Shown: positions 1-64,000, counted from the first letter of the stretch. The stretch is 64,000 nt of DNA from an uncultured Candidatus Saccharibacteria bacterium (GCA_964513515.1 CAZEMP010000002.1:82232-146231); one strand, 5' to 3'. Notes: a model not told the origin generated them from the letters alone. Program-made: numbers and translations.

Positions 1-2
1 CA

Positions 3-78
3 GTGTCATTCCCGTGCAAATGAGAATCCAGATTTTGTTTAATTAAGATGGATTCCCGTTTGCACGGGAATGACAGCT
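3..78. repeat. Palindromic MITE-like repeat, copy 1 (GTCATTCCCG-n-CGGGAATCCAGA...TAGATTCCCG-n-CGGGAATGACA)
   Basis: Two GTCATTCCCG/CGGGAATGAC hairpin arms around an AT-rich core. The same unit recurs at 15.5, 42.1 and 48.8 kb. Confidence 0.6.
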
Positions 79-174
79 GCACATAAATTAAATCTAATTT
101 TGTAGTAAACCGAGGACTCGCCTTTTCCCGTCATTTCATTCCTCCTCAAGGCAAGACCTCCGTTTACTTAATTT

Positions 175-2157
175 TTAAAAAGTTACATAGCTTCCACCTA
201 ATGTTTGGCTTTGTGTGCTTGCAGATGTAGTTATTTGGAGAGTTTTAGTCAAGTCTATCGGACATAGTAGAGAATTATACATATTTCTTACTCCACGAAG
301 CCAAGTCTTTATATTTTCTACCATTTTTACTTGAGGATCCGTATTAAATGAAGTCGAATTTACCGGAATCATTGCATCTGATACGGCTGTAATATTTCCT
401 GCGGCACGAACGGCATTTAATGCTTTATCAAGAAGAATGATATGCCCATTAGAATTTTCTAAGGCAGCGGTTATTACCTTAAAATTCCAAGGTATAGACG
501 CTATTATTCTTTCTGAATCAGGTTTTCCTTCTATATTCGTTATAACATTTGACCTTATTAGAGCTGATCTAAGATTGGTATCAATTCTGTTATATTTTAT
601 ATTACAAGCACTTGATAAAGAGAATACGTCTTTGCCTGAAGTGAGAACATTTTGTGCAACCAAATGTGTATTTTGATAATCTTTCTCTGATTTTAGCAGG
701 GAGTTTATAAGGCTACTTGCATTGTTCTTGGCTCTATCTAGTGCAGTAAGAGTATAATTACCCAAATTACCCAGAGTGGAATCGAATGTTATATCTGATA
801 TGGTACCAATTGCTGAATCTGGAGTGTTATTAAATATATCAGCAAGTGTTTTGCTTGGGGTTGATGTAGAGAACCAATTTGTCGTGGAGGTGCTAAATAC
901 TAGAGGTCCAAAATTATTTACTGTGAAAGCTGTAGTTGTAGGAATGGTAACATCTGGATTGCCCCAGTCCATATTATTCCAAGCTATTTGTTCATTAGAT
1001 AGATCATTTATGTTTTTATTGTATTCATTTATCGAATCGGTCCATGCAGTACCAAGGGCAGCATTATATTTTGCGTTTGCTGGAGTATTACCACAAAGTA
1101 CACCACATTCTAATTCGTCTAATACCCACGCCATGGCAGCACCTATCAAAGCTCCAAATATTTGATCTAGACCATCAGATAGTGTGGCTAGTTCCGCCTG
1201 TCTTTCTTGCGTCGTTGCTTTTTGTTGAAGCTTGGCTGTGATAATGGATCCTGGAGTTCTTGTAGCACAATCTGGAAGACCAACACTGACTACATTTTTT
1301 GGGGGGGCTGGTCGATCTCTAGAATCTGCAATGTATTCTCTTGATTTTTGTGTGTCACCATTTGCAAATGTATAATTATCAACACAAACTTTATATGAAA
1401 GTGCACCCTGACCATTTAGCAGATCTATTTTTTTTGTTTCTTGAGCTGTAGCTATTTTTGCATCCATATCAGCTTTTGCTATAAGATAAGCACCCACCGG
1501 ACTATTTTGAGGTTGTAATGTATTTTTAAGCCATGCATGCCATCCACCACCACGAGTAAAGTTGCTTACAGTTCTGCCATTAATTCTTCCATCTTTGTCT
1601 ATAACTACGGACCTACCGTTTAGATCAATAATAACTGTGGCAGTATTTGCAGCAGCATTAACATTTCTTGATATTTGAGTAAGAGTACAACCTATTCCCT
1701 GTAGTCCGTAACCATAGCTTAGTTGAAGCGCGAGTTTTACTTGAATCTTAAAAGGGTCACACAAAAAGCTTAGGTTTGAGTTGGTTGCAAATATTTCTCC
1801 CACGACCTGATCACCTATTCCACCAGGCCCAGTCAAAAATTTACCTACATCAGCTACATATGCCGGACTACCATTAAAACCTGTATTTATCCACTCAACA
1901 GTTGCTCTTGAAACCATCGCTATAAGTTTCATTGCAAGAATATGAGCCACCTTTTTTTGACTTATTTGCAAGTAACGTTCTGAATGCTCCCAAACATATT
2001 GGATAGAATTTCTAAAAGTGTCCCATACCTGGTTAAAAGAGTTTGCTAAAGCAGCATCTGCTCTTTTTGGTGCTGCTAAAAAGGTCAAATTCATAGATAG
2101 AATAGAGACTATCAGCATAAAAACTATTCTTTTTTTAAAACCTTTTTGGAAATTCAT
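175..2157 (-). CDS. Large secreted hypothetical protein with N-terminal signal peptide
   Basis: 660-aa ORF. N-terminal hydrophobic segment followed by an ...AAPKRADA cleavage-like site. No recognisable catalytic motif. Confidence 0.55.
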   Translation of the reverse strand: MNFQKGFKKRIVFMLIVSILSMNLTFLAAPKRADAALANSFNQVWDTFRNSIQYVWEHSERYLQISQKKVAHILAMKLIAMVSRATVEWINTGFNGSPAYVADVGKFLTGPGGIGDQVVGEIFATNSNLSFLCDPFKIQVKLALQLSYGYGLQGIGCTLTQISRNVNAAANTATVIIDLNGRSVVIDKDGRINGRTVSNFTRGGGWHAWLKNTLQPQNSPVGAYLIAKADMDAKIATAQETKKIDLLNGQGALSYKVCVDNYTFANGDTQKSREYIADSRDRPAPPKNVVSVGLPDCATRTPGSIITAKLQQKATTQERQAELATLSDGLDQIFGALIGAAMAWVLDELECGVLCGNTPANAKYNAALGTAWTDSINEYNKNINDLSNEQIAWNNMDWGNPDVTIPTTTAFTVNNFGPLVFSTSTTNWFSTSTPSKTLADIFNNTPDSAIGTISDITFDSTLGNLGNYTLTALDRAKNNASSLINSLLKSEKDYQNTHLVAQNVLTSGKDVFSLSSACNIKYNRIDTNLRSALIRSNVITNIEGKPDSERIIASIPWNFKVITAALENSNGHIILLDKALNAVRAAGNITAVSDAMIPVNSTSFNTDPQVKMVENIKTWLRGVRNMYNSLLCPIDLTKTLQITTSASTQSQTLGGSYVTF

Positions 2158-2218
2158 TATTCTAAATCCTTTTATATATTTACTTTCCCTACCAATACCT
2201 TCTATTGTATACCTATCT

Positions 2219-3214
2219 TTATATTTTTAAAATACTGTCTATTGTACTCATGGTTGAAAATAGATCTTTGATTGTGCTGTTATATATTGCCAAGTTTGAA
2301 AAAATATTTAAGGAATCTTTATCTGAGTTTGCTATATCTTTGTCTATCGCAATTATTATTTCTAGATCATTTATTATTTTTAAATGATAACTCACATCGT
2401 AATAGCCTATGGCAACGGGCAGGGGCATTTTCACAAGATTATTTACAATTGATTGGTATTTATCAGTTAATTTTAATAATTCTACTCTTGTGCTAGTAGC
2501 ACCATTTGAGATGTATGAGCCGATCAAATCCATATCCGTTCCTATGATTGGAGCTAACATTAAAGATTGTGATGCAAAACCCTTTACATAATCAATCATG
2601 TTTTTATTTAGGTTTGTGATATCTGTCTTTAACAAATTTAAATCGGTGATTTTTGTTACACCGGTATATTTTTTTACCGGAAGATCACTTAAACTTTTTG
2701 AGAGTATAGAATTAATAGTATATTCATCGAGCGAGCCGCTTATTGGTTGAGAAGCAATAACATTTGATACCAGGTTTCTTGAAAATCTATCTATTTCATT
2801 CAGTTTCTCATATTCTTCGAGTGCTTTTTTATTTTCTTCTATTATTTGTGGATCTATTTTGTCGGTCGGCTCTTCATTATTTATTGCCGTATTTGCTTTT
2901 AAGGCATCTCTATTTTGTGAAATCTCGTCAAAGTCTGATGTCCCATCTCCATCAGTATCTGTTTTTTTAGGATCAGTACCATAAAGACCCTCTTTCCAGT
3001 CTGGTAGACCATCATTATCAGTATCTGTATTTATAATACCGTATGTTGTATCTGTTGTAGAAACAAGATCACCATTTACGTAGTTTGTTGTATTTGATCT
3101 CCAAAAATTGAATATTATAGCCAAAAGAATAATAGCTATAGCTATAGATAGTGCCACCACAAATTTTTTAGATGGTAAATATTTTTTATCTATCATGCTG
3201 AATATTACTAGCAA
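2219..3214 (-). CDS. Membrane-anchored protein with thrombospondin-type-3-like Ca-binding repeats (DxDxDG)
   Basis: N-terminal transmembrane helix, then DTDNDGLPDW..TDTDGDGTSDFDE acidic repeats. Confidence 0.5.
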   Translation of the reverse strand: MLVIFSMIDKKYLPSKKFVVALSIAIAIILLAIIFNFWRSNTTNYVNGDLVSTTDTTYGIINTDTDNDGLPDWKEGLYGTDPKKTDTDGDGTSDFDEISQNRDALKANTAINNEEPTDKIDPQIIEENKKALEEYEKLNEIDRFSRNLVSNVIASQPISGSLDEYTINSILSKSLSDLPVKKYTGVTKITDLNLLKTDITNLNKNMIDYVKGFASQSLMLAPIIGTDMDLIGSYISNGATSTRVELLKLTDKYQSIVNNLVKMPLPVAIGYYDVSYHLKIINDLEIIIAIDKDIANSDKDSLNIFSNLAIYNSTIKDLFSTMSTIDSILKI

Positions 3215-3273
3215 TTATATAATTAATGATGACAAAATACAATGATAAATAGGCACGTTTGATGTTTTTTGGG

Positions 3274-4830
3274 TCAGTTTTGCTGATAAGAGTTTTTTTC
3301 TATATTTTTAATAAAATCTATGTTGTGAGGTAAGTAGTTCCAAACTATCGGTATCATAAGTTTTTCAACTGGTGCGAAGTTGTTTGTAAGTATGGTCGAT
3401 GTAGCATTTGTAAAATATTTTGTAGGTGCCATTCTTTTATATAAGAAACTCTTATTTTGCTTTAATTTTTGGTATAGATCGGTCTCTTTTAACGGTAGTT
3501 CCCCATTTATTCCTATCAGCACAATATTTTGTACATATTCTGGATTATCATCAAAACTAAAAATATAAAAATTTGGAAAACTTATTTTAAAAGTATTCAA
3601 TACACTTTTTGTAAACTCCGACTTTTCACCAACGAGAGCCCCAACAAAATTTATTGCATAAATGCCATTGTCATTTAGTCTGTTTTTTACCTCAGCATTC
3701 CACTCTTTAGTTAATAGATACCATGGGACAGAAATAAAAGAATTATAGGCATCACCAAAGATCAAATCATATTTTTTGTCATCCTTGCTTATAATTACTT
3801 TCGCATCACCAAGGATTGTGTCGATAGCGTAATCTTTTAAGCCAAAATAATCTTCACTAATTTTTTTTATTTCTGGATCCATTTCTATAACAGATACAAT
3901 ACTATCCTTATAATAACCTTTAAAATATTTAGGCATTGTATATGCACCAGCTCCTATTACTAATATATTTTTTATCTCATTTTTTAAATAAGAAAAAACC
4001 GGATACATTTCCGGATAAAAATACTCGCTAACATTTTCTGGCAATACACTGTGAGCATCAGTGTCTAATACTAAAACCCTTGACTGCCCAAAGGTTGGAA
4101 TATATGTATCAAAAATCTTCGCATTATAATAATTGGTTTCTTTTTGAAACACCAAGCTTCCCTCACCGCTAGCTTTTCCCGAAGTTAAAAAATATAAAGT
4201 GAAAATAATTAGTAAAATAATTGATAAATTAACATTAAACTTATTCTTTTCTAGAAATTTAATACCTGTAAGTAAAAGAATAAAAGCTACAACAAAAAGC
4301 GTTTCAGTACTTCCAATTGTAGATATAAAAACAAATCCAGTTAAAAATACACCAAGAACGCTACCTATAGACCAAACAGCTGATAATATCCCATATTCAC
4401 TACCTATTTTTGAAAAATCATCAGCAAAGTTTTTGAGTATTATTGGCTGAAGTGTACCTATAGATATGGCAGGAAGTAAAAATAAATATATAGACAGGAG
4501 CAAATTTAACCACAAAATTGAATTTGAACTGTTAACTAAAAATTCAGTATTTTTTGACAATATTGGAATTATAAAAATAAATATTGATGAAGCTAAAAAG
4601 GCAAATGATAAAGTATCCTTGTTTTCTGTTTTGTCTGCTAACTTTCCTCCGATAAAATTTCCTAAAGATAGGCCCAGTAAAGTTATTCCTATTACAGATG
4701 TCCATGTAAAAACCGAACTACCAATTATTGGTGCCACAATTCTAGAAGATATTAATTCTACTGTCATTATTGAAAACCCAGCAATAAACGAAGCAACGGT
4801 ATAGATTATTTTTTTACTTGATATTGTCAT
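3274..4830 (-). CDS. Fused polytopic membrane domain / spermidine synthase-like (polyamine aminopropyltransferase family) protein
   Basis: N-terminal half has multiple transmembrane helices. C-terminal half carries a spermidine-synthase-type Rossmann motif (ILVIGAGAYTMPKYF ... DLIFGDAYNSF). Confidence 0.6.
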   Translation of the reverse strand: MTISSKKIIYTVASFIAGFSIMTVELISSRIVAPIIGSSVFTWTSVIGITLLGLSLGNFIGGKLADKTENKDTLSFAFLASSIFIFIIPILSKNTEFLVNSSNSILWLNLLLSIYLFLLPAISIGTLQPIILKNFADDFSKIGSEYGILSAVWSIGSVLGVFLTGFVFISTIGSTETLFVVAFILLLTGIKFLEKNKFNVNLSIILLIIFTLYFLTSGKASGEGSLVFQKETNYYNAKIFDTYIPTFGQSRVLVLDTDAHSVLPENVSEYFYPEMYPVFSYLKNEIKNILVIGAGAYTMPKYFKGYYKDSIVSVIEMDPEIKKISEDYFGLKDYAIDTILGDAKVIISKDDKKYDLIFGDAYNSFISVPWYLLTKEWNAEVKNRLNDNGIYAINFVGALVGEKSEFTKSVLNTFKISFPNFYIFSFDDNPEYVQNIVLIGINGELPLKETDLYQKLKQNKSFLYKRMAPTKYFTNATSTILTNNFAPVEKLMIPIVWNYLPHNIDFIKNIEKNSYQQN

Positions 4831-4831
4831 T

Positions 4832-5674
4832 TTATATAACCAATTTTTTTATTAGTTCTTTCCAATCATTAAGTTTTAGATCTTCAGACCGTGCCTTTTC
4901 TGATATTTTTAAGTCTTGAAATATTTTTAACAAATCATTTTTTCCATATCTTTCTTTTAAATTTGCTATAAGCATCTTTCTTTTGTGCGCAAATCCTGTT
5001 TTTATCACATTAAAAAATTTTTCTTCACTCATTTCTTCAAAAAAAACTTTAGAAATATTATCTATAAGCAAAATAGCAGAATCCACTTTTGGTTTTGGGC
5101 TAAAATTTTCTTTTTCTACCTTCATTATTTTTTTTGCTACCCCGTACGCTTTTACAGATAAAGAAAGCAAGCTTTCTTTTCCATCTCTAGCCACAATCCT
5201 GTCCGCGATTTCTTTTTGTACCATTATGACAAGTTTTTTTGGTTGAATATTTCCAGATAAGAATTTTCTGAATATTAGGCCAGTAATATAGTATGGAATG
5301 TTGGCAACCACCTTATAGTCACCATTTTTTAAGCCAGTCCACGCAAGGTCCAATTCTAAAACATCGCCATGAATAAGGTTAAATTTGCCACTTTCAGTTT
5401 CTTTTAAAAACTTTTCATTTAACAGATCTATAAGTCTGTCATCTTTTTCTACCGCGAATATTTTTGCACCCGTTTCTAAAAGTTTTTCTGTAAGAGCGCC
5501 CTGTCCCGGCCCAATCTCAAGCACAGTATCAGCAGACGTGATTTTTCCAGCATCTATCATGGCAGCTAAAGCCCTTTTTGACTTTAGGAAGTTTTGTCCC
5601 AGTGACTTTTTCGCATGTATTGCTTCTGTATTTTGCATTTCAATTTTTGAATTATTTGTAGACATTAGTATCAT
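4832..5674 (-). CDS. rsmA: 16S rRNA (adenine1518/1519-N6)-dimethyltransferase RsmA/KsgA
   Basis: SLGQNFL motif and SAM-binding EIGPGQGALT, both typical of KsgA. Confidence 0.85.
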   Translation of the reverse strand: MILMSTNNSKIEMQNTEAIHAKKSLGQNFLKSKRALAAMIDAGKITSADTVLEIGPGQGALTEKLLETGAKIFAVEKDDRLIDLLNEKFLKETESGKFNLIHGDVLELDLAWTGLKNGDYKVVANIPYYITGLIFRKFLSGNIQPKKLVIMVQKEIADRIVARDGKESLLSLSVKAYGVAKKIMKVEKENFSPKPKVDSAILLIDNISKVFFEEMSEEKFFNVIKTGFAHKRKMLIANLKERYGKNDLLKIFQDLKISEKARSEDLKLNDWKELIKKLVI

Positions 5675-5698
5675 TTGTATAATTTGTTGATTCGTAAG

Positions 5699-7642
5699 CT
5701 ACCACTCTAAGTAAACAATCTTTTCTCTATATTCAAAGTTTTCCTCTTCTAAGAAATCATTATCAAATTCCCCGAGAAATATTGATGGTAAGTTCATCTG
5801 TTGTGAGCCAAAAATGGTTCTCATCTCCGCATAAGTCAAGAATAGCTTAATTCTTGCGCGAGTCAAAGCCACATAAAACAATCTTCTCTCCTCCTCCACT
5901 TCCTCTGGCGTTTTTTCTTCTGTGCCCATTCCTTGGTGTGGAAAAAGATCTTGTTCAAGGCCGGTGACAAAAACATAATCAAACTCCAAACCTTTTGATG
6001 CATGAACTGTCATAAGCTTTACTGCACTTTCATTTTTCTCGAGTGTGTCTTGATCTGAAGCTAAAGAGGCTTCTTCTAAAAGTTTTTCTATACCTTCTGG
6101 TTTTGGAAGATGATCATATTTTATTGCCAATGTTGCAAGCTCACGCATGTTTTCCAATCTTTCCCTATCTTCGTCATTACCTTTTTGTAATTCAAATTCT
6201 AGGCCAGATTCTTTTATTATATATTTCACGACTTCAGAAGGTTTTAATTTTTCTGTTTGACTCTTAATCTTTATTAGAAGATTGAAAAAATTATTTACTT
6301 TTTCTTTCACGCCGTCTGGTAATGTATCTTTTCCACCTGCAAAGATTTTTAAAATCGTAACCTTACCTATTCCCCTTGCCGGAACATTTATTATTCTTTT
6401 TAGATCACTCAAACTTTCCGGATTTACACTGGCTCGAAGAAAAGACAAAATATCTTTAACCTCTTTTCTGTCAAAAAATTTTGTTCCGAGCACTTGGTAC
6501 GGAACACTTTCTGTTAGAAACGCTTCTTCAAGTACACGAGATTGAAAGTTCGCTCTATATAGTACAGCTATTTCTCTAGGACTTACGCCATTTGCTATGA
6601 GTTCTTGTGATTTCCTGGCTATAAATCTGGCCTCCTCGATTTCATTTAAAGCCTTTAAAAATGAGACTTTTTCACCAATATCGTTTTTCGTGAATAGGTT
6701 TTTTTCTCTTCGTAATTTGTTTTTTTGTATTACCTCGTTTGCTACAGCGAGAATGGTTTGTGTAGAGCGATAATTCTCTTCAAGCAAGATCACTCTAGCT
6801 TCTGGATAGTCTTTTTCAAAACTTAAAATATTTTGAATATCTGCACCGCGCCAACTATAAATACTCTGGTCTATATCCCCCACAACACAAATATTTCTAA
6901 ACTTTTCTGCCAAAAGTTTTGCAGTCATGTACTGAACTTTATTTGTATCTTGATATTCATCAATGTGAATATATTTCCAAAGATTTTGATATTTTTCTAA
7001 AATATCTTTATTGTTTTTTAATATGTTATAAGTTTTTAGTAATAGGTCATCAAAATCTAAAGCTTTTTCTTCAGCAAGTTTTTTTTCATACAATGGCCAA
7101 ACTTTTGCTGTGACAGATTTTAATGTATATCCATCTTCTGCGTCAGTAGAATAATTTTCGATTGTATTTAAATCCCCTTTTTCGCGAGATATGATATTTA
7201 AAATTTTATTTGGTTCAAATTGTTTTGGATCTATATCTAAACTTTTCAAACACTCTTTTATAAGCTTTGAAGAATCGCTTCTGTCCATAATGCTAAAGTT
7301 TCTTGTAAGACCAATGAGTCTGCTATTTTCTTTTAATATATGTACTCCAAGTGAATGGAACGTACTTACAAAAGGCTTGTAATGATAGCTGAGCGGAATG
7401 TTTAATGTCTTGTCTTCAGCAATTATTTTCTCAACCCTTTCGCGCATCTCTTTAGCTGCCTTGTTTGTGAATGTTATGGCTAAGATATTTTCTGGATGAA
7501 CCCCATCTTTGATCAGATGTAGTATTCTATGCGCCAAAGTCTTGGTTTTGCCTGCACCAGCTCCAGCAATTATCAAAATAGGTCCGTTTTTTTGTAAAAC
7601 AGCTTCTTTTTGTTGCACGTTTAATCCTAAAAGATGACTCAT
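5699..7642 (-). CDS. pcrA: ATP-dependent DNA helicase UvrD/PcrA family
   Basis: Walker A GAGAGKTKTL with UvrD-type helicase motifs throughout. 647 aa. Confidence 0.85.
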   Translation of the reverse strand: MSHLLGLNVQQKEAVLQKNGPILIIAGAGAGKTKTLAHRILHLIKDGVHPENILAITFTNKAAKEMRERVEKIIAEDKTLNIPLSYHYKPFVSTFHSLGVHILKENSRLIGLTRNFSIMDRSDSSKLIKECLKSLDIDPKQFEPNKILNIISREKGDLNTIENYSTDAEDGYTLKSVTAKVWPLYEKKLAEEKALDFDDLLLKTYNILKNNKDILEKYQNLWKYIHIDEYQDTNKVQYMTAKLLAEKFRNICVVGDIDQSIYSWRGADIQNILSFEKDYPEARVILLEENYRSTQTILAVANEVIQKNKLRREKNLFTKNDIGEKVSFLKALNEIEEARFIARKSQELIANGVSPREIAVLYRANFQSRVLEEAFLTESVPYQVLGTKFFDRKEVKDILSFLRASVNPESLSDLKRIINVPARGIGKVTILKIFAGGKDTLPDGVKEKVNNFFNLLIKIKSQTEKLKPSEVVKYIIKESGLEFELQKGNDEDRERLENMRELATLAIKYDHLPKPEGIEKLLEEASLASDQDTLEKNESAVKLMTVHASKGLEFDYVFVTGLEQDLFPHQGMGTEEKTPEEVEEERRLFYVALTRARIKLFLTYAEMRTIFGSQQMNLPSIFLGEFDNDFLEEENFEYREKIVYLEW

Positions 7643-8007
7643 TCGGGTAAATATAACATAACTGAGCGATAGTAAGTAATTTTATCTAAATTTATAGGTT
7701 TTTTTGCTATTTTAGTCTGGCAGAATTGCTTTTTTGTCTTTACTGTCAACTTTTAGTGAACAGTTTGGTTGTGGATAAGTAGGTTGACTACTACCCACCC
7801 AGGAGTATCATTATATACTGTGTTGATTCTGATACGGACGCGCAGAAATATGGCTATAAATAAGCATATTTTTCAGAAGATACCGAAAACACATTAAAAA
7901 AGCGGCTTATTATAAGGAAAAATACTATAAATGGCTCAAAGAGTGGTTTAGACACCAAGGGTCAGTCAATAAAATCTATATTTTTCACCATTTATTCAAG
8001 ATGGTTT

Positions 8008-9012
8008 TTGGCTTTTTTGTTTGTTTTTAACTTTATTTCTATCTTTCCGGTCACAGCAAATGCTGGCTTTTTCTCATTTTTGTTCTCAGTTAGCTCATCT
8101 ATAGCGACAGAAGTACAAAATACTGATTCAAACTCACAAAATGTACAACTTCTTACAAGTACTCCAAACTTTGATTCAAATGCAGCTGTTGGAGGAGGAG
8201 ATATTAGCACTGCAGATTACGGCGAGGCATTAGTTGCAGAAAGCGGTCCTTCAGGTACGCAAGCGGATATAAGCGACACTGTTAATACAGGTCAGATTAG
8301 TAAATATATAGTAAGAAAAGGAGATAGTTTAGGATCTATTGCAAAAATGTATGGTGTTACTACAAATACTATCATTTGGGCCAACAACATGACTTCAAAT
8401 AGCGTAAAAGAAGGACAGGCGCTTATTATTTTGCCAGTTTCAGGTACTTTGCATACTGTAGTTAAAGGAGATACTTTAAGTTCTATCGCAAAGAAATATA
8501 AAGCAGATGTAGGTGAGATTTCTCAATTTAACAATTTAGAATCCGGAGTTTCGCTTGCAATTGGAGATACTATAATAATTCCAGACGGTGAAGGAACAAT
8601 AAGAGTTAGTGGTACTACCAAGTCATCTTTCACAAGTTCATTTAAAGGTGGAAGCGGTCCAGAATATAGCGGATATTATATTAGACCGATAGCTGGTGGT
8701 ATAAAGACACAAGGTTTACACGGATATAACGGTGTGGATATAGGTGTACGTACCGGAACAACATTATATGCAGCTGCAGCCGGTCAGGTCATGATTGCTA
8801 AAGGCGCTGGATGGAACGGAGGTTATGGAAAATACATCGTCATTTCACACTACAACGGAACACAAACAGTTTATGGACACTTGAGCCAAGTTGTCGTAAA
8901 TGAAGGAGATCTTGTTTATCAAGGTCAGATAATTGGAGCAACAGGAAATACTGGACGTTCAACAGGACCACACTTACACTTTGAGATACGTGGTGCTAAG
9001 AATCCATTTTAG
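8008..9012 (+). CDS. Secreted LysM-domain M23 family metallopeptidase
   Basis: Signal peptide, two LysM repeats (YIVRKGDSLGSIAKMYGV.., HTVVKGDTLSSIAKKY..), C-terminal M23 signature (HxH ...GPHLHFEI). Confidence 0.8.
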   Translation: MAFLFVFNFISIFPVTANAGFFSFLFSVSSSIATEVQNTDSNSQNVQLLTSTPNFDSNAAVGGGDISTADYGEALVAESGPSGTQADISDTVNTGQISKYIVRKGDSLGSIAKMYGVTTNTIIWANNMTSNSVKEGQALIILPVSGTLHTVVKGDTLSSIAKKYKADVGEISQFNNLESGVSLAIGDTIIIPDGEGTIRVSGTTKSSFTSSFKGGSGPEYSGYYIRPIAGGIKTQGLHGYNGVDIGVRTGTTLYAAAAGQVMIAKGAGWNGGYGKYIVISHYNGTQTVYGHLSQVVVNEGDLVYQGQIIGATGNTGRSTGPHLHFEIRGAKNPF

Positions 9013-9121
9013 TTAGCTTTTAGTTGTTAGCTGCTAACTTTTAGGAAATACAGAAAACCAAAAAGGAATTTTCGCTCTGCGAAAATTCCTTTTTGATTTT
9101 CTAACAGCTAACAGCTAATAG

Positions 9122-10681
9122 CTATTGATTACGTTTTGGTCTATATTGCAATGCTTCAAGTATATGAGAAGAATTTATTGTCTCGTCTCCGGCAAGATCA
9201 GCTATTGTTCTTCCAAGTTTTATCACCCTGTGATATGCACGAGCCGATAAATCTAATCTTTTTGCAGAAGTATTTAATATTTCCCTTGCTTCTTTTTCTA
9301 GATCAACTATCTTACTAATGTCTTTTGCCTCAAGTTCGCTATTTGTTTTTATTTTTCTATTTGCTTTTGTAAACCTATTTTTTTGTATTTCTCTTGCCTT
9401 TATAACCCTATCTTTTATTTCAAGAGTTTCTTTTTTATCTGTATCCGTGCCAGAGAGTTTCTCATAATTGATTTGTGAAACTTCTACCCACATATCTATA
9501 CGGTCTATTATTGGACCAGATATTTTTCTTTGATATCGAAGTAGATCTGTTGGTTTGCAAATACATTCTTTTGTTTTTGAACCGAAATTTCCACAAGGAC
9601 AGGGATTCATTGCTGCTATTAGTATAAAATTGGCAGGAAAAGTGACAGTGCCTTTTGATCTTGAAATACTTATCTCACTTTCTTCAAGTGGTTCACGAAG
9701 TGTATCTATTACCTTTCTATCGAATTCTGGAAATTCATCAAGAAAAAGTACACCACGATGAGCCAAAGTTATTTCTCCTGGTTTGGGAATTGTTCCACCC
9801 CCAACAATAGAAACATAAGAAGCTGTGTGATGTGGTGCACGAACAGGAGATCTGGTAATAATATCTTTCTTTAATACCCCAGCCACTGAATGAATAGAGG
9901 TTATCTCTAGTATTTCATCAAAGGAAAGGGTTGGAAGAATGTGAGCAAATGCTTTTGCTAACATAGTCTTTCCTGTTCCTGGTGGTCCATACATGGCAAT
10001 ATTGTGTCCTCCAGCAGCTGCAATCTCAAGTCCCCTTTTTGCTGTCTCTTGTCCTTTTATCTCACTAAAATCTGTAATGAGTTCATCCTCTTCTATAATT
10101 ATTTTGGTTTTTGCCTGTTGCTCAATCTTTCTTGGTATATTTTTTTCTTTTGCTTGAGATTTTTTGATATTTAAATGTTCTATAATTTCTTTTAGATTAT
10201 TTGCTCCGTATATTTTTATGTCAGAAACAAGAGCGGCTTCTTTTGCATTGGCTTTTGGCAAAAATACTTCTGTAAAACCGCAATTTTTTGCTTCTGCAAC
10301 TATAGGAAGCACGCCGTTTATTTTTCTTAAATTTCCATCAAGAGAAAGTTCACCAAGGAACAATATTTTTTTAGAATCAAACTCTACATCTCCACTTGCT
10401 AGTAAATATGAAAGCGAGATGGCGACATCAAAGATTGGTCCTTCCTTTTTTATATCTGCAGGAGCTAGTGATACAACAACTTTTTGATTTAAACTTTTAG
10501 GAGAAGTAAAACCACTGTTTTTTATTGAAGCTGAAACTCTATCTTTGGATTCTTCCACTCCTTTGTCTGGTAGTCCTACTATAGTAAAAGAGTGCAGTCC
10601 TTTTGATAGGTCTATCTCCACATCTATTATTTTTGCACCTAGACCTATTGTTTGTGCACTAAAAGTTTTAGAAAAACTCAT
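9122..10681 (-). CDS. comM: Mg-chelatase-like AAA+ ATPase ComM/YifB
   Basis: N-terminal Lon-like ChlI domain and Walker A GPPGTGKTMLAKAF. Length is typical of the YifB family. Confidence 0.85.
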   Translation of the reverse strand: MSFSKTFSAQTIGLGAKIIDVEIDLSKGLHSFTIVGLPDKGVEESKDRVSASIKNSGFTSPKSLNQKVVVSLAPADIKKEGPIFDVAISLSYLLASGDVEFDSKKILFLGELSLDGNLRKINGVLPIVAEAKNCGFTEVFLPKANAKEAALVSDIKIYGANNLKEIIEHLNIKKSQAKEKNIPRKIEQQAKTKIIIEEDELITDFSEIKGQETAKRGLEIAAAGGHNIAMYGPPGTGKTMLAKAFAHILPTLSFDEILEITSIHSVAGVLKKDIITRSPVRAPHHTASYVSIVGGGTIPKPGEITLAHRGVLFLDEFPEFDRKVIDTLREPLEESEISISRSKGTVTFPANFILIAAMNPCPCGNFGSKTKECICKPTDLLRYQRKISGPIIDRIDMWVEVSQINYEKLSGTDTDKKETLEIKDRVIKAREIQKNRFTKANRKIKTNSELEAKDISKIVDLEKEAREILNTSAKRLDLSARAYHRVIKLGRTIADLAGDETINSSHILEALQYRPKRNQ

Positions 10682-10844
10682 TTATCCGAGAAAATTTTTG
10701 CCAACAAAAAATGTTTGTTTGGCTTAATCACTGTGTTCATTGTATCATACAAATCATTTTATAGACCTGGTTATGATAATCAATTTTTTAACAAACATTG
10801 GCAAAAACTTTAACGGGCAAGTTATACAGTAATCCACATAAAAC

Positions 10845-10895
10845 AAAATGAACACAGAGACGTTTTTGCTTTGCAAAAACGTCTCTGTGTTTTAG
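10845..10895 (-). terminator. Rho-independent terminator hairpin downstream of the dksA-like gene
   Basis: AACACAGAGACGTTTTTGC...GCAAAAACGTCTCTGTGTT perfect stem followed by a T-run. Confidence 0.6.
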
Positions 10896-10922
10896 TTTCT
10901 TAATATTTATATCCCCTTCATA

Positions 10923-11312
10923 TTACTTCGCGTGCTTTACGCAGGTTTTTGCTGAAGGATTTGCTTCCAGTCTCGCTTCAGGAATGTCTTCCCCACCAAC
11001 CTCACATTTTCCATATGTTCCGTTCTTTATTTTTTCTAATGCAGCCTTTATATCATTGTATTGTGGCTCAAGCTTTCTCAAAAGTGCTGAGTTTTCACCA
11101 AAACTCTCCATCTCGTCTGCCACATCATTCTCATCTGCCGGATCTGAACCCATATCTGTCTCAACCGGCTCCCAATCTTTTGGATTTGAAGGGTTAACAC
11201 GAGCAATTTTACCCATTTCCATTTCTACTAATTTTAGCTCTTTTTCTAATAGTTTTTTATATTTGTCTGTATTCATATAAGCAAAGTGTACCAAAATTAA
11301 ATGATTAAACAA
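10923..11312 (-). CDS. DksA/TraR-family C4-type zinc-finger protein
   Basis: C-terminal CxxC...CxxC pattern (CEVGGEDIP...CVKHAK) with an acidic coiled-coil N-terminus. Confidence 0.5.
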   Translation of the reverse strand: MFNHLILVHFAYMNTDKYKKLLEKELKLVEMEMGKIARVNPSNPKDWEPVETDMGSDPADENDVADEMESFGENSALLRKLEPQYNDIKAALEKIKNGTYGKCEVGGEDIPEARLEANPSAKTCVKHAK

Positions 11313-11320
11313 GCTTGTTT

Positions 11321-12406
11321 TTACTGTGTAATAACTCTAGCTCTGGTTATTCTGTTTACTATTTCGTTTAGAGTCCCGGTGCTTGTTGTTATCACAATTG
11401 TATTTGGATTTATTATTGAATATAAGAAAATTATTTTTCCTGAAGAATCTTTAACAACTCTAGAGTCTTTATTGTTGAATGTAGCATCCTGAAATTTTTT
11501 AATCTCTAATCCGAAAGAGCTAGTCGAAATTTGCCCATCGCTTTTTAGATTGAACATTTCTTTAAAATCTCTCCACATATTTGTTTCCCACTGAAGCATT
11601 CCCGCAAAAGCAGCATCATACGAGCCGATTTTTAATACAAGAAATGTTTGATTGCCATTATAATTGTGCAATCCAAACATGTATTGATCTTTTAGTGTTC
11701 TTTGTATCTCTGGTGGCATGTTCAATCTTGCAAGTTGTAGAAACTTACTTGCAGTTACTAATTTTTCTTCTGTTTTTTCACCTTCAGTAAGATAAATATT
11801 TTTTATTTGTCCAAGTCTTGTTGCGGACTGTTCCACTCTTTCTTTTAGGGTTGTGCTGACTCTATTTAAGTTTATATCTTTAATATTGAGTTTTTCCTCA
11901 AGATCGACAGTCATTAATGGCTGTGATGAGAAGGTTTCTTCTATGACGACTGGTTCGGCGTACTGTTTTTGTATCAATAATTGAGGTATGAAAAATGTTA
12001 AAGCCCCACCCAAGATCAATAGCACACTTACGATGAGGACATTTCTGTTCATCCAAGCTTTCTTTTCTTCGGTATCAGGCTGTCTTACTCTGTTTAGCAT
12101 CCTCTTGTTTTCAGCAAGAGCGATATTTACTGAAGATATATGGCCTGCTTGAACAGTTTCCTCCACATCGCTTTTATATGTTCTTATAATAGGTCTATTT
12201 TGCTTTTGTTCATCTGCAGTTGGCTTATCGGAGATTTTTATTAAAGGTTCTGTTTTTATTTCTGATCCAGAATAATACGAAACAACATTTGGACCATTTT
12301 TTGGTTTCTCAGTAGGATTGATAAAAGAATCCAATTGATTTGCAATGGTCTCTTTTGTTTTTAAATCAACATTGGCTTGTGCCACTTTTTTCTCCTCCTC
12401 ATTCAT
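11321..12406 (-). CDS. Hypothetical membrane protein
   Basis: 361-aa ORF with a single central transmembrane segment. No recognised motifs. Confidence 0.45.
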   Translation of the reverse strand: MNEEEKKVAQANVDLKTKETIANQLDSFINPTEKPKNGPNVVSYYSGSEIKTEPLIKISDKPTADEQKQNRPIIRTYKSDVEETVQAGHISSVNIALAENKRMLNRVRQPDTEEKKAWMNRNVLIVSVLLILGGALTFFIPQLLIQKQYAEPVVIEETFSSQPLMTVDLEEKLNIKDINLNRVSTTLKERVEQSATRLGQIKNIYLTEGEKTEEKLVTASKFLQLARLNMPPEIQRTLKDQYMFGLHNYNGNQTFLVLKIGSYDAAFAGMLQWETNMWRDFKEMFNLKSDGQISTSSFGLEIKKFQDATFNNKDSRVVKDSSGKIIFLYSIINPNTIVITTSTGTLNEIVNRITRARVITQ

Positions 12407-12489
12407 AGTATTTCTTATTCAAATAATATCACAAATATTGATTTTTATTTAGCGATTTAAAAACACCGATTTTATCGGTGTTTTTAAGG

Positions 12490-14634
12490 TTAGATCTTTG
12501 CTGGTCCCGCCGGTGGAGCTGGCGGAGTCTTCTTTTTTATAAAGCTTGGATTTGTTGCTTTTATAGACAAGGCTATTCTTCCTCTTTCATCTACTTCTTT
12601 TACCACAACAGGTACCTTGTCCCCGATTTTTAAATATTCTCCAACATTATCTACTCTAAATGGAGCGATTTCTGAAACATGTACAAGTCCATCCGTTTCA
12701 TATCCAATATTTACAAATGCTCCGAAGGCCTCCACTCTCACAACCTGTCCGAGGAAGGTTTCTCCAGCTTTATATTCATGAGTCATACTCTCCACTATCA
12801 TTTTTGCCTTTTCTGCAGAACCATTTTTACCAGTCAGATACACTGTTCCATCATCATCTATATCCACTTCTGCCCCAGTTTTTTCTTTTATGCTTTTTAT
12901 TGTTTTTCCTCCAGATCCTATCACTCCACCAATTTGATCTTGTCGGATTTTTAACATTAATATTTTTGGAGCGTGTGCAGATATATCAGCTCTTGGTTCT
13001 GGTATAGCTTTTGTTATTACATCTAGTATTTGTAGTCTAGCAGCTTTTGCCTTTTGGAAAGCAATCTCTAATACTGATATCGGAATACCGCTTACTTTTA
13101 CATCCATTTGTATTGCCGTTACTCCGTTTGTTGTTCCAGCAACTTTGAAGTCCATATCTCCGAAGTGATCTTCTGGTCCTTGAATATCAGTAAGAACTTT
13201 ATAAGATCCTTTTCCGTCTGACATAAGTCCTGAAGCGATTCCAGCTACAGGTCTTTTTATCGGCACTCCTCCATCCATAAGGGCGATAGTTGATCCACAA
13301 ACAGATCCCATAGAAGTAGAACCATTTGAAGAAAGTGCTTCAGAAACAAGTCTTATTGTGTAAGGAAAAACTTCATTTTTGGGAATGACAGGAAGAAGTG
13401 CTTTTTCAGCAAGATTTCCATGACCAATCATTCTTCTGTTTGTTCCTCCCATTCTGCCAGTCTCTCCTACAGAGAAAGGCGGAAAGTTGTAATGGTGCAT
13501 GAACTTTTTGGCTTCTTGAGTGTCTTCCATTCCCTCTATTACTTGTGCATCTTTTGGTCCGCCAAGCGTGAGTACAGAAAGGACATGTGTTCCTCCTCTG
13601 TAAAATATTCCGGAACCGTGAAGTATTGGAGAAACTTTTCCAGCCTGTGCATAAAGAGGTCTAAGCTCATCGAGTCCTCTACCATCTGCTCTTTTGTCGT
13701 GTTTTAAAACTTGTACATGTATAAGTTCATCAAGTTTTTCTTCCATGTATTTGTCTGCAAATTCAAAATCATCTTCTGAAAGAGATTCTTTTGCGACTTT
13801 CATCCATTCTTCTGTGATTTCATCTATTTTTGCATGACCAGGAATTCCGCTCATGACAGTATTTGCAAATTTATCTTCGATTTTCTCTGCAAAGAGTTTC
13901 TTAACAGTCTCTGGCATAACTGGAGCCACAAGAACTTTCTTTTCTACTCCGATTTTTGAAAAAATATGGCTTTGCCACTTATTTATTTTTTCTATTTCTT
14001 CCGATGCGAGTTTTAATCCTTCCACCACAACCGATTCTTGTGCTTCATCTCCACCAAGCTCGATCATATTTATATTTCCATCTTTTCCACAAGCAAGAAG
14101 ATCTATCTCATATGTTTCATTTTCTCTTTCTACATAAGTTGGATTTACTTGGAAGCCATTAGCTTTGTGTTTCGCTATTCTCACTGCACTCACAGGTCCC
14201 TTAAAAGGAATATTTGATACTCCAAGAGCAAGTGATGCTGCAATAACTCCCAAAACATCTGGATCATCTTGGTCTAGAGAAAGCACTGTAATAACAATCT
14301 GTATGTCATTTCTTATCCATTGATCAAAAAGCGGACGTATTGTTCTATCCGTGATTCTTCCTGAAAGTATTGCTTCATCAGATGGCTTCCCCTCTCTTCT
14401 TGTATATCTTGAACCTAATATTTTTCCTGTAGCATAAAACTTTTCCTCATAATCTACAGTCAGAGGAAAAAATCCTGCCCCCTCCTTTGCTTTGTCTGAC
14501 ATAACAGCGGTCGCAAGGACAGCAGTTGCTCCATATCTTAATATTACCGAACCATTTGCATTCTCTACCAAATCATTAAACTCGGCACTTAGTCTCTTGC
14601 CGCCAAGCTCCATTGAAAATTCTTGAGTTTTCAT
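12490..14634 (-). CDS. pnp: Polyribonucleotide nucleotidyltransferase (PNPase)
   Basis: Two RNase PH domains plus C-terminal KH (GKTIKSIKE) and S1 domains. 714 aa. Confidence 0.95.
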   Translation of the reverse strand: MKTQEFSMELGGKRLSAEFNDLVENANGSVILRYGATAVLATAVMSDKAKEGAGFFPLTVDYEEKFYATGKILGSRYTRREGKPSDEAILSGRITDRTIRPLFDQWIRNDIQIVITVLSLDQDDPDVLGVIAASLALGVSNIPFKGPVSAVRIAKHKANGFQVNPTYVERENETYEIDLLACGKDGNINMIELGGDEAQESVVVEGLKLASEEIEKINKWQSHIFSKIGVEKKVLVAPVMPETVKKLFAEKIEDKFANTVMSGIPGHAKIDEITEEWMKVAKESLSEDDFEFADKYMEEKLDELIHVQVLKHDKRADGRGLDELRPLYAQAGKVSPILHGSGIFYRGGTHVLSVLTLGGPKDAQVIEGMEDTQEAKKFMHHYNFPPFSVGETGRMGGTNRRMIGHGNLAEKALLPVIPKNEVFPYTIRLVSEALSSNGSTSMGSVCGSTIALMDGGVPIKRPVAGIASGLMSDGKGSYKVLTDIQGPEDHFGDMDFKVAGTTNGVTAIQMDVKVSGIPISVLEIAFQKAKAARLQILDVITKAIPEPRADISAHAPKILMLKIRQDQIGGVIGSGGKTIKSIKEKTGAEVDIDDDGTVYLTGKNGSAEKAKMIVESMTHEYKAGETFLGQVVRVEAFGAFVNIGYETDGLVHVSEIAPFRVDNVGEYLKIGDKVPVVVKEVDERGRIALSIKATNPSFIKKKTPPAPPAGPAKI

Positions 14635-14766
14635 TATACTTTTTGATCTTTAGATTTCAGATCAGAACAAAATGTTCCAAACTGCTTATCTAAAGACCAC
14701 ATTAAACTAATAAAGGCGAAAATTCATATGTGAATTTTCGCCTTTATACTAGCACAAAAGTTATTT

Positions 14767-15468
14767 TTAAATAAGCAGGGCTAAAGCACTTAGAGCTACA
14801 GCTGCAGTTTCGGCACGAAGCGTTTGTGTACCTAAGGAAACACTTTTTATATTTTTATGCTCGAAAAAATCGCGCTCATTTTCAGACCAACCCCCTTCGG
14901 GTCCGATGAGTATGCCGACTTTGCCTGGATTGCCACGCTTCGCTCGCAAAGACGAATCTAGCGACTCCCCATTAAAATCTAAGACGAATAGTTCACCTTG
15001 AAATTCTGAAATAGCCGTTTCTAATGATTCCGGACTAAATATTTCTGGTAATTTAGTTTTTCCAGACTGTTCAGCAGCTTCTTTTGCTATTTTGTGCAGT
15101 CTTTCCAAATTAAGATCCTTTTTTTCACTTCGCTCTGATATTATCGGGTGAAATGCAGACGCACCTATTTCTGTACACTTTTCCACTACTAATTCAAAAT
15201 TATCTTTTTTAATTATTGATTGAAAAAGATGTAACTCGATTTTTGTTTGATTTTCTACTTCTCTTTTCTTGTCTATTGTGATTAGCGCCTCATTTTTTGA
15301 AAGCATTTTAAAATATCCTTCATATTCAAAATTTTCTCCATTAAAAAGGATGACTCTATCACTAGCTTTCAATCTGAATACTTTGAGCCATTGATGTAGT
15401 AACTCTTTGTCCTCTACACGAACCTCTTTTCCCACTTGCCCATCTATGTAAAATCTGTGAAGTCTCAT
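14767..15468 (-). CDS. rsmE: 16S rRNA (uracil1498-N3)-methyltransferase RsmE family
   Basis: PUA-like N-terminus and C-terminal SPOUT motif GILIGPEGGWSENE. Confidence 0.75.
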   Translation of the reverse strand: MRLHRFYIDGQVGKEVRVEDKELLHQWLKVFRLKASDRVILFNGENFEYEGYFKMLSKNEALITIDKKREVENQTKIELHLFQSIIKKDNFELVVEKCTEIGASAFHPIISERSEKKDLNLERLHKIAKEAAEQSGKTKLPEIFSPESLETAISEFQGELFVLDFNGESLDSSLRAKRGNPGKVGILIGPEGGWSENERDFFEHKNIKSVSLGTQTLRAETAAVALSALALLI

Positions 15469-15515
15469 AATTTAGTATAAGGTTATAGTATAAGTATAAG
15501 GAAATCAAATCTAGA

Positions 15516-15548
15516 TTCCCGTCTGCACGGGAATGACACAAGTCGTTT
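15516..15548. repeat. Half-copy of the MITE-like repeat (TAGATTCCCG-n-CGGGAATGACA)
   Basis: Matches the right arm of the repeat found at 3-78, 42076-42148 and 48811-48892. Confidence 0.5.
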
Positions 15549-15611
15549 GCTTTAGATTCTTTTTTAATATATCTTTATATTGTTTAGTAATTTACATTAA
15601 TCAATAAAAAT

Positions 15612-16187
15612 ATGAATTTAATACCAACCGTTATAGAAAAATCTCAATTTGGTGAAAGAGCATATGACATCTATTCAAGACTTTTAAGAGAAGGAATAAT
15701 ATTTATGGGTGGACCAATAGACGACGATACAGCAAATATCGTTATTGCTCAGCTTCTTTTTCTACAATCAGAAGATCCTAAGAAAGATATAAAACTTTAT
15801 GTAAATTCTCCTGGAGGATCTGTCACTTCTTCTCTTGCTATCATAGACACAATGAATCATATAAAGAACGATGTTTCTACTGTTTGTGTTGGTCTTGCCG
15901 CATCTGGAGGAGCAATGATTTTGTCAGCAGGAAAAAAAGGAAAAAGATTTGCTTTAAAAAACGCAGAGATAATGATTCATCAGCCACATATTAGCGGAGT
16001 TGGTGGACAGGCATCAGATATTGAGATAACAGCAAAGAATATATTAAAATCTCGTGAGAAATTAAACAAAATGCTTGCTGAAAATACTGGCCAGCCACTA
16101 GCAAAGATAGAAAAGGACGTAGACCGTGACTATTTTATGTCAGCAGATGAAGCAAAGAAATACGGATTGATAGACAAAATTATATAA
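15612..16187 (+). CDS. clpP: ATP-dependent Clp protease proteolytic subunit
   Basis: Catalytic Ser context GLAASGGA, plus the conserved His and Asp of the triad. 191 aa. Confidence 0.95.
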
Positions 16188-16243
16188 AACAAAAAATCTG
16201 CGAGAGCAGATTTTTTGTTTGTTAGAATTTGTTGAGAGTAAGT

Positions 16244-16537
16244 TTATGAATTCTCTGACATTAACAATTCATTCAATTCTTTTTTAATGTCACCAACTCT
16301 TAGTACATCTGGTCCATCCAGTAAATCTATTAATGCACGATACCTATCCTGATTTTTTGGTTTACATAAAGACATTATTTTTTTCAAATAAAACTTAATA
16401 TCAGCAGCCTCTCTTCGGTCTGGTATTTTATTATCTGGCAGTTTTAGGTAACCCATTAGTTGGGTAAAATTTTGGTTTAATTCTCTAATAATTTCCTCCG
16501 GGTTTATTATAGTTGGCATTCCCTCGTTCACATTCAT
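16244..16537 (-). CDS. Hypothetical protein
   Basis: 97-aa ORF with native AT-rich codon usage. No recognisable motif. Confidence 0.35.
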   Translation of the reverse strand: MNVNEGMPTIINPEEIIRELNQNFTQLMGYLKLPDNKIPDRREAADIKFYLKKIMSLCKPKNQDRYRALIDLLDGPDVLRVGDIKKELNELLMSENS

Positions 16538-16856
16538 ATATTTGTTTATGTTAGTTTATCTAGTAATTATACTATACATTTTGTTCTTTTAAGGGTTGTA
16601 TGTCAAATGTATGTTTAGACCCATAAAATAGGCTTATTTTGAAGATAAAATATAAGATAGACAATATTGCAAAATTACTATATTATGGGGGTGTTAGCAA
16701 TTTAATTTTAAAAAAGGATTCCGTTTTGAATAGATTACCAAATAGCAATATGTTTTTATTACGATCTTTAGAAAAGCTAAGTAAAATAAGGGTTAGGCAA
16801 CAAACTACATAGGGCTGAAGAAAGTCTAGAAAAGACGAGGTCTTTTCCATAATAAT

Positions 16857-18386
16857 ATGTCATTACAAACAGTCGTGCTCATTGCAAGTCTTGTCGGACT
16901 TGTGGGCATCGCGATAGGATATTTCTTGAGACTCATCATATCTTTAGGACAAAAAGGTTCTGTCGAACTTGAGGTTAGACAGATGATGTTGAGTGCTGAA
17001 GAAAAAGCAAAGAAAATAGTTATTGAAGCAGAGACCAAATCTGTTGAAATATTGAAAGAATCAAAGAGAGATGCCAAGGAAAAAGAGGATAAGTTTAAGG
17101 CCACAGAAGAGCGTTTGATCAAAAAAGATAGCCTTCTTGACCAAAGACAGCTAGATCTTGATAAGGAAGGAGAAAATCTCAAATCAAAACTTGTTGAGAT
17201 TAAGGAAGCAAAAGAGAAAATAGAAAAAATAGAGGCTCAGAAAAATGAGGAACTTTTAACTATAGCAAAAATGTCGGAAGAAGACGCAAAGAACAGTCTT
17301 CTTTTGGCAATGGAGAAAAAATATGAATCAGATATTTTAGGAAGAATGAAAAAGTTGGAGGAGTTTGGAGAGAAAAATATCGAACATAGAGCAAGAGAAA
17401 TACTTGTTACATCAATACAAAGACTTTCAACATCTGTAGCACCAGATGTTATGACCACAATTCTTAGTATCCCTTCAGATGAAATGAAAGGTAAAATAAT
17501 CGGAAAAGAGGGTAAAAATATTAAGGCATTTGAAAGAGTTACTGGTGTGGAGGTTATCGTAGATGATACTCCGGGTATCATTACAATATCTTCATTTGAT
17601 CCAATAAGAAGACAAATTGCAAGAATTGCTCTTGAAAATTTACTTTTGGATGGAAGAATACAGCCAGCAAAGATTGAAAAGATTGTTGAAAAAGCCCAAG
17701 CGGATATAAATAAAATTATAAAAGATAAAGGAGAACAAGCTGCATATGAATGTGGTGTTGTAAATCTAGATCCAAGAGTTATAGCTATTTTGGGAAGATT
17801 ACACTTTAGAACAAGTTATGGACAAAATGTTCTTCAGCACTCAGTAGAAATGGCCTACATTGCTCGCATGATAGCAGAAGAAGTGGGTGCAAATGTTCCC
17901 GTCGCAGTGGCCGGTGCTTTAGTTCACGACATTGGAAAGGCCCTTACCCATGAGGTGGCTGGTACACACGTAGAAATAGGTAGAAGAATACTTCATAAGT
18001 TTGGTGTTAGCGAAGAGGTTATTAAGGCTATGCAGTCACACCACGAAGAATATCCTTACGAAACACTTGAATCTATCATTGTAAAAATTGCAGATAATAT
18101 TTCTGGAGGAAGACCTGGGGCTAGAAGCGACAGCGTTGAGAATTATATTAAGAGACTTGCAGATCTTGAAGCTATTACAAATTCGTTTGCTGGTGTAGAG
18201 AAATCTTATGCTATACAAGCGGGCCGTGAAATAAGAGTGTTTGTTACCCCAGATAAGATTTCTGACCTTGAAGCACATAAAATGGCTAGAGATATTGCAG
18301 ACAGAGTGGAGGCAGAACTAAAATATCCAGGAGAAGTAAAAATCATGGTTATTCGTGAGACAAGAGTTATAGAGTATGCGAGATAA
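16857..18386 (+). CDS. rny: Ribonuclease Y
   Basis: N-terminal transmembrane helix, coiled-coil, KH domain (GKIIGKEGKNIK) and HD domain (HSVEMA...HDIGK). Confidence 0.95.
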   Translation: MSLQTVVLIASLVGLVGIAIGYFLRLIISLGQKGSVELEVRQMMLSAEEKAKKIVIEAETKSVEILKESKRDAKEKEDKFKATEERLIKKDSLLDQRQLDLDKEGENLKSKLVEIKEAKEKIEKIEAQKNEELLTIAKMSEEDAKNSLLLAMEKKYESDILGRMKKLEEFGEKNIEHRAREILVTSIQRLSTSVAPDVMTTILSIPSDEMKGKIIGKEGKNIKAFERVTGVEVIVDDTPGIITISSFDPIRRQIARIALENLLLDGRIQPAKIEKIVEKAQADINKIIKDKGEQAAYECGVVNLDPRVIAILGRLHFRTSYGQNVLQHSVEMAYIARMIAEEVGANVPVAVAGALVHDIGKALTHEVAGTHVEIGRRILHKFGVSEEVIKAMQSHHEEYPYETLESIIVKIADNISGGRPGARSDSVENYIKRLADLEAITNSFAGVEKSYAIQAGREIRVFVTPDKISDLEAHKMARDIADRVEAELKYPGEVKIMVIRETRVIEYAR

Positions 18387-18633
18387 TATGATGAAAAAGT
18401 ATTAGTATAAGAAAATTTCATCAAAGAAAGCCGAGTTTTGCGAAGCAAAACTCGGCTTTCCCTTTATACTTATACTTCACTCTTATACTAATTTCCCCTA
18501 TTGCGCTTTAAAAACAAGGTATTATAATACTAGGCAGGTCATCAAATCTTGTGTTTGTAAGGAAAGCACGCACAAGTTTTAAAAGCTTCGCGCATTCGGA
18601 CCTGATACGCGAAATAATTTTCAAATCATAATT

Positions 18634-18906
18634 ATGAATAAAGCAGGTATCGTAGAGGTTGTACAAGGTGTTCTTGGAGGAACAAAAGTACAAGCAGAAC
18701 AAGTGGTAGACACAGTTTTTGATACAATAGTAAAAAGCTTGAAGAAAGGAGAAGAAGTATCAGTCGCAGGAATTGGTATATTCTCAGTAAAGCAAAGAGC
18801 AGCAAGACAAGCTAGAAATCCTAGAACAGGAGAATCTATCTCAGTCGCAGCTATGAAGGTTCCAAAATTCAGAGCAGCTAAGGCTTTGAAAGAGGCAGTA
18901 AAATAA
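18634..18906 (+). CDS. hup: DNA-binding protein HU
   Basis: 90 aa with the HU/IHF signature ...RNPRTGESI...VPKFRAAKALKEAV. Confidence 0.95.
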   Translation: MNKAGIVEVVQGVLGGTKVQAEQVVDTVFDTIVKSLKKGEEVSVAGIGIFSVKQRAARQARNPRTGESISVAAMKVPKFRAAKALKEAVK

Positions 18907-19051
18907 ACATATAAAATTTTACGTAATCAAAAAATCACCGAGAGGTGATTTTTTGATTGTGAGATTTTTGTTTTGGATTCTAACCCAAACTAAAAAACAA
19001 AGGAATGAATATATTCTAAATTAAAACCTCGGGTCCCACCTCGAGGTTTTA

Positions 19052-19237
19052 GAGGGTGAATCTGTCACAACTTAAAATTTTGTCGTCACAAAATTTTAGT
19101 CGCGACCCCGACTTATAGTTTTTATTTGCTAATAAAAACATATTCCGTCTTTCGATTCACCACGCAAGCAAAGTAGTTTGCTTGCTCTCCCCGCACAAAA
19201 TGAAAAATCACCCAACTTTGGGTGATTTTTCATTTTG
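19052..19237 (-). repeat. tRNA-3-prime-end-mimicking structured element downstream of tRNA-Gly(TCC) (family copy C)
   Basis: Read on the minus strand. Inverted partial copy of the tRNA 3-prime end (TGTGCGGGGA). GAGCAAGCAAACTACTTTGCTTGC hairpin. GGTGAATCGAAAGACGG (T-arm stem with complemented loop). AGTCGGGGTCGCGACT. AAAATTTTGT-GACG-ACAAAATTTT hairpin. Direct copy of GATTCACCCT, then terminator. Confidence 0.6.
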
Positions 19238-19308
19238 TGCGGGCAGGGTGAATCGAACACCCAACCACAGTTTGGAAAACTGTTGTTTTACCACTAAACT
19301 ATGCCCGC
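19238..19308 (-). tRNA. tRNA-Gly (anticodon TCC)
   Basis: Cloverleaf: acceptor GCGGGCA/TGCCCGC, anticodon loop TTTCCAA, T-loop TTCGATT. Confidence 0.85.
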
Positions 19309-19355
19309 ATATAAAAGAACGCTGTAATATTAGCAGAAATATTAAATTGGAGCAA

Positions 19356-19670
19356 TTATTTAATAGCTTTTTTAACTATAGCAATTACCGTATCAAAATC
19401 ATCATTTTTTTCTACAACCTTCCTTCTTCGATAACCGCATTTTATACATTTATGATTTATAAAATATTCTCTTTTTTCAAAATCGATTTTTATAGGATCC
19501 ATCATTCCGCAACACTTCTCTGCCCTATCTCCAGGATTTATATCTACATGTTTACTCCAAAGGCACTTAGAACAATGATTTGTAAATCCATTCCCTATAT
19601 TTATTACTCCACACTTATCACAAATAAAATCTTCCACCCTTTTTTGAAATTTTTTTGGTTGATTTACCAT
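19356..19670 (-). CDS. RNHCP-domain zinc-ribbon protein
   Basis: Cys-rich 104-aa protein: CDKCG...NHCSKCLWSKH...CIKCG. Confidence 0.55.
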   Translation of the reverse strand: MVNQPKKFQKRVEDFICDKCGVINIGNGFTNHCSKCLWSKHVDINPGDRAEKCCGMMDPIKIDFEKREYFINHKCIKCGYRRRKVVEKNDDFDTVIAIVKKAIK

Positions 19671-19731
19671 TTTTTAATTTATATTATTTGTAGCCATTTG
19701 TATTATTAGTATAATTCGTTAATTCGTATAT

Positions 19732-20412
19732 TTATTTAACAAATTTAATTATCTTTGCGCCATTTATACACTTTCTCACTACAATTTCATGATCATCATC
19801 AAGAATTATTTCATCATCACTGTTGTCAGCATAAACGACAGCCTTACCTCTAGTTATTTTTATAACAATTTCAGAATCTTCCTTTATTACCATATGATCT
19901 GATTGCTCAATACTATTATTGAATGCTATCCCAAGTCCTACTTCAAAGAAACTGTGTGTAATAGATCTATAATATCCGGTTGCCCCATGTGGAGTAGAAA
20001 TGACCAAACCGTCCCCTATTATCTCATTTCCAGCCTTTTTGCCATTTATAAAGATCTGATAGCGTATAGCTCTTCTTGGATCAATATTATGTACGATTAT
20101 CTCATTTAGACCAATAATTTTCTTATTTTCAAAATTAGCTTCTATTTTTGTTTCCCCTCTCACGACATACTCTCCTGCTAGAACCTTTCTAAAAGTTTCT
20201 TCTGTAGGAATGTCTTGGCAGAGTTTACATATTTTGCTATTTTTTAAGGCAAATTTTGGAATACCTGGAAATTCATTTTCCGCTTTTACAAAAGTTCCAT
20301 CTCCTCCATAACTAGCTATTATGTCTGGGTCTCTTTCCACTACTTTCAGACCAGCTTTATTTGCTAGTTTATTTATTTCTTCAGAATTTGGACCATAGAT
20401 TAATAAATTCAT
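19732..20412 (-). CDS. nadK: NAD+ kinase
   Basis: GGDGT motif (IIASYGGDGTFV) and NAD-kinase C-terminal beta-sandwich. Confidence 0.8.
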   Translation of the reverse strand: MNLLIYGPNSEEINKLANKAGLKVVERDPDIIASYGGDGTFVKAENEFPGIPKFALKNSKICKLCQDIPTEETFRKVLAGEYVVRGETKIEANFENKKIIGLNEIIVHNIDPRRAIRYQIFINGKKAGNEIIGDGLVISTPHGATGYYRSITHSFFEVGLGIAFNNSIEQSDHMVIKEDSEIVIKITRGKAVVYADNSDDEIILDDDHEIVVRKCINGAKIIKFVK

Positions 20413-20825
20413 ATTTTGAATGGATCAAAAGTTGTGAGTTTTAAGTTTACAATTGGTGAAAACAAGTTATCTGGTAGATTATTCCAATCAAACCATTCCC
20501 AAGATTCACATCTGTCTGGTTCTAAATTTTTTACTTCCCCACTCTTATAATCTGAAATTACGAATATCGTAATATAATGTTTATCTTCTTTTCCGAAATA
20601 GTCCTCAGTGTATGGACCATGTTTTAAATTCTTTATTACAATTCCAACCTCTTCTGAGATTTCTCTATGCGCACAGTTAAAAATATCTTCTTTAAATTCT
20701 AAATGTCCGCCAGGCATTGCCCAAGTTCCATCGCCATGAGAACCCCTCCTTTTTCCTAAAAGGATTTTTCCCTCTTTTCTTATTATCACAGCCACGCCTA
20801 TTCTAGGTACTTTTTTATCTGACAT
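20409..20825 (-). CDS. NUDIX hydrolase
   Basis: Nudix box GGHLEFKEDIFNCAHREISEEVGI. Confidence 0.8.
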   Translation of the reverse strand: MSDKKVPRIGVAVIIRKEGKILLGKRRGSHGDGTWAMPGGHLEFKEDIFNCAHREISEEVGIVIKNLKHGPYTEDYFGKEDKHYITIFVISDYKSGEVKNLEPDRCESWEWFDWNNLPDNLFSPIVNLKLTTFDPFKI

Positions 20826-20857
20826 AGATTAAAATTATATCAAATTGTTTATATTTT

Positions 20858-21008
20858 GTCGGGGCGTGAGTTTGGCGACTACATCGCCAGGTGCTTTTCT
20901 ATCTCATTTCACTATGTTCATTCAATAAAGAAAAGCCTTTCAAATCTCGGACACAAGCAAAGCAATTTGCTTGCTCGCTCCACGAAAAATACCTACTTCG
21001 TATATATT
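20858..21008 (-). repeat. tRNA-3-prime-end-mimicking structured element downstream of tRNA-Pro (family copy G)
   Basis: Read on the minus strand. GAGCAAGCAAATTGCTTTGCTTG hairpin. TCCGAGATTTGAAAGG (tRNA-Pro T-arm stem with complemented loop). GGCGATGTAGTCGCC hairpin. Direct copy CTCACGCCCCGACAAAATAT of the tRNA-Pro 3-prime end plus flank. Confidence 0.55.
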
Positions 21009-21079
21009 TGTCGGGGCGCCGAGATTTGAACTCGGACTGCATGCTCCCAAAGCACGTATGCTACCGTTACACCACGCCC
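21009..21079 (-). tRNA. tRNA-Pro (anticodon TGG)
   Basis: Acceptor CGGGGCG/CGCCCCG, anticodon loop TTTGGGA, T-loop TTCAAAT. Confidence 0.8.
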
Positions 21080-21162
21080 CGATATCGAAAAATGTTAACA
21101 CAAAAATTAAAAATTAGCGAGAAAATAAAACATTAAATAATTTTATAAATAATATTTTATTT

Positions 21163-22677
21163 TTAACTAACCTTATGGCTTTTTCTTATTACTTTTAATT
21201 CTTCTTCATTTTCAATTTCTTTCTTCTTTTTCCCTTCTTCCCCAAGTTCCTTTAGTTCTTTTTCTGGAAGTTTAATAAGTTTTATCGCACGTCCATTCAA
21301 GTATTCTTCAATATTTAATTTAGGGTTTTCTAATACTTCTTCTAAAAGCGCATGTAAAACGAAGCCTATTTTTGGGCCCGGATTCTCCTTTGTCACTTCC
21401 ATAATTTTTCTTCCATCAATCTTTAGCATACCAACAGATATTGGATCACGTAGAGCCTCATCTATCATCGCATGATATTTTCTAAGTCTATATGGCTCTG
21501 CTTTTGGTCTTCCTGTTCCTATTCTGTCACAGACACGAAGATCCATCAGATCCCAAATATTATCTTTTCCAATTTTTACAATAACTCTTCTTACTGCAGA
21601 AAGTGTTATCTGTGCAGTATCTGAGAAGAACATATGCATTCTTACAAGTTTTGTTACCTTCTCAATAACTTTTTGTGAGTATCTCAAATCTTGCAAGATT
21701 TTCTCTGTCATCTTTGCACCAACCACCTCATGTCCATAGAAGCTCCAGGTTTTTGAACCTTCTTCACCTTTTCTTCTCGATTTAGGTTTACCAATATCAT
21801 GTAAAAGTGACGAAAGTCTCAATTCTAGGCTCCATTTTCTGTCTGCTGCACATTGTAAAGCTACCAATGAATGTTCCCATACATCATATTTGTGTGCACC
21901 ACCTTGTTCAATACCTATTGTTTTTTCTAGTTCAGGTATTATATATCTCAACAGTCCAAATTTATTACATAATTTTAGTCCATCCATTGGACTGTCTGAC
22001 AAAATTATTTTTGTAAATTCATCTCTAACTCTTTCTTTTGCAATTTTTGAAAGAAGATGTGATTCTTCAAGCAGTGCTTTTTCCGTATCCTTTTCAATTT
22101 CAAAGCCAACATAGTTTCCTATTCTTACTGCTCGCAATATTCTAAGACCATCTTCTTGAAACCTTTCATGAGGATTACCAACAGTTCTAAGCACTTTATT
22201 TTTTAAGTCTTCTTGTCCTTTAAATAGGTCCACAACCTGTCCTTTATAGTAATCTTTTTGACTTCCTTCCCCATCAACATTTAAAGCTATAGCATTTATA
22301 GTGAAGTCTCTTCTTTTTAGATCATCCTCTAATTTACCACTAAAAGTAACCTTATCTGGTCTTCTATTATCAGAGTATTCAGATTCTAGTCTATAAGGAG
22401 TAACCTCAATAACCTTAAGTGTTTCATCAGAAACTGTTTCGTCCACCACACCAACAGTTCCATAATTATTTTCATAAAAAGTATCTGGAAATATTCTTAT
22501 AATATCATCTGGCTTGGCATTTGTAGTAAAATCCCAATCTTTTGGTTTAACATTTAACAAAATATCACGAACACAACCCCCTATTAGATAGGCTTCATAC
22601 CCAGCATTCTTTAATTTTTGTGAAACTTCCAAAACTTCTTTAGGGATTGGACCGTATTCTGCTGTAGTTTTTTTCAT
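21163..22677 (-). CDS. cca: CCA-adding tRNA nucleotidyltransferase with C-terminal HD domain
   Basis: PolyA-polymerase head domain GGCVRD...DWDFTT. HD motif LHDIGK in the C-terminal half. 504 aa. Confidence 0.8.
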   Translation of the reverse strand: MKKTTAEYGPIPKEVLEVSQKLKNAGYEAYLIGGCVRDILLNVKPKDWDFTTNAKPDDIIRIFPDTFYENNYGTVGVVDETVSDETLKVIEVTPYRLESEYSDNRRPDKVTFSGKLEDDLKRRDFTINAIALNVDGEGSQKDYYKGQVVDLFKGQEDLKNKVLRTVGNPHERFQEDGLRILRAVRIGNYVGFEIEKDTEKALLEESHLLSKIAKERVRDEFTKIILSDSPMDGLKLCNKFGLLRYIIPELEKTIGIEQGGAHKYDVWEHSLVALQCAADRKWSLELRLSSLLHDIGKPKSRRKGEEGSKTWSFYGHEVVGAKMTEKILQDLRYSQKVIEKVTKLVRMHMFFSDTAQITLSAVRRVIVKIGKDNIWDLMDLRVCDRIGTGRPKAEPYRLRKYHAMIDEALRDPISVGMLKIDGRKIMEVTKENPGPKIGFVLHALLEEVLENPKLNIEEYLNGRAIKLIKLPEKELKELGEEGKKKKEIENEEELKVIRKSHKVS

Positions 22678-22739
22678 TAGGGCAATTTTATTATATTTTT
22701 TGATTTTTAGCTAGTTTAAGGTATTATTCAAAAGCAGTC

Positions 22740-22811
22740 GCACTCGTGGTGAAATGGATATCACAACAGTCTTCGAAATTGTAGTTGTAGGTTCAATTCC
22801 TACCGAGTGCA
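22740..22811 (+). tRNA. tRNA-Arg (anticodon TCG)
   Basis: Acceptor GCACTCG/CGAGTGC, anticodon loop CTTCGAA, T-loop TTCAATT. Confidence 0.75.
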
Positions 22812-22885
22812 CAATGTAAATAAATTAAAAAGCACCTGAAACATATAGTGCTTATTTAACCTACCACCTTCTATTATTCGAACAA

Positions 22886-23569
22886 GTGTGCTATACTTAT
22901 ATAGGTATGAACAATCTTACTAAAAAGAAAAATGCTGTTCAATTGAGAAAACATGGAAAAAGCTATGGCGAAATTAGTAAAATCTTAAATATTCCAAAAA
23001 GTACCCTGTCAGGGTGGTTTTCAAAAGTTAACTGGTCAGATGAAATAAGGAAAAAACTCAATGAAAGTATGTTGCCTATACATGTAGATCGTTTAAAAAA
23101 AATGAATATTGTTCGCAGAAATAATCTAAATGAGCTTTATATAAATGCAAGGAAAGAAGCGGCTGAAGAATTGAAAAAATTAATAAATAATCCCCTGTTC
23201 ATGTTTGGATTGGCACTATACTGGGGTGAAGGAGACAAAGTAACAAAATATCAAATAAGAATAACTAACTCGGATCCAGAAATTATCAGATCCTTTAAAA
23301 TTTTTCTAGAAAGATTTTGTAACGGGAAAAATGAAAAAATATGGTCTGCTTTATTAATTTATCCAGATTTAGACTCAGATACTTGCATAAGTTACTGGTC
23401 TAAAGAAATAGGTTTAGATAAAAAATGTTTTACAAAAAGTACAGTCATAAAGGGAAAACACAAAACAAATAAACTGGCTAACGGTATATGTATTTTGGGA
23501 ATAAGTAGTAGATTTTTAAAAGAGAAGATGTTAGAATGGCTTCGTTTAGTTCCAGATTATATCGAATAA
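22886..23569 (+). CDS. Hypothetical HTH-containing protein wedged between two tRNA genes
   Basis: N-terminal helix-turn-helix (YGEISKILNIPKSTLSGWF). A faint LAGLIDADG-like stretch (GLALYWGEGDK) is not convincing. Confidence 0.4.
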   Translation: MCYTYIGMNNLTKKKNAVQLRKHGKSYGEISKILNIPKSTLSGWFSKVNWSDEIRKKLNESMLPIHVDRLKKMNIVRRNNLNELYINARKEAAEELKKLINNPLFMFGLALYWGEGDKVTKYQIRITNSDPEIIRSFKIFLERFCNGKNEKIWSALLIYPDLDSDTCISYWSKEIGLDKKCFTKSTVIKGKHKTNKLANGICILGISSRFLKEKMLEWLRLVPDYIE

Positions 23570-23576
23570 TAAAGAT

Positions 23577-23647
23577 GCGGGCATGGTTTAGTGGTAAAAC
23601 GGGTCCTTGCCAAGGACCAGTCGAGGTTTCGATTACCTCTGCCCGCA
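23577..23647 (+). tRNA. tRNA-Gly (anticodon GCC)
   Basis: Acceptor GCGGGCA/TGCCCGC, anticodon stem GGTCC/GGACC with loop TTGCCAA, T-arm GAGGT-TTCGATT-ACCTC. Confidence 0.85.
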
Positions 23648-24166
23648 CAACAATAATGACCTGGCCGGGTCGTTTTTTTGTTTTTTAAAACCTAATAAAG
23701 TTTTTTAATCAAAATTATATAAAACTTTAAGAAATTCAGAATAATTTTTATTAATTAGTATGATTAGATAAAAATTATTTATTTTTTTTGAGAATTTTTT
23801 CTGAAATTTAAAAAATTTTATAAACTTTTTAAAAAGACAGTTAAATTATCTTAATAGACACATAACAACACAATTTAGCAAAAAAGTAATATTAATCATA
23901 TTTATACGTTTTAAAATAAGGCTATTTTTTGATCAAACTGTGGATAACTATGTGTATATGTTAATTAAAGACAGCTATTGGCGGTCTTATAAAAACCGTG
24001 ACTTTATAGTCTTTTATTGAATATATGGCTATAAATATGGTTTATTATCAAATATAGTCCTTAATATTTAGAATGTCTGATAAGAGTGTTTCTAAGTAAC
24101 ACTCACCTTGTTTCATGTGAAATGTTGGAGTAATAAATATCTTTGAATCTGCTATAATTAAATAAA

Positions 24167-24568
24167 TTGAATACTAAGCATAATAATAAAAAAGTAGGGA
24201 ATTTAGGGGAAGAGCTTGCTTGCAGGTTTCTTATGAAACATGATTTTAGGGTATTAGATAGGAATTATCTAAAGAAATGTGGAGAAATAGACATAATAGC
24301 ATTAAAATACAATAGAATAAGGTTTATTGAGGTAAAGTCTGTTTCATGCGAAACATTGCCAGAATTAGAGGCTGTAAACATAGACTTTAGACCAGAAGAC
24401 AATGTTCATCCATGGAAACTGCAACGCTTAGTAAAAACAATACAACTTTATCTTTCAGAAAAAGACGTTTCACCTGAAACTGATTGGCAAATAGACATAA
24501 TAACAGTTTACATAGACAAAATAAGGCTTATTTCAAGAGTGTGTATATTAGAAAATATAATACAGTAA
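24167..24568 (+). CDS. yraN: YraN-family (UPF0102) endonuclease
   Basis: N-terminal NLGEELACRFLMKHDFRVLDRN and GEIDIIALK...IEVKS. Confidence 0.75.
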   Translation: MNTKHNNKKVGNLGEELACRFLMKHDFRVLDRNYLKKCGEIDIIALKYNRIRFIEVKSVSCETLPELEAVNIDFRPEDNVHPWKLQRLVKTIQLYLSEKDVSPETDWQIDIITVYIDKIRLISRVCILENIIQ

Positions 24569-25684
24569 TTTCTTACTAATAAGAAAGCGCCCATGTTTCA
24601 GGGCGCGTTTTCTTATCGGTAGATAGTTTTTAGTTATCTCCCGATAACGAGATAGCTCTCTCCTTGTCGGGAAATCCTTACCTTGGACTTCCTCAGGACA
24701 GACGTCGACTCTCTCCAGACGAAGGACTGAATCTTCAGCGATCCAGATTCCTTCTTGTCAGACTGGTGATTCGTGGACTTTCGCACTGGGATTCCTCCCA
24801 TTTTTTGTTGTGCGTCAAGAGCCTCCCAGTGCTATTCTATCATAATAAAGGACAAAAAACAAAAGGACATACAGCTGTTGATAACTAAAGTATAAAATAT
24901 GGCTATAAATAAGGTTTAATAGGAAATGAAAAAACCGCACCAAAGTCGGATTGACACTTGCTGCGGCTGCGAAAGCGGAAACCTCGTCATTTATCATTAT
25001 CCCTGTTTTTACCTTTTTATCTTAGAACATAAAAAATTTGTGGTAATTTTAGGGAAGGAAAGTAATGATAGATAACCAAATCAACCTTTCATTTCGAAGA
25101 TTAGCTAGATCTTCTAAAGAAAGAACATATTGCATTTAGGTGTAAAGGAGGACAAGAGAGTTGTTGCGGACTCTGTTTGTCTAACACCCAAAACTTATCC
25201 GTTTACTATTATATGTCCTTTAAAAAATATGTAAAGGACAAATATGTGGATAACTTATGTAATTATGTCCTATATAGAATATGGCTAATAATATGACTAT
25301 AATTGTATTTTTTACTTTATATAAAATTTAATAATATTTTTCATCAATGTAATTTTAGAAATTTATTTATATTTTTGTTTACTTTAATAAATTATATTTT
25401 TTCTATTTGACACGGTTATTTAATAGGAATATAATTTAGCTGTAGATCACTAGCAATGCTACTGATCTATACTACCTGATTGCAGAATCAGGGCGTATCG
25501 GGAGAATAATCATTCATTTGATTTGCTTCCCAGTCCGTGTGGTTTGTGACTTTATGTCCGGACTTTAAACTACCACACCCAGTTCTTTTTAAATCTATAT
25601 AGCTCATAGACCTATATAGTAGCAACCATTTGCTCCCATTAGTCTATGCAGCCACCTTCGGGTCGGCTGTTTTTAATTATTTTT

Positions 25685-26449
25685 TTATTTGAGCTCCAAT
25701 AATATTGGACAGTGATCTGATCCCATAACACTGTCTAATATCTCAGCTTTTTTTATACGGTCTTTAAGTGAATCAGAAACAAAAAAATAGTCTATGCGCC
25801 AACCAATATTCCTATCTCTTGCATAAGTTTTCATATCCCACCAACTATATTGAATTTTTTTAGGATATAGATTACGAAATGTATCCATATATCCATGCGA
25901 TACTACTTTATCAATCCACTCTCTTTCCATCGGTAAAAAACCAGTGTGTTTTTCATTTTCTTTTGGTCGAGACAAATCTATTTCATTATGAGCAGTATTT
26001 ACATCTCCACAAAAAATCACATTTTTCCCTTTCCTCTTTAGCTTATCGATAAATTTTAGAAATTCATCATAATATTCCATTTTGTATTTAAGTCTTTCAG
26101 GGCCACCACCACCATTTGGAAAATATACATTTAAAAGTACAAAGTCCTTATAATAAGCCACCAAAGTACGTCCTTCATCATCAAATTTTGGTATTCCTAT
26201 ACCGTATTCTATCTTTTCCGGTTCAATTTTTGAGAAAATAGCTACACCGCTATATCCCTTTTTCATTTTTGAGTGATCGAAATATGCATGATATCCAATA
26301 GGAGATCTGACTTCTGGTGGAAGTTGTTCAGGATGAGCTTTTGTTTCTTGTAGACAAAAAATATCTGGGTCAATTTCAAAAATAGAATCAAAAGATCCCT
26401 TTTTGTGAACTGCTCTCAAACCATTTACATTCCAAGACAATAATTTCAT
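25685..26449 (-). CDS. xth: Exodeoxyribonuclease III / AP endonuclease
   Basis: MKLLSWNVNGLRA start and the ExoIII/APE1 catalytic residue pattern. Confidence 0.9.
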   Translation of the reverse strand: MKLLSWNVNGLRAVHKKGSFDSIFEIDPDIFCLQETKAHPEQLPPEVRSPIGYHAYFDHSKMKKGYSGVAIFSKIEPEKIEYGIGIPKFDDEGRTLVAYYKDFVLLNVYFPNGGGGPERLKYKMEYYDEFLKFIDKLKRKGKNVIFCGDVNTAHNEIDLSRPKENEKHTGFLPMEREWIDKVVSHGYMDTFRNLYPKKIQYSWWDMKTYARDRNIGWRIDYFFVSDSLKDRIKKAEILDSVMGSDHCPILLELK

Positions 26450-26557
26450 ACAGAGCTATTGTACTATATTTTATAGACTATAGCAGTATTTTAATTCAAG
26501 TAATGTTTATGATATAATCTGCTGTATTATTAGAAACTAACTAAATTTATAAATTAT

Positions 26558-26929
26558 ATGAAAAAAATTATTGCGATTTTATCAGCCTTTTTATTACCGG
26601 TAGTATCTTTTGCTCAAAGCTACGGTTTTAGAATGATGGATTATGGAAATAAAGGATATGGATATGGTGAGGCAGGATCTGGCTGTTTAATGCCTGGACT
26701 TATGTCTTTCTTGTTTATTATACCAATGCTCGGAGGAGTGGTTGTGGTAGCGCTATTTATCTTTTGGGTATTAATGCTTGTTGATGCAATTAAAAACTCT
26801 TCAGAAAAAATGAAAATAGCTTGGGTACTTGTGATTATCTTTACACACATTGTTGGTGCCTTTATATATTATTTTGTAGAAAAGAGACCAAGAGATCAAA
26901 AGGGAGGTCACGAACATTCAGATAAATAA
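26558..26929 (+). CDS. Small membrane protein with PLD-nuclease N-terminal (PLDc_N) domain
   Basis: Signal peptide, Gly-rich region, then transmembrane pair AWVLVIIFTHIVGAFIYYFV typical of the PLDc_N family. Confidence 0.55.
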   Translation: MKKIIAILSAFLLPVVSFAQSYGFRMMDYGNKGYGYGEAGSGCLMPGLMSFLFIIPMLGGVVVVALFIFWVLMLVDAIKNSSEKMKIAWVLVIIFTHIVGAFIYYFVEKRPRDQKGGHEHSDK

Positions 26930-26971
26930 AAATTAAACTAAAAACCACCCCGTAAGACTTCGGGGCGGTTT

Positions 26972-27928
26972 TTAGTTTTTCTTATTATGAAAATTTTTAT
27001 GAATATCTCTCAGATGTTTGTCGGTAATATGTGTATATATCTGGGTTGTAGCTATATTTGCGTGACCAAGCATCGTTTGTACAGAGCGTAAGTCTGCACC
27101 ATTACTCAAAAGATCTGTAGCAAAAATGTGACGAAGTACGTGGGGAGTTACCTTTTTTGATATTCCAGATTTTGTAGCATAGAATTTAATTATTCTTTCT
27201 ACAGAGCGTGGAGTCAATGCATTAGATATTTCATTTTGTTTCGTATCGAGCTTTTTTATTGGTGAAGCAATTTGAACAAAAAGAGCGTCTGACATATCAT
27301 CTCTTTTATCTAAATACATTTTTAATGCTTCTTTTGCCTCATTTGAAATAAAAACCACTCGAACTTTTTCTCCTTTTCCTCTGATTGATAGTTCATCTAT
27401 TTTTAAATTAATATCTCTTGGTAGGGAACATAGCTCAGAAACACGTAGACCCGTGGAAAATAGAAGTTCTAAAATAGCCTTATCTCGCAAGCCTTTTAGA
27501 GTGCTAGTGCCTGGAGATTTTAAAATTTTATCCAAATCTTCTCGAGAAATAAGGTCTAAGGATCTCTCGCCAACTTTTGCGAGCTCTATTCTCTCTGGAG
27601 ACATCGTTTTTATACCAATTTTATTTGCAAATTTTAAATATGCTCGCAGAGCAATCAAATAATAGTTTTGAGTTCTTTTTTTTAAAGTCTCCGAACGGCC
27701 ATCTCTTTGATAAAGCTTTTTTCCATTATTTTGTTTAACGACCTGTCTATTTAAAAAGAGTCTGTACTCTCTAAACATATTATCAGTAATATCTTCTGGA
27801 TTTATATCCCTAGCAAATTCTATAAATTTATCTATATATCTATTGTAATTTACAACAGTCTTTATGCTTCGACCCCTTTCTATTTCTATATATTCAAGAA
27901 ATTGTCTTTTAAGTTCAGATAGTTTCAT
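26972..27928 (-). CDS. xerC: Tyrosine site-specific recombinase XerC/XerD family
   Basis: Catalytic region HVLRHIFATDLL...LGHANIATTQIYTHI with the conserved Tyr. Confidence 0.85.
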   Translation of the reverse strand: MKLSELKRQFLEYIEIERGRSIKTVVNYNRYIDKFIEFARDINPEDITDNMFREYRLFLNRQVVKQNNGKKLYQRDGRSETLKKRTQNYYLIALRAYLKFANKIGIKTMSPERIELAKVGERSLDLISREDLDKILKSPGTSTLKGLRDKAILELLFSTGLRVSELCSLPRDINLKIDELSIRGKGEKVRVVFISNEAKEALKMYLDKRDDMSDALFVQIASPIKKLDTKQNEISNALTPRSVERIIKFYATKSGISKKVTPHVLRHIFATDLLSNGADLRSVQTMLGHANIATTQIYTHITDKHLRDIHKNFHNKKN

Positions 27929-28002
27929 TCATTACCATTTTACCATGTCGCAAAATATTTTAAAGGTTAAAGGTTGCATTTAGCAAATAAATGTGATATC
28001 CT

Positions 28003-28272
28003 ATGGCCATGTTAACAAAGGCCAAAAAACAGAAAGTAATAAAAGAAGTAGCAATACATGCCACAGATACTGGTTCTCCAGAGGTTCAAATCGCTATGCT
28101 TTCTAAGAGAATTGATGAATTAACTAAGCATTTAAAGAAAAACGCTAAAGATAATCACTCAAGAAGAGGACTACTTGGAATGGTAGCCGACAGAAGAAGA
28201 CATTTGAAATACTTACAAAAGACTTCTGTGAAAAGATACGATGCGATAATGAAGACAGTGGGACTTAAGTAA
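28003..28272 (+). CDS. rpsO: 30S ribosomal protein S15
   Basis: GSPEVQIAMLS...HSRRGLL...RRRHLKYL signature. Confidence 0.95.
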   Translation: MAMLTKAKKQKVIKEVAIHATDTGSPEVQIAMLSKRIDELTKHLKKNAKDNHSRRGLLGMVADRRRHLKYLQKTSVKRYDAIMKTVGLK

Positions 28273-28394
28273 AACCAAAGAAAAAAACTGCTTCCATGCA
28301 GTTTTTTTCTTTGGTTTTAGATTCATGATTCAAGATTTACGATTCATGATATAATTCCGAATAGGTCGAATTAATAGAAATAATTTTAATATAT

Positions 28395-28916
28395 ATGTCA
28401 GTAATTAAACATAAGAGCCAAAGAGTTGGAATTTTTATAGATACACAAAATATTTATCATTCTGCAAAGAATTTATATGGTGCAAAAGTAAATTTTGGAC
28501 AAGTAGTAAAGGATGCTTTAGACGGAAGATTTTTGATAAGAGCAACAGCTTATGTGATAACAACAGAATCAGGAGATGAAAAGAATTTTTTTGAAGCTTT
28601 GAGTAAGGTTGGAATCACTACAAAAACAAAAAATTTACAGATTTTTGCCGGAGGTTCTAAAAAAGCAGATTGGGATGTGGCGATGGCAATAGATGCTATC
28701 TCACTTTCACCGAAGCTTGATGCGGTTATTCTAGTAACAGGGGATGGAGACTTTATTCCACTTGTAGAATATCTAAGAGTGACACAAGGATGTCAGGTGG
28801 AACTGGTATCTTTTGGTAAATCAACATCATCGAAACTTATTGAGGTTGTGGATGACTTTATGGATCTAGATAAGAATCCATATAAGTATATGATCGGGCA
28901 GGGGAAAAGAAGATAG
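28395..28916 (+). CDS. NYN-domain (LabA-like) protein
   Basis: VGIFIDTQNIYHS ... acidic residues VTGDGDF typical of NYN nucleases. Confidence 0.65.
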   Translation: MSVIKHKSQRVGIFIDTQNIYHSAKNLYGAKVNFGQVVKDALDGRFLIRATAYVITTESGDEKNFFEALSKVGITTKTKNLQIFAGGSKKADWDVAMAIDAISLSPKLDAVILVTGDGDFIPLVEYLRVTQGCQVELVSFGKSTSSKLIEVVDDFMDLDKNPYKYMIGQGKRR

Positions 28917-29042
28917 AAAAAAGTATAAGGGTCCAATATAAGTATAAGGAAAATCCATGATAAAAAAAGGCGGTTCGCATCGCGAACCGCCTTTTTGTAT
29001 CACAATAGACTTTTAGACTATAAAACTATAATATAGTTTTAT

Positions 29043-29786
29043 ATGATTTATTTTTATTACGGGACAGATACTGAATCTGCAAGAAAAAAGGCTAAAGTAA
29101 CTATTGATTCTTTAATTTTAAAAAGACCAGAGGTTACGCTTATTAAATTGGGAGATGAGGATTTATCTCTAGATAAAATAATAGAGCTTGCAGGTGGACA
29201 GGCACTTTTTTCTAATAAATATATCGTGTCTTTATATAAAACCTTTGATAATAAAGAAAATAAAGAATTAATTTTAAAAAATATAAAAGAGTTTGCTGGT
29301 TCAGACAACATTTTTATTTTTGCTGAGGGTAAAATGGATAAGGCAAGCATTGCAAAAATAGAAAAGAATGCAGAAAAAGTTCAAGAGTTTGTAAAACCAG
29401 ATAAAATTTTAAATAAAAAAGAAAAACTTGCACTTATTGGTGAAAAAATAGACTTTTTTGAATTTGCAGATGCCCTAGGCAGGAAAGATAAAAGGGGATT
29501 ATGGGTTTTGTACCAGGATGCTTTATCTGAACAAGTGCCTGCAGAGGAAGTGCATGGAATTTTTTTCTGGCAAGTAAAAAGTATGTTGCTTGCTAAGAAA
29601 TGTAAGACAGCAGAAGAGGCTAAAATGAAACCTTTTCCATTTCAAAAAGCGCAAGAATATTCTAGAAATTATAAAGATGGAGAACTTGAAAATTTATCTT
29701 CAAAACTTATTTCTATGTATCATGAGGCTCACAGAGGTAATGAAGATTTTTTCATAGCTTTAGAGAAATTTATATTGGAATTATAA
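29043..29786 (+). CDS. holA: DNA polymerase III delta subunit-like protein
   Basis: MIYFYYGTD start and overall helical clamp-loader delta architecture. Weak. Confidence 0.4.
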   Translation: MIYFYYGTDTESARKKAKVTIDSLILKRPEVTLIKLGDEDLSLDKIIELAGGQALFSNKYIVSLYKTFDNKENKELILKNIKEFAGSDNIFIFAEGKMDKASIAKIEKNAEKVQEFVKPDKILNKKEKLALIGEKIDFFEFADALGRKDKRGLWVLYQDALSEQVPAEEVHGIFFWQVKSMLLAKKCKTAEEAKMKPFPFQKAQEYSRNYKDGELENLSSKLISMYHEAHRGNEDFFIALEKFILEL

Positions 29787-29942
29787 AGGTTTAGTATAGA
29801 CTTTTCATCAATTTCTTGTTATCCCAGTACCATAACCGAGCTTATGTGCTCGGTTAGCTACGAGACTGCATAATTTAATTATGATTACATAATTAAATTA
29901 TTTGTATTTTTACTATATTTTTGCTAGATTTATCTGGTCTAT

Positions 29943-30015
29943 GCGCTTATAGCTCAGTCGGTAGAGCAGCTCCCTTTTAAGGAGACGGTCGTTGGTTCGA
30001 TTCCAACTAAGCGCA
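29943..30015 (+). tRNA. tRNA-Lys (anticodon TTT)
   Basis: Acceptor GCGCTTA/TAAGCGC, anticodon loop CTTTTAA, T-arm GTTGG-TTCGATT-CCAAC. Confidence 0.85.
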
Positions 30016-30080
30016 CAAAATAAAACCGCTAAGGCGGTGTTTTATTTTGTGGCTTAAGTGAGCCAACTGCTTGGCTCACG

Positions 30081-30498
30081 TGTTGGAATCGAACAGCGGA
30101 ATGATGTTTTGCAAGCTTGCAAAACGAATGAGCTGGTGCCCAGACAAAAGCGAGTGTTGACGAGCTTTTAGTCGAGGGAGATAAGCGAAGCGGTCCAACT
30201 AAGCGCACAGTGCAAACAATTGAAAATCACTCTTATATTTATGGAGTGATTTTCTTTTGCACTGTGCGAGACGGAGCGCGACGGCGCGAGTCGGGGTCGA
30301 GAGATTTTTCAGCAGAAAAATACTCGTGACCACACGAGTGTGCGCTTAGAATGAGCAAAAGTATTTGCTCATGTTTGGAATCGAAAGACGGAAGTCATTT
30401 TTATAGCAGTAAAAATGACTGAGTCGGGGTCGCAAGTTTTTGTGAGCGATGGCGAGCAAAAAACTAGTGACCGAAAGTGTACTCACGGTCCAACTAAG
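30081..30498 (+). repeat. Tandem array of three tRNA-Lys-3-prime-end-mimicking structured elements (copies A, A1, A2)
   Basis: Copy A (30081-30209) ends in a direct copy GGTCCAACTAAGCGCACA of the tRNA-Lys 3-prime end plus 2 nt of flank. Copy A1 (30210-30340) ends in the inverted copy GTGTGCGCTTAG. Copy A2 (30340-30498) ends in the direct copy GGTCCAACTAAG. Shared modules: TTGGAATCGAA(C/A)AG(C/A)CGG, GAGTCGGGGTCG, A4-T4 hairpins. Confidence 0.65.
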
Positions 30499-31465
30499 TA
30501 TTGAGTATCAATTACATATAGTATTTTTGCACTATGTTATAATTGGCGTATTACAAATTAACAAGAAACTTATGGAATTTGAAAAGCCAAAAGAATACAC
30601 CACAGATGAAATATCTGAATTAGAAAGAAAACGAACTATTTCTGAAGGGCAATTATTAGAAGAAGGGGCAGAGTATAAAGTTAATGATAAAGGTGAAAAA
30701 ATACTGATACCAACTAGAAAACAATATATTGGACTTCAAAAACTAACTGAAAAACAAGAACGTAATCTTCTTAGAGAGCTTCGGTCGGAAAAAACTATAG
30801 CCAAAGAACTGGGATTGGAATTTAGAGAAATTGCCCGCGATATTAGCGGAATCAATGAACACACTAAAGCATATATTGGTAAGCTGGAACCGGGTATTTT
30901 TGAAGCTATTCAGAAACATAATATTGGATATGTTCATTTCGGATTGGACACATGGACACCTTATCAAAATAATATTTTTGATTCATTTAACCAAAAAATA
31001 GACTGTGAGATCGGAGGAGAATCGATACAGGAAATCAAAAATCAGCTTAAATCAAAAAAAATCGCCACAAGTAAATTTTCAGAAAAAATGCTGGGAAGTG
31101 CAGATTTTAATACTCTAGAAAATGTGGAAAATATTGATTTGATCAGACTAACTCTCAGGGACCTTGGTCTTACGGAAGGGGTTTCGATAAACACAATCTA
31201 TCAGAAAGCAAAGGAATTGGGATTGGATCTTTGTCCTGCAGAGATCGGTCCACGCTATCCTTATGATGATGAGTATCGATATACCACTGATATCTACTAT
31301 ATTGCAATGGAGCCGATAGGCCCATATATTTTCTCGCTGAAGAATTCCGGAGGAAGAAAATTACAAGGAACTCTAGCGGGCAATCGATGGCCACTTAATT
31401 CAATATTTATTTTTCGTCTTCCTAAAATTACTAATTCTAAAGAAGTCACTACGACTCCTAATTAA
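30449..31465 (+). CDS. Hypothetical protein (probable true start at internal Met near 30573)
   Basis: The ORF 5-prime end overlaps the tRNA-linked repeat. A more plausible start is MEFEKPKEY. No recognisable domain. Confidence 0.4.
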   Translation: MASKKLVTESVLTVQLSIEYQLHIVFLHYVIIGVLQINKKLMEFEKPKEYTTDEISELERKRTISEGQLLEEGAEYKVNDKGEKILIPTRKQYIGLQKLTEKQERNLLRELRSEKTIAKELGLEFREIARDISGINEHTKAYIGKLEPGIFEAIQKHNIGYVHFGLDTWTPYQNNIFDSFNQKIDCEIGGESIQEIKNQLKSKKIATSKFSEKMLGSADFNTLENVENIDLIRLTLRDLGLTEGVSINTIYQKAKELGLDLCPAEIGPRYPYDDEYRYTTDIYYIAMEPIGPYIFSLKNSGGRKLQGTLAGNRWPLNSIFIFRLPKITNSKEVTTTPN

Positions 31466-31528
31466 TTTCTTTGTAGTATAAAAAATAAACCCCTTGCATA
31501 AGCTTGCTTATGCAAGGGGTTGTTTTGG

Positions 31529-31954
31529 TTAGCGATGAAGAATCACTGTGCGCGGATCTTCATTCCCGCGACGATCCATAAGATTCTTCGCTTCACTATA
31601 CCAGAATGACCATCCATCTTTGGCATCTTTAAACCACCCAGCTCCACCCTCCCTACATTTTGAATAGTCGTGATAGGTGAGGTATGGATAAATACTAGGT
31701 TCGTGAGAACATTTCCAACTAGTTCCTTGGAACATTAGGTACATACCTTGCCATTCCTTCGGAATCAGATCCTGATGTTGTAGTAGATACAAGGCATGTT
31801 TCCAACCAAGCTTGTATTCCCCAAGTACGCAGTGATCAAAGCTCCTTCCGATATTAGGAACGAACGGTTTCCCATCGAACGGAGTATCTTCAGCAAGTTT
31901 CCAGTAGTGAAATAATATGTGCAATCTGAGCGGTGTATTTTTTATTCCGTTCAT
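31529..31954 (-). CDS. Hypothetical protein (moderately GC-rich, probably acquired)
   Basis: 141 aa, Trp/His-rich. GC is clearly higher than that of the flanks. Confidence 0.4.
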   Translation of the reverse strand: MNGIKNTPLRLHILFHYWKLAEDTPFDGKPFVPNIGRSFDHCVLGEYKLGWKHALYLLQHQDLIPKEWQGMYLMFQGTSWKCSHEPSIYPYLTYHDYSKCREGGAGWFKDAKDGWSFWYSEAKNLMDRRGNEDPRTVILHR

Positions 31955-32046
31955 GTTTCCCTCTTATATTTTAAAGTTAAAGAATTCCCCCTACACAAGC
32001 AAGCCTGTGTAGGGGGATAAAGAGATATAGCTCAGGGATGGATGTT

Positions 32047-32550
32047 TTAATGAGAATCAAACTCCTTAACTTTAGCCATATACTCTTTCACCAACACCTT
32101 CATTTCGTCAGCAGTTAATAAATTAACTTTTATTCCCTCAGCTTCGATTAAGGCACCCAATATTCGGGCCTTTTCTATGTGCTTGCAATCGACAGTAATT
32201 TGGACCCTTTTATAATGTTCGTTTGTGCGATAATTATCGGCGTAACCAATCCAAATCTCCAGTATTGGACCACCTTTACCAGAGATAAGGTAATCATCTG
32301 GAGAGCTGCCCGAAATGAGACCCTTCAAACCACCTCTCATACCCCTAGCTTCAATGTCAGATGTGCCAAAACCATACTCTTGGACAAATGTACTATAAGC
32401 TAACACCAACCTTTCCTTTACCATTACTTCGCTTTTACAAGTAAATGCAGAGGGATGATTAAAGATTCCAACGATTACCCTCACAAATTTCTTGTATCCA
32501 GCGACAGAAGCATTGACCTTATCTGACTGGTTTTTTTTCTGGTTTTCCAT
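32047..32550 (-). CDS. Hypothetical protein (moderately GC-rich)
   Basis: 167 aa. Followed by a strong hairpin CCCCCTACACAAGCAAGCCTGTGTAGGGGG. Confidence 0.4.
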   Translation of the reverse strand: MENQKKNQSDKVNASVAGYKKFVRVIVGIFNHPSAFTCKSEVMVKERLVLAYSTFVQEYGFGTSDIEARGMRGGLKGLISGSSPDDYLISGKGGPILEIWIGYADNYRTNEHYKRVQITVDCKHIEKARILGALIEAEGIKVNLLTADEMKVLVKEYMAKVKEFDSH

Positions 32551-33332
32551 TTCTATTCTCCTTTATATTTAGTTGTCAAAGAACTTTCGTTCTTTTTACC
32601 GCCGACTCATTTAGTCGGTGTAATCGTTCCGGCCTGGTAATATGATATATCAAGTATATTGACTACGTATTATTTTCATTGTATTTATGTAATGAAGTAA
32701 GATTAAAAGCCAAATAACTCATATACATGGCTACTATTTACTGAAAATAAGTGTAATTTATAGTTACAAATATAATTATATTTGTTGTTACTCGAGTAAT
32801 TAATGTTATATTGTATAATTAATTTACAAATTATATTTCTTCTTAGTGTAAGATAAAATTACAATGATTATTGTAATTTTATCTTACGTATAAACTAGAT
32901 TAGTTTTATTATATAAAACATAAAATTTAAGCATTATTTAAAAAAGTTTACTAAACTAATTAAATATGTAATTAATTATTACATGTTTATTTGCTGAAAT
33001 AAGCCATACAAATATGGCACTTTGATCATTAGCTGTATTTATATTACAAATAAACAATATAAATCAAGCAGCATCAAACTATTTCATGTATGCTATCACA
33101 GGACAGAAAATGAATCTCAGATTGGTAGACTGAGAAAAAATAAGTTCTTTTACACGAAGATTATAGGGTGATATTCAAGAAGTTACTAACCTCCAGCCAT
33201 GCCCCAAGCTGCTAAATAAAAATGAAAAAGCAGCAAGTTAATACAAGGAGTTAAATTGGTGCGGTGGCTACTTAGCCTTACTAGTGGAATCAAGCAGTAT
33301 CCACTAGAAGGCTGCGTCTTACGGAGGCAAGT

Positions 33333-33662
33333 ATGGCTTGCTATCATGCTACATCCGGCTGGGATAAGTTCGAGGTATTCGTTAAATGCCTCGAGACCTT
33401 GGGTGTAAGCTACACTCAAGAGGAATTACTGGAGGGGTGCTCAAGAGGCTCCCCTGGAAATCCAGAGTTCCAACCCTTCCGGAAAGCAACCTTCACAACC
33501 ATCTCACTGGGCAGTAAAAAGCCTATTGAGATGGTAGCGGAGGAGTATCTCGGGGTCAACGCGCTCAGTGCGACTGATGGTAGTCAAATTGAGTTCGAGG
33601 TCTACAAGAAAGGGCATCGGCCCGATCTTGAATCGAGAACAAAAGTTCTCGAGCCCTGGTAG
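33333..33662 (+). CDS. Hypothetical protein in small GC-rich island
   Basis: 109 aa. The island 33190-33700 is about 50% GC against about one-third GC in the flanks. Terminator AAAAGACGGCTCTAACAAGAGCCGTCTTT follows. Confidence 0.4.
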   Translation: MACYHATSGWDKFEVFVKCLETLGVSYTQEELLEGCSRGSPGNPEFQPFRKATFTTISLGSKKPIEMVAEEYLGVNALSATDGSQIEFEVYKKGHRPDLESRTKVLEPW

Positions 33663-33820
33663 ATACAAAAGACGGCTCTAACAAGAGCCGTCTTTCTTTT
33701 TTAAAAACAACACATGAATAATAAAATATTTATTTAATTGGATAAATATATAAACTATTATTAAGTTTTAATTAATGATAAAATAAAAATGCTTAGTGAT
33801 TATTAAATTAAAAAATTAAT

Positions 33821-34561
33821 ATGAATACCGAAAATAACTTTTCTCAGAAAGAAAAAGCCCAATTACAAACTGAGCGCACTTTAAGTGATGCAGAATTAAT
33901 TGGGAAAGGTGCACAGTATGTTTCTAGCAAGGACGGGGATATGTCTTTCGATATTACTGACAAGCAATATGAAGAACTTCATCAACAGATGGAGGAACTA
34001 TTGGTGAAAAATGTACTAACAGATGAAAATATTAAAGAAGGACGCATTAAGATTAATGTTGAAAAAGTACTAGATAATAAAAAGACGGATGATCAAAAAA
34101 TTGGTTATGAATTTGAAATTGAAACTGAAACCCGTTACATCATTTCCCCATGTAAAATAGAGGATTATAAATGGGAAAATCACGTTACGGATACTTACGA
34201 TCAATCTGGTCGTGCAAGAATTCGTATTAAAAATGGCAAACCCAGACTTTCTCTTAAAGTGCCTCTTTTCACAAAAGACACACTGACCGCTAAAACATGT
34301 TTACGTCTTGAATTTAAGCCAGATAATGAAAAACAAGAGATGGACTTAATTGGTATAAAGGAATTAATTCTTAAAGAAGCAGGTGCTCAAACATCAGAAA
34401 AATGGGGCGCAGCTCTTAAGATGAAAAATGGCTTAAAAACATGGATAAATCGTGACAGTAATAATAATTGGTGGATTGAGTTAGATGAGGGCGTAGAATT
34501 TGTACCGCCAGAGAATATTGAAGTTTTGAGAACCGAGAAAAGTACCATAAAAACGAAATGA
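33821..34561 (+). CDS. Hypothetical protein
   Basis: 246 aa, charged and Lys-rich. No motif. Confidence 0.4.
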   Translation: MNTENNFSQKEKAQLQTERTLSDAELIGKGAQYVSSKDGDMSFDITDKQYEELHQQMEELLVKNVLTDENIKEGRIKINVEKVLDNKKTDDQKIGYEFEIETETRYIISPCKIEDYKWENHVTDTYDQSGRARIRIKNGKPRLSLKVPLFTKDTLTAKTCLRLEFKPDNEKQEMDLIGIKELILKEAGAQTSEKWGAALKMKNGLKTWINRDSNNNWWIELDEGVEFVPPENIEVLRTEKSTIKTK

Positions 34562-35124
34562 AGAAACCAACCCCATTTTTTAGTAGACAAATTGATGATG
34601 CTATTATTTTTGCAGCAAAAGCACATAAAGATCAATTTCGTAAAACTGACTTATCTATCCCTTATGTTTCTCACCCAATTGGTGTGGGGCTTATTCTTCA
34701 TAAGGCTGGGTTTTCTGACGATGTCATAATTGCAGGTATTCTTCATGATGTTGTGGAAGATTGCGATGTAACAATTAACGAAATACGCAGTACTTTTGGT
34801 AATGAAATCGCATTTTTAATAGAAAAAGTTTCAGAAAACAAAGAACTTTCATGGTTAAAAAGAAAAGAAGAATATCTTCAAGTTGTTTTGAATGCACCTA
34901 TAGAAGTGAAAGCTATTGTAGTAGCGGATAAATTACACAATATTCAATCTATAATAAAAGCTTTAGAAAATAAGGAAGATATTTGGAAATTTTTTAATAA
35001 AGATAAGAAAGCGGTAATAGAAAATTATATAAATTTTGTAAAAAACATAACACAAAAATGGGATCACCCACTCCTTACAGAACTGGAAGTAGCAACTAGG
35101 CACTTGAAAAAAATAACAGGGTAA
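34558..35124 (+). CDS. HD-domain phosphohydrolase
   Basis: HD motif SHPIGVGLILH...GILHDVVED. Confidence 0.7.
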   Translation: MKKPTPFFSRQIDDAIIFAAKAHKDQFRKTDLSIPYVSHPIGVGLILHKAGFSDDVIIAGILHDVVEDCDVTINEIRSTFGNEIAFLIEKVSENKELSWLKRKEEYLQVVLNAPIEVKAIVVADKLHNIQSIIKALENKEDIWKFFNKDKKAVIENYINFVKNITQKWDHPLLTELEVATRHLKKITG

Positions 35125-35247
35125 ACACAAATATTTTCTTATTTAAAGTATATTTTTACCTATACTTTAATAGAAAAGATAAATTTTATAGCTAGAGTAT
35201 TTTTAGCATTTTATGAATAGTTGTATGAATGATACATACCTTTCTTT

Positions 35248-35976
35248 TTAGATTTTTCTATAGAGTGTTTGGAATATTTGTTTTTGAAATTCAGCTATTC
35301 TTTTACTCTCAATTATCATACAAGTCTCAGAATTGTAGTCTATAAAAGCTATTTTGTCTCCATATATTATTTCTGTAACGTTATGTTCGAACGGGCCAAA
35401 ATCACCAGGCATTGTCTTAGCAAATCTATCCAGGCTAGGTTTTTTGTGCTGAGCAGTTTGAATATTTGTTATAACCTCTCTTTGAAGTTTCTTTTCATCT
35501 CTCATTTTTCTATAAATCCTCGGAACATATTTATCTTTCTTTTCATTACCATCTTTGTTTGAACTAAATCTATAGAATACGTCATTCTTTTTAAGGCTCC
35601 TGACTACATCGTCAAATATTCTTTTTGTACCATCCCTACCCTCAAGGAATCTTATTTTAGGTTTTTTTTCACTAGTGGAATAAGCATCTTCTAAGTCTGG
35701 TAATATTTCAAAAAAATTTATTTTTAAATCATCAAATAATGTTTCTAATCTGTTTGGTGGTTCTGCCCCGTAAACAACATTTTTTAGTTTTTGTGTTTGG
35801 GTAATAAGTTTTTTTTCTAATAAGGAGGGTAAGGCTTTATACACCAATGGTCTGTGTATTGATGTCTTCTCAGATATTTGGGAAATATTTGATGTACCCA
35901 TCTCAAGAAGAGCCAAATAAATAGCACTTTCATTTTTTGTTAGCCCCAATTTCTCTAAAATATTGTTTTTATCCAT
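35248..35976 (-). CDS. TrmB-family transcriptional regulator (paralog 1)
   Basis: N-terminal wHTH LGLTKNESAIYLALLEMGTSNISQISEKTSIHRPLVYKALPSLLEKKLI. Paralogous to the ORFs at 44286-45029 and 57085-57831. Confidence 0.65.
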   Translation of the reverse strand: MDKNNILEKLGLTKNESAIYLALLEMGTSNISQISEKTSIHRPLVYKALPSLLEKKLITQTQKLKNVVYGAEPPNRLETLFDDLKINFFEILPDLEDAYSTSEKKPKIRFLEGRDGTKRIFDDVVRSLKKNDVFYRFSSNKDGNEKKDKYVPRIYRKMRDEKKLQREVITNIQTAQHKKPSLDRFAKTMPGDFGPFEHNVTEIIYGDKIAFIDYNSETCMIIESKRIAEFQKQIFQTLYRKI

Positions 35977-36270
35977 AATTTATTTAAATTATTGTAATTT
36001 TGTCTTACATAAATAATAAATCATTAATCTAAAAAATGCAATTAAAATAAGCATTTATTCGATCAATTCAGATAATATAAGCAAATCTGTAATAAATAAT
36101 TACGTATTATATTAGCAGGTAACAGCTATAAATATGGACTGTTTAGCTTTTATCTTTATTTGATTACATAAAGACAATAAAAACCAGGCAGTGTCAATAT
36201 AATTAATATATAATGTTCCAGGGTAAAAGATAGAACATTGAAACAAAAATAAACTAGAGAGGGGTGAAAC

Positions 36271-36528
36271 ATGGGGCGGTGCATAAGAATGGCTCAACTT
36301 GTGGTAAGGCGAAGACGTGAGATATCTCTTGATGAAGCAAAATCTCGAGGAGCTAGTCTTGGTAACGGAGTAAAATTACCAAGAACGGTAGCTGAGCTTG
36401 AGAAAAGAAAGCAAAGACACTTTCTACGACTCGAGAGAGCTGGGCTTCAAGTAACTCCTGCGAGCTATGGGATGCTCGCAGTTTGGCAAAGTACTCCACT
36501 CGAACTTAGTCTCATCTGGAGTGGTTGA
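36271..36528 (+). CDS. Hypothetical small basic protein (GC-rich island 1)
   Basis: 85 aa, Arg-rich, about 50% GC. Lies directly upstream of a hammerhead ribozyme. Confidence 0.4.
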   Translation: MGRCIRMAQLVVRRRREISLDEAKSRGASLGNGVKLPRTVAELEKRKQRHFLRLERAGLQVTPASYGMLAVWQSTPLELSLIWSG

Positions 36529-36567
36529 TAAAAGGCCAAGCAGTTTGGGGATCTGCATAAAATCCCC

Positions 36568-36616
36568 TCTGTCTCGCGATGAATCGCGACTGACGAGCTC
36601 AAAAGAGCGAAACAGA
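36568..36616 (+). ncRNA. Type-III hammerhead self-cleaving ribozyme (HHR1)
   Basis: tctgtC | TCGCGAtgaaTCGCGA CTGACGAG CTCaaaaGAG CGAA acaga. The core CUGANGA...GAA is present. Stems I and II are closed and stem III is open. The cleavage site is GUC. Confidence 0.8.
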
Positions 36617-36659
36617 AAGTTCTTTGACAACAAAATATAGGATAATGGAGGATTAAACT

Positions 36660-37277
36660 ATGCATATTCTAGTCATCGAAGACACTGAGAAGCACCTGAA
36701 TGACGCGCGGAAGTACAGCAAAAAGTTGGTTGGTTGTAAGGTGGACTTTGTTACCACACTAACTGAGGCAATGGAACTTCTGAAGAAGAACAAATATGAC
36801 GGAGCCATCTCCGATGTGTTTTTTCCCGCAGAGAAAGGGGCTTCAGCAGAGACGTTCGAGAATGCAATCATTGTCAGCGCCAAGCTGTTTGGGATGGGTG
36901 TGCACCACGTCTTCAACACGACAGGCAACCATCACGGTAGCAAGTACCAAGGGTTTGTCTGGAAGACCCCGAAGAAGTTGAACCACATCGAGGACTCTGA
37001 GGATAGTTGTGGGTACGACTTCAGAATGACTGGGATGATCATCGAGGCGTACCCGAAGGACCCAGAAGGGGACAAGGACACGAAGCAGTGGCAAGCAGCA
37101 TTCCGGTACATCCTGCTCGTGCAAGCTCTACTCCAACTTCCCGATAAGGGCGAGAGGATCATCAAAGATGCTAAGTTGCACGGCTTCCCTTACGGGGAGT
37201 ATGGTTACCTCACCGAGGATTTCGCGAAGTGCTCGCATTCCTTCGTCGCCGAGATCTTCCAGAAGTATAATGCCTGA
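36660..37277 (+). CDS. CheY-like receiver-domain protein of unknown output (GC-rich island 1)
   Basis: MHILVIEDTEKHL...DGAISDVFFP resembles a response-regulator receiver with an acidic pocket. The C-terminal 100 aa are unrecognised. About 52% GC. Confidence 0.45.
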   Translation: MHILVIEDTEKHLNDARKYSKKLVGCKVDFVTTLTEAMELLKKNKYDGAISDVFFPAEKGASAETFENAIIVSAKLFGMGVHHVFNTTGNHHGSKYQGFVWKTPKKLNHIEDSEDSCGYDFRMTGMIIEAYPKDPEGDKDTKQWQAAFRYILLVQALLQLPDKGERIIKDAKLHGFPYGEYGYLTEDFAKCSHSFVAEIFQKYNA

Positions 37278-37311
37278 ATCCGTCTTGTACCTCCGCCACC
37301 AAACGTAAAAT

Positions 37312-37370
37312 GAGTTGATGAGACTGGAGCGGAGTGTTTTCCAGGAGGAAAAACACTCCGCTCCAGAACA
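37312..37370 (+). terminator. Rho-independent terminator closing GC island 1
   Basis: GAGACTGGAGCGGAGTGTTTTCC...GGAAAAACACTCCGCTCCAG, a long perfect hairpin. Confidence 0.6.
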
Positions 37371-37406
37371 TCACAAGTCATCTCACAAAGAGATGGCTTT
37401 TTTATT

Positions 37407-37450
37407 TGTGCGTTTAGAGTGAGCAAAAGTATACTCACGGCTCTAACGTA
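37407..37450 (+). repeat. Solo fragment of the tRNA-end-mimicking element (copy F)
   Basis: TGTGCGTTTAG-AGTGAGCAAAAGTATACTCACGG-CTCTAACG parallels the A1/A2 junction GTGTGCGCTTAG-AATGAGCAAAAGTATTTGCTCAT and ...GTGTACTCACGGTCCAACTAAG. Confidence 0.4.
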
Positions 37451-37540
37451 TTTATTCTTGACCACATATAAATTTATATTTGATATAATACTAATTAAGA
37501 TTATTATGGTGGATATTATCAAATATTAATATAGAATTGA

Positions 37541-38056
37541 ATGATAAAACAAGCCTTAAATAGAATATTAATTATCGGAGACTCTGGTCGGGGTAAAACT
37601 GTTTTGGCTAGAAAAATTTCCGAAAAACTTGGTATACCAGCATATTCAACCGATGATTATCTTTACGAGATGAAATTCACAGTATATAAAGATCGGCAAA
37701 AAGGTATTAATGAGATTACAAATATTTACCAAAATAATAAGTGGATTGTAGAGGGAACAACTCATTATTTACTTAAACCCGGGTTAGATCTAGCAGATGT
37801 AATAATATATTTAAAATATGACAATATTTTTTATCAATGGCTAACAATTATTAAAAGATTTTTGAAAAGAAAGGATAAAAGTTTTCTAAGAATGATCTGG
37901 CTAATATGGCACGTTCTATACAAAAGACTTCAAACAAAAAATAGTAGATTAAAAAAAGGACAAATGACCACATCAGAACGTATAGATCCATATAAACATA
38001 AGGTAATCACACTCAATTCTTTTAAGGAAATAGATGATTTCATAGATACTATTTAA
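37541..38056 (+). CDS. P-loop NTPase, adenylate-kinase/topology-modulation-protein-like
   Basis: Walker A IIGDSGRGKTVLARKI. 171 aa. Confidence 0.5.
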   Translation: MIKQALNRILIIGDSGRGKTVLARKISEKLGIPAYSTDDYLYEMKFTVYKDRQKGINEITNIYQNNKWIVEGTTHYLLKPGLDLADVIIYLKYDNIFYQWLTIIKRFLKRKDKSFLRMIWLIWHVLYKRLQTKNSRLKKGQMTTSERIDPYKHKVITLNSFKEIDDFIDTI

Positions 38057-38150
38057 TTAAAAAACTATAATTTTTAATTTTCTATTGTTTATTTGACATA
38101 AGTTACTACATGTGAGATAATCCCATCCAGATTCTGGAAACGGAGGTGGT

Positions 38151-38756
38151 GTGAGAAAGTTCTTAATCAGGAATGTCGCAGGTCTTGTCGGAGTGACTTG
38201 GCTATCAGTAGGGTTTTGGTCTATGGCCAACATTCCGACTGACAAGCCAAAACCAGACGAGTCTAAGCCAAGCATCACGGTGAAGCCGTTGGTCTTACCC
38301 TTCAAGTCAAAGTCAGACTTGAAGGATGGATTAGCACAGGAGGTAAGACCAACAGTTTCAGTAAGCGATCTGAATTACTCCGTGATGGGGGATAATGAGA
38401 GAAGGCTGAGGGCCTTTTTCAAGGATAACCCTATCATGGTGAAGGTGGCGTACTGCGAGTCAAAGTTCATCCACCGAAACAAGGATGGGAGTATCTTGCG
38501 AGGGGAGAAGGATCCTTATGACATAGGCATCATGCAGATCAATACTAGGACCAAGAACGGACACAGGAAAAAATCCTTGGGACTAGGACTTGATATATGG
38601 ACTATGGAAGGCAGCATGGCCTATGCCAAAATCCTCAGCAGAGAAAGGGGACTTGGTGAAAACAAGGACGAGGACGGAGTCCTTTTTTACTGGAGGAGTT
38701 CCTCTGGATGTTGGGGGCCACACCGGGATAACCCAGGAGGTGTGAGTAGCAGGTGA
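38151..38756 (+). CDS. Secreted lytic transglycosylase (SLT domain) in a GC-rich islet
   Basis: Signal peptide. Catalytic AYCESKF (E-S) and the YDIGIMQIN motif of family-1 lytic transglycosylases. About 48% GC with a GGAGGTG RBS. Confidence 0.65.
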   Translation: MRKFLIRNVAGLVGVTWLSVGFWSMANIPTDKPKPDESKPSITVKPLVLPFKSKSDLKDGLAQEVRPTVSVSDLNYSVMGDNERRLRAFFKDNPIMVKVAYCESKFIHRNKDGSILRGEKDPYDIGIMQINTRTKNGHRKKSLGLGLDIWTMEGSMAYAKILSRERGLGENKDEDGVLFYWRSSSGCWGPHRDNPGGVSSR

Positions 38757-38801
38757 TTCTTTATGAGAGGGTCACCTGCTATTTCTTTTATTAAATTTAT
38801 A

Positions 38802-39209
38802 TTAAAGAGGTAAATCAAAAGCAAAGGCTCCTGCTCCAAGAAATACTAATGAAAGTGAAATAGCAAATACTAATATATAAAAAGCGAGATCTCTTTTTTC
38901 AAGATTTGGTTCTCTGTATTCTAGTATTGCTTCACAGAAGAAAAGCGCAGCAAACACCATTCCAGCGAGTTGAGTATAAGCTCCAGCAAGAAGTATCAGT
39001 CCGCCTATTATTTCAATAAAAGCTAGTATTTTTACAAAAGTAGCAGCGGGGTGAATATTTATTGTTTCAAAAAGTTCCTGCCAAGATCTTTGTTCATCAC
39101 CAATTTTTAATGATCCAAGATTTATCACAATGATTCCTAACACCACTCTTAAAATAAGGGGAGATAGCATACTAAAAGTTAATAAACTAGGAAATGTATT
39201 TAATATCAT
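38802..39209 (-). CDS. DoxX-family membrane protein
   Basis: Four transmembrane helices with a DoxX-like pattern. 135 aa. Confidence 0.55.
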   Translation of the reverse strand: MILNTFPSLLTFSMLSPLILRVVLGIIVINLGSLKIGDEQRSWQELFETINIHPAATFVKILAFIEIIGGLILLAGAYTQLAGMVFAALFFCEAILEYREPNLEKRDLAFYILVFAISLSLVFLGAGAFAFDLPL

Positions 39210-39318
39210 GCGATCATTTTATCATAAAGAAGATAAAATGGTAGCTATATTGTGACGAAATTTTGCGGAGCAAAATTTCGTCTTCAATCTTTGTGATTTT
39301 TGGTGTATATTTCAAGAC

Positions 39319-39804
39319 ATGGATAAAAGTTTAAATAAGAGAAAGGTACTTATCTTGGATAATATTCGAAGTGTATATAATGTCGGGTCTATTTTTCGTA
39401 CTTCTGATGCTCTTGGAATCGACAAGATATATTTGTGTGGAGTTACTCCAACTCCGATAGATAGGTTTGGGAGGGAAAGAAAAGATCTAGCCAAAGTATC
39501 TCTTGGTGCCGAAAAGAGTATCGCTTCAGAGTATTGTGATACTACAGAAAAAATAATTAAAAAACTAAAAAAAGAAGGATTTCAGATATTGGCTGTTGAG
39601 CAGGACAAAAAATCTATAGATTTTAAAAAAATTAAGCCAAAATATCCATTAGCATTAGTTTTGGGGAATGAAGTCGGCGGAATTGATAAAAAAATGTTAG
39701 CCTTATGTGACGTGATAGCAGAGATTCCTATGCTCGGTAAGAAAGAATCACTGAATGTTTCTGTGGCTTTTGGGATTATTGGATACAGAATGTTTGATAA
39801 ATAA
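39319..39804 (+). CDS. SpoU/TrmH-family RNA 2'-O-methyltransferase
   Basis: LILDNIRSVYNVGSIFRTSDALG... and C-terminal LNVSVAFGI SPOUT knot motifs. Confidence 0.7.
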   Translation: MDKSLNKRKVLILDNIRSVYNVGSIFRTSDALGIDKIYLCGVTPTPIDRFGRERKDLAKVSLGAEKSIASEYCDTTEKIIKKLKKEGFQILAVEQDKKSIDFKKIKPKYPLALVLGNEVGGIDKKMLALCDVIAEIPMLGKKESLNVSVAFGIIGYRMFDK

Positions 39805-39806
39805 TT

Positions 39807-41074
39807 TTATGCTTGATAAAACACTCAAGACTATAGAAAAATTTATACCAAAAAAAATTTACAAAATGGGACAGCCTGTTTATCATTATTTACTTGCACT
39901 AATTGGCGCAGTTGTTTATAGATTTCCATCTAAAAAGATAAAAGTTGTAGCAGTAACAGGTACAAAAGGGAAAACTTCTACAGCAGAATTTGTAAATGCT
40001 GTCTTGGAGGGAGCTGGAAAGAAAACAGCCCTTCTTGGAACCTTACGATTTAAGATAGGGGATGAGTCTTTGCCAAATATGCGAAAGATGACAGTACCAG
40101 GAAGAATGTTTATACAAAAATTTTTAAGAAAAGCTGTAAATGCAGGTTGTGAATATGTTGTACTTGAGATATCTTCAGAATCAGTAAAACAATATAGAAA
40201 TAAATTTATAGATTTGGATGCACTGATTTTTACAAATCTTGCACCAGAGCATATAGAATCTCATGGAAGTTATGAAAAATATGTTGAAGCAAAACTTTCT
40301 ATTGCAAAAGAACTTGAAAATTCACCAAAGAAAAACAAATCAATAATAGTAAATATCGATGACAAAGAAGGAGGAAAATTTTTGAAAATTAATGTTTCAA
40401 ACAGAGTTACTTATTCATTAGAAGAAGTTGAGGATATAATAACGACCGAAGATTATACCAGGTTTGTATATAAAGGAGAGATTATCGAGACTCAATTGCT
40501 GGGAAAGTTTAATATTTATAATATGCTTGGCGCTATAAAATATGCAGAAATTGAAAAGATAGATTTGTCCGTTGTTAAAAGGGCATTATCAAAATTAAAA
40601 GAAATAAAAGGAAGAGCACAAAAGATAGATGAGGGACAGGATTTTAAAGTGATAGTAGATTATGCCCATACACCAGAATCTTTGAAAGCAATATATGAAG
40701 CTTTTTCAGACAGTAAAAAGATAGGAGTACTTGGTAATTGTGGTGGGGGAAGAGATAAATGGAAAAGAAAGGAAATGGCAGAAATTGCAGACGGGTATTG
40801 CAAAGAGGTCATACTTACGGATGAGGACCCATACAATGATGATCCGAAAGAAATAGTGGAAGATATGGCAAAATATTTTAAAGAGAAAAAGCCAGAAATA
40901 ATTATGGATAGAAGAAAGGCAATAGCAAAAGCTATATCTATCGCAAAAAAAGGAGATGTCGTTATAATTTCTGGAAAAGGAAGTGACCCATATATAATGA
41001 GAAAGAATGGCCAAAAAGAAAAGTGGAGTGATGCAGATGTGGCGAGAGAAGAACTGAAAAAGTTAAAAGTGTAA
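39807..41074 (+). CDS. Mur ligase family protein (UDP-N-acetylmuramoyl-tripeptide / MurE-like ligase)
   Basis: ATP-binding VVAVTGTKGKTSTAEF and the Mur-ligase middle and C-terminal domains. The ORF-track start at 39755 is probably upstream of the true ATG at 39807. Confidence 0.7.
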
Positions 41075-41134
41075 AATTGAAAGTTGTGGTTAATACAAAA
41101 GAACGGCGCACTTCGTGCGCCGTTCTTTTGTATT

Positions 41135-42031
41135 TTATTTTATAAATTCTTTTTCAATATACTGATTAATTGCAGTTGCGGTAGATGATGCTGCTTTTTC
41201 TATAAAAGCATTTCTTGTACTTGAGCTTAACATTACAGGTTCATATATATATGCATACTCTACGACGACACTTGGGATTTTTAGTGTGTCATAATTACCT
41301 ATAGCTATGAGTTCTTGGCTTTCAATAATAATATCTTTTTCTTGTGGCATATTACTCTGTTTTTGTATTTTGAAAATCTCTTCATTTAAATAGTTTGCAA
41401 AAATTCTACTTGAAGATGAATTAGAATATTGTTTTTCTGGAATGTACATAGAATATCCTCGATAGTTTGGTTTACCATTTATTTTTGGATTATTATTGAA
41501 GTGAATATGTATTGTTAAATCAATTTTATTTTCTTCTATCCATTTATTTGTTCCATACAAAAATAATACTGCATTTGATGCTGCCTCGTTGTGTTTCATA
41601 TCTGGATCAATTATTTTAAATTCTCCTTTATCTGCCCTTGCAAGCATTTCTTTTTTGTTCGATGCTGCCCAATCCATAATCTTTGTTTCGTTTGTGGTGA
41701 CAAATTTTTCTAAATCTTTATTCCAGCCATTTTTATCTCGGGCTAAACTTATTTCTAGTTTAGTATTTTTTGATAATATGTTTTGTAATATTTCAGACAA
41801 TTGTAGATTTAGATCCCTCTCTTTTATTTTTTTAAATTCATCAGCACCACCACTATTTGGCTCATGTCCAGGAACTATCAGTATCTTTACCTGCTCATTT
41901 TTTTGGTCTACCGATAAGGCAGTTGCGACACTTCTCGTATCAGCCACTTGAAAAATAACTATAAATGCAGAAATAGTAAGAGAGATTATTGATACGGTCG
42001 TTAATATCTTTGCTGTCATGTTGTGACTCAT
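41135..42031 (-). CDS. N-acetylmuramoyl-L-alanine amidase (Amidase_3 family) with N-terminal membrane anchor
   Basis: KILIVPGHEPNSGGA... zinc-ligand pattern of Amidase_3. N-terminal transmembrane helix. Confidence 0.65.
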   Translation of the reverse strand: MSHNMTAKILTTVSIISLTISAFIVIFQVADTRSVATALSVDQKNEQVKILIVPGHEPNSGGADEFKKIKERDLNLQLSEILQNILSKNTKLEISLARDKNGWNKDLEKFVTTNETKIMDWAASNKKEMLARADKGEFKIIDPDMKHNEAASNAVLFLYGTNKWIEENKIDLTIHIHFNNNPKINGKPNYRGYSMYIPEKQYSNSSSSRIFANYLNEEIFKIQKQSNMPQEKDIIIESQELIAIGNYDTLKIPSVVVEYAYIYEPVMLSSSTRNAFIEKAASSTATAINQYIEKEFIK

Positions 42032-42075
42032 GTTTTGTATTTTATGTCATTAAGTAGATAAGCACAACAACCATT

Positions 42076-42148
42076 GTCATTCCCGTGAAGACGGGAATCC
42101 AGAATTTATTAAATTTAAACTAGATTCCCGCATGCGCGGGAATGACAT
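42076..42148. repeat. Palindromic MITE-like repeat, copy 3
   Basis: GTCATTCCCGTGAAGACGGGAATCCAGAATT...CTAGATTCCCGCATGCGCGGGAATGACA. Confidence 0.6.
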
Positions 42149-42204
42149 ATAAATACGGAATCGTATCATTTACTTTTTTCTTTTTTAATCTTAGACTTCA
42201 AAAT

Positions 42205-43131
42205 ATGCCAGAGCTACCTGAGGTACAAACAACAGCAAGTATATTAAATAAAAAGTTAAAAGGACTTTTTATTTTAGACGTTTGGACAGATTATGATTCC
42301 ACGTTTCACAAAGGTAAAAATAATATAAAGGACAAAAAATATTTCTCTTATTTTAAAAAAGAAATCTTAAATAAAAAAATATTAAGTGTAGAAAGGAGGG
42401 CAAAAAACGTGTTAATCAATGTTTCAGGTAACCCTAATGATGCACGGGCAGGCCATACTATTCTCGTTCATATGAAAATGACAGGTCATCTTTTATACGG
42501 AAAATATAAATTTAAAAACAAAAAATGGTTCCCTCCAATTGATGGGCCACTTTCTGATCCGTTCAACCGTTTCATCCACCTCGCGTTTGTTTTATCTGAT
42601 AGAAATACTTTAGTTTTATCTGACATGAGAAAATTTGCTAAAGTTTTTGTTTTTGATACAGACAAATCTTATAAGACATCTGACCTTGAAAAGCTTGGCC
42701 CAGAGCCACTAGATAAAAGTTTCACGTACAGGATTTTTAAAAATGCACTCAATAAAAAATTAAATGGAAAGATAAAAACCGTTCTTATGGACCAGTCTAT
42801 TATTTCAGGAATAGGGAATATTTATTCTGATGAAGTTTTGTGGATGTCTTGTACTCACCCAGAAACAAAAGTAAAAGATATTACTGAAGAAAAATTAAGA
42901 GTACTTTTTAAAAGTATTATTGATGTATTAAAACACTCCATAAAAGTGGGGGGCGACTCCATGTCGGATTATAGAAATCCTTATGGTGAAAAAGGCGGCT
43001 ATCAAAATATACACAAAGTATACAGAAGAACTGGTGAAAAATGTTTTGTAAAAAATTGTAAAGGAGTGATCAAAAGAATAAAAGTTGGAGGAAGAAGTGC
43101 GCATTATTGCGAAGTTCATCAGAAGAAATAA
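42205..43131 (+). CDS. mutM: Formamidopyrimidine-DNA glycosylase (Fpg/MutM)
   Basis: N-terminal MPELPEV catalytic Pro2 and Glu3. C-terminal zinc finger CxxC...CxxC (CFVKNC...HYCEVHQ). Confidence 0.85.
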   Translation: MPELPEVQTTASILNKKLKGLFILDVWTDYDSTFHKGKNNIKDKKYFSYFKKEILNKKILSVERRAKNVLINVSGNPNDARAGHTILVHMKMTGHLLYGKYKFKNKKWFPPIDGPLSDPFNRFIHLAFVLSDRNTLVLSDMRKFAKVFVFDTDKSYKTSDLEKLGPEPLDKSFTYRIFKNALNKKLNGKIKTVLMDQSIISGIGNIYSDEVLWMSCTHPETKVKDITEEKLRVLFKSIIDVLKHSIKVGGDSMSDYRNPYGEKGGYQNIHKVYRRTGEKCFVKNCKGVIKRIKVGGRSAHYCEVHQKK

Positions 43132-43162
43132 AAAACACCCCGTAAACTTTTTGGGGTGTTTT

Positions 43163-43732
43163 TTATTTACCTAAAATTTTTAAAGCAGCCTTTATTCTTT
43201 CTCCAGTTTTTGTAATTTTTCGATCTACCTCTTTTAGTGCATCTCGTGCATCTTTGGGGTTGTAACCAAGGGATTTTAAACCTTCAAGTGCATCTATCTC
43301 ATCTCTCAAACTTATATCATTTTCTTCTTCCGATATAGATACTTTATCTTTCAACTCCAGAACCATTTTTTCTGCAATCTTTTTTCCTATACCAGAAACT
43401 TTTGTAAGGTGTGATGTGTCACCACTTGAGATCGCTCGCTTAAGTGCAGACACTGAGCTAATATTTAAAACATTTAAAGCGGTTTTTGGGCCAATACCAG
43501 AAATAGAAATTATCATTTCAAAAAATTTTAACTCTTCTTCTGAAAGAAATCCATAAAGATTTAAAGCGTCCTCTCTTACCACAAGATGTGTGAACAAAGA
43601 AATTTTTTCTGATTTTTGTGCACCTTCTTTTGTTTCAAGAGTTGTAAAAATTTTCAATCCAATCCCACCAACTCCAACGGTGAGAAATTTATCATTACTA
43701 TCCCATACTAGGCCTTCAATTTTTGCTATCAT
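43163..43732 (-). CDS. ruvA: Holliday junction branch-migration protein RuvA
   Basis: MIAKIEGLV start, HhH motifs (GIGPKTA, GIGKKIAE) and C-terminal domain III. Confidence 0.9.
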   Translation of the reverse strand: MIAKIEGLVWDSNDKFLTVGVGGIGLKIFTTLETKEGAQKSEKISLFTHLVVREDALNLYGFLSEEELKFFEMIISISGIGPKTALNVLNISSVSALKRAISSGDTSHLTKVSGIGKKIAEKMVLELKDKVSISEEENDISLRDEIDALEGLKSLGYNPKDARDALKEVDRKITKTGERIKAALKILGK

Positions 43733-43995
43733 GTTTAGATTATAGCATAATTTTTTTATCGACCCCCAACACTATTTTTATCAAAAAAGTTTTTCTTGTA
43801 TAGGATATTGGTTTTTTTTCATCAACTCTATCGATTTAACATTAGCCAGTTGAAATAGTGACGGGGTCAACAAAATATAGTCGTAAAATGTCACCTCCTT
43901 ATTTTGTTGATTTTCTCAACTAAAGGTGTTAATGTATAGTCCTATCAAAAAACATCGTGTCTGATTAGTATTTGATTAATAATTAAAATAAATAA

Positions 43996-44268
43996 ATGCC
44001 AATAACATCATCAGCAAAAAAGGCCTTAAGGGTTGCAGATAAGAAAAAGATCTTCAATGTAAGAAGAAACAATGCTATGGAAGGAGCTTTGAAGAGTATA
44101 AAGAAGCTTGTTGCAGCCAAAAAAATAAAGGAAGCAGAAAAGATGCTACCAGAAGTTTATACAGCAATAGATAAAGCAGCAAAGACAAAGTTTATAAAGA
44201 AAAATGCAGCTGCCAGATACAAATCAAGAGTTACACTACTTTTAAACAAATCTAAGGCACAAAAATAA
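43996..44268 (+). CDS. rpsT: 30S ribosomal protein S20
   Basis: MPITSSAKKALRV... with an all-helical Lys/Ala-rich sequence. Confidence 0.85.
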   Translation: MPITSSAKKALRVADKKKIFNVRRNNAMEGALKSIKKLVAAKKIKEAEKMLPEVYTAIDKAAKTKFIKKNAAARYKSRVTLLLNKSKAQK

Positions 44269-44285
44269 AATTACCCCGAAAGGGG

Positions 44286-45029
44286 TTATTTTATTGTATC
44301 CCAAATTATATTAAATTGATCTCGTTGCATATCTACTATACTTTTATTTTCTATAACTATAGTGATGAGCGGATCAACTATTTGAGTAATGACAATTCTA
44401 TTAGGTAGAATAACCAGATTTGCTTTTAAATCTAAATTTTTTTCGAGAATTTTGATTTTTTGATTAGTATTTTGTTCAATTGTTTTGTAATAGTTTGCAT
44501 CTTCGCTGTTTTGTAAGATCGTTCTTATTTTAAGGTTTAATTTGGCTCTTTTTTCAATAAAATTAGCAAAATATACTCTATCTAATGCCAAAAATCTTTG
44601 CATATCAGAAATAATCAAGTATTCATCACCTGGTTTGAGCCCATCAAGTATGTGATCATATACAGTTTTTACACCATTTACGCCTTCATAGTATCGTATA
44701 AGACTCTCACCACTTTTTAAGCTATAAAGTGCTGTAAGTTCCGGAATCATACTTTTAAGCCTATTTTTTTTCAGCTCGATAATATTTTCTAGTTTTTCTG
44801 GATTTTCTGCTACAAAAAGTTTTTTTAATCCTTTTATTTCAACATTCATAATACCTTTTCTTTTTAAGGATTCTATTACCGGATAGACTGTTGTTCTCTT
44901 CACTTCAGAGTGTTTTGCTATTTTATTTACAGTAGATGGACCAATAGTAAGGGATGAAAGGTATACCAAAGCCTCATGTTCGGAAAGTCCAAAATCCATC
45001 AATGTTTCCTTAATATCTACTTTTTGCAT
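44286..45029 (-). CDS. TrmB-family transcriptional regulator (paralog 2)
   Basis: wHTH FGLSEHEALVYLSSLTIGPSTVNKIAKHSEVKRTTVYPVIESLKRKGIM. Confidence 0.65.
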   Translation of the reverse strand: MQKVDIKETLMDFGLSEHEALVYLSSLTIGPSTVNKIAKHSEVKRTTVYPVIESLKRKGIMNVEIKGLKKLFVAENPEKLENIIELKKNRLKSMIPELTALYSLKSGESLIRYYEGVNGVKTVYDHILDGLKPGDEYLIISDMQRFLALDRVYFANFIEKRAKLNLKIRTILQNSEDANYYKTIEQNTNQKIKILEKNLDLKANLVILPNRIVITQIVDPLITIVIENKSIVDMQRDQFNIIWDTIK

Positions 45030-45200
45030 AAAATGTTAATTATTTTGACAACAATATTATTATATAATATAACGCTAAAATAGCAATTTATAAATAAATG
45101 TTAACATATTTGACGTAATTATACAATATATTATTATATATGTACATATCTAAAAGTGTAATTATGGCTATATTTATCAATTAATTTAAAAGTAAAATTT

Positions 45201-46547
45201 ATGAATATAAAAAATACATTACCTAAGGTTATAGGAACAAACAGTAAGATAAGGTTAAAAAATGGTGATAAAGCCAGAGTTGTTCTATTGAACAATGCTG
45301 CAACAACACCCCCTTTTGAATCTACACTCAAAACGGTAAATAAGTTTCTGCAGACTTATGGCGCTCTTCATAGAGGTGCTGGTCCACATGCAAATTTAAC
45401 TTTTAAAAAAGCGGAGGAATCAATAAAAATTATACGTGAATTTCTTGGTGTAAGTGATGATCAGGCATTACTTTTTACTCAAAATACCAGTGCAGCCATA
45501 AATCTTTTTATTAGATTGCTTAATCTAAAAAAGGAGGATGTGATTATAACTTCAATTATTGAACATACATCAAATAATTTACCTTGGAAATACAATACAG
45601 AGGCAACAACTGTATATGTAGATGCCTTCAATGATGGTTCGCTTAATTATCAAGACCTAGAAAAGAAAGTTAGAGAAAATAGTAAAAATTTGAAGCTAAT
45701 TGCAATAACCGGAGCATCAAATCTTACAGGATACATTCCTGATATTGATAGAATTTCTAAACTTGCTCATAAACACAATGCATTATTGTTTATCGATGCA
45801 GCACAACTTGCACCACATCGTCCGATAGATATGAAAAAACAAAGGATAGATGCTTTGGCTTTTTCTGCACATAAAGTTTATGCACCATTCGGATTGGGGG
45901 TACTAGCTTTGCCAAAAAATCTTTTAGACAGATCTCCAGTTGATCCTGGTGGTGGCTCAATAGATATGATCAGTGAAACCTATGTTGTTTGGGCTTCACC
46001 AATTTCTCGTCATCAGACCGGTACTTGGAATGTAACCGGTATTATAGCAACGGCCGCAAGTTGCAAAACAATAATGGACTTTGGTTGGAATAAAATAGTT
46101 GAACATGAAAGAGAATTGGTTCATTATTTAGCAAAAGAACTTCAATCAGTTCCTGACATTACCCTATATGTTCCTGCAGAAAAGTATTTATTGGAGGATC
46201 GTATAGGAACAGTGGTGTTTAATATAAAAGGTTATCATCATGCCTTGATATCTGCGATTTTAGAAAATGAATACGGTATTGAGACTAGAGCAGGTACAAT
46301 ATGTAACCATAGACTCGTTAGACGCTGGTTTAATGTTAGTGATAAAGATCAAAAAGAAATAGAAAAAGAGATATCTGGAGGCAACAAATTAGCTTCTTAT
46401 GGAATTGTTCGCGCAAGTTTGGCGATACATAATAAGAAAAAAGATATTGACGCTCTTGTATCAGCATTAAAATCTATTGTTAAGAATAAAAATAAACTAA
46501 AATACAAAGCAGTACCAAATGAAGAAGTTTATGTTTGCGAAAAGTAA
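45201..46547 (+). CDS. Class-V aminotransferase (cysteine desulfurase / selenocysteine-lyase-like)
   Basis: PLP-fold motifs. Lys in SAHKVYAPFGLG. 448 aa. Confidence 0.7.
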   Translation: MNIKNTLPKVIGTNSKIRLKNGDKARVVLLNNAATTPPFESTLKTVNKFLQTYGALHRGAGPHANLTFKKAEESIKIIREFLGVSDDQALLFTQNTSAAINLFIRLLNLKKEDVIITSIIEHTSNNLPWKYNTEATTVYVDAFNDGSLNYQDLEKKVRENSKNLKLIAITGASNLTGYIPDIDRISKLAHKHNALLFIDAAQLAPHRPIDMKKQRIDALAFSAHKVYAPFGLGVLALPKNLLDRSPVDPGGGSIDMISETYVVWASPISRHQTGTWNVTGIIATAASCKTIMDFGWNKIVEHERELVHYLAKELQSVPDITLYVPAEKYLLEDRIGTVVFNIKGYHHALISAILENEYGIETRAGTICNHRLVRRWFNVSDKDQKEIEKEISGGNKLASYGIVRASLAIHNKKKDIDALVSALKSIVKNKNKLKYKAVPNEEVYVCEK

Positions 46548-46568
46548 TAATTTATTAGATACTTTATA

Positions 46569-47273
46569 TTGAGTATGAAAACAACGAATGTAAAAGCATC
46601 AGATCTAAATTATGATAAATATAGCTCTGATAAATATGATCAAGACATTATAAATTCTATTCCTTATCATAAAGAACTACACGAACACATTTCTGATTAT
46701 ATTAAATCCAGTTTTGACAAAAATAAGGAATATCATATTTTAGATTTAGGAACCGGAACCGGCATAACAGCTAAACTTATTCAGAATTTATTACCACAAT
46801 CAAAAATTGATGCAGTAGATTTTTCTGAACACATGTTAGATGGAGCAAAAAATAAACTAGGAAGTAAAAACGTCAGATATATTATTGGTGATTATTCAAA
46901 TATTAAATTTGATAAGAAATACGACATAATTATTTCTGTTATAGGTATCCATCATCAAAATACAGTGGGGAAGAAAAAACTTTTTAAAAAAATATATTCA
47001 TTATTAAATAAAAATGGAGTATTCATTTTTGGAGATTTGGTAACCTATAAAGATAAATATGAGATAGCAAAAAATAATGCTTTGCATTACCACCATCTCG
47101 TTAAACACTCAGCAGATAAAAAAACACTAACCGAATGGGCATATCATCACATGTTTTTAAACGATCTTTCCCCAATTCAAGATCAAATTGAATGGCTAAG
47201 TAGACTCGGATTTATAGTTAGGAAAGATTTTTTAAAAATAAATACAGCATTGTTAATTTGTAACAAAAAATAA
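46569..47273 (+). CDS. Class I SAM-dependent methyltransferase
   Basis: Motif I ILDLGTGTGITA and motif II IISVIGIHH. Confidence 0.7.
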   Translation: MSMKTTNVKASDLNYDKYSSDKYDQDIINSIPYHKELHEHISDYIKSSFDKNKEYHILDLGTGTGITAKLIQNLLPQSKIDAVDFSEHMLDGAKNKLGSKNVRYIIGDYSNIKFDKKYDIIISVIGIHHQNTVGKKKLFKKIYSLLNKNGVFIFGDLVTYKDKYEIAKNNALHYHHLVKHSADKKTLTEWAYHHMFLNDLSPIQDQIEWLSRLGFIVRKDFLKINTALLICNKK

Positions 47274-47305
47274 AAACCACTCGACCAAGCGGTTTTTATT
47301 TTTTG

Positions 47306-47378
47306 TGCGCCCACGTGGAATCGAACCACGATCAAACCCTTCGCAAGGGTTTATCCTATCCATTGAACGACGGGCGCA
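47306..47378 (-). tRNA. tRNA-Arg (anticodon GCG, unusual)
   Basis: Acceptor GCGCCCG/CGGGCGC, anticodon stem AACCC/GGGTT with loop TTGCGAA, T-loop TTCGATT. Flanked by terminators on both sides. Confidence 0.65.
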
Positions 47379-47451
47379 TTTTTAAATGACGGCGAAACTG
47401 AAGGTTTCGCCGTCATTTAATTTATCATTTACGAAATTAAAAAGCTATTTT

Positions 47452-47913
47452 TTAAAATCCGAGTTTTTCCATTATCTTTTGAGAAAGTGGCTCGTGCATT
47501 TCTACTTCTTGAAGATATTGTAATAGAAACTCTCTAACATCTAGATGGTGATGTTCTTCAAGAGGGATAGATATAAGGGGCATTATCATTTTCTTTGATC
47601 TAAGTAAGATTTTTTGATTGTCTTCATCGGTGTTTTCTACCCAAAACGCTTCAAGTGTTGCAAAAGGATACAGATCTTTATCCATCGAAATTCCTTTTTG
47701 ATTTATACTTATTATAACTATTTTTGGTTCAAGTACAGAAAAAGATATAAGTATTGATGTAGAAATTATAATTAATATTGCAAAAAGTACATTATGTAAT
47801 ATGAAAGATATTACAACCATTGCCAAAGAAATGAGTATTACAGCCCAGTACCAGTCTGCAGTTTTTTCTTTTCTTTTATACTCGAGCGCTTTCCAAGAGA
47901 TTTTCTTTTCCAT
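47452..47913 (-). CDS. Hypothetical membrane protein
   Basis: Two N-terminal transmembrane helices. 153 aa. Confidence 0.4.
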   Translation of the reverse strand: MEKKISWKALEYKRKEKTADWYWAVILISLAMVVISFILHNVLFAILIIISTSILISFSVLEPKIVIISINQKGISMDKDLYPFATLEAFWVENTDEDNQKILLRSKKMIMPLISIPLEEHHHLDVREFLLQYLQEVEMHEPLSQKIMEKLGF

Positions 47914-47941
47914 AAAATAATTATACCAAATATTTATTAAA

Positions 47942-48727
47942 ATGATACAATATCGTGATATGGCAAATAAAAAATTGATCGTAGCAAACTGGAAAATGAA
48001 TCCAAAATCTGCAGAGGGCGCAAAAGATATAATAAACGATCTAAAAAAGAAGTCTAAAAATCTTAAAGATGCACGTTTGATTGTTTGTCCCCCATTTATT
48101 TTTCTAAATGAAGTATCAAATATGATATCTTCATCAAGAAAAATATTTCTAGGAGCTCAAGACGTATTTGTTGGTGATGGAGGGTCTCACACAGGAGAAG
48201 TGGGCATAAAATTATTAAAATCAGCGGGTGTAAAATATATTTTAGTTGGACATTCAGAGCGCAGGGCTACACTTGATACAAATGAAGTTGTAAGAGAAAA
48301 AATGTTGGAATCTTTGAAAGAGGGTTTTAAGGTAATATTGTGTGTTGGAGAGAAAGAAAGAAATGATCATGGAGGACATTATCATGATGTAAAAAAGGAA
48401 CTTTCTGATGCAATAGTAAAATTACCTAAAAAATTGATTAAAAATCTCATCATTGCTTATGAACCAGTATGGGCAATTGGCAAATCTGAGGAAGATGCAT
48501 TGAAACCAGACCAACTTCATGAGATGACTATTTTTATAAAAAGATTGGTAAGTGATATTTTGGGAGCAAAAGAAGTTGAAAAGGTTAAAATACTATACGG
48601 AGGCTCTGTTACAAGAAATAATGCTAAAGAAATAATTGAAGCAGGTAAAGTGGACGGACTTTTAGTAGGAAGAGAGAGTTTGAAACTTGATAATTTCTGG
48701 GAATTAATTAAAGAAATAAGGAACTAG
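47942..48727 (+). CDS. tpiA: Triosephosphate isomerase
   Basis: VANWKMN, catalytic YEPVWAIG and GGSV motifs. Confidence 0.9.
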   Translation: MIQYRDMANKKLIVANWKMNPKSAEGAKDIINDLKKKSKNLKDARLIVCPPFIFLNEVSNMISSSRKIFLGAQDVFVGDGGSHTGEVGIKLLKSAGVKYILVGHSERRATLDTNEVVREKMLESLKEGFKVILCVGEKERNDHGGHYHDVKKELSDAIVKLPKKLIKNLIIAYEPVWAIGKSEEDALKPDQLHEMTIFIKRLVSDILGAKEVEKVKILYGGSVTRNNAKEIIEAGKVDGLLVGRESLKLDNFWELIKEIRN

Positions 48728-48810
48728 CCTGTAGAAAATAACTTTTTAGCTTATTAGGGAATAAGACAAATTCAAGAATGGATTTTGCTTTGCAAAATCC
48801 GTTCTCGAAT

Positions 48811-48892
48811 TGTCATTCCCGAGAAGGCGGGAATCCAGAATTAATTAAATTAAACCTAGATTCCCGCCTGCGCGGGAATGACAATCGCTTAT
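48811..48892. repeat. Palindromic MITE-like repeat, copy 4
   Basis: GTCATTCCCGAGAAGGCGGGAATCCAGAATTAATT...CTAGATTCCCGCCTGCGCGGGAATGACA. Confidence 0.6.
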
Positions 48893-50662
48893 GCTATAAT
48901 CCATTTTATGAATAATTATTCGGTCAGAGAGGAAATCCCAGAAAAAGCTGCAAAGGAATTAGGAAAATATCCAAAGATTTTAAGCAAACTTCTATATTAC
49001 AGAGGAATAGAAACAGAAAAAGAAGCTGAATCTTTTCTAAACCCATTTTTTGAAAATAATTACGATCCATATTTGATGTTTAATATGGATAAAGCAGTAG
49101 AGAGAATATTAAGAGCGATAGAAAATAAACAAAAGATAGTTATATACAGCGATTATGATTCTGACGGGATCCCAGGAGCTGTAATATTGCATGATTTTTT
49201 TAAAAAAATTGGCTATGACAATTTCGAAAACTATATTCCACATAGAGTTCTTGAGGGTTTTGGCCTCAACGACGATGCTATAGAAATATTTGCAAAAAAT
49301 GACGTAAATTTAATCATTACTATTGATTGTGGCATCGCAGATGTTGAGGAAGCAGAAAAAATTAAAAAACATAAGATAGATTTGATCATCGTCGATCACC
49401 ACCTACCTAGAATATCTGGAGATGATAAAGAACAGCTACCATATGCATATGCCATTATAGACAATAAGCAGTCTGGCTCGAATTATCCTGACAAAAATCT
49501 CTGTGCTTCTGGTGTAACCTTTAAACTTGTGCAAGCTTTGACGAAAAAAATTCAAATGGGTCCCTCGGGTTGCCTCGGGACGACTGGATTACCAGTCGGC
49601 TGGGAAAAGTGGTTACTCGATATGGTCGCTATAGCTACTGTTTCTGATATGGTACCGCTTGTGGGAGAGAATAGAATACTTGCATATTATGGTTTAAAAG
49701 TTTTGAGAAAATCTCCTAGGCCAGGACTTCAAAGATTACTCTCTCTTATAAAAATAGATCAAAAAAATATTACAGAAGATGATATAGGTTTTATGATTTC
49801 TCCTCGCATAAATGCCGCCTCAAGGATGGGAGTTCCAGAAGATGCTTTTAAGATGCTTACGACAAAAGATGAAAATGAAGCATTGAAATATGCAGTCCAT
49901 CTAAATAAAATCAATGATGAAAGAAAGGGGGTAGTGGCGTCAATGGTGAAAGAAATAAAAAAGCATTGGAAAGAATTTGATCCAGAGAAAAAAAGGAAAG
50001 TACTTGTTGCGGGGAATCCAGATTGGAAACCTTCTTTGCTCGGGCTCGTTGCCACATCTCTTATGGATGAGCACGATGGACCGGTATTTCTCTGGGGACG
50101 AGAGGAAGGGAAGACTTTGAAAGGCTCCTGTAGATCTGACGGCTGTGTAAATATTGTAGAGATGATGAGAAACGCTTCCCATTTATTTATTGAGTCTGGA
50201 GGTCACACAGGAGCCGGTGGTTTTTCTATCGAATTGGAAAAAGTGGACTTACTTGCTGATGGGCTTGAAGCTTCATATCAAAAACTAAGCACGATTGAAG
50301 AGAAAAATAATAAAGAGGTAGTGGCAGATGCTCTAATAACCATAGATGATGTAAATAAAGATTTGGAGAAACAAGTAAGCGTACTTGCACCTTTCGGCAT
50401 GAACAATCCTAAACCTATTTTTGCATTAAAGGATTTGGAAATACATGAAGCAAAAGTTTTTGGAAAGAAAAATAATCATTTAAAAATAGATTTTAAAAAT
50501 AAAAAAGGAGGTAAAATTTCTGCAATTGCTTTTTTTAAGAAACCCGGAGATTTTGCTGTTAAGGTTGAAAAAGGAGAAAAAATAGATTTAATTGCCAATT
50601 TGGAAAAAAGTTTCTTTTTGGGTAGAGAGGAATTGAGGCTTAGAATAATCGATGTTATATAA
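48878..50662 (+). CDS. recJ: Single-stranded-DNA-specific exonuclease RecJ
   Basis: DHH motifs (IYSDYDSDGIPG, DHH at LIIVDHH) and a DHHA1 C-terminus. The true start is probably internal (MNNYSV..) because the annotated 5-prime end overlaps the MITE. Confidence 0.8.
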   Translation: MTIAYAIIHFMNNYSVREEIPEKAAKELGKYPKILSKLLYYRGIETEKEAESFLNPFFENNYDPYLMFNMDKAVERILRAIENKQKIVIYSDYDSDGIPGAVILHDFFKKIGYDNFENYIPHRVLEGFGLNDDAIEIFAKNDVNLIITIDCGIADVEEAEKIKKHKIDLIIVDHHLPRISGDDKEQLPYAYAIIDNKQSGSNYPDKNLCASGVTFKLVQALTKKIQMGPSGCLGTTGLPVGWEKWLLDMVAIATVSDMVPLVGENRILAYYGLKVLRKSPRPGLQRLLSLIKIDQKNITEDDIGFMISPRINAASRMGVPEDAFKMLTTKDENEALKYAVHLNKINDERKGVVASMVKEIKKHWKEFDPEKKRKVLVAGNPDWKPSLLGLVATSLMDEHDGPVFLWGREEGKTLKGSCRSDGCVNIVEMMRNASHLFIESGGHTGAGGFSIELEKVDLLADGLEASYQKLSTIEEKNNKEVVADALITIDDVNKDLEKQVSVLAPFGMNNPKPIFALKDLEIHEAKVFGKKNNHLKIDFKNKKGGKISAIAFFKKPGDFAVKVEKGEKIDLIANLEKSFFLGREELRLRIIDVI

Positions 50663-50724
50663 GTATATTTTTACTTGCGAATTGCTTGAATTTAAGTTAA
50701 ATTAGTCTCTGTTTGGATATATTT

Positions 50725-50811
50725 GGAAGAGTGGCTGAGTGGTTTAAAGCACCGGTCTTGAAAACCGGAGGGCTCGAAAGGGTCCCGTGAGTTCGAATCT
50801 CACCTCTTCCG
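50725..50811 (+). tRNA. tRNA-Ser (anticodon TGA)
   Basis: Acceptor GGAAGAG/CTCTTCC, anticodon loop CTTGAAA, long variable arm, T-arm GTGAG-TTCGAAT-CTCAC. Confidence 0.85.
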
Positions 50812-50868
50812 CATTATCAAAAAACATCGATTTGTATCGGTGTTTTTTTGATAAATATTTGGCAGATT

Positions 50869-51001
50869 TGGAGATTCGAACGGCGGAGCACACGAAGCGA
50901 AGCGGAGTCTGTTGCAAGCTTGCAACAGGTGCGAGCCGGTGCCCAGACAAAACTTTTTGACGAAAAAGTTTTAGTCGCGGGCGAATCTCACCTCTTCCGC
51001 A
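50869..51001 (+). repeat. tRNA-3-prime-end-mimicking structured element downstream of tRNA-Ser (copy B)
   Basis: GGAGATTCGAACGGCGG (T-arm stem with complemented loop) ... TTGCAAGCTTGCAA ... GGTGCCCAGACAAAA ... AAAACTTTTT-GACG-AAAAAGTTTT hairpin ... TTTTAGTCGCGGGCG ... direct copy GAATCTCACCTCTTCCGCA of the tRNA-Ser 3-prime end plus flank. Collinear with copy A. Confidence 0.65.
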
Positions 51002-51093
51002 AATTTATTTCTTATCTATTAGGCGTCGATAAAATTGGAATTGTCTAATAATATACAGCTTTATTTTTTCTTTTTACGTAGTATGATGGGAGC

Positions 51094-51870
51094 ATGTCAA
51101 AATATCTAGGTATAGATTATGGAGAAAAAAGGGTGGGCATTGCTATTTCTGATATAGAAGGAAGAGTGGCTTTTCCTAAAATAGTATTGGAAAATAATAC
51201 TGAATTGATAAATAAAATATCAGATTTATGCAATGAATCTGAAGTTGGCGCTGTTGTTATTGGAGAATCTAAAGATTATAAAGGAGAAGATAATAAAATA
51301 AGTCCTAAGATTATTTTTTTTAAGAGGGAGCTCTCATCTGTTATAAAACTACCATTTTTTCTTGAGCCAGAATTTATGACTTCAATGCAGGTAGAGAAAA
51401 CTTTTGGAAAAACAGATATGCTCGACGCTTCCGCCGCTTCTATTATATTGCAGACATTTCTTGATAAGGAAAAAAACAGACAAGAATCAAAAAAAAGGAT
51501 AGAAGAAGAAAAGAAAAAAAGTGAGATTGTGATTGCAAACCCAAAAATAAATTATGATGATTTTGAGAAAGTAGAAATGAAAGTTGGAAAAATACTTTCA
51601 GTTGAGGCCGTTCCCGGTTCTGACAAACTTTATAAATTGTTTGTAGACTTTGCAGAGGGAGAACCAAGGCAGATTATTTCAGGAATTGCTAAATATTTTT
51701 CAGATTCACAATCCCTTATAAACAAGAAAGTTGTTTTTGTAACAAACTTAGAGCCCAGATCTCTTATGGGACTTTTAAGTAACGGAATGATACTTGCTGC
51801 TAAGTCTGAAGACAAACTCGCACTTTTAGAAGTACCAGATTTTATAAAAGAAGGAACACAACTAGGATAA
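51094..51870 (+). CDS. ruvX: RuvX/YqgF Holliday-junction-resolvase-like nuclease fused to a C-terminal tRNA-binding (Trbp111/CsaA-type OB) domain
   Basis: N-terminal YLGIDYGEKRVGIA (YqgF/RNase-H fold). C-terminal EMKVGKILSVEAVPGSDKLYKLFVDFAEG...ISGI matches the MetG-C/Trbp111 tRNA-binding domain. Confidence 0.7.
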   Translation: MSKYLGIDYGEKRVGIAISDIEGRVAFPKIVLENNTELINKISDLCNESEVGAVVIGESKDYKGEDNKISPKIIFFKRELSSVIKLPFFLEPEFMTSMQVEKTFGKTDMLDASAASIILQTFLDKEKNRQESKKRIEEEKKKSEIVIANPKINYDDFEKVEMKVGKILSVEAVPGSDKLYKLFVDFAEGEPRQIISGIAKYFSDSQSLINKKVVFVTNLEPRSLMGLLSNGMILAAKSEDKLALLEVPDFIKEGTQLG

Positions 51871-51880
51871 TATAAAAATA

Positions 51881-51995
51881 TTTGTCCCGTTGTAAATTAC
51901 GAGATGAGTCGATAGAAAAAGATAAAAGGTAGATTAAGATTAATAATAAATAAGTCGATAAAAATTAGAAGCACTAAAATTTTACAACTGGGATG
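51881..51995 (+). promoter_or_regulatory. Conserved structured leader of about 115 nt, copy 1 (upstream of dedA)
   Basis: TTGTCCCG..TTGTAAATTACGAGATGAGTCGATAG...AAAATTAGAAGC..TAAAATTTTACAACTGGGATG is repeated at 54875-55007. A long-range GTTGTAAAT/ATTTTACAAC pairing encloses the element, and it ends at the start codon. Confidence 0.45.

Positions 51996-64000: not shown

Follow-up and report, generated by a model that had tools for sequence, protein, structure and literature searches.

Three units behind a tRNA-Lys gene belong to an uncatalogued family of small structured elements at Patescibacteria tRNA genes that looks like a new mobile element or a tRNA-linked RNA

Why is the 3' end of a tRNA-Lys(ttt) gene repeated several times in the DNA immediately behind it, in the 64-kb stretch of DNA analysed here (the window)? 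The original prediction described three copies of this tRNA end (direct, inverted, and direct) and read them as traces of repeated integration; the sequence features are real, and the interpretation is only partly right. All three copies were located at exact coordinates: a direct 16-nt copy (TCCAACTAAGCGCACA) at 30194-30209, identical to 30002-30017, an inverted 11-nt copy (TGTGCGCTTAG) at 30339-30349, and a direct 13-nt copy (CGGTCCAACTAAG) at 30486-30498. That inventory had overlooked two inverted copies of the T arm, one at 30082-30094 (GTTGGAATCGAAC), complementary at 13/13 positions to 29995-30007, and a second at 30375-30385 (TTGGAATCGAA). The part of the tRNA copied downstream extends from C56 of the T loop to the discriminator plus C (29998-30016), and the tRNA-Lys gene does not encode CCA. 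The segment 30017-30500 has a GC content of 46-48%, compared to ~30% for the genome, and folds far more strongly than shuffled sequence (z = -11.5). It is a tandem array of three members (A, B, and C) of one conserved structured family, with the following features.

29943-30016, plus strand: tRNA-Lys(ttt) (ARAGORN; Rfam tRNA, 72.5 bits)
30014-30051, plus strand: hp1, terminator-like hairpin (inverted repeat I5; terminator scan; -17.2 kcal/mol)
30048-30210, plus strand: unit A, variant core (model R1, 25.0 bits, E 3.8e-6; repeats D5, I4, and I17; fold)
30048-30058, plus strand: unit A, antisense of the acceptor 3' strand
30058-30079, plus strand: unit A, hp2 (9 bp, CUGC loop)
30082-30094, plus strand: unit A, antisense T arm
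30078-30189, plus strand: unit A, three-way-junction core
30194-30209, plus strand: unit A, sense copy of the tRNA end
30204-30268, plus strand: second terminator-like hairpin (inverted repeats I3 and I6; -34.8 kcal/mol)
30254-30340, plus strand: unit B, short form (R1, 57.4 bits, E 2.6e-17)
30339-30500, plus strand: unit C, full form (R1, 67.5 bits, E 8.2e-21; repeats D2, D4, I10, and I19; fold)
30339-30349, plus strand: unit C, antisense acceptor
30351-30372, plus strand: unit C, hp2
30375-30385, plus strand: unit C, antisense T arm
30370-30481, plus strand: unit C, core
30473-30487, plus strand: unit C, mini-hairpin module
30486-30498, plus strand: unit C, truncated sense copy

The inner GC stem of hp1 (30025-30038) is followed by a U run, and in the predicted fold the stem can be extended into the acceptor 3' strand of the tRNA-Lys. 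The second hairpin begins in the CGCACA end of the tRNA-end copy of unit A, just as hp1 begins in the real tRNA end. Unit B has neither T-arm flanks nor a sense copy, and its closing stem is UGUG/CACA.

Model R1 detected seven core copies in the window at E <= 1e-4, and motif counts were far above those of shuffled sequences. Beyond units A-C, four copies were found: after tRNA-Gly, tRNA-Ser, and tRNA-Arg, plus one orphan. An element with the same flank architecture and a different core follows tRNA-Pro, and three of the eight tRNAs in the window carry no element.

19048-19239, minus strand: family copy after tRNA-Gly(tcc) (tRNA 19237-19308, minus strand; R1, 71.5 bits, E 3.6e-22), with hp1 at 19194-19239, hp2 at 19165-19184, and core at 19054-19166
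19151-19161, minus strand: its antisense T arm (GGTGAATCGAA)
19053-19062, minus strand: its sense segment (GATTCACCCT)
20853-20982, minus strand: element with a different core after tRNA-Pro(tgg) (tRNA 21010-21081, minus strand), with hp2 at 20954-20973, antisense T arm at 20939-20950, and core at 20871-20938
20853-20866, minus strand: its sense copy of the acceptor end
50813-51000, plus strand: family copy with a unit-A-like core after tRNA-Ser(tga) (tRNA 50725-50812; R1, 42.8 bits, E 2.7e-12), with hp1 at 50816-50852, antisense T arm at 50871-50881, and core at 50865-50991
50983-51000, plus strand: its sense segment, an 18-nt exact copy (GAATCTCACCTCTTCCGC)
55779-55913, plus strand: unit-B-like copy after tRNA-Arg(tct) (tRNA 55706-55778; R1, 36.1 bits)
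63284-63379, plus strand: degenerate orphan core with no tRNA upstream (R1, 20.9 bits, E 1e-4)

Unit A shares its core type with the tRNA-Ser copy, and the tRNA-Arg copy consists of a hairpin and then a degenerate core (AGTCGAGGTTG). A separate terminator follows the tRNA-Gly copy at 19023-19050. The tRNA-Pro core type was also found after tRNA-Lys in two relatives (L133/L137), with a 19-nt exact copy.

Comparison of the copies defined a family of non-coding, strongly folded elements of ~90-160 nt, each located directly 3' of a tRNA gene or of the tRNA-end copy left by the preceding unit. The order of parts is tRNA, terminator-like hairpin (brought by each unit itself), antisense of the tRNA 3' end, three-way-junction core, and sense copy. 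The antisense segment (5-19 nt) is the Watson-Crick complement of the T loop, the T stem, and sometimes the acceptor strand of the unit's own tRNA. The sense copy, found in most units, starts at T-loop C56; a complete one has 19 nt and reaches the discriminator plus C, and many stop after 5-8 nt. The core carries the invariants GAAAGACGGA, GAGUCGGGGU, and GUGACC, and the hp2 module keeps its shape (9 bp, 4-nt loop) with a varying stem sequence. The invariant junction nucleotides and the precise core/C56 boundary are compatible with a self-cleaving ribozyme and are not evidence for one.

Compensatory changes were observed at 17 of the 25 predicted pairs, and 93.4% of cells were paired, compared to 71.7% in shuffles and 33-49% with the partners slid. 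At one helix position, G.U was present in 22 sequences and A.C in 1; overall the excess of G.U over A.C was only modest (54 vs 31), and the folded strand may be RNA or single-stranded DNA. The antisense segment retained complementarity to its tRNA where the sense copy had been lost (49 vs 6 positions). Copies with an antisense acceptor segment lack the sense acceptor copy and vice versa, a pattern that fits the sense copy being a by-product of insertion and not a stem partner. In the minimum-energy fold predicted for a read-through transcript, the antisense segment is base-paired to the 3' half of the tRNA. The full units (A, C, and the tRNA-Gly copy) are predicted to form an acceptor-like stem, a hairpin, and an extended T stem, with five extra base pairs and the three-way junction at the position of the T loop; the acceptor-like stem is inconsistent and missing from most copies.

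Searches with Rfam 15 brought only 8 tRNAs across the whole window to the gathering threshold, and at E values up to 10 over 29800-33900 nothing credible appeared within 30017-30500. The units were not recognised by ARAGORN or by the Rfam tRNA and tmRNA models, and the literature searched contained no paper describing the element.

An exact-pattern scan of genomes returned at least 116 loci, compared to about 2 expected by our own estimate, and placed the element in more than 100 Patescibacteria genomes (Parcubacteria/Paceibacteria lineages). All named loci were from Patescibacteria, except one contig that is probably mis-binned. A tRNA on the same strand ended less than 160 nt upstream in 73 of 95 matches (mode 60 nt), 30 anticodons were represented among the associated tRNAs, and the element was always in the tRNA sense orientation. 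Median matches to the cognate tRNA were 11.5 nt for the antisense and 12 nt for the sense segment, compared to 5-6 nt for both with non-cognate tRNAs. Among 70 GTDB loci, the sense copy began at C56 in 57, and exact copies of 18-25 nt from C56 were found in 22, with 19 nt the commonest length; the commonest long copies extended to about the annotated tRNA end, with no consistent CCA. A near-identical left part and core were shared by tRNA-Lys(ctt) in L003 and tRNA-Arg(tct) in L012. The units of the array thus belong to an uncatalogued family of small elements specific to Patescibacteria tRNA genes.

At one and the same tRNA, close relatives either had or lacked units, and the units could be swapped for another type, shortened, or multiplied. 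The tRNA-Lys locus was compared in relatives whose holA is 76-87% identical (L119, L127, L131-L133, L137, L140, L156, and L161), and the number of units at the orthologous tRNA ranged from zero to four among close relatives. There were none in L119, L131, L132, and L156, a different core in L133/L137, an A/B deletion chimera in L140, a solo left part in L127, an A-like unit plus another type in L161, and four units in L155, a 73% identical relative. At the tRNA-Gly/HU locus, sites were empty in L142 and L170 and filled in L143 and L158-L160. A terminator directly follows the tRNA in the empty site of L170, and a similar one lies 3' of the sense copy in the filled site of L143; filled and empty sites together show that hp1 arrives with the element. 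In L121, L124, and L127, unrelated DNA begins immediately after the antisense T arm GTTGGAATCGAAC. The orientation of tRNA-Lys was flipped in 19 of the 51 relatives examined. The locus, as the original prediction had implied, is not identically conserved across relatives, and repeat units differ in number and type.

Taken together, these features make the element look like a small mobile element of a new kind, or else a tRNA-linked RNA, rather than the scar of a phage integration. The reading that we favour, with a confidence just short of even, is that the units are small non-autonomous mobile elements that duplicate the tRNA 3' end. An enzyme encoded elsewhere would read the T arm together with the end of the tRNA, and insertion of a unit would duplicate the segment from C56 to the end; each insertion would in this way regenerate its target, so that arrays could build. 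The part recognised by the machinery would be the top strand, folded either as RNA or as single-stranded DNA and carrying the invariant junction. The short antisense segment would pair with the T-loop copy and close the fold, and hairpin-templated mutation may lengthen it later. For the variable 8.8-kb island downstream, the array would then mark the point of entry and may also serve as it. Degenerate and orphan copies speak for mobility; against it, copies within one genome are well diverged, with no sign of a recent burst. Up to 3.5 kb away from the 116 loci, the largest neighbour clusters held no recurrent transposase, integrase, reverse transcriptase, or Cas1, the census consisting of housekeeping families only, and the viral contigs searched gave no match to the element; the mobilising enzyme is therefore purely hypothetical. 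To our knowledge, a 19-nt target duplication inside a tRNA has no close precedent.

The main rival, to which we assign a smaller though appreciable likelihood, is a host non-coding RNA made by tRNA read-through, either tRNA-linked or tRNA-mimicking. The partner of its antisense segment would be either the sense copy or the 3' half of the cognate tRNA, the conserved junction would bind a protein or ligand or be catalytic, and the RNA would act in tRNA maturation, quality control, or another tRNA-related process. An invariant junction in more than 100 species, together with stem compensation, fits a selected host RNA equally well, and the antisense complementarity kept after loss of the sense copy is not predicted by a simple insertion model. 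The strong covariation across many lineages, the G.U bias at one helix position (22 vs 1), the constant tRNA sense orientation, the preserved shape of hp2, the predicted pairing with the tRNA 3' half, and the tRNA-like stems predicted in full units point the same way. However, the same tRNA has no element in some close relatives, and three of the window's eight tRNAs have none either. The element also lies 3' of a terminator-like hairpin with a U run, its acceptor-like stem is not consistent, many sense copies end early, and neither ARAGORN nor the Rfam tRNA/tmRNA models see a match. The genes 3' of the units are unrelated housekeeping genes in either orientation; unlike riboswitches, which sit in the 5' leaders of the genes they regulate, the units always lie 3' of a tRNA.

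We also considered, as conceivable if unlikely, that the three-way junction is an active RNA, catalytic or an RNP handle, whose antisense segment (5-19 nt) would pair with a specific tRNA, as gene or transcript, at its T loop and 3' strand; the RNA would in this way either copy or join itself to the tRNA 3' fragment or control tRNA maturation. If true, the reduced genomes of Patescibacteria would carry a mobile element of a new, RNA-guided class that targets tRNAs or, alternatively, a cis-regulatory RNA for individual tRNAs.

It is improbable that the units are guide-plus-scaffold modules, which would direct a recombinase to the tRNA end, or decoy attachment sites, whose mimicry of the T arm and 3' end would draw tRNA-Lys-targeting islands and integrases into the unit and spare the tRNA. 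Such a role would agree with the junction of unrelated DNA with the antisense T arm in L121, L124, and L127, with the start of the window's island just past the truncated sense copy, and with the flips of tRNA-Lys orientation. A conserved scaffold followed by a target-matching 3' segment is the layout of TnpB omega RNAs and IS110 bridge RNAs, which the units resemble. However, the census of 116 loci associated no nuclease or recombinase gene with the units, a tyrosine integrase directly follows tRNA-Lys in two relatives (L131 and L142) that have no unit there, and the sense and antisense segments span the same target stretch and mostly pair together.

The island itself bears on the earlier interpretation, in which the repeats are decayed attL/attR scars of successive integrative elements that were inserted and lost through a tyrosine recombinase, for example the one found 2 kb upstream. 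The gene order in at least 25 relatives is holA, tRNA-Lys, a gap of 0.15-4 kb, DoxX, SpoU methylase, and murE; here the gap from tRNA-Lys to DoxX is 8.8 kb.

26972-27928, minus strand: Xer-type tyrosine recombinase (XerC/D/A-like score)
30499-38800, about 8.8 kb: variable island from unit C to the conserved DoxX-SpoU-murE block (GC mosaic; relatives' loci)
30572-31465, plus strand: ORF
31488-31521: terminator-like hairpin (terminator scan)
31529-31954, minus strand: ORF
31986-32017, minus strand: terminator-like hairpin (terminator scan)
32047-32550, minus strand: ORF
33333-33662, plus strand: ORF
33668-33695: terminator-like hairpin (terminator scan)
33821-34561: ORF
34558-35124: ORF with HD domain (Pfam)
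35248-35976, minus strand: TrmB-like ORF (Pfam)
36660-37277: receiver-like ORF (Pfam)
37541-38056: P-loop ORF (Pfam)
38151-38756: ORF

The island begins right after the truncated sense copy at 30498 and runs to about 38.8 kb, not to 33.7 kb as first proposed. The AT-rich ORF, the two moderately GC-rich minus-strand ORFs, and the GC-rich islet all exist with the composition described, and the islet has its own terminator-like hairpin at 33668-33695. Their lack of recognisable function was borne out: the ORFs at 30572-31465, 31529-31954, 32047-32550, and 33333-33662 had no Pfam, NCBIfam, or significant PHROG match, three of the four had no match among PDB sequences, and the first had only 4 distant relatives among 5.8 billion proteins. 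None of the ten island ORFs tested had a homologue in 80 related loci, whereas DoxX, SpoU, and murE did. The motif attributed to the AT-rich spacer (ATATGGCTA) is not there; the spacer holds ACATGGCTA at 32725 instead. An exact copy of ATATGGCTA lies inside an ORF (32073-32081, minus strand), and any enrichment of the motif in the window is marginal (30 matches vs 17 +/- 4.7 expected; 2 of 100 shuffles reached 30).

The variable locus and the integrases at tRNA-Lys in L131 and L142 support the view of a hotspot; the repeats as decayed att scars are very improbable. Direct repeats of the tRNA segment from T loop to 3' end, an identity block typical of T-loop-targeting integrases, would suit them, as would the variable island and the integrases that some relatives have at this tRNA. 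However, the sequence between the repeats is conserved, covaries, and forms a fold of 90-110 nt common to tRNAs with 30 anticodons, the antisense copies are left unexplained, and integrase genes are absent from the units and do not recur in the neighbourhood of the 116 loci. The upstream recombinase is present and Xer-type; as a maker of the repeats it is a poor candidate, being XerC/D/A-like and three housekeeping genes away (S15, an NYN-domain gene, and holA). The island also has no closing repeat: no further match to the tRNA-Lys end was found in the window at <=3 mismatches. Conservation of the core across the family largely refutes this reading. Chance palindromes, or terminator hairpins grown by template switching near highly transcribed tRNA genes, are barely credible as a full explanation and are refuted as such by the recurrence of the invariant core (at least 116 loci vs about 2 expected by our estimate) and by covariation in two variable hairpins, although hairpin-templated stem extension could explain the variable length and exact complementarity of the antisense flanks.

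Several known systems share part of this design. Integrative elements that target tRNAs through T-loop tyrosine integrases likewise insert at a tRNA gene that is left intact and, by repeated use of one tRNA, form arrays beside a variable island. A tRNA 3' direct repeat bounding an insert is present here (16 nt, 30002-30017/30194-30209), with no integrase in or next to the units and no second att for the 8.8-kb island. In contrast to those elements, the units have 90-160 nt, no integrase or cargo, an antisense copy of the target, a three-way-junction fold, and one core at 30 anticodons. Casposons also produce a long duplication at a tRNA 3' end and recognise the T-psi-C region: a 15-bp duplication overlaps tRNA-Pro by 5 bp, and the minimal target includes a T-loop segment (PMC5137440). 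If the two cuts were placed by a ruler-like mechanism, the exact boundaries of the units at C56 and at the tRNA end would be explained. Unlike casposons, which are kb-sized with terminal inverted repeats, Cas1, and PolB, the units have a duplication wholly inside the tRNA; no casposon-type inverted ends were evident by eye, and no nearby Cas1 was seen in the largest neighbour clusters.

MITEs and REP/BIME sequences are similarly small, non-coding, multi-copy, hairpin-rich, non-autonomous, and variable in presence. In the units, by contrast, the terminal pairing segments match each local target and are not conserved between copies, the location is strictly at tRNA 3' ends, and the core is a conserved junction instead of a simple palindrome. 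The 19-nt duplication flanking the units (C56 to the tRNA end) is far above the usual length for MITEs, with many copies truncated, and the 116-locus census identified no partner transposase, RAYT, or IS. The integrated units comprise a target copy, the body, an inverted target copy, a spacer of ~90-110 nt, and a target copy, which matches the layout of integrated CTX-type phages. Folded single-strand sites such as the CTX attP hairpin used by XerCD and integron attC resemble the units in layout and strand asymmetry, with strand-specific structure and tolerance of G.T. By contrast, the units have a body of just one hairpin (~40 nt) and a highly conserved spacer, unlike attC and CTX loops, and they target a tRNA T arm instead of dif or attI.

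TnpB/IscB omega RNAs, IS110 bridge RNAs, and IS200/IS605 guides likewise combine a structured scaffold with a short target-matching segment, and target choice by base pairing is seen here in the covariation of A-N-U-Y-G with T-loop C-R-N-U-U. In contrast to these guides, TnpB, IscB, IS110, and TnpA are not adjacent, and the target match duplicates upstream sequence, not a unique flank. The tRNA-like domain of tmRNA, viral tRNA-like structures, YrlA, and plant mitochondrial t-elements differ in that the stems of the units copy the neighbouring tRNA, with no canonical T loop and no recognition by ARAGORN or Rfam; like them, full units end like a tRNA, with an acceptor-like stem that is continuous with a T-stem-like helix in the predicted fold.

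The repeats downstream of tRNA-Lys(ttt), which ARAGORN and Rfam placed at 29943-30016 (+), belong to a new, widespread, structured, and tRNA-linked element family that occurs sporadically at orthologous sites. The 480 bases 3' of this tRNA gene contained 46-48% GC, against ~30% GC in the genome, and folded far beyond shuffled sequence on both strands, the plus strand being the more stable one (-241.9 vs -210 kcal/mol; z = -11.5). The three copies of the tRNA end described in the original prediction were recovered as a direct copy of 16 nt, exact (TCCAACTAAGCGCACA, 30194-30209), an inverted copy of 11 nt (30339-30349), and a second direct copy of 13 nt (30486-30498); two inverted T-arm copies, at 30082-30094 (13/13 complementary) and 30375-30385, had been overlooked.

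Alignment by eye of the three repeats (units A, B, and C) revealed a shared core consisting of AGACGGA, a variable hairpin, GAGTCGGGGTCG, an AT-rich hairpin, and GTGACC. When the parts of this core were searched across the window, with counts far above those in shuffles, matches were found just 3' of tRNA-Gly(tcc) and tRNA-Arg(tct), together with one orphan. The same architecture was present in five of the eight tRNA trailers of the window, where the units amount to about 1.3 kb in total. It begins with a terminator-like hairpin (hp1), often followed by a complement of the acceptor 3' strand and often by a second hairpin of 9 bp with a CUGC-type loop (hp2), and continues with a segment complementary to the T stem and loop, the core, and a sense copy of the tRNA 3' end. 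The trailers of Arg-tcg, Gly-gcc, and Arg-gcg in the window carried plain terminators only, without the element. Apart from units A to C, the following elements were located:

19048-19239, minus strand: element after tRNA-Gly(tcc)
20853-20982, minus strand: element after tRNA-Pro(tgg), flanks alike, core different
50813-51000, plus strand: element after tRNA-Ser(tga)
55779-55913, plus strand: element after tRNA-Arg(tct)
63284-63379, plus strand: degenerate orphan copy

The flanks vary with the tRNA. The antisense segment after tRNA-Lys is GTTGGAATCGAAC; the flanks after tRNA-Gly are GGTGAATCGAA and GATTCACCCT, and the tRNA-Ser element is flanked by GAGATTCGAAC and by GAATCTCACCTCTTCCGC, an exact copy of 18 nt. 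No tRNA gene in the window encodes CCA; seven of the eight have the discriminator, C, and then A, and tRNA-Ser has C followed by ATT. Wherever an element is present at these tRNAs, the trailer CAAAAT or CAAAGT starts its first hairpin.

An alignment of 68 copies (A1) yielded a consensus of 25 pairs folding as a three-way junction, with compensatory changes in 17 of them. Paired cells reached 93.4%, compared with 71.7% in column shuffles and 33-49% with slid partners, and double-change cells numbered 409 vs 130 expected. The first stem (P1) pairs the antisense segment with the sense copy, A-N-U-Y-G covarying with the T-loop C-R-N-U-U, and GAAA comes next. P2 combines the invariant GAC/GUC with an internal loop, GGA/GA, and a hairpin that varies, after which GG leads to P3, GGUC...GACC with its own variable hairpin. 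At one P3 position, G.U occurred in 22 sequences and A.C in 1. Since G.U also exceeds A.C overall (54 to 31), the tRNA-sense strand is the folding strand; the folded molecule may be RNA or single-stranded DNA, and the G.U/A.C evidence fits both. Hammerhead, kink-turn, integron attC R-box, and permuted tmRNA readings, compared by eye, do not appear to fit the core.

Searching the window with a covariance model of the core (R1) recovered seven copies:

19054-19166, minus strand: after tRNA-Gly, 71.5 bits
30370-30481: unit C, 67.5 bits
30254-30340: unit B, 57.4 bits
50865-50991: after tRNA-Ser, 42.8 bits
55823-55913: after tRNA-Arg, 36.1 bits
30078-30189: unit A, 25.0 bits
63284-63379: orphan, 20.9 bits

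Unit A and the tRNA-Ser copy carry a core variant with GGC/GCC or AGC/GCU in P2, and a sequence-only nhmmer profile, less sensitive than the covariance model, missed the variant cores. At least two further core types share the flank architecture and were seen at other genomes' loci L143 and L151 (after tRNA-Gly or tRNA-Lys-like ends) and as second units at L012 and L127: the tRNA-Pro type, with GAAAGAC, a hairpin, and ACCUGGCUAUGUAGUAGCC, and a type with GCCUGUUUGAG...CAAACAGGGUACUGUUCCUGUAAGGAAC. The family is a superfamily of modules. The hp2 hairpin was found at 30058-30079, 30351-30372, 19165-19184, and 20954-20973 in the window and at many GTDB loci; by eye, it was present in something like one quarter to one third of the copies inspected, a very rough figure. 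It sits between the two antisense segments, its top usually being AAA-CUGC-UUU followed by CGU; its shape is kept while the stem sequence varies, and one version, CAAGCAAACUGCUUUGCUUG, was found again at different tRNAs and in different species.

We scanned 185,579 species-representative genomes with the exact pattern A-N-T-Y-GAAAGACGGA, 2-32 nt, R-AGTCGGGGT, and obtained at least 116 stretches, compared with about 2 by chance according to our own estimate. Among the matches listed, all named organisms but one contig belonged to Patescibacteria lineages (Nomura-, Kaiser-, Wolfe-, Yonath-, Taylor-, Lloyd-, Adler-, and Zambryskibacteria, Paceibacterota, Minisyncoccia, and the Parcubacteria group). 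The exception, a contig of 2,058 bp binned as Flavobacterium (L094, JAYVIN010000027.1), most probably reflects misbinning rather than a genuine occurrence. The same pattern gave no matches in IMG/VR viral contigs. A same-strand tRNA ended less than 160 nt upstream, with a mode of 60 nt, in 73 of the 95 matches with enough upstream sequence; 30 anticodons were represented among the tRNAs upstream of the matches listed, and some matches without an upstream tRNA lay at the edges of stored 8-kb chunks. Comparison of the last 26 nt of the tRNA with the element showed a longest exact match of median 11.5 nt for the antisense segment upstream of the core and of median 12 nt (mode 19) for the sense copy downstream of it, against 5-6 nt for non-cognate tRNAs. 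No Rfam 15 family matched the element at gathering thresholds or at E <= 10, and no description of it was found in the literature searched; a paper on Patescibacteria tRNA group I introns proved unrelated. Clustering of neighboring ORFs within 3.5 kb around the 116 loci listed yielded housekeeping genes only (TypA, RbfA, L19, RluD, RmuC, MiaA, ClpB, HU, and Ddl) and no recurring transposase, integrase, or reverse transcriptase.

The sense copy opens with the last C of GUGACC as T-loop C56 in 57 of 70 loci, and the commonest long copies, of 19 nt, extend approximately to the tRNA end as annotated (the discriminator and one C). As a consistent CCA is absent, the copy is gene-like, and derivation from mature tRNA was dropped. 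The antisense segment is truly complementary to the tRNA 3' strand. Informative positions supported this by 16 to 2 against the alternative, in which the 5' strand of the closing stem directly copies the 5' strand of the T stem; that idea was dropped, and with it the implied duplication of tRNA positions 49-74 and insertion of the core into the T loop. Where the sense copy differed from the tRNA, often ending after 5-8 nt, the antisense segment still paired with the tRNA version (49 vs 6 positions). Fold prediction indicated that an acceptor-like stem can form in full units (A, C, and the tRNA-Gly copy). An antisense acceptor strand and a sense acceptor copy were found together in 5 cases, antisense only in 9, sense only in 33, and neither in 23; because the two strands do not co-occur, the stem is not maintained, and a tRNA mimic with a selected acceptor-like stem was dropped.

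A metagenome scan with the holA protein provided 80 related loci at 40-87% identity. The order holA then tRNA-Lys(ttt) is widely conserved, and the sequence after the tRNA is not:

No unit: L119 (87% holA identity), L131, L132, L156
tRNA-Pro-type core with 19-nt exact copy, plus B-like unit: L133, L137
A-like unit and others: L161
A/B deletion chimera: L140
Left part only, to GTTGGAATCGAAC: L127
Up to four units: L155

The tRNA-Gly(tcc)/HU locus was likewise empty in L142, L170, L134, and L157 and filled in L143, L158-L160, L164, and L127. The terminator that immediately follows the tRNA in the empty L170 has a similar counterpart in the filled L143, where it lies 3' of the sense copy; hp1 is therefore brought in by the element. 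Left part and core were near-identical at tRNA-Lys-ctt (L003) and tRNA-Arg-tct (L012) of different species. The tRNA-Lys(ttt) gene was inverted relative to holA in 19 of 51 relatives examined (inverted loci: L140, L145, L153, L154, L165, L168, L172, L174-L178, L187-L191, L195). In L153, a real tRNA occupies the antisense-segment position beside an inverted B-type unit fragment, which suggests that inversions run through the sense and antisense tRNA-end copies. Gene order around tRNA loci is highly rearranged in the host lineage. When window 28003-29786 was compared with L119-L198 and L018, synteny of S15 and the NYN gene upstream of holA was absent even in relatives with 83-87% holA identity, and in L018 holA adjoins homologues of the window genes at 14.7-20.4 kb.

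The variable DNA predicted after tRNA-Lys is present, with a length of 8.8 kb and not 3.2 kb (30499-38800). This island begins directly 3' of the truncated sense copy of unit C and ends at a conserved block starting at 38802; DoxX (minus strand), a SpoU methylase, and murE lie 0.15-4 kb after tRNA-Lys in at least 25 relatives. Across 30.5-33.7 kb, the ORFs, GC mosaic, and terminators agreed with the earlier description; the ATATGGCTA motif assigned to the spacer had no exact copy there, and its enrichment was marginal at most. A perfect 15-bp bidirectional terminator hairpin (31488-31521) separates the convergent ORFs 30572-31465 (+) and 31529-31954 (-), and GC-rich islets lie at about 36150-37400 (receiver-like ORF 36660-37277) and about 38100-38900 (ORF 38151-38756). 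None of ten tested ORFs at 30.5-38.8 kb had a homologue in any related locus. Sequence searches of Pfam, PHROGs, NCBIfam, and PDB returned no family match for five of them and nothing usable for the cargo; the other five gave generic domains (HD, TrmB, weak receiver, P-loop/topology-modulation-like) or a marginal PHROG. ORF 30572-31465 had only four distant, weak relatives among 5.8 billion proteins, and the genomic context of one (L199) was uninformative. No closing tRNA-end (attR) copy for the island was found in the window. In L121, L124, and L127, unrelated AT-rich DNA downstream of tRNA-Lys starts right after the antisense T arm, GTTGGAATCGAAC, and the T-arm mimic of the element appears to act as a breakpoint or secondary attachment site. 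A tyrosine recombinase gene, whose product is 27% identical to the Xer-like protein of the window, directly follows tRNA-Lys in L131 (2902-3759) and L142 (6991-7848); both relatives are without the small elements, and their islands at this tRNA are of the classical integrase type.

In the most likely reading, to which we give a tentative preference, the units are non-autonomous mobile elements: insertion at the tRNA end would duplicate the segment from C56 to the end, and the folded junction would be the part recognized. The variable antisense flanks may lengthen after insertion by putative hairpin-templated mutation, which fits their complementarity to the tRNA 3' strand, their continued pairing with the tRNA version, and the acceptor strands that do not co-occur. 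A host RNA made by read-through would account for the invariant junction nucleotides, the base-pair covariation, and a complementarity to the tRNA that persists, but the element is dispensable between close relatives and sits behind a terminator, and we regard this main rival as the less likely reading. The att-scar model of the original prediction is largely excluded, the repeats being a widespread structured family; the recombinase invoked 2 kb upstream does exist (Xer-like, 26972-27928, followed by S15, an NYN-domain gene, and holA before the tRNA). The observation was partly confirmed and its interpretation partly supported, and the finding exceeds the one flagged: Patescibacteria-wide elements copying tRNA 3' ends, of which the window alone contains seven to eight.

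Patescibacteria account for a substantial part of bacterial diversity, and their genomes are very small. A covariance model of the family would annotate a recurrent GC-rich feature now taken as orphan intergenic DNA, att scars, or spurious ORFs. If mobile, the units would define tRNA-gene targeting without a linked integrase, duplicating exactly the T-loop-to-end segment, and the search for the enzyme would become a well-posed phylogenetic-profiling problem. If they are functional RNAs, each would be a per-tRNA accessory RNA, of which we know of no description elsewhere. On either reading, the tRNA loci of these genomes are hotspots of rearrangement and islands because units are present, as illustrated by the inversion of tRNA-Lys in roughly one third of relatives and by island junctions that fall at unit boundaries. 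The layout of the elements mirrors the CTX-type integration of a folded single strand, a likeness that implies no membership. As a precedent for a long duplication at a tRNA end that depends on the T loop, the casposon comes closest, with 15 bp (PMC5137440), and here too we claim likeness only and not membership.
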